This document shows, piece by piece, positions 1 to 54,729 of a DNA stretch of 54,729 nt. Under the pieces are notes generated by a model that ran no database searches, had not been told where the DNA came from, and saw only the letters and a program-made list of their open reading frames with translations. The stretch is from Folioceros fuciformis (Eukaryota): contig JBNGIO010005336.1 of assembly GCA_049999805.1 (NCBI GenBank), positions 1 through 54,729 on the forward strand, read 5' to 3'. Position 1 is the stretch's first letter. Every line of letters starts with the position of its first letter. The position numbers were made by a program, and so were the translations under genes.

Positions 1-461
1 ACTAATATTATATACTTAATCTTATTATAACTTTATAATAAATAAAATAAGAAATAAACTTCAAATTTACCTCAAAAAATGGGTTATTTTTACTTTGAAA
101 CTTGTTTCAAAGAAGACCTAACCTGCTTTAAAACTTCTTTTTCAATTTATTAATTCTTAATTGTAGATATAGTATCATTTGGTTGTTGCTCTATACGTAT
201 AACCACAAGTGCATCTTCCACTTGAGCACAACCTAAAATAGGCCTTTCTTGATAATATTCTGCAGAAGAATTTTCAACATTGACAACTTCGTTTTCAGGT
301 GGAGGTTGAACAGAAGCCCATGTATTATTTGCATCTGGAGTAAAAAAAGATAGCAGGCTCTTCCGCTAGATGCGCAAACACAAGCTCCTCTAATGGAAGG
401 GGTTGGTTGCTGGAAGCCAGAGAAGGCGTGCTGGCGGAGGCCCTAGATAGCACATGCGTTT

Positions 462-690
462 GTCACCTCATAATAAACAAATTCTTGTGAAGAGATAGGA
501 GGGGTTAATCATGCTGTTTCAAGTCCTAAATCCCTCATTTAACAAAGAAGCATTTATATTTCTATGTAATCTATATTGAGTCACCTCATAATTAACAAAT
601 ATTTGTGAAGACATAGGAGGGGTTAATCATGTTGTTTCAACTACCAAATCCCTCATTTAACAAAGAAGTATTTATATTTCTATGTAATCT
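462..690. repeat. Tandem direct repeat, two copies, period ~118 bp
   Basis: gtcacctcataa...atttctatgtaatct at 462-572 and again at 580-690 with scattered substitutions. Confidence 0.9.
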
Positions 691-1073
691 GAACAAAAAT
701 CTTGACGTGCTTGGTTGACTTACTGTTACTCGTCATGATTATCAACATTTTATGTCTCAAAACTAAGTGGATTCAAGTCTGTATCTTACACACTACCACT
801 TGCTCTCTTGCTATAATTTGGAGTGTTTTCAACAATTTCTAATGATTTTCTCTTTTATCATGGATATGCCAAGCTTTTTTATTGCATTGTGAATATCTAT
901 ATTATCCATACTATTTTAGTATAATATATATAATTTTATATTATAAAATCAAAATAATATTTATAGAATTGAACTATAATAATTAGGAATACTTATTTTC
1001 ATAAAATAAGTAGCATATAATATTTATAGGAAAATAATATTTATTCTTACTCCCCTATTAGGGAATACCCAAA

Positions 1074-1310
1074 CCTGTAATGAAAGGTATAACATTTAGA
1101 GAGGTCACATCTAGAGAGCCTGTAACGAAAGGTATAATATTTAGAGAGGTCACATCTAGAGAGNNNNNNNNNNNNNNNNNNNNNNNNNNNNNNNNNNNNN
1201 NNNNNNNNNNNNNNNNNNNNNNNNNNNNNNNNNNNNNNNNNNNNNNNNNNNNNNNNNNNNNNNAGCCTGTAACGAAAGGTATAATATTTAGAGAGGTCAC
1301 ATCTAGAGAG
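1074..1310. repeat. 45-bp tandem repeat spanning an assembly gap
   Basis: cctgtaaYgaaaggtataaYatttagagaggtcacatctagagag at 1074, 1119 and 1266. The N gap at 1164-1263 means copy number is unknown. Confidence 0.8.
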
Positions 1311-2497
1311 GGTCGACTGTATAGTAGTGTGTCCAGAATACGATGGTACAGTAGTGTTGGACACACGGCAAGGCATGGCCTCGTGCAGGGGTCAGGTCCC
1401 ATAATGGCTTCCTCTCGATCTTTCCAAAATTTGTCCCCTTGTCTTAATAACTGAAACGATTCTCTTGCTTATGAATCTTCTGGCTTCCTGAATCCTTGTG
1501 CTCTGTCTCAGGAAATAAGGCAGTGGCGTCTGAGAGCGCACCACGTGTCTCGGCCCACCACACCGATGCGGGCCATGGCTGCTCCAGTTCAGTCCCAAGT
1601 TGGGACTCCCAACTCCTCAGCCCTTATCTTTCAGCCCGCCCTGTTTGCATTGTTGTCTCAGGCTTTATCTGGGAACGGTCTGGGATGCAGTCACGTGCAA
1701 GGGATGTTGGTACTCTGTGAGAGGTCTCTATCCAGCAAGCATAAAGTTCCGCAGCCCGATGTAGTAAGGAGGTGTGACGGCGTGAATTGCTTGCCTTGCG
1801 GAGCCAGGACTACAGGCTTGTGCAGGTTGGTGACTTTAGTGGAGGTGGGTGGCACTTGATTCCTGAGGGCCGTTGCCGTTTCTGTTTACTGCGTGATCAT
1901 CTCGTCATGGAAAGGAATTGCTATTACATCTGTTGATCAATTCAAGGATCATTAGAAGTCTACCAGGACTCAGAATCTCTGTATACGACAAGTCCATCCA
2001 CCATACCCATCTCATCTGCGTGAGAGGGTGGTGACCGCGCCATCCCTGCACGAGACATGATGCAGCTGCGAATCACTTTGAATGAAGCACTCGAGATACC
2101 AGGAAGGTGCATAGCTTGTGCTTATCAAGTCACATGGCCCTAAATGCTCTGAGGACCTTGTTGTATCTGTCACGCTGGATTCGACTTGTCTGAACGTGCC
2201 GAAAGAAACATGTCCATGGATCCCTGTTCGCCGACAGACATGAAGTCCGACTCCTTGGGCCTTCGGAAGCCAGACTCCACTTTGAACCAACACGGGACGC
2301 ATCGGACTCCAGTCCTTATCCTCTGGTTTGGGTGCACAAATTCCGTAATCAGAACGTTTCATATTTTCGCACAACCAGTTGTAGATGTGACGGTCAGTCC
2401 CTTGTCTGACTACGACGCACCCATGTTGAGCTCATCTGCATCCTAACTTCATTGACATATATCTGGCTGGCATCTGAAGCATCAGGGCCTGTAGAAT

Positions 2498-4437
2498 TCA
2501 GATATGTTGCAGTGTCTTCCTTTCCTTTCGACGTCCGTGCTGTGTCTGCAATCGTTTGAATGCGACGATCGCTGCCATCGCCAAAACCAATAGTGTCTCA
2601 GCCAGATCCCAATGGCACGACACGCAACGGATCCTAGTCCCCAGATCCGTGGCAGATTCCACGCAGTCAAACGTGAAGGGCCTTCCACACCCTGATCCCA
2701 AGGCCACGCTTGCAGAACACCACCTCAACTCGTGTGACGGACTGGATCCAAGAGGTTTGTCCATCCTGTTGGAGCGTTTGAGTCGATTTGATCGAAGTCG
2801 CTCCATCCTGTGTGAAACAGCCGTCTGACGCGGGCCTGGGGGCGAAGGCTTAGGACCAAGTGCCTTAGCTCCGGAGGCTTTCTCCCCGATGAACACAAGG
2901 GGTATGAGACCGAGAAGGCAGCCCAATGTGATGCCAAGGGAGGACCCAACAGTCTCTGCCCACCATGCCTCTTTGGAGTTCATTTGCAGGGTGGAGACTT
3001 TGAGTTCTGGCATAAGTGGTGTACAGAACCCGTCAATGTACCCAGAGAACGCAGTCCCTAGAAAATCAGAGACTGCGTTCCCTAGTCCTGCGGACTGCAA
3101 TCAAATCAAGAAACAGCACGGTGAGATTCTTTTCTCGGTTCCATCAATCGGTATATGCTCCCAAAACCGTGAAGCCCCCATGCTACAGGAGATTAATGTA
3201 CCGTCAGAGTTGTCAGGCCAAACATGGCACCAAGGCTGTTCTCAATGGCATCCCCGGCTATAATCATTACTGCATTGTCTGCAGCGAACATGAGGATGGT
3301 TCAGAGGCAGCAGAAATCATGGCTGACGCAGACGCATCTCACAGTGAAGCAGTAAACAAAAGTTTGAAATGTTCGAACAGCAGAGGAGATGGAGTTAGTA
3401 CTTGTCCACACCTACAAAACCAAAACCCAGCATCCCTGTAGAGGACGTCGGTTGTAGAGAAAAAACATGTGGTCAGTACACAGAATGCAGAAGTTACCGA
3501 CCCTCCTATACGCTTTGCACAACTCTAGAAGTACGGCAAGAATTTTCTTTGGGAAGGAGACGGATCTTCTGTACCGACTGCAGCTCTGATCCCAAGGTTG
3601 AAAATCTGATAGACCGTCAGTGGCCTGGAGGACAACATCTCCTGTGCCTCTAAATAGTTCGCAAACTCCTCCTTATCAAGCACACCGTCCGCATTTTTGT
3701 CCGCCTCCTTAAACAGCAGGTCAGCCGTGGAATGATCGGAGGCTGCATGCCCAAGAGGACAGTGTCACCCACAAGATTACTTCGCCTGCCCCTTGATCGA
3801 CCCTCAAAAGTTTTCACAAGGAGAGCTTTCAAGTAGTACCACTGGAATACAGAGCACATAGCAGAGCAGCTCTGCCTCGCTGATCGATAGCTGTGACAAG
3901 CTCAGTCGCTGCCTTGATGGCATTGCTGGATTCATCTTCAAGAAGCTTCCGCATGTCGGTCACCACACCTTCGCCCTCGTGTCTGGACGTGCATCGCAAT
4001 CTGCCAGACTGGTGCCATCGTTCCCATCGGCAGCGCTCTAACGTGCTTGGCCTCCTGATCGTGTCTTTCAGATGACTTTGATCAGACTTCACACCGTCCC
4101 TCAGCCTCTCTGCACGATAAGAAGCTCCGCTGGTCCCCGCCCTCCAGATCAGGGGCAGGTCAGCAGCAAGAGCAGCCTCGTCCCAAGGTTTCCAAGTATG
4201 GGGTTTTCCCAATCCGTGCCGGTGGTTGGACGTTGCAGCTGTGGGGAACGTCGACCTCGAGGTGTGGGTGATGCACTGCGCATGATCCTCTTGTCTGAAT
4301 TGAGTCTGGCAACTGAGGCCGAAGGCGCAACTGTCACCTGGGCTTGCGCATCTCAAGGCAGCTAATGATTGACAAGCTTGGGACAGCTCGGAACATGCCC
4401 GCAGGTGGAGACCGGGGTTCATCAGATATTGCGGCAT
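2498..4437 (-). CDS. TMEM65: EF-hand-containing TMEM65-family membrane protein (spliced; both termini uncertain)
   Basis: Phase-compatible GT-AG exons 4437-3840, 3742-3575, 3435-3412, 3278-3202 and 3094-(2498) give ...LFKEADKNADGVLDKEEFANY...RAAVGMLGFGFVDNAVMIIAGDAIENSLGAMFGLTTLTSAGLGNAVSDFLG...GITLGCLLGLIPL. These match the TMEM65 signatures GFGFxDNAxMIxAG, AxLGNxxSD and GCxLGxxPL. Confidence 0.8.
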
Positions 4438-5382
4438 TGCTGCTCCAATGTGGGAGTGAAACCATCGTCCAGGCTACAAGGAGTCCTCGATGTCAGGTAC
4501 AGGGTCGCAATCGGACCCGGAACTGCAGGAAGAAGATATGAGAACGTTGGTGGTGCAGACAACAAGGAACACCAAACTCCAGTACAGTGTGGCCAACATC
4601 TTGAGCAGCTGTTGCAGCTATTAGAGCTCTGACGATATCTTCACAAATCGTAAGAGGCAGGAACGTGATCGCTGTCGCACAAGGCGTAGATGCTCACAAA
4701 CGCTACCAGCTTCTGAGACCGAAGATTGTGCATTTAGGGCCCCTTTCCTGGGATGAATGGCGGTTATGGCCGTTGGCATGCCCCCCGCGCGGCTAAACCG
4801 NNNNNNNNNNNNNNNNNNNNNNNNNNNNNNNNNNNNNNNNNNNNNNNNNNNNNNNNNNNNNNNNNNNNNNNNNNNNNNNNNNNNNNNNNNNNNNNNNNNN
4901 CGGCTAAACCGCGCGGCTGCCGCGTTCCCCTGACACTAGAGTTTCCTGGGTCTCCAAGCTTCTTTCTCACATCTCAAATTCCCAGCAAGAAACAGCGCGG
5001 TGTGACGGATTTGCATGTGCACGCTCCCTTTCTTGTAACCTGCACAAGGTGTGGTGATGACCGACATCCAGAATTGCGTTGCAACCAGCAAATGCACATG
5101 CGCTACCCGTAAATCGTTTGTGACTGGTGGTCCTGTGACAGCCCCACGATATTGCACTGATTGCGACCCACGTCTCTAAGATCTGCATACACAGTTGCTG
5201 GTGGCATAATGGACATCATCACGCAACCATTTTGCGCGATGAGCCTGTTCCGGTGAGAACAAATCCAGACTTGTCTGGTGCAGATTAGTTTGGTCTCGCC
5301 TGCACGGTATTCCCGGTTAATGTGAAATGATGGATGCTCAACCCATGACAGCAAGAAGCGGCTACCGAGGTCGGAGCAAGCC

Positions 5383-6372
5383 ATGGCGGAGGCTTCCGAT
5401 TTAGGACCCATCAACCTGGTCTTGGACGGGAACCACCTCACCTTTGACGATGGAGTCTGGGAAGCAGGTCAGTCTGCTGGGCTATCATTTTTTTTCACTT
5501 CATGGGTGGAGCAGCGACTATTCCCCCATCCAACAATGGTGCACACTGACGGAAAGAAACCGTAACGGCATTCGCATAGATTATGAAGGAGCCGTTCAAG
5601 AAGGGGCATCAGGGGGGAACCTGGAAAAGGAACTTGTGGAGCTCCGGCGAGAGAAAAAGAGGATGGTGAGCTTCGTTTGTGACGCTCAACTGTGGGACAG
5701 CTAGCTGGAGAGACAGTGACTTGGCAGGAAGGCTGTCTCCAGTCCGTTCGTTGTTATCAGTTGATAAGAGTGGAACCGTGTCTGACAAAAAGCGTTTGTT
5801 GGTACTGTGAGAGAGTGCAGAAAAAAGAACTGGAAAAGTATGCAGCTCAAGTAGCTGAAGTCAAGGAGCTCCGGGAGAAGTGGAATCTGCTGGACTTCAA
5901 GTACCAGCTGCTACTTGACATGGTAGGCCACCACGCATGCTTTCTTCAAATGGCTTGCTTGAAAGTGAGGCAAGGGAGCAGTAAGGGAGAAAAAGGATGT
6001 GGAAAGAACGAGAGGTCATCACCACGATGGTCGGGTTACAACATCATTTTCATGTTTCTCTGTTTGTACAATGGCCTTGTTGGCACCCCTACTAGTCATG
6101 TGTCACTGGTACCCTACACACCGCAAAGTTGTACTGGAAGCCAAGTGGTCCGCACAAACAAGGGTTGCATGAGTGTTTTCCTCTGGCTCTGTCGTGGTCA
6201 ATGCGTAGGTGGATCTGTTATCTCGGATCTGAGTGCATACCTGTTGCGTGTCTGGAACTTGCAGTGGACAATGAGGGTTCTTGACCATGAGGAAGAGGGA
6301 GGAGGAGGAGGGCAAGGGCAAGGGCAAGCACAAAAATCGCGATCAGTTCGGTCATCGGTCACCGGCATCTGA
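5383..6372 (+). CDS. CBY1: Chibby-family coiled-coil basal-body protein (4 exons, ~126 aa)
   Basis: Exons 5383-5467, 5580-5665, 5821-5922 and 6265-6372 (GT-AG, in phase, 381 nt). GPINLVLDGNHLTFDDGVW and EKWNLLDFKYQLLLDM parallel the Chibby motifs GSPTMNLAGQSLKFENGQW and EENNLLRLKVDILLDM. Confidence 0.75.
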
Positions 6373-7684
6373 TGTGATCCTTCTCACACACAAGAAGAGG
6401 TCACGATGCACGTCAGGTATGTTGTACCAGGAACGTATCATCCAGCAGCTTGCAAGGGGCATAGGCGTCCATTTGTCTGCTTCTCACTTGTTAACTGCTG
6501 CGTCTGCACATGGGATCAGACTCACTCACGTCACAGCGGTGCTGCTAGTAGAGAGGTAGATCGTGTAAGGACGACCCCTCCCCGTCAGTAGAGTCTCATC
6601 TAGCGCGTGAAGGCCCCGGGGCCCCCACCTAAAGGTCCAAGAGAGGAGGAAGGTGTTATGGTCGAGGTCAAGCACATCACGTCAAACCCATGAGAGGAGA
6701 AGAGAAAGGGAAAAAAAAGGGTGGACGGTGCACGTCAGGCTCTTCAACATGCCAAGGGTGTCTTCACGTGACCTCCTGACACCGACGCATCGAGATCGGT
6801 ACACAGGAGTTGCAACTTGCGAATTGAGCCCTTGCTTGCTCCTCAAGCATCCATATGCCTATAACTGTCGTCAGCAAGCCTGCATGCTCCTGTTTCCAAC
6901 AACAAAGATCCATCAAGAAAAGCAAGTCGTATGATCTCTCACCAGCCCCGGTCGGCACTGTTCCAAACCTTAAAAAAACAAGAACAAGGTACCCACGTGA
7001 GGAGCAGGAACAGGCGCCATGTGCAATGATATTCCCTGCGCAGCACCGGCCAGTAGCAGCAGCGACAGAGAAAGAATGAGGCAGCAAGTAGGCATGGTGT
7101 AGATCAAGTCAAGGCTCCTGGTGCATCTACCTGCACAGGAAGCGATGGAGGTTCCAAATGCGCAGGCGGATAACAATGTCCCTGTCCGGGCGTCAGCTAG
7201 CTAAGTAAGAGACAGAGAAGAGGAATGTCTTGCGTGCAGGCAGCCTAGAGTCAAGGGACAGCAGCGTCTTGTGTAGGTTTTAGATTACAACAATAGTGGC
7301 TATGGCCTTAGGTAGAGGCAGAAGCTAAGCTGTGGGGTTGGCTCCATGCAGTCCTTCCTTTCTTCCTCACGTATTTTACATCCGGTGGTGACGCCTCCTT
7401 CCGTCCTTCCTTCTTGCCTGCCTTGTCCCCATCTAATGGTGATGCCTCCTTCATGCCTGCAGTCTCCCCTTGCAGAGCAAACATCGAAAAGCAGGGACGG
7501 CAAAGGAAACCCTAGGCCATAATCTCCACAAAAGGCAAGCAAAGCCCTAGCTCCATGGCATCCGATCCGATCCTCTATCCGATCCAATAGCCTCCTCCTC
7601 CGTTCTCCTACAGCTGCGCTGTGCGATGAAGTGAATGGGTAAAGAAACAAGAAGAAGAAGCAGTAGAAAAGGGGAAGAAGAGGA

Positions 7685-8893
7685 TCATGACGATGACGAA
7701 AGGTGCGCCCGGACGAGGGGGACGAGAGACTGGACGACGTCGGTCATGAGAGGGCGGTAATCGGCCTCAGGCTGCACGCACATGGCGGCGATGGCGGCAA
7801 CCTGAATGAGCTCCTTGACGGGGAAGTGGCCGCCGAGGGCAGGGTCCACCATCTCGATGAGCTTGTCGCGGTCGGTGAGACGGGGAAGGGCCCAGGAGAC
7901 GAGCACGCCCTGGCCGGGGGGGCGCTTCATGTCTACAGGGACGCGGCCGGTGATGAGCTCGAGCAGCACGACGCCATAGCTGTAGACGTCGGACTTGGTG
8001 GTGAGATGGCCGGTGAGGGCGTACTCGGGGGCGACGTAGCCCGTAGTGCCAAGGACCCGGGTGGAAACATGGCCTCCAACCTTCTCAGATCCGTGCTTGG
8101 CGAGGCCGAAGTCGGACACCTTGGCATTGAACCTGTCGTCGAGCAAGATGTTGGAGCTCTTGAGATCGCGGTGGATGATGGGAGGGCGCACCAGCTCGTG
8201 CAAGTATTCCAGCCCCCTGGCCGCGTCCAGGGCGATGCGCATGCGCTTGCGCCAGTCCAGCACCTGGGTGGGCCTCACGTAGGCAGAGATGTCCGGGTAG
8301 AGATGCTCCTGAAGGCTGCCGTTGGGCATGAACTCGTAAACGAGGAGGCGGTGATCCTGGTCCGCGCAGTAGCCAATGAGGTCGAGCAGGAAGTGCGAGT
8401 GCAGACGGGAGAGCATATCCACCTCCACCCGGAACTCGTGATCCCCCTGCTTCCCGGCCCAATCCAGCTGCTTGATGGCCGCCACCCTTCCATCCGGGAG
8501 CGTCCCTCTGTACACACAGCCGAAGCCGCCATGCCCCACCACCTTCACCGGGCTGAAGTTGTCCGTGGCCTGCTGCAGCAGGCGGTATGTGAAGACTTGC
8601 GCCTCGGAGGCCAGCCCCCGAGCCAGCCTGGGTGCCACGAGGCTGTACTCCTGGCCCGCCAGCCCCATCCCCATCGCCGGCTTGATGTTGCTGCAGCTGC
8701 CATTCCCCTTGAGCTGCTGCTTGAGCTGCTTGTTGCACAGCCCGCTCCCATTCTGCCGCACCTTCCTCCGGATATAGCAATAGTACCCCAGCGCCACGCA
8801 AGACGACACCACGGCCACCAGCGCAATTGCGATGATCACCACCAGCGCAATGCTGCAATGCAAGAAGGAGAGAAAATGATTAAAGCACGACAT
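7685..8893 (-). CDS. Pelle/RLK-family Ser/Thr kinase with a single N-terminal TM helix (PBL7-like), intronless kinase domain
   Basis: TM segment IALVVIIAIALVAVVSSCVALGYY followed by RRK. Kinase motifs GHGGFGCVY, AIKQL, HRDLKSSNILL, DFGLAK, GTTGYVAPEY and KSDVYSYGV are all present. Confidence 0.95.
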   Translation of the reverse strand: MSCFNHFLSFLHCSIALVVIIAIALVAVVSSCVALGYYCYIRRKVRQNGSGLCNKQLKQQLKGNGSCSNIKPAMGMGLAGQEYSLVAPRLARGLASEAQVFTYRLLQQATDNFSPVKVVGHGGFGCVYRGTLPDGRVAAIKQLDWAGKQGDHEFRVEVDMLSRLHSHFLLDLIGYCADQDHRLLVYEFMPNGSLQEHLYPDISAYVRPTQVLDWRKRMRIALDAARGLEYLHELVRPPIIHRDLKSSNILLDDRFNAKVSDFGLAKHGSEKVGGHVSTRVLGTTGYVAPEYALTGHLTTKSDVYSYGVVLLELITGRVPVDMKRPPGQGVLVSWALPRLTDRDKLIEMVDPALGGHFPVKELIQVAAIAAMCVQPEADYRPLMTDVVQSLVPLVRAHLSSSS

Positions 8894-11800
8894 GTTGTGA
8901 TCAAGGCTCCGCCACGGCTGCCCCTATGGCGAGGGCGGCAGACAGTGTTGTGCAAGCTTGACTGCCCAGCTCATCAATTCCCCCTAGGCCTGCCTCATTT
9001 TTTCCCCCTCCTCCTTTCCCACCACCCATTTCCACCACCACCACCACCACTCCACATCATGTCATCAGGCTATAGCATCACATGTTCCAGTTCCACTACT
9101 TGCCTCCCTGACATGCTTCCTCCTGCTCTCCTGCTGCTGCTGTTGCTGTTCTTGTTGCCTAGCTGCCCGTAACTTCTTTCCTTCTTCTTCTTCTTGTTGT
9201 TGGAATCGCTGTGTGTCGGGCAGTTAACATTCCATGGAGCGTCACGGACTGCGGCAGTCAGCTGCCAGCCGTTCTTTAAAGCGGGGAACAACTCTTGCCA
9301 AGAGCAATGGACAGAGCAGGCCCGCCATGGCAGAAGGGGCAACAGTAGAGAGAACAAAAAGGCGGGCAGGGAGAGCGAGAGCGACAGGACAATGCTACAC
9401 TCCAACTGGTTCCCCCTTCCTTCCCTCTCCTAGAATAAGATGCACCCACTGCCCTCTGCATCACTCATCTCTTTCGCACGCACACAGACAGAGACACACA
9501 TACTCGATCACAACACACAAGGCACTGATGAAGGCACAGAGGCGTCGCGCCAGCGAAGGCACCCATGACAGCTCTGGAAGGTGTAACCAGAGCAGAAAAG
9601 GCTGCGAGCAAGGGCCGCCGCGAGCGACCACCTACCAAGACCAGCGTCAGCGTCCAAGAGGCGCTGCTGCTTCCCCCTCTGAGCCCGCGTCTGCATCTGC
9701 CGCTCCTGCTGCAGGCTTCCCTGTGGAGCCACCACCAGCCAGGCACGCAGGCGCAGGAGCAGGAGCAGGCTCATCAGGCCCAGGCTCTCAGGCCCATTCG
9801 CAGGCGCAGGCGCAGGCGCAGGCCAGGCTCGTCAGAGGGACCGCATTCCCATGATGGGCGACGCAGGGGCGGGCCACGGCCTTCCGTCCCACTATCCGGA
9901 CGGCCCGTCCGAGCTGCCGCGGCGAAACTGAGTTCCGCCGCAAGGTGTACGGCTCCGGATAACGGAACGCCATCGTCTTCCTCCCACGGGAGGAGTTCCC
10001 AGACCTCGGGGATCGGAATGCCACCCGCGCTTTAGGAGTCCTGCCACTTCCTGCCTTCTCATAAATAAATGGCAATCCGGACATGAATGAGCTCGCACCC
10101 GGAGGCCCGCGCCGTGTGGGCCTCTGCGTTGCCGTCCTTCGCTCGCTCAAATTTCGAAACCGCCCCAACGGCAACAAAAAAAGATACATACCCATGCACA
10201 CAGCCAGAGACAGCGGCTGTGTGGCCAGCCAACAGGAGCGAGGAAAAAGGTGGGCTGCCAGTGCCAGACCTCCCAAGCCCAAGCCCAAGCTCGGCCCGCC
10301 CCGGGTCCCCCCATTGACGTCCGTCCTGTCAGGGGGGCTGTGGCCGTCTAGTAAGCCCGGCGAAACCACGGCGGCGAAACCTCGACTCCCCAACACCCGC
10401 ATTATTTACACCGGTCGCGACCCCGGGCTGGGCCAGTTTGAACACCCTTCTTCTTCCATGTATATAATCATGTCGGCTGCGCGGCAGGACAGGGCTCATT
10501 TGGTGACACTAATCCCTCTTTGTACCTGTACCTGAGAAACAGAACCTGAACCTGTACCCGTGCACGTTAGCCACCCGGGAAGCCTCACGTGTAGGCCGTT
10601 CATTCACGCTTCCGTTACGTTAAGCAACTTAAGTATGTTTGTGGGTACAGGCCTAATGCAGCGCAAAAACTGTGAAGGAGCCACTGTGGATTCGGAGGCT
10701 GCGATAGATAGAGATACGAAGGGCAGCACAGGCAAACCACAAGCAGCAAACAGCTGCTATCCTAATCGAGGCTGTGGTTATGCGTGTACAATACGCAAGT
10801 TCGGGAAGGGAACAAACGGGACGCCCACAACTGAAGTCGATTGGACTGGACTGAACTGAATTGACGTGAAGGAAAGTGAAGTGGTGTGGAGACAAGCCTC
10901 CGCCTTGGCCTTTCCGACATGACAAGCCATGTGATTGCTTGCGGGAAAAGCGCAAGACGGCGGACGCCATTGGTTTTAGCTTTTGGCCTAAAAGCTTGCC
11001 GCAGTATACTACTCTTATTATATTACTAAACAACAGGAGGCAGACGCTTGAAACATGGACAAGAAGCATGTGAAGCGTATGAGTGTCGAGGATCCTGACT
11101 TAACGCCATCTCCTAGGTCCTCCAGGATGTCTCTTCCACATGGAGCCACCCAATGGCATGTCCTACTCTTCTGCTTTACGTGGCACTTGATCCATTGGGC
11201 ATATCCATCTGCGACCTTAGCCACTCCGACACACACACACACTGTGCCCCCTCCTGAACAGCTCAAAATACTGTACAGCGTGAACAGTGGATGTGTGTGT
11301 CCATCCATGCCAGTTCTCCCCGTTGCCTGCGTGTCGTTATGTTTCCGTATCCACCGGGTAAGCTTTGACTGGCCTTTCCCGCTACCCGCCCCTCCACCTT
11401 CGTGGGAGTTTAGCGGGCCCATGACATTGGGATTAAATACTTCTGAATCCTGTGTGGCAATAAATCTTCTCACACAAATGGCACTACACACTAAAAGCTG
11501 GATCGGCGAGGTGATAATCAAAGAGCTTGTTCTGTGTCATCATCCTGGAATCAAGAATCTTGAAAATTTGGTAGTAACGTAAGCATTGGCACCACATTCT
11601 TGGGAGGATAAGAGTTTGATGCCTAGACACAAACTATGGAGCCTAGAGTATTGGCGTTTTGAAGGAGAGGATCCTAGGCACAATCTTGTGAGGACACCAT
11701 TGAGGTGTCTCTAGGGTGTGCAATAAGATTGTGTGCATGTAGGAGTGCGGTGTCTTCAAAGAATACAAGCTGTAGATCGTGAAGAGGAGTCTGTATGCTA

Positions 11801-12313
11801 AAGGAGGAGGTGTTAAGGAGGAGACCAAGGGAAAAAAGCTAAGCTCAAACCACTTTCTCATTATTATATTATTTAGCCTTATCTTGTCTAAAGGAGACAA
11901 AGTTGATAAAAAATTGTACAATAAATTTGAAAATTTTGAATAACTAACGTCCTCAAAATTATAAACTTTGGGGCAATGTAAGTGGCGTGGAGAACCCACA
12001 AGTTTCGTAAGTTTCCTAAACCAACCAATAGAACATAACAACAAAAAGGAAGTTGAATAAGAGTAATGCAAATGGACAATTGCGCAATGTTATCATTCAA
12101 GGCAGGAGGCATGGAAATGCACAAATAAATCTAATGGACAGAATCAACTATAGATGCCTAGAGGTGCCTCTGTCGACTTTGTTGAAAGACGAGAAGACAT
12201 TCGAGGGGATAGCCCAGTAGACATCCACGCGATGCCTCTGTCTTGGCAGGAGCTGAGAGATACCGTCTTGAATGTGCAGGACCTGTGGTTGGCCCTCCCA
12301 ACACATCACCAAC

Positions 12314-12410
12314 CACAATCCTTGATGTTCAATTGGTCCAACCAACAACAGTAGAGTTTGGAAACATCGCTTACCACAATCCTTGATGTTCAATTGGTCC
12401 AACCAACAAT
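12314..12410. repeat. ~36-bp direct repeat
   Basis: accacaatccttgatgttcaattggtccaaccaacaa occurs twice, near 12314 and 12373. Confidence 0.8.
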
Positions 12411-12418
12411 AGCAGTGT

Positions 12419-12640
12419 TTGGGAGTTGGTAGGTTGGACAGGTTTTATATACCTTCAATATGGTTGTCATTTGTGCCGTCGTACAATATCCTCGCTAGAA
12501 CGATCCTATCCGACCACCACCCAATTAGCTTGCACTTAAAGCTTGTTCCAGCCTCTGGGCGTCAAAGGAAGCATATACAAAATTTTCAGATGAACACATC
12601 CTCACTGAAGGAAAAAGGTGTGTTTGAATATATCAAAGGA
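12419..12640 (+). mobile_element. Non-LTR (LINE) retrotransposon endonuclease fragment
   Basis: RLDRFYIP...ILSDHHPISL matches the APE-type endonuclease C-terminal motifs RLDR and SDHxP of L1/Tx1-like LINEs. The surrounding 11.6-13.8 kb is non-genic and looks like TE debris. Confidence 0.7.
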
Positions 12641-13814
12641 ATCGAATGGGGGCAGAACCTACGGCGCTCAAACTAACAATAAAGCGACTAGGGATACAGC
12701 GGGCAAAAGAGCAACGCCAGAAAAAAAAGTTATTTATGAGAGAACTAAGCTGGTTACAAAAGGAAGGGCGAGGAACGGGACTTCACAAGCGCAGAAGAGA
12801 CCCGGAAACTATAGATGCCTAGAAGAGCCAAGCCGTAGTAGGCCTAACTCAATCGCCGAAGCCGGCTCGAGGAGGTGGGGACAGGGGGTCTTAGTTTTAA
12901 CCTCGGCAAGCCTCCTTGGGCCACGGGAGCGGGCTTACGGAGGGGGGAGCCTCATGAGCCGTTGGTCGCGGGCCCGCGGCAAGCCTCCATGGGCCGAAGG
13001 GGGGCGGAGAGACCGTGGGAGGGAGCGAGGGGTGGGAAGGACAAGTAGGGAACCTCGACCACAGGAGTCCACGCCTGCATTGAAAGTAATGAGGCCACAT
13101 CTAAAGTCCTGGAAGCTTGCAATACCATAGTTCAAACTTGTTATTCCCTTTGTCTCGTGCAAGAGGGCAGGAATCGCTTGAACGACGTATGTGTGCCTTT
13201 ATGCTTATCAATGAGCCATCCACCTTGTCAAAGTTGATGTGCACTCTGCTCTGGCATTACGTAGGAAGTCCACACATCCTGCCTTTGGCCATAGGGCACC
13301 GGCATACTGGTGCCCTCGTCTACGCTCCATGAATGCTACCCTAGGGTATCATTTGCCACAACAATATCATTTGCAAGGAAAGCCCTAGGTGATGGTATGG
13401 AGACCTGGGTTGTTAGTTCATCCAATATCAAAGTCCAGCTAGGCATCTCAGGGATCAGCCAATCTCCTGATCACACGTTCAGACTGTAGATTTGTCAGAA
13501 GCTGCGAGTACAAAGGACATGACAGAACAGATTGAGCAAACCAAGAAAAGGGGGTAAGGCCATGGCCCTGTAATATTCGTTCCCAGGCTCGATTCTTACA
13601 CTTGGAACGGAACAAATTCCGAGATACAATTCCAACAAGCCCAAAGGGCTCTCTAACTCATGTCCTCTCATTTCTTTATCTTCTGGCCAGTGAGCCTCTA
13701 GAGCTCTGTACATCAGCAGGAGCCTTCCTGTTCTCCGGCTCAAAACACAACCTCTCATTTCCCCTGACAGCCCAAACCTAACGTTATATGAGGTGTCACA
13801 TAGGTGTATAGCTG

Positions 13815-16800
13815 TTAACGCTGTGGGAACCCTTGATCACGGACCACAAAAGTTCGAACTTGCTGCTCACACTCAATCCAGCTCGTGCCTTGTTTCTTCC
13901 GTGCACCTTCACTTTGTCTTATAACATGCACCTCCAGGGCGCGTTCCAAAAGACCGGCATCAGAGTAGATCTGTGACATTAACAGATATGAAGCAGCATG
14001 TGTCGGCTGCAGACGAACTGCAGAGTGAAAGGCTTTTTCACCTAGCCCTACATTGCCATGCTTCCGACAAGCACCGAGCAAAGATAAGCACATGGCCAGA
14101 TCAGGCTGCACTGGCATATTTGACAGCAAATCTAGTAATGGTGTAAAGCATCCTGCGCGGCCATACAAGTCTACCATGCTCACGTAGTGCTGAATGTCTG
14201 GAGTTAGTCCATGATCCCTGCTCATGGATGCGAAGTATTGAACGCCTTTGTCGACGAGCCCAGCATGGCTACAGGCAGAAATGAGTGAGAGAAATGTAAC
14301 TTGATCTGGCTTCAAACCCACCTCCTGCATTTTCTCGTAGCATTGGAGGGCCTCTGGACAGCACCCATGCTGCGCATATCCAGCAATCATGGCATTCCAA
14401 GTGACAATGTCTCTAGTGGGCAATCTTTCAAAAACTTTGCAGGCATCCTGTAAGCTCCCGCATTTTGCATACATGTCCACCAGGCTGCTGCCAACGACCA
14501 CGTCAGCCTCCAGTCCCGAGTCCTGAATCTGGGCATGGAGCTGCTCTCCTTTACGTAGAGTTCCAATACTGGCACAAGCTTTCAAGAGGGAAGTAAATGT
14601 AATGTGATCAGGAGGAGGACCCCCCTCCAGTTGCATCCTTGCATAAAGGGCAAGGGCTTCCTGACCAGGGCCATGTTGAGCATATCCTTGGATCATAACA
14701 TTCCAAGTCACTATGTCTTTGGTGGTCAGTCTCTCAAATACGCTCCGAGCATCCTCTAAGCTGCCACATTTGGCATACATGTCCATGAGACAGTTGCCAA
14801 TAACCGCATCCTTTTCTAATCCTTGACCTGTTATTTGGGAATGAAGCTCCTTACCCTGAGGCAAGGCTCCAACACTCCCACATGCTCTCAATAGGCAGGC
14901 AAGCACAATATGATCAGTTGGTGTGATGCCCTCCTCTTGCATCCTGTTGTACAGAGCGAGAGATTCTTCACCAACCCCATGTTCAGCATAGCCAGAGATC
15001 ATGGTAGTCCACGTTACCACATCTTTGATTGGCATCCTGTCAAACACCCTTCGAGCATCTTCTAAGCTCCCACACTTTGCATACATGTCCACAAGGCAGT
15101 TGCCAATGACAATATCATCTTGCAGACCGCTGCTCCGAATCTCGGTGTGAAGTTTCTTGCCCTCATACAAAGCTCCCAGGCTCGTGCATGCTTTCAGGAC
15201 GCAGACAAATGTGATATGATTGGCTTGTATGATGCCTTCCTGATGCATAACCGCGTAAAGACTAAGAGCTTCTTGACCAAGCTCATGCTGGGAATAACCT
15301 GCAAGCATAGCATTCCACGACACCACATCTTTGGTGGTTAGTCTATCAAATACACTTCGAGCAGTCTCCAGGCTTCCACACTTTGCATACATATCCACGA
15401 GAGAGTTCCCAGTGACCAAGTTAATCAATCCTTTGGACTCCATATCGAGATGGATCTGCTTTCCCTGGTGTAGATCTCCGATGCTGGCACATGCCTTTAA
15501 CAGGGCGGAAAGCGTGATAAGATCAGGTGGGGTGATGCCCTCCTCCTGCATCCTTGAATAGACGGCAAGAGCTTCCCTGCCCATGCCATGCTGGGCATAG
15601 CCTGTAATCATGGCATTCCAGGTCACCAAATCTTTTCTGGGAACACGGTCAAACACTGTGCGTGCATCCTCTAAGCTTCCACATTTTGCATACATGAACA
15701 CCAAGCTGTTGCAAATCACCACGTCACTGTCCAGTCCTCTTTCCTGAACTTGGAAGTGAAACTCCTTGCCCAGATGTAAAGCTCCAATGGTTGCGCACGC
15801 TTTCAGGAGGGCCACAAACGTGACCTGATTCGCTGGCATGGAGCACTCCTGTCGCATATTTGCATAAAGGCCAAGCGTTTCTTGAGCAAGCCCATGGTGC
15901 ACATATCCGGCCAGCATGGCATTCCACGTGACCACATCTTTCACTGTCAACTTGTCAAACACACTGCAAGCATCCTCTAGACTCCCACACTTGGCATACA
16001 TGTCCACCAGAGAGTTGCCAATTATACCATCAGCTTCCAGTCCTTGGCTCAGAATCTGGGAATGAATCTGCCTTCCTCGATGTAAAGAACTAACATTAGC
16101 GCATGCTTTTAGCAGGTAGGCAAATGCAATATGATCCACGGAAGCAAGGGCCTCCTGTTGCAGACTTTCATATAGAGTCAAAGCCTCTTGGCCAAGCCCG
16201 TGGTGAGCATACCCGGAAAGCATCACGTTCCATGACACCGCATCTCTCATTGGCAATGCATCAAACAGTCTGCGCGCATCTTCTAAGCCGCTACATTTTG
16301 CATACATATCAATGAGGCAGTTTCCAATGGTACAATCACTTTCCAGCCCTCGTTCCTGAATCTCAGCATGAAGTTTCTTTCCTTGATACAAGTCTCGAGC
16401 GTTTGAGCAAGCCTTCAGAAGACACACGTATGTCACACGGTTTGATGGAGAGGAAACGAACTGTTGCATAACTGTGTACAGCCTAAGGCACTCTTGCCCT
16501 AATCCGTGCTGAGCATACCCTCCAAGCATTGCATTCCACGTCACAACATCTTTGATGATCAACTTATCAAACACCCTGCGTGCATCCACCAGGCTTCCAC
16601 ATTTGGAGTACATGTCCACTAGACAACTACCAAGGACAATGTCAGCGTCCAATCCCATTTCCTGAATCCAGTGATGAAACTTTTTCCCTTGCTCCAGATC
16701 TCCAATGCCAGAGCAAGCTTTCAGAAGGCAGACGAGTGTGACTCGATCAACTGAAGTGATGTCCCTCTGTTGCATGATGGCGAAGAGATCTAAAGCATCT

Positions 16801-17742
16801 TGATAAAGCCCGTTCTTGGCATATGCTGCCATCATAGCATTCCACAGCACCACGTCCTTTACAGATAAGCTATCAAAAACTTTGCGAGCATCTCCCAAGC
16901 TGCCGCATTTGGTATACATGTCGACCAGACTGCTAGCAACGTATACATTGGGCTCACCCATGGTACCCAGAACATCAGCATGGACTTGTTTGCCGAATGC
17001 CAAATCTGTTGCATTTCCACATGCTTTGAGGACAGCAACAAAGATATACTTGTTTGGCTTGGCAGCCGACTGCTGCATCTGTCTAAAAAGCTGTAAAGCA
17101 AGTCCAGGCTGTCCGTGATCAGCATGAGCCAAAATGATGGAGGACCATACGAAAGTGTCTGGTGCAAGCAATTTGTTGAACACCTGCATTGCTTCCTGCA
17201 ACCTGCCATGCGACACATAGATACGAATGATGTCGTTGGCCAAAAACGCACTTGACTCATACCCACTCTTGCAAGTAAGAGCATGGACGCTCCTACCAAG
17301 ATCCAGATCGTTTTCCATCTTGCAGTCTTCAAGAACTCCATGCAAGAGCGATGAAGGAACATACGATCCTCTTTCCACCATGAGGCCCAACTGCTGAACA
17401 GCAACATAGTCCTGGCCATCATCACGTGATCCTCTCTGGTTCCCATCGCTTAGTTCCCTTTCCACCCCCCTGCACGATTGACGAATTTCAAGGCGGAAAA
17501 GCCAATTAGGCAAGCATGGCAACAAGAAAATTGGACCCAACTTCTCACCCGTGTATTGCAGCGTCGTGCGTTCGTGTCAAATGATGTGCACGAGGACGTC
17601 CTTGATGCTCACGAAAATGGTTTGCTGTTTGCCTGAGCGATGACAAGAGCCCACACCGTAGCTTCCAAGTGCTGGGTCGACCTTGTATTTGGCGCAACAG
17701 GGTCAAATGTGAGGCGGTTCCACCAGCTCTTCTCGCGCTCAT
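13815..17742 (-). CDS. PLS-class PPR protein, E/E+ type, no DYW domain (PPR-A)
   Basis: Exon 1 (17742-17549; ATG, R/S/A-rich transit-like MSARRAGG...) is spliced via a 79-nt GT-AG intron (17548-17470) into the long ORF. It has 9 xxMYxKC S-motif units in P-L-S triplets, then E1/E2 motifs and a PG-box-like KKQGTSWIE...FVVRD before the stop. Confidence 0.92.
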
Positions 17743-18084
17743 TTGAAGGGGACTTCATTTGCGGCTTCGCATTGAGGGACAGTCCCAGTACCACGCGATG
17801 ACCGGCGCTGGGGATCAGGTGGAAAACTGACGGGGCAAGCGCCATGGAAGCCGATGCTGTACAAAATTGCGTTTTTGATTTGAATCGAAGCTTGTTCCCC
17901 ACCCCCTGACAGTTGGTTTTCCTCCGCCCTTTCGTCATACCCATTGGAGCTCTCAGTTAGATAGTCAGGACTTGTGCCATGAGCTGGTACAGGGGAGATG
18001 CGTGGTCGGCTTGGTGGCAATTTGTTTGGGTGGCGCTCGGTTCCAGTCGAATTCGGTCCCCACGTCGAGAACTTGTGCAAGCAC

Positions 18085-18190
18085 CAGTTGATTATCCTCG
18101 GGCGTACCGAACCAGAGCAGAGAACGCCCACTCCCACAGTTGATATCCCTGGGCGTACCGAAGCAGTGCAGAGAACGCCCACTCCCACAG
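18085..18190. repeat. ~52-bp tandem duplication between the divergent PPR genes
   Basis: cagttgat...gggcgtaccgaa..gcagagaacgcccactccca at 18085 and 18137. Confidence 0.85.
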
Positions 18191-18245
18191 GGACCGGAAC
18201 CCTCGAACTGTCTATGTCTACGAAGCTCCCAATTCCGAGCTGGCT

Positions 18246-20579
18246 GTGGGAATTTTGTTGAGAGGTGTAGTTTTCTTCCGCCGGCCTTCAGCTGCGTTGC
18301 CAACATGTGAAGCTCTTGCAGGCAGACTTGGGGATACAAACCTGAACCATGGCAATTTTGACAGTACAAGAGCAGCCGGACCTGACACGTACTCGAAGAA
18401 TGGAACCTGCAGAGAATCAAGTGGAGATGGACTCAGTAAGGAAGTTGAGGCGTTGGCCCTTCTGGTGGCACAAGGGTCGTATGTGTCGTCATCCTTGTTC
18501 CATTCTCTCCTCAGAAGTTGTGCAGTTGACAAGGATGGCATTCTGGGAACGCGTGTTCATGCTCTTGTACTTAAAAGCGGGTCCCTCTCTAACACGTCTT
18601 TGGCAGAGCGGATCATTCGCATGTATGCTTCTCATGGGAGCTTGCACAGGGCTACTAATGTGTTCGATAGTGTAGCCACACGCAATGCTTCCTTGTGGCT
18701 CTCCATTATTCTGGCACATGCTGAACATGGGCAACCCACCCATGTCATACGACTGTACAAACAGATGCAACTGTCAGCTGTGAAACCCAACACCTACGTG
18801 TTCGTGGCGGTGCTAAAAGCCTGTGGTGCAGCATTAGATGTCGTATCGGGCAAGGAGGTACATGCTGAGATTGTGCGGAGTAAGTGTGAGTTGAATGTGT
18901 TCCTTGGCAGCAGCCTGGTGAACATGTATGCAAAATGTGGGAATTTGGAGGATGCCCGCGTAGTGTTCGACGGCTTAACCTGCAAGGACGTGGTGTCATG
19001 GAATGCAATGATTGCAGGATACGCTCAGCATGGGCTCAGTCAGGAGTCGTTTGCTCTGTTCTCCAGTATGCAACAGGAGGGTGCCATTTCAGGGAATCAG
19101 TCCACATTTGTGTGCCTCCTTAAAGCGTGTGCCAGCTTTGGAGCTTTACATCAGGGCAAGGAGCTTCACTCCCAGATTCGGAAGAGGGGCTGGGGAGGTG
19201 ACGTGGTTCTCGGTAGCTGCCTAGTGGACATGTATGCAAAATGCGGCAGCCTTGAGGATGCTCGCCATGTGTTTGACATGTTGCCCCTGAAAGACGTCAT
19301 CACATGGACTGCCATGATTGCAGGATATGCTAAGGAAGGGTGGGGTGAAGAATGTCTCATGCTGTACGCTGATATGAAGAGGGATGGCATCAGTCCAGCT
19401 GATCATGTCACATTCGTTTGTCTTTTGAAAGCTTGTGCCAGTGTTGGGGCTCTACATCAAGGTGAACAGCTTCACGCTCAGATTCTTGGCCAGGGATTCG
19501 GGGCAGACCTTATTGTCGGGAACAGTCTGGTGGACATGTACGCAAAATGTGGGAGCTTAGAATATTCCCGGCGGGTGTTCGAAAAGATGCCTGTCAGAGA
19601 TGTGGTAACATGGAACGCACTGCTTGCAGGCTATGCTCATCATGGGCTCGGCCAAGAATCCCTGAGCCTTTATTCAAGTATGCAGCAGGAGGGTATTTGT
19701 GTGCCGAATCATGTTACCTGGATGTGCCTTTTGAAAGCATGTGCTAGTATTGGAGCCTTGCATCAAGGTATAGAGATACACTCCCATGTTCAAGAAAACG
19801 GACTCCAGGCCGATGTGCTTATTGGCAACTGCCTGTTGGACATGTATGCAAAATGCGGGAACCTTGATCGTGCCTGGCAAGTATTTGAGGCACTCCCAAG
19901 CAGGGATGTGGTGGCTTGGAACACGATGCTTGCGGGATATGCTCAGCACGGATGCTGTAAGGAAGCCCTGCAATGCTATGAGAGAATGCAGGTAGCCGGG
20001 AGGAAGCCTGACGCTGTCACCTTCCTTGCACTTCTCTCTGCATGTCGACATTCTGGTCTAGTGGATCAAGGGGTGGTGTATTTTAACTCCATGAGCCGAG
20101 ATCATGGCATACCTCCAGCAATCGACCACTACGTGAGTATGGTAGACCTCTTTGCCCGTGCAGGACATTTCAAGCAGGTAGAAAACATGCTGCTCACGAT
20201 GCCAATGCAGCCTAATCGGGCCTTGTGGCTGTGCTTGCTGGGTGGGTGTCGAAAACATGGCAACGCAGTTCTCGGGGAACGGGCATTTGAATGTGCAGTA
20301 AATCTGGACCCCAAGAATGCCGCGCCGTATTTGCTGATGTCACAGACGTATGCTGCCGCTGGTATCTCTGAACATGCAACAGAGCTGCACAGGCTAAGGG
20401 AGAAGCAAGGTGGCTGGAAGGACCCTGCCCAGAGCTGGATTGAACATGAACAGGAAGTGTACTCGTTTGTAGTTGGAGATAACCACTCGCAGCACGAGGA
20501 ACTGTATGACCTTTTAGAAAAGGTAAACCTTCAGCTGAAGAAGGGCATTGTACAGACTCACAAGCAAGATGCACTATAG
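18246..20579 (+). CDS. PLS-class PPR protein, E/E+ type, no DYW (PPR-B); true start unresolved
   Basis: 4 MYAKC units in PLS triplets, E domains and WKDPAQSWIE...FVVGD...EELYDLL. There is no in-frame ATG before the PPR region, so an upstream exon is likely. Confidence 0.92.
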   Translation: MGILLRGVVFFRRPSAALPTCEALAGRLGDTNLNHGNFDSTRAAGPDTYSKNGTCRESSGDGLSKEVEALALLVAQGSYVSSSLFHSLLRSCAVDKDGILGTRVHALVLKSGSLSNTSLAERIIRMYASHGSLHRATNVFDSVATRNASLWLSIILAHAEHGQPTHVIRLYKQMQLSAVKPNTYVFVAVLKACGAALDVVSGKEVHAEIVRSKCELNVFLGSSLVNMYAKCGNLEDARVVFDGLTCKDVVSWNAMIAGYAQHGLSQESFALFSSMQQEGAISGNQSTFVCLLKACASFGALHQGKELHSQIRKRGWGGDVVLGSCLVDMYAKCGSLEDARHVFDMLPLKDVITWTAMIAGYAKEGWGEECLMLYADMKRDGISPADHVTFVCLLKACASVGALHQGEQLHAQILGQGFGADLIVGNSLVDMYAKCGSLEYSRRVFEKMPVRDVVTWNALLAGYAHHGLGQESLSLYSSMQQEGICVPNHVTWMCLLKACASIGALHQGIEIHSHVQENGLQADVLIGNCLLDMYAKCGNLDRAWQVFEALPSRDVVAWNTMLAGYAQHGCCKEALQCYERMQVAGRKPDAVTFLALLSACRHSGLVDQGVVYFNSMSRDHGIPPAIDHYVSMVDLFARAGHFKQVENMLLTMPMQPNRALWLCLLGGCRKHGNAVLGERAFECAVNLDPKNAAPYLLMSQTYAAAGISEHATELHRLREKQGGWKDPAQSWIEHEQEVYSFVVGDNHSQHEELYDLLEKVNLQLKKGIVQTHKQDAL

Positions 20580-20948
20580 ATCAGTTGATCTTCCCACTCA
20601 CCTAAGACACTGAATTTGGTGACAGTATGCCAAGGGGAGACCTTTCCAGGCAACCTAACCAGAAACTTTTTTCTTCAATCTAGTCGAACAGAAGAAAAAC
20701 CTCGATCAGGGCCAACAGCTTATGATGCTGGCCCATTTCTGAAGCCCAGGTCCTAGTAATGAATCCATTTCATTCTCATTCAGTTGAGCTCCGTATTTTA
20801 CGGACATGATTAGAAAAGGGCCAAAATGGTGATGTTTTTGGCATCAAGTGCTGTTCCTTTGCCTCGTACGGTGGACATCGGTTGATCAAAAGAATTCCGC
20901 CGCACAATGGCTCTACTTTAATGCGTCATCCTTTTTGTTTTGATTTGT

Positions 20949-21063
20949 GGAGCCCACAGGACTCACTCCAAAAAGTAGGTATGCCGCTATCTGTAACCCG
21001 CGCACGGTATTCTTTAGTAAAAGGCGAAAGAATAGTTCGCTGTGCGCTGATCACGCGGCTCAT
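20949..21063 (-). ncRNA. U5: U5 spliceosomal snRNA, copy 1
   Basis: The minus strand reads GAGCCGCGTGATCAGCGCACAGCGAACTATTCTTTCGCCTTTTACTAAAGAATACCGTGCGCGGGTTAC...GCGGC...ACTTTTTGG...GAGTCCTGTGGGCTC. This gives the invariant loop 1 GCCUUUUAC, a U-rich Sm site and a 3' hairpin. Confidence 0.93.
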
Positions 21064-21086
21064 GCTCTACCGGTGAGGGCATGCTT

Positions 21087-21142
21087 AGTATAAGTATAAG
21101 CCGAAGTGCTACGCAAGTATTGCCGTTAATATGGGGTATATG
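21087..21142 (-). promoter_or_regulatory. snRNA promoter of U5 copy 1 (USE-like + TATA-like)
   Basis: ATATACCCCATAT at about -75 and TATACTTATAC at about -30, with the same motifs and spacing in all three U5 copies. Confidence 0.7.
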
Positions 21143-22031
21143 TAAGAAAGCCGAGCAAGACTTCGTTGGTCGATAGTTGCGATGTTGTTATTTTCCCTCC
21201 TAGTGTGGGATGCCTTCGATGAGGGGCTGTTCACGTTTGGCGGTGACAGATAGCAACAATATTACGTACTTGAAGAACGAAGAGCCTGCCAATCCTTTTT
21301 ACGCTCTCTTCTAATGACAATAGGTAGCGGGTCTACCGTAATAGAGAACAGTTTTGGCTGATGCGACCAGAGGAAGCCAGAAATGGGAACATGCGTTCTT
21401 GCTCTAAGATGCTCCAGGTTTACTAGAGCTTTGGCTGCAGCATACACGAACCGTCGGCGTATCCAATGCTTGCCAGAGAGAGAGGTGAAAGTTTTTTCTT
21501 TTTTCTTCGCTTTCGGTTTACGTCATATTATTCCTGTTTCATGCATAAACCTGGCCTCCACCGCGCCATGCTCCCTTGGTGTTGCTCTCCCACACCTTCC
21601 ACGCTCCCTGCTCTTGTGCCCGCTCCTGCGCAACTAACGAGCATCAAATTCTATTTCTGGAAGCGCAAGAGTAGGATGTTGTTTGTACTGGCATGCATTT
21701 TACAGAAGCATGTACAGCAGGAGAATTCACAATGATAAAAATATTTATGTCCTTCAAACATAAAGAAAGAAAATATTTTTTATGATTGAAAAAGAGATGG
21801 AAAGTCCCATCTACTCCAAAGATTTGGAGGAACAATCCCATTAGGACCAAAAGGCAAAAAGAGATACTCTCCCAACAAATATCATTTTTAAAAACTACTA
21901 CTATTGTTATGATGTGGAATAACAAAAGCCTTACCTACCATAGATGTCGAAGAAGCCGCTTGACCTGTGCTTATTGCTGTTCAAAAAAACTGCATTGGCC
22001 AATGCTTATTGACATAAGAAACATTTCCTAC

Positions 22032-22115
22032 TTGTAAGCTTTGAGAGAGAAAAGCATCTCATCCTTGCAAGCTTTGAGAGAGAAAAACATCCCATCCTTG
22101 CAAGCTTTGAGAGAA
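22032..22115. repeat. 33-bp minisatellite (~2.5 copies)
   Basis: ttgYaagctttgagagagaaaaRcatcYcatcc is repeated here; only ~1.5 copies sit at the paralogous 24284-24335. Confidence 0.8.
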
Positions 22116-22659
22116 ATCTAGGTTCAGTTGTTGTTAAGGGGATGGAATGTGATAGCCAGTTGTTATTGTGACAGCATTCCCTTCAGTACATTGTGGTAAA
22201 TTATCCCCTATTCGAGAGCTTTATATCGTGCGCTCATTCCCCTATAATTTGGGCGACATCCCTTCCACTAAGAAGTTTAAATTTTGGGAAGGTTTTGTAA
22301 TGCATTTTGGATCGGGGCCAATTACGGCTAGTTGGCCCCGCACAGTCAAATATAAGTAGTATCGAGAAGTCGCACGCAGCAAAAGTTGCGCTCCTCGGGT
22401 TTGGCGGAGGGGTAAGAGCCTTCCCACTCATGCTTAAGAGGTGTGTATTCATTTAAGCTGTGTATCCATCTTTACACCATTAGGTCTCCGACTCTCATAC
22501 ATGTGTACCCAGCTTTACACTTTGGGCTGCTCTGTATCCGGACGTGTATCCAATCTTCACACTTTGAGCTGCTCTTTATCCGGACGTATCCATCTTCACA
22601 CTTTGAGTTGCTGCGTGCAGGATCCCGATGTTCAGTTGGAAGGGCTGATTGTCTTCCTT

Positions 22660-22950
22660 GTCACACATGAACTGGTAGACGCACGCCGAGATTTTGTCAG
22701 CTTGCGCAAATGTGCAGGCAACGAGCAGGTGCTGAAGAGACCCAAGCAGGAGCTGCAGCGCACCCGGCTGGGTCTCACATACTGTACTATTCCAAGAGAG
22801 ATACGCGGGCCATGCAAGAGGAAGGCCATGATTGCACCCGCCTATGTGACACATACGGGACCCCCCTCCTGCGAGCATATGCAAGTGTGGGACAGGCTGT
22901 AGCCATGTCCGAGGTCCCAGAGATAGGAGATGCAGGTCTCTGACTCTGCA
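22660..22950 (+). pseudogene. Heavily decayed PPR fragment (paralogue at ~24880-25160)
   Basis: Broken frames give ELVDARRDF and AMQEEGH...LLRAYASVG, which resemble the SLVDARRVF and MQEEG...LLRACASVG PPR motifs. Confidence 0.45.
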
Positions 22951-22959
22951 GGGAAGCTG

Positions 22960-23556
22960 CTCATACCCACTCTCGCAAGTAAGAGCATGGACGCTCTTAC
23001 CAAGATTCAGATCTTTTTCCATATTGCTGCCTTCAAGAACACCATGCAGGAGCGACGAACGAACATACGACCCTTGTTTCACCATCAGGCCCAGCTGCTG
23101 AACAGCAATATAGTCCTGGCCATCATCACGTGATCCTTTCTGGTTCCCATCCCTTAGGTCCTTCTCCACGCCCCCGCACGATTGACGAATTTCAAGGCGG
23201 AAAAGCCAATTAGGCAAGCATGGCAACAAGAAAATTGGACCCAACTTCTCACCCGTGTATTGCAGCGTCGTGCGTTCGTGTCAAATGATGTGCACGAGGA
23301 CGTCCTTGATGCTCACGAAAATGGTTTGCTGTTTGCCTGACCGAGACAAGGGCCCACACCGTAGCTTCCAAGTGCTGGGTCGACCTTGTGTGAGGCGGTT
23401 CCACCAGCTCTTCTCGCGCTCATTTGAAGGGAACTTCATTTGCGGCTTCGAATTGTGGAACTGTCCCAGTACCACGCAATGACCGGCGCTGGGGATCATA
23501 CGGAAACCAGATGGGGCAAGCCCAATGGATGCGGGATGCTGTACAACATTGCGTTT
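22960..23556 (-). pseudogene. Truncated, frameshifted copy of the PPR-A promoter, exon 1, intron and N-terminus
   Basis: Near-identical to 17256-17875. Exon 1 (ATG 23423) has 22-nt and 1-nt deletions, and homology stops after ...ESGYE. Confidence 0.9.
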
Positions 23557-23665
23557 GTTTGGTATGAAGGGGAGGACTCGCTGTTTGTTTGTTAAAAACA
23601 AACAAATCGGAGGGTAAGACTTCGATAGATCCCGCAGCTCAGTCATCCTTTTTATTTTAGATTGT

Positions 23666-23781
23666 GGAGTCCAGAGGACTCACTCCAAAAAGTGTAGTAT
23701 GCCGCTCATCGTAACCCGCGCACGGTATTCTTTAGTAAAAGGCGAAAGAATAGTTCGCTTAGAGCTGATTACACGGCTTCT
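23666..23781 (-). ncRNA. U5: U5 spliceosomal snRNA, copy 2
   Basis: Minus strand: AAGCCGTGTAATCAGCTCTAAGCGAACTATTCTTTCGCCTTTTACTAAAGAATACCGTGCGC...ACTTTTTGG...GAGTCCTCTGGACTC. USE/TATA-like motifs lie at 23804-23858. Confidence 0.88.
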
Positions 23782-25445
23782 GTCATCCTGCTCAACTTTG
23801 CTCGTATAAGTATAAGGAGACGTGCTACGCAGGTGTGGTGGCTGATATGGGGTATATGTAAAGAGCAAGACTTCGTTGGTCGATTGATGCGTTGTTGTTA
23901 CTCACAGATAGCACCGGTAATAAGTACCTGAAGAAGAAAGAGCTTGCCAATCCGTTTTGCGCTTTCTCTTCTAATGATAAGAGGTGGGGGTCTACCGCAA
24001 TAGAGAACTGTCAAGCTGATGCGACCAAGGAAGCTGGAAATGGGAACATGCGTTCTTGCTCTCAAGATGCACCTGAGGTTTGGCTGGAGCATACAAAAAC
24101 CATTGGCGTATCCATTGCTGGCGAGAGGGAGAGGTCAAATTTTAAGCATGCACCATACGGCAGCATTTTGTACTAGCATGCATCTTACAACGGCATGTAC
24201 AACAGGAGAATTCACAATTATCATTTGTTTTGTGGGAAGACTAAAAAAATCTGTGTCCCTCATACATAAGAAACGTTCGCTCCTTGTAAGCTTTGAGAGA
24301 AAAGCATCCCCTCCTTGCAAGATTAGAGAGAAATCTAAGTTCAATTGTTGTTGAGGGGATGGAATGTGATAGCCAGTTGTCGTGACAAGCATGTAGTTTT
24401 GAAGGGAACCTTCCATACATTGTGCTAAATTATCCCATATTGGGAAGCTCAGTACTTTGCGCACATTACCCTATGACAGGGACGACATCCATCCTCGACT
24501 AAGGAGTCAAAAGTTTTGGAATTACCTTTTGGAGATATTTTGTATTGGGGCCAACTACGACTAGTTGGCCCCGCACAATCAATTTTCAGTAGTACGGAGA
24601 GGTCGCATGTAGCCAAAGTTGCGTTGCACAGGTTAGGAGTTAGGAGACCTTCTTCTCATCCTTGAAGTTGTGTATTCAAATAAGCTGCGTATCCATTTAA
24701 GCTGTGTATCCATTTACACTTTGAGTTGCTGTGCCTCCGGACATGTATCTATCTTTACACCTTGAGCTGTCTTGTATCCGGACATGTATCCAGCTTCACA
24801 AGTCTTCCAATACAGACATGTATCCAGCTTCACAAGTCTTCCAATACAGAACGTGTATCCAGCTTCACAATCTTCCATGTCACACATGAAATGGTAGACA
24901 CCTGCCAAGATTTTGTCAGCTCGCGGCAATCTGCAGGTAAGGAGCAGGCTGCAGCGCTCCCGGATGGGTCCAGCATGCTGTACACTATTCCAAGAACGAC
25001 ACGCGGGCCATGCAAGAGGAAGGCACCGACTTACACTATGGATGTAAATATGTGACACATGTGGGACCCCCTCCTGCGAGCTTATGCAAGTGTGGGACAG
25101 GCTGTAGCCTTGTCCGAGGTCCCAGAAATAGGAGATTCATGTCATTGATTCTGCAGGGGAGCTGCGCGCATACAGACCATGCCACGTATGCATGTACTTA
25201 TTTTGTCCTCGATTGTTCAAAACTAAGCGAGTATCCTCTAAAGTCGCTTCACGAACATGTGCCTTGGGAGTCCCAAGGCACATGAAGGCAAAGTCTCCCA
25301 AGTTGGGAGACTCTGCCTTCACACTCATGTGCTGCATCTTCAAACCGACTCATTATGCTACATGTGTGTCATGGCACAAATGTGCGCTGGTGCTGGTTTG
25401 TCGGATCATGCATGAGACGCTTGTGAGGGAGAAGAGATCCATTTA

Positions 25446-25968
25446 CACCATGGTGGGCAAAGACTTCCGTTGCTTCCTGCAATTTCTTGTGGGCCGCACG
25501 CACCCGCATCATGCTGTAGGCCCAAAAGGAGTTTGACTAGTATCCAGTTCTACCACTGACAGCATGAAGACGAATGCCATGAACCAGAGACTTGTCTGCC
25601 ATGCACTTTCCGACCACAACATAGAAAAGACGCAGGGAAACATGAGACCCTCGGTCCTGGTGGACCTCGAAAGCCTTGAACAGTTTCAAGAACCTCTCCA
25701 TCGTGAAATGCTCTTCCCACATTAACTTCTGCTTTACACTGTGCCACCTGCATTTCTGAGGGGCTATCAAAGCAAGGGAGGAATCTCAAGACTCTAACCT
25801 ATGTGCCCCACAAGAAACACAGAAGCAAAAGCAGCTCGGAGGCGGAAATGGACCTCCCAGCACTCGTCAACGCCGCCTCACAACGCTCCGTGCCACAAGT
25901 CAGAGTCTCTCCTGGTCCATGTTTCCCTTAAGCCCATGCATGCTGTGTACAGGGTCCGAAATCGGCGC
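25446..25968 (-). pseudogene. Inverted relic of the PPR-C 5' region
   Basis: Its reverse complement aligns with 30125-30646 (PCFDSPSEMQVAQCKAEV; DRGSHVSLRLFY...KSLVHGIRLHAVSGRTGY*) and carries frameshifts and a stop. Confidence 0.85.
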
Positions 25969-26019
25969 ATTCCTCTTGAGACTCTTAAAATGAACGAAGG
26001 CTGAAGGTTCAAGGACTTC

Positions 26020-27123
26020 CTACAGGCTAGCCTGCTCCCGGAGAACCCTTGGAACGAAGGTCTGGGCAACCAGCAAAGGGAAGGCGATGGTGGCGTCGCA
26101 ATGCACCTTAACTGCCTTTGCGGAGCCACGAATTTTCCCCCAAGACACTGCTTCGTCCGGAGACGCTCCGGAATCGCTCCCGTCGTACTCCTGCGCCGTG
26201 TTGATGTATACGGAAAAATCCGCACCGTTCCTCATCAGATTAGCGTTGCAGATATGGTGCTTGGGCAGGCCGCCTCCGAGCACGATGATGCCAGTCTTGC
26301 GCGGGGAAGCGTGCACAGCCTCTCCGTTCATCCGCGCAATGTCCTGCACAATATCGATCACCAGGCCCGGGTTACGATGCGAGTGGAAGTAGATCATGTC
26401 CCCCAGGGAGCCATCGGTAAGCGCAGGGCAGAACACTGGGACGCCGTTCCTCTCAGCCCAGTACAAGATGGAGCTTGGGTTGTCGATCTCCCTCCCCAGC
26501 CTGGCAATCACCTTGGACGGCGTCCACAGCACCCCCTGCTCCCTCTGCTCGGTCAGCAGACTATCCAGCACCGGCATCACCCAGTCCTCGAACTTGCAGT
26601 AGTTGTCGTTGGGCACGAGCAGATTCCCAATCCGGTTCAACCCCTGAGCCCGCAGCTGGACCCCGGGCAGGGTGAAGTCCCCCATGTAGGTGGGAGCCAG
26701 GCACTTTATGATGTCCTCCTCGATCCCGCCGGCCGTGGTGACCAGCACGTCCACCATCCTATGCTCCACCAGGTATCGGATGCTCTCTCGCAGCCCCGAT
26801 GACACCAGGTTGGATGTGCACCCGAGAAAGACCTTGCAACGCACCGAAGCCCTGAAGTCCGCATTCTGCTCCGCCTCGCTGCTCCCCTCTTCCACAGGAT
26901 CGTCGCTCAGCCTCCAGTCCAGCATACGGTTCACCTCCTCCACCGCCCTCCCCAGCTGCGACGCCTGGAAGCCTGTGTGGTGCATAGCCTGCAGCAAGCC
27001 CCTGTAGTCCAGCCCATGGTTGAAGTCGAACCCGAACACGGATTGCCGGCCCTCAAGCCCCGTCACCGATGATGCCCGCAGCACGTTCTGCACAGCTTCT
27101 GCCGGCACGCTCTCGCTCGCCAT
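26020..27123 (-). CDS. DHS: Deoxyhypusine synthase (intronless)
   Basis: Motifs [52 protein letters not shown] and [17 protein letters not shown] (catalytic Lys). The IARMN motif is the IxxxN DHS type, not the VxxxD homospermidine synthase type. Confidence 0.96.
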
Positions 27124-27389
27124 CAACACAAAAAACGCCTACCTTGGCAATCCATGAATTTGTCCGAAACCAGCCCCAACCCGAGGTCAGGCGTGTGTAG
27201 TTGTAACCTACTTCTGTACATACCTCATGAAGTAAGGAACTTCTCTTCCACCAGCTCCTCTGCTCTGCACTGCTCTCGATTTCCGTCGCTGAATTGTGTG
27301 GAGACAAACGGTTAATTCTTTGTGGCTGAGTGTGGGTGGCGCCTGCGCTGGTGGAATTCCTGGAAAGATCAGTGGTTCATTTGGCCGCT

Positions 27390-28998
27390 ATGGCAGGTGT
27401 TGGACGTATCTCGCGGCTGCTTCCTCTTGTAGGTCAACTGTACAGGTCGCATTTGTGTGCTGTGTCATCTCTACCGATCGCGCCTGAAGCTGGTGTTCAG
27501 GCTGCCCTTGCCTCATCCGGAAGCACTTTCACGCCCCATCCCACCAAATCTGCCTCTACCAGTTTGTCGCCTACCAAATCAGCTAATTGTTTCCGAGTAC
27601 GCCTGCAAGGGAGCTCAGTGTGCACGCAGCTCGATCGACAGTTCTCAGCGCGACTTCATCATTCGGCGTGCTCCAATTCCGCTGGCCAGGATGGATTGTC
27701 CACTGTTTCTACTACGATGTTGCGACGAAATGCGGTGGGGAATGCGAACCTGCCATCTCGTTGCGTCTCTCTGCTGTTCGATGTAGTGACCAGAAGTTAT
27801 GGTTTTGGCAGATTTTCACCTGGCTGGCCAGAGAACAGCATGGCAGGGCTTTCATGAGCAGAAGCTTGTACAGTACAGCGTCTGCGCCTTCAGAGGTAAC
27901 TAGTTGAGATTTAACGGACCCTGTTTTGTGGTTACATTTGGTCATGGAGGACTTGAAACAACCTGGCATCTTGTACAGGGCAGGCCTGAGGTGCAGGAGC
28001 CGTTTGAGGATGATGACGGAGAAGGTCAGCTTTGGAGCTTGTCTGAGATCCCAAACATCCCTTTACCTGCCCTCGGTCTCAGTCTCGCCGGTCTGATACC
28101 CTTTGTCGCGTTGGCACCACCAATAGATGCTTTCCTTCCAACGGTGTGATATCTGGGAAAGTTCTCAGATTGCGTGTTTCTTTCGGGAATTTGTAGACAG
28201 CGTACGTTGCTGGTGACATGGAAACCAGAGAGGCTGACTAGTGGCAGTGAAGGCAGGCATTATTCTACGGGATGCATATTGGAGCCCAAGCTGCGTATGG
28301 GGCAATTATCCTCACGTTTCTTGGTGGACCTCATTGGGGGCTTGCCATGGCTGGTTACGGAGGTTAGTCAGATCATTCCAAAGAAGTTTCATGCTGGCAC
28401 ATAGGACTGTGGTATGCACAGGGCGTTTTGAGTCATTCACATCATATTGTGGTATCTGCAGTTTCATCCGATCATAAGGTTTTCAACATGACTGCCAACT
28501 CTCTACGGTATGTCGCCTTCACGGAGGCTACTCTTCAGACAGTTAGATGTCGATTTTGGTCTTCTGTTCTTGTCATTGTGGATTTGAGGATCGTCTCATA
28601 ATTGCTTCCTGAGCAGGTATTTGTGGGGTGTGGTGCCATCACTTCTTGGATGGCTTGCTTTGCTTCTTCCGACAATTCCACAGTTTGCACTTCTCATATC
28701 CTCATTTGGTCTGGTACGTCTCTTTTTCCTTGCACTCCTTCTGCTGCCGTGCTCGTGGATCCTGCCATGACTGCCTTCCTGCACTCAGGTTATTGGAGTT
28801 GATATTGCGTTCGCAAGAATGAAGCTGGTTCCTTCATGGTAAGTACCCTCAACGAGCACAGCTGTAACCTCCACGCAGGTCGTTCTAATGTAGTGTTTCG
28901 TCTCCAGGTACCTGACGTTGAGGATAACTCTCACAACTATCGCAATGTTGAGCCTGGCATCGAACCTCGTTCTGGCAATAGCAAATGCATTGAACTGA
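27390..28998 (+). CDS. TMEM69: TMEM69/DUF3429-family membrane protein with mitochondrial-like presequence (multi-exon; some internal exons unresolved)
   Basis: Exon fragments read PALGLSLAGLIPFV, AQAAYGAIILTFLGGPHWGLAM, YLWGVVPSLLGWLALLL and LVPSW/YLTLRITLTTIAMLSL...N*. The N-terminus is MAGVGRISRLLPL. Confidence 0.8.
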
Positions 28999-30345
28999 TC
29001 GCCAGCATACAGTGAGCCAAGATATCACACCAATTCCATCTACAGCTGGGTGATTTTTTGATGCAACTATTACCAGAATATCTTGTTTGGGGTCCATGTG
29101 CAAGTACAGGAGCACAGGTCGTCTTCTCAAATGGCAATTTACCTTCTTTCGTGAATTAACATCGAGAAGGAAAATGGAGACTTCGAAATATGCCATCCCC
29201 TGTCTCAGGATTGCTGGCTGTGTCCAGTGTAGGTTGCTTTGCACCCCATACAAGGAGAATGTCGGCGAAACGAATTTGTGGGCATTATGTCCCATGGGAC
29301 TCTCTGCCCTGCCTGGACAATTTTCATGTGCTGACATTTGTCATGCGAGGAGCGTGCACCCTCCATTGGAAGCATCAATCAGTGTCTTCCCCGACTCAGT
29401 ATTGTCGGCAGTGCTTCCTGAGAGAGCAGGTATAGGTAGGTCCGTTTGCTTCTATTAAGGAGAGTGGCCTTGTTTATAAGGGGGACTGCTACTGAAGGAA
29501 GCACCGTCGAGGATCCGGTTGGTCTGGGCAAGCTGCCGTCACCAGAAACTCGTGTTCAATTCGACTTTCTTGACCATGTAGACTTGCCCGCAGACGACGT
29601 CAATATAGCAGCGGCAAATAACCGGGGAAAGGATTAACTGGAAGTTGTTCCCACGCGACCGTAACTGCTCCAATCGGCTCTACTCTTTAGAAGTCGATGA
29701 GAAAAACTCTCCGTTGACACCTCCGCTCATTGTATGCAAATACCAGCTGCGTTTTAGCCCCATCAGGAGTTACCCGCAAGGAGAGTCGATTACAGAATGC
29801 CTAAATGGTAGAACATGTTCTCTTCGTGTCAAAATGAGATGGGGAAGGTGCCACTCCGATGGAGAGCCAAATGCTTGTCTCTCGCCTTATTCAAAGAAAG
29901 CCCAACGCCAACAGACATCTATCTTTGTTGCTCGGCGCAGCGGAGCATTGCACATCTGCAATTAGCACTTCGGAGCAGCGTGCCCACTGGGGGAACAACA
30001 GATTGAATGAGGTGGGTGCATCATGTTCGTGCTTGCAGCCGATGCCTTGACAGAGGATGACAGTTTCCTCTGGTCCCGAATTGTTGCTGAAGGTTGCACC
30101 ATTTCATGTTGTTTTAAAGGTTCGCACAGATTTCAGACCCTGTACACATCATGCATGGGTTTACGGGAAGCATGGACCAGGAGAGACTCTGACTTGTGCC
30201 ACTGAGCGTTGTGAGGCGGCGCTGAAGAGTGCTGGAAGGTCCATTTCCGCCACTGAGCTGCTTTTGCCACTGTGTTTCGTCTGGGGCCTGCAGGTTAGAG
30301 TCCTGGAATACCCACCTTGTTTTGACAGCCCCTTAGAAATGCAGG

Positions 30346-33300
30346 GTGGTACACTGTGATGCAGAAGTTGATGTGGGAACAGCAGCTGAGGATGGAGAGG
30401 TCGTTGAAACTGTCAAGGCTTTGGAGACCCTGGTGGACCGAGGGTCTTATGTTTCCCTGCGTTTTTTCTATGAGGCGGTTAGAAAGTGCACGGCAGACAA
30501 GGTTCTGGTTCATGGCAGTCGTGTTCATGCTGTCAGTGTTAGAAGTGGATACCAGTCCAACACCTTTTTGGCCAACAACATCATCCGGATGTATGCGGCC
30601 CACAAGAAATTGCAGGAGGCAACAGAAGTGTTTGCCCACCATGGTGCACCGAATTCTTATATGTGGTTTTCCATTATCTCAGCGCATGTTGAACTTGGAC
30701 AGGGTGCGCAGGCTATACAGCTTTATGCAAGAATGCGGCAGTCATCTACGGAGCCCAACGACTATGTCTTTGTGGCCGTCCTCAAAGCCTGTGCAACCGA
30801 GGCAGATATAACATCGGGTAAGCAGGTGCACGCTGATGTTCTTCAAAGTGCAGTGGAGGACAATGTGTTTGTTGGCAACGGCATAGTTGATATGTACGCG
30901 AAATGTGGCAGCTTGGACGATGCTCGCAGGGTTTTCGACTGTTTGACCACAAAGGATGTGGTCTCATGGAATACGATGATTTCAGGCTATGTCCAGCATG
31001 GGCAAGTTGAGTCCTGTCTCTCCCTTCATTCTCATATGTGTCAGGAGGACGTCACTGCGTCTGATAATGTTACATTTCTCTGCATTTTGAAAGCATGTGC
31101 TAGCATTGGAGCGTTACGTCAGGGCAGCAAGCTCCATGCCCTCTTGTTGGAAAGGGACGCGATGGCAGATATCGCTATCGCAAATTGCCTAGTGGACATG
31201 TATGTGAAATCGGACAGCTTGAGAAATGCTCGTAAAGTGTTTGATGCATTGCCCATAAAAAATGTGGTGACTTGGACCACAATGATCACGGGATACACTC
31301 AGCACGGGCTTAGCTCAGAAGGCCTTGATCTGTTTGCAAGGATGCAACAAGTGGGCATGACTCCTGATCCTGTAATATTTTGCTGCCTGCTAAAGTCGTG
31401 CAGTACTTCTAAAGCTTTATACGCGGGGAAGCAGCTTCACTGTCAGATTCAAGAACAGGGATTGGATATTGATGTGCTTCTTAGCAACAGCCTGGTGGAC
31501 ATGTATGCTAAATGTGGAAGCTTGAATGACGCTCGCATGGTTTTTGACACGCTTGCTACCAAGGACATTGTGACATGGACTGCTATGATTGCAGGATATG
31601 CTGAGCATGGTTTTGGTCGAGAAGCCCTTGCCCTATATGCTCAGATGCAATCCGAATGCACTACCCCAGCCGATAACGTTATGTTTGCCTCCCTTTTAAA
31701 ATCCTGTGCGAGCGTTGGAGATTTATGTCAAGGGATGCAACTTCATTCCCAGATTCAGAACCAAGGATTGGAAACCGATGCAGTTATTTGCAACAGCTTG
31801 GTGAACATGTATTCGAGCTGTGGGAGCTTGGGGGATGCTCGTTATGTGTTTGATGGGATGCAGACGAAAGATGTTGTGTCCTGGACTGCCATGATTTCCG
31901 CATATTCAGAGCATGGGCTTCCTCAAGAATCCCTCACCCTTTACGTGATGATGCAGAAGGATGGCATGATTCCAGCCAATCATGTTACATTCGTGTGCCT
32001 TTTGAAAGCATGTGCCAGCATTGGAGCTCTCCGTGAGGGCGAAGAAATCCATTCGGACATTCGAAAAAGAGGTTTGGGAGATGATGTGGTTATTGGGAAC
32101 TGCCTGGTGGACATGTATGCAAAATGTGGCTGCCTAGACAAAGCACGCTCAGTGTTTGACAGCTTGTCGACAAAAGATGTGGTTACATGGAATGCAATGC
32201 TCGCAGGGTATGCTCACCATGGGCTGGGAGAGGACTGTCTGTCTCTTTATGCATGTATGGAACAAGATGGCATCATTCTGGCTGATGTTGTGACATTCGT
32301 GTGTTTGCTCAAAACTTGTGTAGTTCTTGGGTCTCTGCATTACGGGATGCGACTTCATGCTGACATCCAGGACCAAGGTTTAGAAGATGATTTGGTTCTT
32401 GGTAGCAGCCTAGTGGACATGTACGCAAAGTGTCAGAGCTTAGAGAATGCTCGCCGAGTGTTTAACAAATTGACGAAAAAGGATGTGGTGGCATGGACTG
32501 CAATCATTGATGGTTATGCTCAACATGGTTGTGGTCAAGAGTCTCTCTCCCTGTATGCAAGTATGCAACAGAAGGGCATAGTAACTGCTGATGATGTTTT
32601 GCTTTCCTGCCTCTTGAAAGCATGTGCCAGTGTTGGAGATTTGCATCAGGGGAGGCAAATTCACTCCCAGATCCAGGGCAAAGGGCTTGAACACGACGTT
32701 GTCATCGGCAACTCCCTGGTTGACATGTATGCCAAATGTGGGAGTTTAGCCGATGCGCGGATGGTTTTTGACAGACTGCCTGCAAGAGATGTGGTGACAT
32801 GGACTGCGATGATTGTCGGATATGCTGAGCAAGGGCTCAGTCAGGAAGCCATTTCTATGTATTCAAAGATGCAAGAGGAGGGCTTAACTCCCGTTGATCA
32901 TCCTACGTTTGCTTGTCTTTTGAGAGCATGTGCCGGTGTTGGGGCTTTACAGCAGGGGGAGCACCTTCATTCCCAGGTTCAGGACCGCGGATTCGAAACC
33001 GAGCTCTTCCCTGTCCTGGTGGACATGTACACTAAGTGTGGAAGTCTAGAAGATGCGTGCAAGGTCTTTCGCAAATTGCCTGCGAAGGATGTGGTGACGT
33101 GGAATGCCATGATTTCCGGATACTCTCAGCATGGGCTGGGACAAGAAGCTCTGCAATGTTACGATGAAATGCGTCTGGCAGGCTTCGAGCCAAATGGGGT
33201 GACGTTTCTTTCACTCCTCTCTGCATGCAGTCATGCTGGCTTGGTGGAGAAAGGGATTGAGTACTTCGAATCCATGAGGACTGAACACGGCATAACTCCA

Positions 33301-33744
33301 GAGGTGGAGCATTACGTCTGCATGGTGGACCTGTTTGGTCGTGCCGGATCCTTCAATAGTATACAACGCCTACTGTCGACCATGCCCATGGAGCCTGGAC
33401 TGTCTCTGTGGTTGTGCTTGCTGGGTGCCTGTCGAAAACATGGCAATGTGCCCCTGGGAGAAAATGCCTTCACCCATGCAGTGCACCTACAGCCGAAACA
33501 TTCTGCTGCGTATGTGTTGATGGCACAGATTTATGCTGGGGCTGGTTTGTTGGATCATGCATGGGAGGTACACAGCCTCAGACGAAAACAAGGCGCATGG
33601 AAGAACCCCGGGCTGAGTTGGATCGAGCATGACCACCGAGTACACATTTTTGTGGTAGGAGACTGCCAGAGTCCTCGGCACAAGAAACTGACTGACTTGC
33701 TGAGGAGGTTAGGATCGCAACAGGAGGAGTTGAGACCGCTTTAA
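30346..33744 (+). CDS. PLS-class PPR protein, E/E+ type, no DYW (PPR-C); 5' end interrupted or unresolved
   Basis: 8 S-motif (MYxxC-like) units in PLS triplets, E domains and the PG box KNPGLSWIE...FVVGD, with a stop ~25 aa later. Confidence 0.92.
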   Translation: MVHCDAEVDVGTAAEDGEVVETVKALETLVDRGSYVSLRFFYEAVRKCTADKVLVHGSRVHAVSVRSGYQSNTFLANNIIRMYAAHKKLQEATEVFAHHGAPNSYMWFSIISAHVELGQGAQAIQLYARMRQSSTEPNDYVFVAVLKACATEADITSGKQVHADVLQSAVEDNVFVGNGIVDMYAKCGSLDDARRVFDCLTTKDVVSWNTMISGYVQHGQVESCLSLHSHMCQEDVTASDNVTFLCILKACASIGALRQGSKLHALLLERDAMADIAIANCLVDMYVKSDSLRNARKVFDALPIKNVVTWTTMITGYTQHGLSSEGLDLFARMQQVGMTPDPVIFCCLLKSCSTSKALYAGKQLHCQIQEQGLDIDVLLSNSLVDMYAKCGSLNDARMVFDTLATKDIVTWTAMIAGYAEHGFGREALALYAQMQSECTTPADNVMFASLLKSCASVGDLCQGMQLHSQIQNQGLETDAVICNSLVNMYSSCGSLGDARYVFDGMQTKDVVSWTAMISAYSEHGLPQESLTLYVMMQKDGMIPANHVTFVCLLKACASIGALREGEEIHSDIRKRGLGDDVVIGNCLVDMYAKCGCLDKARSVFDSLSTKDVVTWNAMLAGYAHHGLGEDCLSLYACMEQDGIILADVVTFVCLLKTCVVLGSLHYGMRLHADIQDQGLEDDLVLGSSLVDMYAKCQSLENARRVFNKLTKKDVVAWTAIIDGYAQHGCGQESLSLYASMQQKGIVTADDVLLSCLLKACASVGDLHQGRQIHSQIQGKGLEHDVVIGNSLVDMYAKCGSLADARMVFDRLPARDVVTWTAMIVGYAEQGLSQEAISMYSKMQEEGLTPVDHPTFACLLRACAGVGALQQGEHLHSQVQDRGFETELFPVLVDMYTKCGSLEDACKVFRKLPAKDVVTWNAMISGYSQHGLGQEALQCYDEMRLAGFEPNGVTFLSLLSACSHAGLVEKGIEYFESMRTEHGITPEVEHYVCMVDLFGRAGSFNSIQRLLSTMPMEPGLSLWLCLLGACRKHGNVPLGENAFTHAVHLQPKHSAAYVLMAQIYAGAGLLDHAWEVHSLRRKQGAWKNPGLSWIEHDHRVHIFVVGDCQSPRHKKLTDLLRRLGSQQEELRPL

Positions 33745-34047
33745 ACCCCCCGCTTGCGATAGTAGAACAAAAGCCCGTGTTCCCATTTCTAGCATCTGGC
33801 CGCATCTGCTCCCCTGTTCTCTATTGCGATGTGGCCCGCTATTTCTTGTCACTGGAAGACTGAACACGAAGGGGATTGGCAAGCTTTGTTGTCGATTACG
33901 TAGTACGGTCGCTATTGTGACCGTGTCGGGAACTACAATCCTTCGGCAACCGAGTCTTCTTGGCCGCCTGTACAGCCATCTCACGATAAAAGGCATGATA
34001 ACAATGTCGACAACAATCGAGCAACGAAGTCTTGATGGGCTTTGCAG

Positions 34048-34102
34048 ATATACCCCATATCACTCAGAAGACCTTTGTACCACATGCAGTCATACTTATA
34101 CC
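34048..34102 (+). promoter_or_regulatory. snRNA promoter of U5 copy 3
   Basis: atataccccatatc at ~34048-34061 and tacttatac at 34093-34101, upstream of the U5 start near 34125. Confidence 0.7.
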
Positions 34103-34124
34103 AACCTCCGCCGAGTATGCGTGT

Positions 34125-34241
34125 AGAGCCTTGTGTTTAGCGTAAAGCGAATTATTCTTTCGCCTTTTACTAAAGAATACCGTGCGCTGTACACAAAACA
34201 TCGGCAAACCATACTTTTTGAGCTGAGCCACCAAGGCTCAA
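34125..34241 (+). ncRNA. U5: U5 spliceosomal snRNA, copy 3 (divergent stems)
   Basis: AGAGCCTTGTGTTTAGCGTAAAGCGAATTATTCTTTCGCCTTTTACTAAAGAATACCGTGCGCTGTACACAA...GGC...ACTTTTTGAG, then the 3' hairpin TGAGCC-accaa-GGCTCA. Confidence 0.92.
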
Positions 34242-34607
34242 CAATTTAAACACAACTTGGATTGTACATTCGCTAATTTTGTAAATGCTAGTTCGACCAC
34301 GGGTTCTGTTTTCCCGTTGTTTGTAAGGAGTCTCTTTTTCCGTAATATTTCAGGAGTGTGGACTATGGATTCTTTTTTCCGGAGTGGGTGCCATAGCTGC
34401 TTCGGATGCGTGATGGGGGTGCCCTGAATCATCAAAAAAAGCCAGATAAAAGCCAGATGGATCTTNNNNNNNNNNGTGCCCTGAATCATCAAAAAAAGCC
34501 AGATAAAAGCCAGATGGATCTTGATAAGATAAAAGCCAAATAGAGTCTGCTACCACAAGTAATGTACACATATACCAGATGTGTATGTTTTTGAAATTGG
34601 TTAGTAC

Positions 34608-34727
34608 ATACAAAAATGTTGTAATAATGGTTGCCAAGATTATTGCTCCACTAACTAATCTCTTGAAGAAGACTAAGGCTTGGAAATGGTATAAAGAGCG
34701 TGAGAGGGCATTTGTAGCTAAGCGGTA
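34608..34727 (+). mobile_element. Ty3/gypsy RT-RNase H connection fragment
   Basis: YKNVVIMVAKIIAPLTNLLKKTKAWKWYKERERAF resembles the gypsy consensus AKIAAPLTxLLKK...W...AF. It lies in an AT-rich non-genic block (34.25-35.9 kb). Confidence 0.6.
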
Positions 34728-35558
34728 AGACCCAAGTCCCATAGCACTCTTACCTCGTAGAGCCCATGCTTCATATTAGAGGCAAAGTTGTAGCAAACTT
34801 TCCTTTTTCCTCTCCTTGGCCTTGTTTTGACTATCTTGAGTTTGCTAAGAAGGCCTTATCTACTCATACCCTTCCCTCTCATAGGGAATCTTGCCCGGGC
34901 GAAAGAAAGTCTTTTGGGCCCTACAACTCTTCAATGGAAGGTAGCTATTTACAATGAGTATGAGTTTCATCAATCTTCCAATAAGTAGGCTTAATAGAAG
35001 TATTTATGTGCTCAAGCAATCTCTTTTTTTTTTCATGGAAGAAAAGTCGGATTATGATAGCTTGGGCTATTAACAAGATATCAAAAGGAGTAGGACAAAG
35101 ACTTAAGTTAGGCCACCCCTCCTACTTTCTTTACCAGTTGTAATATAGATTAGAGACAGCTTGCATGTTTCGAGCGGATGAAGAACCTCACTTAATCCAA
35201 ATCCCCAACCTTGGTAAGGATGAAAGAGTGAGGTCCTACTTATTCTCTCCACGTGCATGAGTGGTTCCATTGCATATCTCTCCTCGGGAGAAGAGAGCCA
35301 ACAACGCTCCAATCCTTCTGCTTGAAATTGCATGGGCAGGTCCCCCTTACTCCTTTAATGGCAATTAGAAGGTGTTCCCAAATGTGTCACACCAAAGCTT
35401 TAGCGGTTGCTAGTTCATTGCCCCCAAAAAACCGTAATTGTTCAATTAAGCTATAGATTGAAGAGACAAGACATCTAAATCATACTCTACCATTGCTATT
35501 GGGTTAGAGGTTTGGCTAAAGCTTCATTTAAGCCGGAGAGTCCCAGACGAGACCAATG

Positions 35559-35656
35559 ATCCTTATCTCTAGAAGTCCTTCGCTAGCTATACTTTTCTCA
35601 TGGACCAACTATCCTTATTTCTAGAAGTCCTTCACTAGCTATGTTTTTCTCATGGC
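35559..35656. repeat. ~52-bp tandem duplication
   Basis: atccttatYtctagaagtccttcRctagctat..ttttctcatgg occurs twice. Confidence 0.8.
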
Positions 35657-36432
35657 TAGCCGCTATTGTTAGCTAGCACGCTCACAAACTATCTTCAATG
35701 ACTCTCATGTCTTTTGAGTCTATGTACATTGTTACTACATTTTGTACATATCCATTGTCCTATTCCATTGTGATAATGAACCTAATAGATATAACCTGAT
35801 AGAGAGGTTAAATATCTAGATATCTAGTTAATTAGGGGTTAGATATCTAAATAAATAACCTATGTCAACCAAAGGGGCAGCTTTCAGCTTGTTTGCCTTG
35901 CGGGATTGTTACTCTTCATCCTTTTAGCTTATTTGCCTTTGGGGATTGTTACTGTACTGTTTCTGTTCGAGTGCTTTGTTTTTCTAGCAGCCTTGCTAGC
36001 TCCGTGATTTCTAGCGATCAAGAATTTAGCCCGTCACGATCAGCCCGTGAACACCAGCCCTTAAGCATTTGGCTTTTGGATCTGTAACCACTACCACGAC
36101 GGAAATAGGTACGCTTACTCCAGGATTGGTAGGCGAGAAATCACAATCTGAGACGCGCACCGAGTTCACAACTTCAGAGTCGGGTCCTGTTCCTGGTGAG
36201 AACAGGATCGGTCCATTGCAGACACGTCGTGGTCCCAAATAGCTAGCAAGCTTAGCGTAGAAGTAGCAGCCGACAGCGCTAAGACCGTACAAGAGATGTA
36301 CACAACTGGCTGGCTACTTGTCCTGAAATACCCAGAACTACAGCTCCAGAACTTGTTCCATGGATCACAGATAGCACGTCTCCGCACAAGCAGCCTACAG
36401 CTCCAAATCTGTGCAAGAAATGTACCTAACTA

Positions 36433-36864
36433 TCAAGCATATCCGCACCTGGAAGTGACGTTCTCGACTCCCCTGAAGAAGCAAACTGCGTCCACCCTCT
36501 GCAGTAACAGGGACGGGTCCAGGCCGAGCCAGTAGGAGAGCACAGAGGATTGGTTGAGCAACGGACAGAAGCAGTCGGGAGAGCCTTTGGCGACTTGGCA
36601 ACAGGACTTGAGATCCACGTTGCTCTGCAGCAGAGACGTCAGGCACTGCTGCTTCACCTCGGGAGGAATCTGCGCGTTGTCCGGTACGCTTCTTCTGACG
36701 CAGTCACCGAATCGAAGACCGATGTTGATGCCGAATTCCAAGATCCCGGTCTGCACATTCGGGGAGCTCAGAGGGCCGGGCGCGGGGGCAACTGCAACCC
36801 CCGCTATGAGCGCGGAGGCGCAGCCGGCCATGAGCAGCATCAGCGAGCAAGGTCGGGTCATCAT
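36433..36864 (-). CDS. Secreted eight-cysteine-motif (nsLTP/prolamin-like) protein
   Basis: Hydrophobic signal peptide, APAPGP linker and a C-C-CC-CxC-C-C pattern (DC, QC, SCC, CFC, VC, RC). A further 3' exon cannot be excluded. Confidence 0.7.
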   Translation of the reverse strand: MMTRPCSLMLLMAGCASALIAGVAVAPAPGPLSSPNVQTGILEFGINIGLRFGDCVRRSVPDNAQIPPEVKQQCLTSLLQSNVDLKSCCQVAKGSPDCFCPLLNQSSVLSYWLGLDPSLLLQRVDAVCFFRGVENVTSRCGYA

Positions 36865-38451
36865 TGTTCGGAGTTTGCCTGGGTGCCGGAGTTTCTTCAG
36901 GCCTGAGTGAGGAGAGACTCGCAGCTGCTGCGAGGGTTCGTCTTACAGGAGGAGGATCGGGGAGGATGCACCGTTGGGAGAGCGTGGCTCAAGAATTGCA
37001 GGTGCCTGTGCTGGAACGATCGCGGAACCGCCTGACACCCGTTCCCGAGCCCGAGGGCAGCCAAGTCCATGGCCACACTTGTTGCGCTGCCAGCGTGATG
37101 TCGCAGACAAGTGCGGAATCAAAAGAGCTAGCGTCCACCAGCGCTCTCAACTTTGCTGGCTGGTAGGTGATGCGAGAAGGTAACAAGTGGCGCGTTTAAA
37201 TCGCAAAAGCGAACATGTGGCACCGTATGACGGCGGTGCGATGGCGATGTGACTGCACCGCCTCCGCCAGCAACAGCTCTCGTCGTGATGTCACACCAGC
37301 AGTCTAGAGGGTGAAAGGAAGAGCGCTTACGGTTCGCCGCGGATGCATTAGTGACCTCAGTGCACAATTGAAAGCGCCTGTAGAGAGCTTGTGAGCTTGT
37401 GAGCTTGTGACCCTTTGTTCTATTAACGAAGCTGGTACCAAATCCTGAGCACTGCTGCAGCAGCCGGATCCCTTCATTCTCGCCTGGCTTGTGTCCGTAA
37501 TGCTTTCTGTTCGGTGTGAGAAAGAGAAAGGTGCGGGCCAGGGCCATGGTATCTTCAAGAACCAGCTGGAAGTTGCCGCAAATGGCATCCTCAGGCTGCC
37601 ACAACGGCAAGGCGGGCACAACGAACCCTATCTGTGTCCTTCACCTCCAACAGCAAAACTAACAGGTTTGTAATAGCATTCAAAATGCGAGACATGACGC
37701 GCAGAGATGGGACCAATTGCAAGATCCGGACCTCCTTCATGAGAAGCTGTAGCAGATCCGGAATCTGGGTTCACTCGTCCTCACTCCAGTTTTAAGCCCG
37801 GCACAGCGGCGGGTGCAGCACAACGGGGGGCACAGTGAGCGCTGCGCCTCTTGCTTATTACGAGCTCGCAGCATATGCACAGTACGCAGGTGGGAAAGAG
37901 GCGTTCCTACAGTGCGACCACTCCATTGCCGAGGCCAAGAGTCCCCAAAGCTGAAGAAAGGGAGAAACCGGGGCGCCGCATTTGAGCCCGCATGGGGATT
38001 GGGGCCAGGGTATGCAAATCAGCAGGCAGCCGTGCCGTGAGCGCAAAGCGCGGCGTCTTGTCACCCTTTCCTAGGCGATTTACCATCCGCCGCAAGCGTT
38101 CAGCTCATCTACTTCACTTTTGTGCAAGGATGTTGACTGTCATGGTGGTCATCCGTCCAAAAGGCAAGCCTCGCTCCTCCAAATCAATGCTTAAATAAAG
38201 GATAATATCTTGTTTTCCATCAAGCACAAGCTCCCAAAAGGAGAAAGAAACCTTCCAACCGTGGAAGACGTTATAACATTGGCTGGTTGCATGGGGGTAG
38301 TACTCTGAATCGCGTCGCACTAGCACAACAAACAGGACTTCACAAGACTTCTTCAGGCGAATCGGCTTCATTGATTCTTGTGGAAGCTTAAGCAGAGAGG
38401 CTAAGTACACATGCACGGGTTACGGCTTCGAGTTAAGGAAGAAGATGTGAT

Positions 38452-38516
38452 CGTCCCGTCCCGTCCCGTCCCGTCCCGTCCCGTCCCGTCCCGTCCCGCC
38501 CCGTCCCGTCCCGTCC
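38452..38516. repeat. (CCCGT)n pentanucleotide microsatellite
   Basis: About 12-13 nearly perfect units. Confidence 0.95.
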
Positions 38517-39264
38517 GCTCCGGCCCAGCACCCAACCAAGCATCAAATTGTCGGGAATGTGGCCTGCGTTTTGACTGTGTGAGGTGTGGGATACTTGGAA
38601 GTCCAGTGCACGCTCACTCCAGCGGGAGACTGGAGTGTGCATCCATCTTGCAACTTCTGGCATTTGTTTTAGTGAGATAAAAATATGGGGCGCGGGCTCG
38701 TCTTGGGTGGGGAGAAGGAATCTGGTGGGAAAGAGACGGAATCTGGAATTAGGCAGGCAGGTGAGGGGAAAAATTACAAGCACGTGGAAGCCTGTCATGT
38801 CCTTTGAGCCGTGAGCGTCGGTTCACAGCGTTTTGCCTGGGCCTGGCTTTGTACAAGGCTGGGACTGGACTCCATCGGGGCAGACAGACTGGTCTTGGCG
38901 CCGTCGTCGACCGGCGCTGAGGCATTCCCTTCTCCCCCGCCTTGGACGGGGAGCACGCCTTTCGTCGACGGATCTGGTATCAGCGGCGGCAGCCCTGGGG
39001 ATGGAAATGACGCCTTGGAGCACCAGGGAGTGATTCGGAAGGGAGGAAGGGAAGAGACGGCGATCGATCATTCATGGATGCAGGCGACGGGTGATGACCT
39101 GCGGAAGTGGTGCGACCGTTTCATCGATGCGAAAGCAGGCATGGAGATGATGAAGATGGTGCGAATTTAGGAAGAGGGGCGGGAGCGAGGTGGGTGGTGC
39201 GGGGTTGTGACGCCTTGTGGCGTGTGGTAAGGCCAGGGCGCAGTGCGAACAGGTGGATCGAGAG

Positions 39265-40904
39265 ATGACGCCGGCGGGGTTGGAGCCGGAATGGCTGGTG
39301 AAGGGAGACAATGCGTGGCAGATGCTGGCAGGGACGCTGGTGGGGCTGCAGTCGGTGCCGGGGCTGGTGATCCTGTACGGGAGCATCGTGAAGAAGAAGT
39401 GGGCGGTGAACTCGGCCTTCATGGCGCTCTACGCGTTCGCCGCGGTGCTGGTGTTCTGGGCGCTGCTGGGCTTCGGTATGTCGTTCGGGGAGCCGATGCT
39501 GCCCATGTGGGGCCGGCCGGAAGCCATTCTGGGCTTCAAGTTTCTCATCCAGCGGGCGAAGGTCAGCAAACTGGTGCAGCCGCTCTTCTTCCCCATGTCC
39601 ACGCTCATCTACTACCAGTTCGCCTTCGCCGCGCTCACCGTCATCCTCATTGCCGGCTCCATCCTGGGGCGAATGAATTTCTGGGCCTGGATGTTGTTCG
39701 TCCCCCTCTGGCTCATCTTTTCCTACACTGTGGGCGCCTTCAGTCTGTGGGGCGGTGGCTTCCTCTTCCAGCTCGGCGTCATCGACTTCTCCGGCGGCTA
39801 TGTGATCCACGTCTCGTCGGGCGTCGCAGGTCTCGTTGCTGCATACTGGGTCTGTCACCACCACCCAATCCAATCCATTCCATTCCAATCCGTTCCATTC
39901 CATTCCTTCCTTACTTCCGCATTCTTGCTGCTGCTGCTGTTCCTCTTGCACAAACCCAGTAGTATATGAAGTGGTCTCGCACTGACGAACTCTTGTTGCT
40001 GTCACGACGACGACGACGACAACACCAACAGGTAGGGCCGAGGTTGCCGCAAGACAGGGAGCGGTTCCCACCCAACAACGTGCTGCTCATGCTGTGCGGG
40101 GCGGGGATACTGTGGCTGGGATGGAACGGATTCAACGGCGGGGCACCGTACGCGGCCGGGCGGGACGCATCGCTGGCCATCCTCAACACCAACCTGTCGG
40201 CGGCGACGGCGCTGCTTACTTGGATGGCACTCGACATCCTCTACTTCCGCAAGCCCAGCGTGATCGGGGCCGTGCAGGGCATGTTCGCGGGCCTGGTGTG
40301 CATCACGCCCGGCGCCGGCCTGGTGCACGGATGGGTCGCCATTGTGTACGGCATCGCCGCTGGCACCGTGCCGTGGTTCACCATGATGAAGCTGCACCGA
40401 CAGATCCGTTTCCTGGCCCAGATCGACGACACTCTGGGCGTTTTCCATACCCACGCCGTCGCCGGGGTCATCGGCGGCCTCCTCACAGGTCCGTGTGCCG
40501 TCTCCCCCGCTCAACACCACACTCTTGACAATGTGTTGAATTGAATCGAGCGTCATCCATGCTGTGCAGGTCTGTTCGCCGGGAATGACCTGTGCGTTAT
40601 CTTCGGGTGCAATCATGAGGTTCACCAGAAGCGCGTGGGGCAGGTGATGAAGCAACTGGCTGGCGCCCTCTTCGTGGCGGGCTGGAATATGGTGATCACC
40701 AGCATCATCTTGCTGGTCATCCGCAGGTTTGTGCCGCTGCGCATGACCGACGAGCAGCTCGCGGTCGGCGACGACGCCGTCCACGGCGAGGAGGCCTACG
40801 CGCTCTGGGGGGACGGCGACCGCTACGACGACAGCGTCCGCAGCAAGTGCGACGACAGCGTCCGGAGCAAGTTCGACGACCCGTCCGTTCGCGGCCCATG
40901 GTAG
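39265..40904 (+). CDS. AMT2: AMT2 (MEP-type) ammonium transporter, 3 exons
   Basis: Exons 39265-39849, 40032-40488 and 40570-40904. Motifs [51 protein letters not shown] (twin His) and [11 protein letters not shown]. Confidence 0.95.
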
Positions 40905-40929
40905 GTCCATCTGGGTACAAACCACACTG

Positions 40930-41087
40930 CTCGAGTCGAGTCGACTCAAAACGCATGGAATCGAATCGAGCCGATCGGATCCGATCCGATCCGATCCAAG
41001 CCGAGTGGAGTCGAGTGGAGTCGAGTCGAGTCGAGTGGAGTCGAGTGGAGTCGAGTGGAGTCGAGTCGAGTCGAGTGGAGTCGAGTC
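40930..41087. repeat. Compound pentamer microsatellite (GATCC)n then (GAGTC/GAGTG)n
   Basis: Directly visible downstream of the AMT2 stop. Confidence 0.95.
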
Positions 41088-41391
41088 CATTTCTTACTAC
41101 GTGAAATTGCGATTCCTTGTAGGACTACGGATTCCCGCGATGTGGAGATGCAGAGACAAATTGCGGAGCACCAGCATCAAATGCCGAACAAGCATGCCAT
41201 GGCAAGTTGCCCCTCCCCATGCCTCTCGTTGCAAGCATCTCGCACAATTCTTCCCCTCAACGTTGGCTAACTCAGCAATGTGCATGGGTGTGTGCGTCTC
41301 TGCGCAAATTCGCAAATTGGCATCTCAGGGAGTGATGATCAACCAGGCGGTGATTCACCAGGCGGTTTTCGGAATGGCCACAAAGTCATCG

Positions 41392-41528
41392 CCAGGAATG
41401 TCCATGTCGAGCGCACCAGGAATGACCATGTCGAGCGCACCAGGAATGACCNNNNNNNNNNTGTCGAGCGCACCAGGAATGACCATGTCGAGCGCACCAG
41501 GAATGACCGTGTCAAGCTCACCAGGAAT
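41392..41528. repeat. 24-bp tandem repeat (would encode MSSAPGMT), interrupted by a gap
   Basis: atgtcgagcgcaccaggaatgacc units with degenerate first and last copies. Confidence 0.85.
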
Positions 41529-42584
41529 AGCCACAAGGGCTCCTGACTACAGGTCGCCAACCAACGTTGGATGAAGGGAACTCTTGAAGCGTAGCAGAAT
41601 TGTCCGAACAACGGAGAGTGCGGGGCTGTTGAGGAGGATTTCTAACTGCGGATTGTGTATACAAATGTAAATACCTTACACTCTACCTGACTTTTGGCCA
41701 CATCGCAGCTTCCTGGATGTATCGTTGTAGGTATAGTCTGTCTTTCATGTACGATTCTTTGAATGATGCAAGTGAGATCACCATCCGCTTGGCTTGTCCA
41801 CCTGAACGTTTTCTCCAAAACCGGAGAATTTTGATGGCGCACACGCATACATCACGCACCTTGCGTCACCCTCGCTGCAGCAGCTAACATGTTGTTCGTG
41901 AGTTTCCGGCTTTACTTGGACAATCTGTCCAATTTGCCCTCGCTCGTGTCTCCGCCTGAGGTCACCCTACTGGGATGAGACAAAGCAGGCTGCTTCAACG
42001 AGGACGTGAAGCGAGCGATGGCGCGCGATAGGGCAGATTATGAAGGAAGTCTTCCAAAATAAAAAATCTAACCCTTCACCTCCTCGAACGCTGTAGAGAC
42101 GTACCTCTGTGGAGGCTGGAGGTGTAACCACGTAGAGGAAAAGGGACCCCCTTGGCTTCGACAAACTCCACACTCAGAGCCAGAGAGAGCGAAATTTCGA
42201 AGATCCGATGCTAAGTGCGTCAGTCTCGGTGCCAACTATTGTGGCAAGCTGTAGCTGGAGCTTCCTTCTGCTGACATACCGCTGGTCGACAGGTACGGAA
42301 GACCGCTCGAGAGAAGCCATCGGTTGCGTGCAAGGATTCTGTTTGGCAGAGTTTGAAGAAATCTTATTGAAACGCATACGTCATGACCCATTCGTTCCGC
42401 GCACTACGGCCAGGTGTCCGGAGGTCCCAGCTTTATTTTCAAAAAATTGTACAGTTTGATGTTGCAGTCGTCTACAACTGAGGTCACCCTTGAATGAGAC
42501 ACAGCATGCCTCGTCACCAAGAGCGACAAATGAGCAATCGCGGCAGGGTGTCCCGCAAATCAGATTTCAACAAAAAAATGAGAT

Positions 42585-45500
42585 CTAAGTCTGGACTTCC
42601 TCGAACACTGGGGTAACCTCCACCTCTTTATAGGCTGGATCTAACCACTTAGGATATGGCAGCCCTTTGGCTTTGAGAAAGTCCACATTGTACAGCTTGC
42701 TCTGGTACCTGGTTCCCACGTCACACAGAATTGTGACGATTGTGTGGCCCGGACCCAGCTCTTTCGCCAGCTTAATTGCTCCTGACAGTAGTCGGGCCAC
42801 ATTATTAATCACCAGAAGCATGGTGACAGTAGCACGCACGACCTTGTCGAAGTTTCTGCTCTCGAAGGACATTGTGGGACAGGAGAAGAGGGACTACCTC
42901 CGACGTTGATACCCGTTGACAGACCCATGCAAAGCCCTTCTTGCTTCAGTAGATCGAACATGACTGGTAACGCTTCTTCGTCACTGACCTGAACCATATT
43001 GACTTGATATTATTCTTAGGGTGCTGGGTCTGGAGAATTAAGTGGAGAAGAAGCACGCCTGATTGACACTGCCGAACAATGCCGTGGTTAATTACTCATC
43101 CATACCTGACACCAAAAATCAACAACGCCTCCTTCTCGACTGGGAAGACCCCAGCCCTCCAAATTTGCGGTAACGCGGCCTTGGCCGATACCCTCTGATA
43201 TCTGTTTGGAGAGAAGTTGTACGCACAGGATGCATCAGTTCAAACATAAACCATCACATGATTGTTTGTAGATAAGGGCATGAGCAAGGAACATACTGAA
43301 TTGCCCGAAGATTCGAGCACACCAGTGGCGTAATAGCTATACATAGCCGCTCCGAAAGGATCCACCATCCCAATTTTGATGTTTGGACTCTTTTCTTTCA
43401 GGTACTGCAGGATGTGACCGCAGAAATACATATTTAGGTTAAAGGACAGACATAAACAGTAGACCAGACATTTAGGTTGCGGAAGCAACACACACAGCGG
43501 ACCAGATGTTCACCTTCCCTGTCCCAGAGAGCGTCCCACCTGTGCCTATGGCACAGATAAAAGCATCAACCTTTCCTCCAGTCTGCTTCCATATTTCAGG
43601 GCCTGAAGGAAACAATTCACAAAATTCATCATATATAGTTCATCTTGCAAACAAATAACATACCATTGTTGCTCCATGAACTGTCTCTCGCCTGTAGTCT
43701 CATAGTGTGCTTGCCGGTTTGCAGTGTTGTCAAACTGTGGCCATGGCAACACACACCAAGAAGCCTATTAGCCGTCGGCAACGAGCCATTGGTCCTGGAA
43801 AAAGCCTACAACACGGTCCAGAAACACCCTCGATGACTTCATGCATCTAATCTTCAGCAGACATAAAAAGGATCCTGAGAGAGACCTGATTGCCCCAGAT
43901 GGCACCTCCTGGATGGGTCTGCAGCACAACATCCAATCCAACAACAGATCCTTTAGATCAGATTATTCCTCATATATACTTGGACCCTCGAGTACAGCCT
44001 AGCGGAACCTCGCAGAATAGTTCACTTCACCTTTGCCAAAGCCTCTGCCAGTCGTCCTGAGTACTTCACATAGTTGTTAGGGTTCTTGTAGGGTACAGCA
44101 GGCACCTACAGAAAAGCATAATCCAAAACGGAGATGTTCAACCATCTACTAACAACTGAGTCGAACGCGAAGGGAAGTATCCCCGCTCCAACCGTCGAGA
44201 GAATCACACCTCGACAAGAGTTGCACCGGCAAGTCGTAGCATATCTTTTTTCTCCTGTGCAACAGGAGATGCATCACCGTAAACATCAAAGTGCTCATCG
44301 AGAAGTCAGGAAAAGGGTCCCGAGATGAGCAATACCTTGCTTTGTGTTTCTGGGATGACAATGACGGTTTTGTAACCCTTGGCATTGGCAACCAGGGCCA
44401 AGCCGATGCCTGTGTTACCAGCCGTTCCCTCTACAATCACACCGCCAGGCTTAAGAAGGCCCTTTTCCTCAGCATCCTGGGGCCATATTGCCACTGGTCA
44501 CTCTAAGCCCAAGCCAAAGACTTAGACATCTCCATCTCACGGCCACAGGCAAAGAGAGAAGGGCTCTCACTTTGATGATGTACAAAGCCGCCCTGTCCTT
44601 CACCGATCCTCCAGGATTCAAAAACTCCGCCTGTGATCACCAAACCAAAAATCTGAGACCGTAATACATACGACAGTACCCGAAACGTGAAAAGACAGTC
44701 AAGGCTCAAAATTTCAATCACACCTTCGCATATATTTCACATCCTGTTTCTTCGGAGGCTTTGGTTAGCCGTATGAGAGGGGTATTGCCGATCTGCACAG
44801 GACCCAACCAAAGGATTCTGGACGTTCACAACTCTCGGCTGCTGAAAATCCAGGATTATCAGACAAGCTCAGGAGTAGAATGCGAGCCTAAGGCAGGAGG
44901 ATTTCCGAACCCTCACAAACAGCGGAGGATTACCCAGTACTCACGGAGTCAGTGAAGCCTCTACGCACTCCGAGATCCCCAACACTTGGCTGCACGTACG
45001 TGTCCAGAGGCAACGCCTGTGCCACGGACTTGACGCTCTGCTGCACACGAAATGCCGGAATTAACAACCGTCACGACAGGACCAGCATCCAACCCCGACC
45101 ATGCGGCCACACTAAATACAAATCCGCTCCTAACGCCGGCACCGCCAAATTCATGGCGCATCGAGCTACAATTCGCAACTTCTTGAAACACAACTCTCAA
45201 CAAGTAATCGTCCCTGAATTGAGCCATACACAGCATCTACCAATGCGCGAAAATCTACCGATCCCATCTGCCAGCCAGCAAGAGGCTGAAAAACGAAAAA
45301 TTAGCCGCAACATGAAATTACAGAATTCCGCGTCGCCAGAGGACGTGGACGACGAAACCCAGGGCTGCCTACCAATTCCCGAGCCATGTGCGGCGAGCAA
45401 GGGGTCCACCACCGCACTTCCGAGATGAGAGGAAAAATCCCCAGCCGCCGCGATCCAAAAGAAATGAATGTGCGAGAAGCAGAGGACGCGAAAGAGGCAG

Positions 45501-45603
45501 TCCAAGGACCTCCTGCACCAGCCACTGCCGCGGTCACAATCGAGGACGAAGACGTGCGAGAACAGGAAGCAGAGCTGCAAAGAGCGGCGCGCCACGGGGC
45601 CAT
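42585..45603 (-). CDS. Cysteine synthase of the fungal/alphaproteobacterial type, many exons, with transit-peptide-like N-terminus
   Basis: Exons read [29 protein letters not shown] (PLP Lys), [64 protein letters not shown] and [12 protein letters not shown]. The putative start [13 protein letters not shown] is at 45603, but its splice link to the core is unresolved. Confidence 0.88.
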
Positions 45604-46137
45604 GTCAAGCCTGCAACCACGCACCTAGGTAACGTCGCCGAAGCCACCGTTGGATAAGGCTGCCAAAGGACGGCACGGTCACGCTCGGATGGATCTAAGC
45701 GGAAAACAATTTGATAGAATCAAACAACAGTACACAAGGATTCTACCGTGGCGTGAGGGGATTAAATTCCACCGTCTAAAGCTCCAGACATAAGAAGTAC
45801 CGTAAGTAGGGCCACTTTACCCGCAAGTGCGGGAATCATCCTACCCCGTCTGAACGCTCCATTTCCTGGAGAGGCGGCAGCGCGGACTGACCGTACACAT
45901 GTCCCTCAGTTGCCAACATGCTGTAGTTTACTACCTCTAATATGTCACATCTATTTGCTACTGGCGCAGAACCTACGATCGCCTGAGAGGAGCAGCGGCC
46001 TTCAGTCCTCGCCATGGGCACAGCTCCCGTCACAAGGACAGCAAAAATTGCAAAGGAGTCTTGCGACTTCTCCGAGCAGTAACCAAGCTTGCTCAACCTT
46101 CGAAAGAAGTGGAGACGGTGGCACACAAACGAGCACC

Positions 46138-47442
46138 TTAGTCGATATCCAGGCTGGAGTGGCGGAGGAAGCCAGTGGTGCAGTCATCGTGCACCCGCCA
46201 GATAGTCTCCCCGAGGAGGTTGGCTACAGATAGGACCGTCAATTGTGGAAAATAATTCTCTTCTCTGACGGGTATCGTGTTGGTGATGATCACTTCTTGG
46301 AAAAGGCCTCCCGAAAGCTTCTCGATGGCAGGGGGGCTGAAAACGGCGTGAGTAGCACAAGCATACACTGCCCTGGCGCCTTCCTGGTGCAAAAGGTGCG
46401 CGCCGTTAGAAATCGTGCCAGCAGTGTCGATCATATCATCCACCATAACGGCAACCTTTCCCTTGACATCGCCGATCAGGTTCATCACCTCGGCCACATT
46501 ATGGCCCTGCCTCCTCTTGTCCACAATAGCCAGGGGAGCGTCGGACAGCTTCTTGGCGAACGCCCTAGCCCTCGCAACCCCGCCCACGTCAGGAGACACA
46601 ACCACCAGGTCGTCTGCAGATAGCATCTTGCTCGCCAGATAGTCCAAAATCACAGGCTGGCCATAGACGTGATCGACTGGGATGTCGAAGTACCCGATCG
46701 ACTGACCAGAATGTAAGTCACAGGCAAGCACACGATGAGCACCGGCTTCCGTGATGAGGTTAGCCACAAGCTTAGCCGCAATAGACTCCCGACCTTGAAC
46801 CTTCCGGTCCGCCCTTGCGTATCCGAAGTAGGGAATGACAGCCGTGATCGTTTTGGCAGACGCCCGCCGACAGGCATCGATCATCACCAGAAGCTCCATC
46901 AAATTCTCGTTGGCCGGGGGACAAGTAGGCTGCACCAAGAACACATCACACCCTCGCACGCTCTCCCGCAGCTGCACATAGATCTCCCCGTCCGCAAACC
47001 GCTTGATCAGGATCTCTCCCAAGTCAAGCCCCATGCTGGCCGCAATCTCGTGCGCCAGCTGTTTGTTTGCCGTGCCGGAGAAAATCCTCAACCTGTTCAC
47101 TGGACAGGGCTCCCGCGCGTCCAGCTCGTGCAAGGCTCGGGACCCGAACCCTCCCACGATCGGCACTCCCGCAAGCTTCCCTACAGCCGCCGCAGCAGCA
47201 GCTGCCACAGATGGAGCTGGCCCCGCTCCTGTTCCAGGAGCCGTGCCGGCTGCGGCCGAATTCTGCAAAGCACATCGCGCATCCACACGCCTGTTGCACC
47301 ACCCATTCCTCCCGCCAAGGCGTCCCCATTCGGAGCTCGAATCCTGCCAATCCTTCCCCCGCGCAACCTGCGATGCTTGCAAGCAATGAGCCTCCTGGAA
47401 GCGATGGCCGACGCCTGGACGCAGGGAACACAAGGCCTTCAT
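46138..47442 (-). CDS. PRS: Ribose-phosphate pyrophosphokinase, class I, plastid-type (intronless)
   Basis: Motifs RFADGEIYVQ, YFGYARADRK, DLHSGQ, VVSPDVGGVARA and VDDMIDTAGT, plus an N-terminal transit-like extension. Confidence 0.96.
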   Translation of the reverse strand: MKALCSLRPGVGHRFQEAHCLQASQVARGKDWQDSSSEWGRLGGRNGWCNRRVDARCALQNSAAAGTAPGTGAGPAPSVAAAAAAAVGKLAGVPIVGGFGSRALHELDAREPCPVNRLRIFSGTANKQLAHEIAASMGLDLGEILIKRFADGEIYVQLRESVRGCDVFLVQPTCPPANENLMELLVMIDACRRASAKTITAVIPYFGYARADRKVQGRESIAAKLVANLITEAGAHRVLACDLHSGQSIGYFDIPVDHVYGQPVILDYLASKMLSADDLVVVSPDVGGVARARAFAKKLSDAPLAIVDKRRQGHNVAEVMNLIGDVKGKVAVMVDDMIDTAGTISNGAHLLHQEGARAVYACATHAVFSPPAIEKLSGGLFQEVIITNTIPVREENYFPQLTVLSVANLLGETIWRVHDDCTTGFLRHSSLDID

Positions 47443-47495
47443 CGCCCTACGCTGTAACTGTCCCGGTGAATATTGCTTCCCCTTCGGAAGGTGTT

Positions 47496-47515
47496 AAACC
47501 CTATTGAAACCCTAG
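47496..47515. promoter_or_regulatory. Two telo-box-like motifs in a 123-bp bidirectional promoter
   Basis: AAACCCTA at 47496 and AAACCCTAG at 47507, between the PRS ATG (47442) and the ankyrin gene ATG (47566). Confidence 0.4.
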
Positions 47516-47565
47516 TCGGGCAATGTACGAGAAATAGAGTCTCATCCGAGATCAAAGGCGGTAGG

Positions 47566-49836
47566 ATGGCCTCGTTGATGCCACCCCTCTCGCCTTCGCT
47601 ACGTTCTGCAAGCTGCATCTCGCGGCTGGAAGACGCCTCAAAGGCTACCGTCTCGGGAAGAGGACGGTGTGTCCCCAGTCGATTGACCTGGAGTGGGAGG
47701 GATTTTGCGTGCGGTAGGAATTTGGTTGGCGGAAGGAATTTGGTTGGCGGACGGAATTTGGTGGGCGGTAGGAGGAAGGGTGGGCGACTGAGGGAGCGGC
47801 ATGGAGAGTTTGGGCTGGTTAGAGCCGCACGCCGATCGTCTGCCGACGAAGATGAGGAGGGAGGAGGAGGTGCGGTGGAGGGCCTGCTCGACAGCGACTT
47901 GTTCGAGCAGGTTTTCCAGGCTCCCAGGAAGAGGGTAGCTCCGCTTGTGGGGAAGCCGGGGTGGAGGATTGAGAGGCCTGGCCCGTTGAAGAAGGAGGTG
48001 TTGATTCCCGAGGAATGGAAGCCTGTTCAGGCGGAGCGGCATAAGTCCAGTTCTGTTCGGAAGAAGGAGTACATTGATGCGTTGGTGAAGGCAGCTCAGG
48101 AGAAGCAAGCGAGGAAGAGGGCTTTGCTGAATGATCAAGAGGATGAGGTCACTCACCGGACATTTCTGCCTCAGACTGGGGCTTCCGGAGTTGCATTATC
48201 TGGAGAGGCTAGAGACTACCATGGCGGGCTTGATTTGAGATTTCCAGATCAGGGCAGTGGAGGGGACGTTTCTGACGTGGGGAGTGGAGAAGAGGATTTC
48301 TGGGTTGGCGACGAGGATGATTACGATGATGTTGAAGGCCCGGAGGACAGTAGCTCGGGAGTTGGGGATGTCGCGGGCCCGCGGACCGGCGATGCTGATG
48401 ACGAGGACTGGAGCGATGCTGATAGTGGCACACCAGGCAGGGAAGGTCAGGAGCGGGTGGTGGGCGATGCTAAGGTATTTGTGGCTACCGAAAGAGCTAA
48501 GCCTAGAGACCCGTATGAAGCGTTGGGGAATAGGAGTTTTGCCGATGTTGTGAAGAGGGTGAAGGAGGATGAGGAACTAAAGGTGGAATCCACAGAGGGC
48601 CGTGGCCCAGTTCAAAGACCGGCTGGAAGATTGGAGACAGGGATCGAGCTGGAGGCTGTGAAGGCCTTGTTCAAGAAGCGGCCTCCAAACTTCTTGCGGA
48701 CCGGGTCGGAGGCGTGGAAGCCGCTGCATACCATCGCCTCTTCTTGGGAGAAGAACATGAATTTGCAGCAGCTGTTGAGATATGATATTGATATCAACGA
48801 GCTTGACAAGGATGGCATGACAGCCTTGCATAGGGCTGTGTGCAATGGGCGGAGAACCACAGCGAAGGTCCTCGTGGAAGCGGGTGCGAATGCTGAGGTT
48901 TTAGACAAGGATGGAGCAGGCTTACTACACTATGCTGCAAGAGCAGGTGTGTCTGATGTAGCCAGGGACCTCCTGAAGCTGAGGCTTGATCCCAATGTTC
49001 CCGACAACGATGGGTGGACACCGTTGCATGTGGCTGTGCAATCAGGCCGCAAAGATGTGGTAAAGCGTTTCCTGACTTATGGGGCCCAGTCTGATATGCA
49101 AAACAAAGATGGGTGCACGCCGGTGGACCTGGCTGTATCGTTTGCACTGGCTTTGGACTTCTACGATATTGTGAAACTTTTCCCCCTCTCTGCCGAGCAG
49201 CAGGGGACGCTTAATCAGGTCTCAACACCGGAGGAAAGAGTTTTGTATCAAAATCGCGTGAAAAGTTTTGGCATGACATCTCCCGAGAAATGGATGCTTC
49301 TTCACACTCTGGTTGCTTCTGGTAATCTCTTTCATGCCTGTGAGATTCTAAGGCAAGGTGGGATCGACCTTGGCGCTCTGGATAAAGATGGCCACACAGC
49401 CCTGTGGAAAGCGGTGGTTTATGGGAAGCCTGTGGCAGCCAAACATCTGGTCGAAGCTGGTGCCAATCCCTTCGGGATGGATGCTCGTGGGGCCACCTTA
49501 TTGCATTATGCTGCCCAAAATGGGTTTGTAGACAACATCAAGAAGCTAACGAAGAAGGGAATCTACGTGAACAGCCCAGACGAAGATGGTTGGACTCCTT
49601 TACATGTTGCGGTTCAAGCTGGGCGGAAGGATGTTATTTTGTGCTTGCTGAATCATGGTGCGGATAGGCATTACAGAAACAAGGACGGGAATCGAGTACT
49701 GGACATAGCTGCCTCGTTTGGTAGGCGATTTGGCTACTATCAAGTTGCCAAAGTGATTTCCAAAGCTCAGTATAAGAAAGCAGAAGAAAGGTTCGGAAGA
49801 CTAGAGGCTCAAGCGGCCACGGTACCGACAGAATAA
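47566..49836 (+). CDS. Plastid ankyrin-repeat protein of the AKRP/EMB506 family with two ankyrin modules (intronless)
   Basis: Transit peptide, the AKRP-like motif LIPEEWKPVQAE, an acidic disordered region, then two modules each running WxxLHTxxxS...DGxTAL...GAxLLHYAA...DGWTPLHVAVQ...NKDG. Confidence 0.85.
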   Translation: MASLMPPLSPSLRSASCISRLEDASKATVSGRGRCVPSRLTWSGRDFACGRNLVGGRNLVGGRNLVGGRRKGGRLRERHGEFGLVRAARRSSADEDEEGGGGAVEGLLDSDLFEQVFQAPRKRVAPLVGKPGWRIERPGPLKKEVLIPEEWKPVQAERHKSSSVRKKEYIDALVKAAQEKQARKRALLNDQEDEVTHRTFLPQTGASGVALSGEARDYHGGLDLRFPDQGSGGDVSDVGSGEEDFWVGDEDDYDDVEGPEDSSSGVGDVAGPRTGDADDEDWSDADSGTPGREGQERVVGDAKVFVATERAKPRDPYEALGNRSFADVVKRVKEDEELKVESTEGRGPVQRPAGRLETGIELEAVKALFKKRPPNFLRTGSEAWKPLHTIASSWEKNMNLQQLLRYDIDINELDKDGMTALHRAVCNGRRTTAKVLVEAGANAEVLDKDGAGLLHYAARAGVSDVARDLLKLRLDPNVPDNDGWTPLHVAVQSGRKDVVKRFLTYGAQSDMQNKDGCTPVDLAVSFALALDFYDIVKLFPLSAEQQGTLNQVSTPEERVLYQNRVKSFGMTSPEKWMLLHTLVASGNLFHACEILRQGGIDLGALDKDGHTALWKAVVYGKPVAAKHLVEAGANPFGMDARGATLLHYAAQNGFVDNIKKLTKKGIYVNSPDEDGWTPLHVAVQAGRKDVILCLLNHGADRHYRNKDGNRVLDIAASFGRRFGYYQVAKVISKAQYKKAEERFGRLEAQAATVPTE
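47713..47772 (+). repeat. 18-bp coding tandem repeat (GRNLVG x3) in the transit peptide
   Basis: ggWMggaatttggtKggc occurs three times. Confidence 0.85.
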
Positions 49837-50407
49837 ATCCACGCTGCTGCTCTGCAGAAAATTGTTCACCAATTCCCCACCCCACAACACTCCGCAGAAT
49901 TATGTAGAATCATCCTCTTTAAATGAGAAAGTGGTAGAAAATTCCCACTACATGACATCACGGCGCCAGGCGTTGGAGAGGACCACAATTTGGCAACTTC
50001 GCCACGAGGCTTCTACCTCCTGAGCACACCCGCCATGCCTCATAAGACCTGCTATGCTTCTCCTGGCCGGGTCCTTCTCACCGATGTACCTACTATTCTG
50101 CCCGCTATCAGATCTCGTCACGCAACAACAAAATCTAATACATAAATACTGGGGCAAACCGGGTGAAGCCTCCATATAGGATAGGTTGAAGACGCCAGAC
50201 AGCCGGTAAGCCTTTGACGTCTGTGGAGCATCACAAAAGCCTCTCAACGGATTCCAGGCTCGAAGGAGTGTCTCGTGACCTTTTGTACTCACGGCTGGGA
50301 GGGAGAGCACAGACCACTCTATACTCCGTAAAAAGATGGAATTCACTGAGTGTGATCAGAGCACTTCAGGCTTCTTGAGAGAGAGATGAGGAAGTCAGTT
50401 GCTCACG

Positions 50408-51362
50408 CTATCTCACTGCTAACAGCCAAAAAGACAAGAAGAATGAGATAGTTATCATCCCCCAGCTCAAGAAGGCCATAGCGGCTGCAGCCTCATACTT
50501 TCCACAATAATTTGGACCACACTCTCGCAAATCATTGTCGATGAGCACCGTGATACCAGCAGTAGCACACGCAGCGGCAAAAGTTAATGTTGTCGTTATC
50601 TGCAGGTGCCCCAAGATCAAACAAGTCAGGACATCTGCTGGAATTGAAACCGTACTTGAGGTATTCACCTAATACGGCTTGCAGTGTCTGGGAAAGGTGA
50701 GACCTACTCATGCCACAAAACACACTCCCACAACATGGTTGTTGAAATCTTACCCAGTCGCCCACAACAAACAGGCTGACTAGAAGTGAATTGCGAAGAC
50801 TTCTCTGGATCAGAAGGGCATATGCGTCGATTATTGCCAGCGACAGGCTCCACAGGCATTGTAATATCATGGCAGCCACGAAATAGCTGCAACCACAGAA
50901 GAACAAGTAGGTGCTTGTCAGCACGGAGGTCGGATAAGTGACTAGCTTCCAGTGGCACTTGCTCCGACCCGGGCCGAACACAAGCTATTACATGCTTGGG
51001 CAAACAAAGGATCACTGCTGACGAACTCTCATGCAAGTTTCAGATTGCCATCCAGCCCGTGCTTGGCAACCATGTTCCCTCACAGTAGGGAAATAAGTGT
51101 ACAATATCCGCCAACACGTGTCATTTGGCAAAGAAAGGAAGGCAAACGGAGGTGGGATGTACCAAAAGGCTGTCACACTATAAAAGTCCGGAGTGGTGAC
51201 CATGAGGGTAAAGGCAATAACCGCAAACCCAAATTGACCAAGTCTCAAAGCCAGTCCTCCATTTGTCCCAGCAGCTCCCGGCAGGTCCTTCATCCTTACT
51301 GTGACCGGAGGATGCATCGGAGGAGCACCGACTGGGTGCACTTGGGGGTGTGAGGTATCCAT
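50408..51362 (-). CDS. CASPL5: CASP-like protein, CASPL5 group, 3 exons
   Basis: Exons 51362-51163, 50886-50754 and 50599-50408 read [20 protein letters not shown]...[15 protein letters not shown]...[28 protein letters not shown]...AMAFLSW. Confidence 0.93.
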
Positions 51363-52725
51363 GGCAAAATCACTTTCCCACCTGCTGACTTCAATTCTTC
51401 CTCACAGCAAAAGCTCCCAATATCCACCTTACAAGCGGACCTTAAACACCCTCTCCAACCACATACATCACATTCTCCTGTGTGTGGGCCTGCCAATTCC
51501 TCATCGGAAAACCTGAATTGTGCACAGGTACGCACTCTCAAGTACAAGCCCTCGCAACCCCTAGTTCCCGTGCTCGAATCACCCTAAGCCCTCCGCCTCG
51601 CGCTCCCACCCTTTCTTTCCCCAATTCAATCCTAAATCCAGCGCTCGAAGCCACGCCCCCAATCCTGCATTCAGCTCTGCACCCAGCTCCACACTCAGAT
51701 CACCAATTGTTAAAACTTCCCAACTGCAGCTGAAACTTGCCAATCCCGTCTGCTCCAATTACCACCACAATCGAGACTCCAGCTCACACCGAGCTCAGAT
51801 TCGCCCTCCCGCAGCGCTCCGACTCATGCATCACATATACGGCATCCGATGGCTCGATCTGACGGCGCAGGCGGTAGCACTGACACACAGGAACAAGGCC
51901 GGCGATAGAAGACACGGCACAGGCACTGGTCAGCATGGGCCAGGGCCTGCCTGCCTCACGTCGTTCTAGGCGAGTCCAACCAAACCAGAGCAAATATCAT
52001 TATGCGGAAAATCCACGCTAGGCCAATCACCTGCCTCTTCTGCAATTAGAAAGGACCCAGCCAGCCCTGTGCTTTCCAGTTGCTAATCTTGAGGGCTGCC
52101 TATCTGCCATGTGTCCCTCTTCCACGTTCACGTCTTCCCGTCGGGAAGTTGCGTCTGAGCCCCAATGTCCGAGCTGACAAATGGCAGCAGTGTCGGCTGG
52201 GTTTACGCCTCCGCCGCTGCGAGCTGCGCAGCCTGGGGACTTTAGATCTGCGCACACGACTGGCAAGGCATGCATGCATCGCGCCCTCAGGAACAGACGA
52301 GTAGGCACAGACAGTTGCAGTACGAATTGCCAGTGTGTGTATACTTCAGCTCTGCAACGGCCTGCATTGAGTGGACGCTGAGGAAGGTGAGGCTGTCGAT
52401 GGCCGAATTGATGTGAGATCTGGCACACTGGACGTTGCGATGCAGGTTGATGCAGAAGGGCCTTTACGCACAGCAGTAAATCGGCGCGACAGGGTCAGAC
52501 GCAGTCTGCTGTACCACAGCCAAGGTTGTTGCGAGGGTTTAGGGTTGTTGTCCGACATCAATCAATCGCACCGGGGACGGTGTGTATGGATCTGGATCAA
52601 AGACCGTATGTGAGGGAGAGAGTAACCTGTATGTATTGTGGTTTCTCTACTGAGCCAGGCGGTCCCAAGACAAACACTGTCATGTCACAGCGTAGTACAT
52701 CTGCGTCATTGCTGGTACAGCTTTA

Positions 52726-54729
52726 CTACTGAAGTTCCTTGAGGAAGCGGTCTGTTGCTTGAACAAGTTCGTGTGCGATTCCTCTCTCGTACATGGAGTG
52801 GCCCGCATTAGTTACTACACAGAACATGATCGATGATGAGACAGGGTACGAAGCTGTACACGACAGGAAATGCGGAAGAAAGAGAGGAGACGATACCGAT
52901 ATGTAGCTTTGCCTCGGGCCAGGCCCTGTGCAGGTCGTAAGCGTTCTATCGGAAAAAAAAAAGAGTGGATTGGCAACCGATAAGTGGACAGGATGTGGGG
53001 GACCAGGTGATGGCCATGATTCCATACGTAAGCAAAAGTGAGGAGAGTTACCACAAGGGGGCACACGAAGTCAAAACGCCCTTGGACGACTACAGCAGGT
53101 ATGTGGCGAATTTTATGGATGTTTCGCAGAAGGTGGTTTTCCTCCAAAAAGCCCCTGTTCATCTGCCAGTTATCAGCAATGCCTTGGTCATGATCGGCAA
53201 ATCAGGGATGGCATCCATACACGAAATAGAGATAGTCTTACGAAATAATGGCACTCCAGGCGGGCCTGGGCAACCCGTGGAGACACGGACGCTGGAGTTC
53301 CGTCGGACTTGGAACTCGATGATGATGTCCCAGTTGTCGACGTGGGTGCGGCTGGTGGTGGTGATGCTGCAGAGTTATGCAGCAAAGTCAGGCTCCAGGC
53401 CGCATTCATTGAGGCGCACGTTGTTCCACTTATGAACAAGAATAGGAGCTTGTCACTAGGCCTGATACCTGACGAGACAATTGACGAGCTTCTGCTCTTT
53501 CTCTTCTTCGGTTCAGATGCATCGGCCTACGAAGAGTCGGGTGTCAGGCTGGTACTCGTAGCACTGAAGAGAATATGATTCAACATCACGGCATTACATA
53601 GACCTGCTGCAAATTCGAAAAGGAATACTGACTACCATCCCAAACCATGACGGATGAAGATGGCGAGAATGAACTCAATCCAAATTCCCACCTCAGCCAT
53701 TGTTGAGCCTGTGGATTCAAGACATCAGGGTGAAAGACAGAACAAAACACCACAATCCCAACAGACCGTGGCCACTTGCAACATATCCAGGAACTCTTGC
53801 AAATGACATACAGCTGATTCCTGAACATTCGAGTCGCCTGAAGTCAGGCGCTTGTAAAAGGAGGCGAGAACATTTTCTCGCTCTGATGCTTCAAGCACAG
53901 ATACCAGCTGCTCCCACCCAAAAGGAAAGAGAAAGTTGGCTCCCTGCAAACATAAAAGTGACAACGCACACACAAACAGACACGTAACTCTTCCTTCTAG
54001 CAGCCAGATGCTTCCTTGCCAACCGTGCCCTGTCAAGTTGAGGCATGACCTGTTTGTAAAACCAGTCGATTTCTTGCTGCCTGAGCAAACACACCCCGCG
54101 GAGTATCATAGCGGTCACTGCCGAAGGATATGTCTGAGCATAAGCCAACCCGAGTGTGACACCCCACGATCCCCCCAAAACCAACCACCTGGAGGATGGG
54201 TGATCAATGTGAGGAGAAATGAAAGCAGGCAGAGCCACAGCTCTGCGTCATCCACCTACTCAAGCACCAGGGATGTGATCACCTCTCCACCCCGAAATGC
54301 TCCCTCAATTTCTCAATGTCCTCGATAAGATCCCAAGTCGTATTTTCCTCCAGACAGCCAGATGGTGTGGACTTGCCACACCCCCTCTGGTCGAAGAGGA
54401 AGATCCAGTACTGCTCCGGATTAAAGAAGCATGCATGCGCTCTGGAGCATCCAGCTCCTGGCCCACCATGGAGAACTGGAGAGGGAAGGACAGAAGTACA
54501 GAAGATTCAGTGCTCTACATCCCACGCTCCATACACAGGCAAACCCCCACCTCCAACCAGACTTACATACAGCGGGTTTTCCCTTCGGATTCCCGAACAC
54601 CTCGTAGTAGAGAGTGTGGAGATCGGAGACTCTGAGATAGCCAGAGCTGAGCGACGCCGTCCTAGGGTACAAAGATCTGTAGACCTGCCCTCCTGCGGCG
54701 GTCTCCTGCATTGCGCGACATCACCCTGG
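52726..54729 (-). CDS. PIP: Proline iminopeptidase (peptidase S33), spliced, 5' end beyond or at the window edge
   Basis: Motifs LRVSDLHTLYYEVFGNPKGKP, HGGPGAG, FDQRGCGKS, GGSWG (nucleophile Ser), VQGRFDFVCP (Asp), AGHS (His) and ELVQATDRF. Confidence 0.92.

What the first reader, a model, noticed from the sequence alone, without database searches (positions are those of the whole stretch)
2860..3760. TMEM65-family membrane domain fused to a canonical EF-hand in a land plant
Seen: manual splicing places a canonical 12-residue Ca2+-binding loop, DKNADGVLDKEE (3701-3666), directly before a complete TMEM65 domain. Known: mammalian TMEM65 is a mitochondrial inner-membrane protein implicated in Ca2+ efflux (Na+/Ca2+ exchange), and I do not recall an EF-hand in it or a flowering-plant orthologue. 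Inference: this could be a Ca2+-gated organellar transporter or regulator kept in early-diverging plants. Similar fusions may already be known in algae or protists.
Basis: partly seen in the sequence, partly recalled or inferred. Interest (0 to 1): 0.7.

Follow-up and report, generated by a model that had tools for sequence, protein, structure and literature searches.

The report
Plant TMEM65 exchanger, possibly chloroplast-targeted
This is a real moss-and-alga-type version of TMEM65, the protein that moves calcium out of animal mitochondria; its built-in calcium-binding loop is already known from many non-animal relatives, but the plant version looks as if it is addressed to the chloroplast instead, which nobody appears to have tested.

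Summary
The gene is real. Five exons splice in frame through GT-AG introns, and the EF-hand and TMEM65 pieces pass Pfam cut-offs. One junction is bridged by a probable RNA contig. A 57%-identical paralogue in the same genome has the same four introns.

The fusion is not new. It is in print for non-metazoan and kinetoplastid orthologues, and UniRef already names moss, liverwort and choanoflagellate copies 'EF-hand domain-containing'. Animals are the exception.

The gene belongs to a green-plant clade (Prasinoderma to bryophytes) that has a transit-peptide-like N-terminus and an extra C-terminal helix. It sits apart from the Chlamydomonas/Bathycoccus type, although joint monophyly is not rejected. 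Its presence in land plants contradicts a 2025 statement that other plants lack TMEM65.

Best reading: a homodimeric, Ca2+-sensing cation/Ca2+ exchanger, plastid (about 55%) or mitochondrial. Location and transport are inferred, not shown. The scan had earlier noted TMEM65-GAF fusions and viral TMEM65s on other DNA, not this form.

The parts
3840..4437 (-). Exon 1 (5' end uncertain): about 155-aa poorly conserved extension, then a conserved helical cap
   Evidence: Open frame 3829-4473; ATG at 4437; donor at 3840 shared in phase with the paralogue; a probable RNA contig covers 4193-4371
3991..3999 (-). Leu-Arg-Cys motif just before the conserved region; resembles the V/I-x-C/A stromal cleavage motif (motif recalled)
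   Evidence: Position; a [VIL]-x-C motif lies within 45 aa of the conserved region in 8 of 16 green-clade and 9 of 74 other homologues (motif chosen after seeing the alignment)
3840..3966 (-). Three-helix cap; in the dimer model of the moss orthologue it forms the soluble part of the dimer interface
   Evidence: Alignment; helices 90-138 of the orthologue model; interface residues 96-138
3575..3742 (-). Exon 2: single EF-hand, linker and start of the membrane core
   Evidence: Pfam EF-hand_1 and EF-hand_5 above cut-off; pN 0.25 against pS about 1.0 versus the paralogue
3666..3701 (-). Canonical 12-residue Ca2+-binding loop (D1, N3, D5, G6, D9, E12)
   Evidence: a loop 50-53 aa before the first conserved Asp in 18 of 18 green-clade rows
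3412..3435 (-). 24-nt microexon, phase 1/1, start of membrane helix 1; its last base begins the codon of the Asp equivalent to human D132
   Evidence: same size and position in the paralogue; not covered by RNA
3202..3278 (-). Exon 4: rest of membrane helix 1 and loop (human G140 and E144 positions)
   Evidence: Pfam TMEM65 27.2 bits; its donor at 3202 is bridged to 3094
2891..3094 (-). Exon 5, first part: membrane helices 2 and 3 with the D167 and G170 equivalents (Asp codon at 3067) and Asp at the E178 position (3034)
   Evidence: Pfam TMEM65 E 2.9e-13; offsets from the residue numbers of PMC12830682
2498..2890 (-). Exon 5, second part: disordered linker, then a green-clade hydrophobic helix with a basic tail (about 2605-2520); stop at 2500-2498
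   Evidence: Tail profile built from 13 other proteins scores this tail 12.4 bits, reached by 0 of 1000 shuffles; E 0.018 in the whole-protein search; helix 371-397 in the orthologue model

Best explanation
A nuclear gene of a non-seed land plant (probably a hornwort, by elimination) for a TMEM65-family cation/Ca2+ exchanger that keeps the family's widespread EF-hand and belongs to a green-plant clade most likely imported into plastids. Proposed working: (1) the N-terminal extension is cleaved on import [inferred]; (2) three helices cross the inner envelope or thylakoid, with cap and EF-hand in the stroma, and a fourth helix returns the basic tail to the same side [inferred from the published human topology]; (3) two subunits pair, and the conserved Asp/Asn residues of helices 1 and 2 from both form one ion site on the two-fold axis [modelled on the moss orthologue]; (4) the site exchanges Ca2+ for a monovalent cation, Na+ or H+ [inferred from animal TMEM65]; (5) Ca2+ on the EF-hand, which sits between the dimer cap and helix 1, tunes the rate, so export rises when organellar Ca2+ rises [inferred]. 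Shown here: gene structure, domains, residue conservation, clade membership and a second paralogue.
For: Family and EF-hand. The residues that PMC12830682 found necessary are D132, D167, G170 and E178 (section 7); the first three are kept at exact spacing and E178 is Asp. Dimer of the Ceratodon orthologue (residues 88-303): score 0.56, best of 3 controls 0.26; runs agree in at least 82% of contacts, pLDDT at least 71. That mark was reached by 21 of 30 solved homodimers and 0 of 23 monomers; in eukaryotes by 17 of 29 and 0 of 30, but by only 1 of 7 without an older solved relative; the job held Ca2+, unlike the calibration. D206, N207, N237 and D241 meet across the axis. Animal TMEM65 self-associates. 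N-termini: MA[ST] start in 6 of 16 green against 1 of 74 others; at most one Arg/Lys in the first 16 residues in 11 of 16 against 13 of 74; amphipathic moment 0.38 (13 green) against 0.62 (7 chlorophyte-type). These features fit plastid rather than mitochondrial presequences (criteria recalled). Clade support: 0.984 FastTree, 92/83, 93/93. 26 of 27 tail-profile hits at E<1 among 207 proteins are green-clade-like.
Against: No targeting predictor, proteome or fluorescence datum could be run or found, and the comparison sets are mostly non-plant. Rows are phylogenetically dependent and one motif was chosen post hoc; the broader V-x-C/A motif was not significant (9 of 16 against 24 of 74, p 0.09), and Ser/Thr content did not differ. 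One search left out three green rows (P0003, P0009, P0065; two have three basic residues early) and two chlorophyte rows without a basic N-terminus (P0020, P0021); both omissions favour the contrast. The window copy itself has no MA start and an unusually long, uncertain extension. The AU test does not reject green clade plus chlorophyte type as one clade (p 0.335). Only two TMEM65 loci were found in this genome, both green-clade, so a plastid location would leave mitochondria without TMEM65. Whether TMEM65 is itself the exchanger is disputed (NCLX-dependent model). The window copy has the longer branch of the two paralogues (0.40 against 0.13) and a decayed tail.
Confidence: 0.45

Rival explanations
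1. An ordinary mitochondrial TMEM65 orthologue with an EF-hand, as in kinetoplastids and choanoflagellates. It exports matrix Ca2+, and its N-terminus is a divergent plant mitochondrial presequence (or dual-targeting).
For: All studied members are mitochondrial; no other TMEM65 type was found in this genome; the AU test leaves simple descent from one green TMEM65 open; several putative cleavage sites also have Arg at -2 (alignment).
Against: Low basic charge and low amphipathicity at the extreme N-terminus, unlike the chlorophyte-type copies; MA[ST] starts; a separate branch with its own tail.
Confidence: 0.3
2. A plastid- or mitochondrion-located Ca2+ sensor or accessory subunit that regulates another transporter, or that carries another divalent cation such as Mn2+, rather than a Na+/Ca2+ exchanger in its own right.
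For: One group finds that TMEM65 works through NCLX; plastid Ca2+ carriers such as BICAT1/2 also carry Mn2+; the Pycnococcus member has lost the second Asn and Asp but kept its EF-hand; most land-plant copies have Gln at the E144 position.
Against: The ion-site residues are kept in this copy and in 17 of 18 green-clade rows and meet on the dimer axis; purified TMEM65 is reported to exchange ions alone (cited in PMC13254257; primary paper not held).
Confidence: 0.18
3. The window copy is a relaxed or decaying duplicate, and the C4132 paralogue is the working gene.
For: Longer branch, weak tail match, unclear start codon, low contig depth in the one run (the tool warns that depth is no measure of expression).
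Against: Intact frame over 487 codons with canonical introns; pN well below pS in the EF-hand and core; a spliced contig; the EF loop scores above Pfam cut-offs, where 6 of 7 homologues fall below them.
Confidence: 0.07

Closest known systems
Animal TMEM65 (Pfam PF10507), mitochondrial inner-membrane protein needed for Na+-dependent Ca2+ efflux (PMC12830682, PMC13254257)
   Same: Three-helix core; D132, G140, E144, D167 and G170 positions at exact spacing; probable homodimer; N-terminal helical cap aligned with insect copies.
   Different: Intact EF-hand (no loop found in the 2 insect rows); Asp at E178; no acidic tail but a linker and a fourth hydrophobic helix; N-terminus not of the Arg-rich amphipathic type.
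EF-hand-bearing TMEM65 of non-metazoans (kinetoplastids, Monosiga brevicollis, Bathycoccus/Chlamydomonas type)
   Same: EF-hand directly upstream of the core, at a similar distance (51 aa in Monosiga against 50 here); in print; Atlas clusters of 325 and 345 members.
   Different: Separate branch; most of those proteins have Arg-rich N-termini, some have further C-terminal EF-hands, and they lack the green-clade tail.
Uncharacterised bryophyte and streptophyte-alga orthologues (Physcomitrium A9SM92 / XP_024376189.1, Ceratodon M758_4G227600, Marchantia AXG93_4537s1020, Riccia, Spirogloea, Netrium, Closterium, Mesostigma, Prasinoderma)
   Same: Same clade and architecture, about 47-58% identity over the shared region (33% for Mesostigma).
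   Different: Automatic annotation only; no paper found for the accessions. This genome has two copies, and the window copy's tail is more decayed.
Chloroplast Ca2+ carriers BICAT1/2 and cMCU (PMC8890496, section 23)
   Same: Would share the compartment; cMCU is a precedent for a mitochondrial Ca2+ transporter family in the chloroplast envelope.
   Different: Unrelated families, described there mainly for uptake into stroma or lumen; that section names no carrier for release to the cytosol.

Membership tests
TMEM65 (PF10507) | Pfam PF10507 above its gathering cut-off | tested here: met
   27.2 and 50.2 bits on two exons, cut-off 25
TMEM65 (PF10507) | Three membrane helices with a glycine-rich helix | tested here: met
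   Long helices 185-225, 229-258 and 272-293 in the orthologue model, pLDDT about 90; hydrophobic windows for helices 1 and 3 in the window protein
TMEM65 (PF10507) | Activity residues D132, D167, G170 | tested here: met
   Kept at offsets 0, +35, +38
TMEM65 (PF10507) | Activity residue E178 | tested here: inconclusive
   Asp instead of Glu, as in Ceratodon; Glu in 22 of 24 rows; effect unknown
TMEM65 (PF10507) | Homodimer | tested here: inconclusive
   The model of the moss orthologue passes (0.56 against best control 0.26) but does not show binding, and it is not the window protein
TMEM65 (PF10507) | Mitochondrial presequence and inner-membrane location | tested here: inconclusive
   Composition differs from mitochondrial-type homologues; no predictor or experiment available
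TMEM65 (PF10507) | Na+/Li+-dependent Ca2+ exchange | not testable with these tools
   Needs reconstitution
EF-hand (PF00036/PF13202) | 12-residue loop with ligands at 1, 3, 5, 9 and 12, Gly at 6, between two helices | tested here: met
   helices 143-152 and 162-179 in the orthologue model
EF-hand (PF00036/PF13202) | Occurs as a pair | tested here: inconclusive
   Only one loop in the gene; pair models below cut-off; EF residues are not among the named dimer contacts, which the tool says is no evidence against contact
EF-hand (PF00036/PF13202) | Binds Ca2+ | not testable with these tools
   Needs a binding assay
Plastid-targeted membrane protein | Cleavable transit peptide | tested here: inconclusive
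   Clade-level features fit; the window copy has the motif but an uncertain start

The most novel reading that the evidence does not exclude
Early in green-plant evolution a TMEM65 copy was re-addressed from the mitochondrion to the plastid and gained a fourth helix. It is a self-regulating (EF-hand-gated) plastid Ca2+ exporter that algae and bryophytes kept and vascular plants lost, and the only TMEM65 left in land plants.
Probability: 0.35. Interest if true: 0.75.

Novelty: new variant of a known kind. Interest (0 to 1): 0.45.

Why it matters
The EF-hand fusion alone matters little: it is the common non-animal form. The clade matters more. If it is in plastids, it would be the first TMEM65 outside mitochondria in a eukaryote (none found), and a candidate route for Ca2+ release from the stroma, for which the review section read names no carrier. 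It can be tested directly in Physcomitrium or Marchantia, where my searches returned a single named orthologue per species. A plant member in a lineage with no known NCLX partnership would also test whether TMEM65 exchanges ions by itself, which is disputed. [quoted passage not shown]

Tried and rejected
EF-hands pairing across the dimer: my idea for how a lone EF-hand works. The dimer model names no EF-hand residue at the interface, so it is unsupported, not excluded.

Solved structures: no TMEM65-like chain by sequence (only weak EF-hand matches), by Foldseek (none at E<=0.001) or by VIA-align (best Z 6.8, none at 8 or more). A recalled VIT1/CCC1 likeness was neither seen in the listed rows nor found in print with TMEM65; this excludes nothing.

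RNA: no holder on record as RNA was listed; three junctions and the 5' end had no cover.

Paralogue as an allele or segmental copy: rejected. It shares only 72% over 158 bases, and no other gene in 8 kb around it matches the window.

A mitochondrial-type TMEM65 in the own genome: none found with the family model or with a Bathycoccus-type query; the assembly is fragmented (7240 contigs).

Exact lineage: a deoxyhypusine synthase tree leaves the plant outside the sampled moss, liverwort, lycophyte, fern and seed-plant groups but unresolved; 'hornwort' is by elimination.

The 20 'other' rows were hand-picked after and are not used as evidence.

Not-in-print searches. None of the listed titles and abstract starts concerns a plant or plastid TMEM65; two searches were too loose to be informative. 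Supplementary Fig. 1 of PMC13254257 (file too large) and Fig. 1a of PMC12830682 could not be seen and may show bryophytes. The primary reconstitution paper is not held.

Full report
Observation. The minus strand carries five exons (4437-3840, 3742-3575, 3435-3412, 3278-3202, 3094-2498) that join in one frame through GT-AG introns of 97, 139, 133 and 107 nt, giving 487 aa from the first in-frame ATG. The loop at 3701-3666 is the only EF-hand-pattern match in six frames of the window. On unspliced exons, Pfam gives two EF-hand models and TMEM65 above their cut-offs. One contig of run X1 (RNA status guessed by the tool) joins 3094 to 3202, and another covers 4193-4371; 3 of 4 junctions had no cover. 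The genome holds a second TMEM65 locus on contig C4132. It is 57% identical over 193 aa, has the same four intron positions and phases and the same 24-nt microexon, and shares no neighbouring gene in the 8 kb examined. Between the two, pN is 0.25 in the EF-hand and 0.20 in the core, against pS of 1.0 and 0.72 (saturated). The gene and the fusion are real.

Organism. The neighbours are land-plant genes (names from my reading of the ORFs, not scanned). The window's deoxyhypusine synthase is about 68-75% identical to moss, liverwort, lycophyte, fern and seed-plant proteins alike and joins none of those groups in a 29-row tree. A hornwort is likely by elimination only.

Is the fusion new? No. PMC13254257 (passages seen; 5 supplementary files searched; the file with Supplementary Fig. 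1 too large to read) says that many non-metazoan orthologues contain an EF-hand. bioRxiv 10.1101/2022.08.02.502535 (one passage) says so for kinetoplastids. Three of 7 hits carry the UniRef name 'EF-hand domain-containing protein' (Ceratodon, Marchantia polymorpha, Riccia fluitans), as do Physcomitrium, Monosiga and Pycnococcus. Of 199 proteins examined, 174 had a full core and at least 45 aa upstream; 97 of those 174 had an EF loop within 60 aa. That count is inflated by an EF-containing query and about 20 near-identical Bathycoccus-like rows, and deflated by a strict pattern that misses the liverwort loops found. With choanoflagellate, green and euglenozoan members, the EF-hand is probably old and was lost in animals (inference; no loop in 2 of 2 insect rows).

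What is new. [quoted passage not shown] This gene, its paralogue and the moss and liverwort proteins contradict that. On the membrane core they form one branch with Spirogloea, Mesotaenium (label read from the record name), Netrium, Closterium, Mesostigma, Prasinoderma and a long-branched Pycnococcus protein: support 0.984 among 164 cores, 92/83 in 49 rows, and 93/93 in 36 rows without Pycnococcus, with 100/97 for Zygnematophyceae plus land plants. Chlamydomonas, Edaphochlamys and Bathycoccus proteins lie elsewhere, but the AU test does not reject a single green clade (p 0.335). None of the named hits among 60 is a vascular plant, although Selaginella, Diphasiastrum, Adiantum, Ceratopteris, conifer and angiosperm proteins are in the same database. 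Many hits are unnamed and the search is word-limited, so loss in vascular plants is suggested, not shown.

First, a C-terminal hydrophobic helix with a basic end, after a disordered linker. A profile from 13 members hits 27 of 207 proteins at E<1, 26 of them green-clade-like; it misses Pycnococcus and one Marchantia model. The window's tail is decayed but scores above 1000 of 1000 shuffles. Second, the N-terminus. Among Met-starting rows with an extension of 35 aa or more (16 green after dropping 8 near-duplicate or apparently mis-predicted models; 74 others after dropping 21 near-identical rows), MA[ST] starts are 6 of 16 against 1 of 74; at most one basic residue in the first 16 is 11 of 16 against 13 of 74; and a [VIL]-x-C motif near the mature start is 8 of 16 against 9 of 74. 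The wider V-x-C/A motif (p 0.09) and Ser/Thr content do not differ. Against 7 chlorophyte-type rows, 13 green rows have a lower amphipathic moment (0.38 against 0.62) and fewer early basic residues (1.15 against 2.86); the five rows left out there would weaken the contrast. By recalled criteria this is the pattern of plastid transit peptides rather than mitochondrial presequences. The rows are related, so p-values overstate the case, and no predictor or proteome was available. I put plastid at about 55%, mitochondrion or dual at about 45%.

Mechanism. Using the residue numbers in PMC12830682, the window protein keeps D132, G140, E144, D167 and G170 at exact offsets and has Asp for E178. Eleven of the 18 green-clade rows, including the paralogue, have Gln at 144, a change that strengthened the human protein's effect. 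An AlphaFold2 model of the Ceratodon orthologue (mean pLDDT 71.5, pTM 0.55) shows a three-helix cap, the EF-hand, three long membrane helices and the tail helix. A two-copy model of its residues 88-303 scored 0.56 against a best control of 0.26 (runs agree at least 82%, pLDDT at least 71; the mark was met by 21 of 30 homodimers and 0 of 23 monomers, in eukaryotes by 17 of 29 and 0 of 30, and by 1 of 7 without an older solved relative; Ca2+ rode along, unlike the calibration). D206, N207, N237 and D241 of both chains meet on the axis and the caps pack together; EF-hand residues are not named. No solved relative was found, which makes recall less likely but does not exclude it. This fits the reported homodimer (cited). 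In human TMEM65 the N-terminal part faces the matrix, so the EF-hand would read stromal or matrix Ca2+ and sits between cap and helix 1, placed to regulate transport. Ion exchange and gating are inferred. PMC10592617 (passages) argues instead that TMEM65 acts through NCLX.

Context. PMC8890496 (passages; section 23, part 1 of section 24 and section 28 read) describes BICAT1/2 and cMCU for chloroplast Ca2+ uptake, and names LETM1 homologues for plant mitochondrial release. Section 23 says that stromal Ca2+ may be released to the cytosol but names no carrier. No paper held both 'TMEM65' and 'plastid'; six held 'TMEM65' and 'chloroplast' (listing seen, two of them searched further); none held the five orthologue identifiers. 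Earlier notes of this scan concern TMEM65-GAF fusions and viral members. The GAF architecture also shows in my hits, so the core is often coupled to a sensor. Nothing matched this gene by sequence or place.

Verdict. Observation confirmed; the headline fusion is already known; a distinct green-plant variant with possible plastid targeting appears to be undescribed and is easy to test. Novelty: new variant of a known kind. Interest 0.45.

Noticed in passing
G000:C4132 (L001 163-2079): Paralogue with the same five-exon structure, a cleaner transit-peptide-like N-terminus and an intact tail; probably the more conserved copy.
   Followed up: yes
window 3412-3435, minus: The microexon is 24 nt with phase 1 on both sides, so skipping it would keep the frame and the Asp codon but delete the start of membrane helix 1; a possible splice switch.
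   Followed up: no
P0197 (Pycnococcus/Pseudoscourfieldia cluster): Green-clade member that keeps the EF-hand but has Ser at both the second conserved Asn and Asp; possibly a non-transporting sensor.
   Followed up: partly
P0066, P0075, P0077, P0080, P0085 and others; P0028-P0030, P0058: 21 of 187 full-core homologues have EF-hand loops after the core, and some carry GAF domains: sensors were attached on either side of the core more than once.
   Followed up: no
window 13815-17576 (-), 18144-20579 (+), 30337-33744 (+): Three long single-ORF pentatricopeptide-repeat proteins of editing-factor type (by eye).
   Followed up: no
window 22576-23280 (-): Partial duplicate of the 5' end of the PPR gene at 13815-17576 that then loses similarity.
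   Followed up: no
window 26023-27123 (-): Deoxyhypusine synthase encoded without introns; used for lineage placement.
   Followed up: partly
window 7685-8923 (-), 39211-40544 (-), 46138-47493 (-), 47470-49836 (+), 50532-50984 (-): Receptor-like cytoplasmic kinase, AMT2-type ammonium transporter, PRPP synthetase with a transit-like N-terminus head-to-head with an ankyrin-repeat gene, and a CASP-like exon (names by eye).
   Followed up: no
window 1-1340 and 4801-4900: AT-rich start with local direct repeats on both sides of an N gap; a second N gap just upstream of the gene hides part of its promoter or a possible first exon.
   Followed up: no
L005 5476-6255 (+): Single-ORF DnaJ-domain protein with a transit-like N-terminus about 1 kb downstream of the paralogue (name by eye).
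   Followed up: no
P0041, P0242-P0255: JGI labels these TMEM65 proteins 'tRNA-specific adenosine deaminase 1', apparently a propagated mis-annotation.
   Followed up: no
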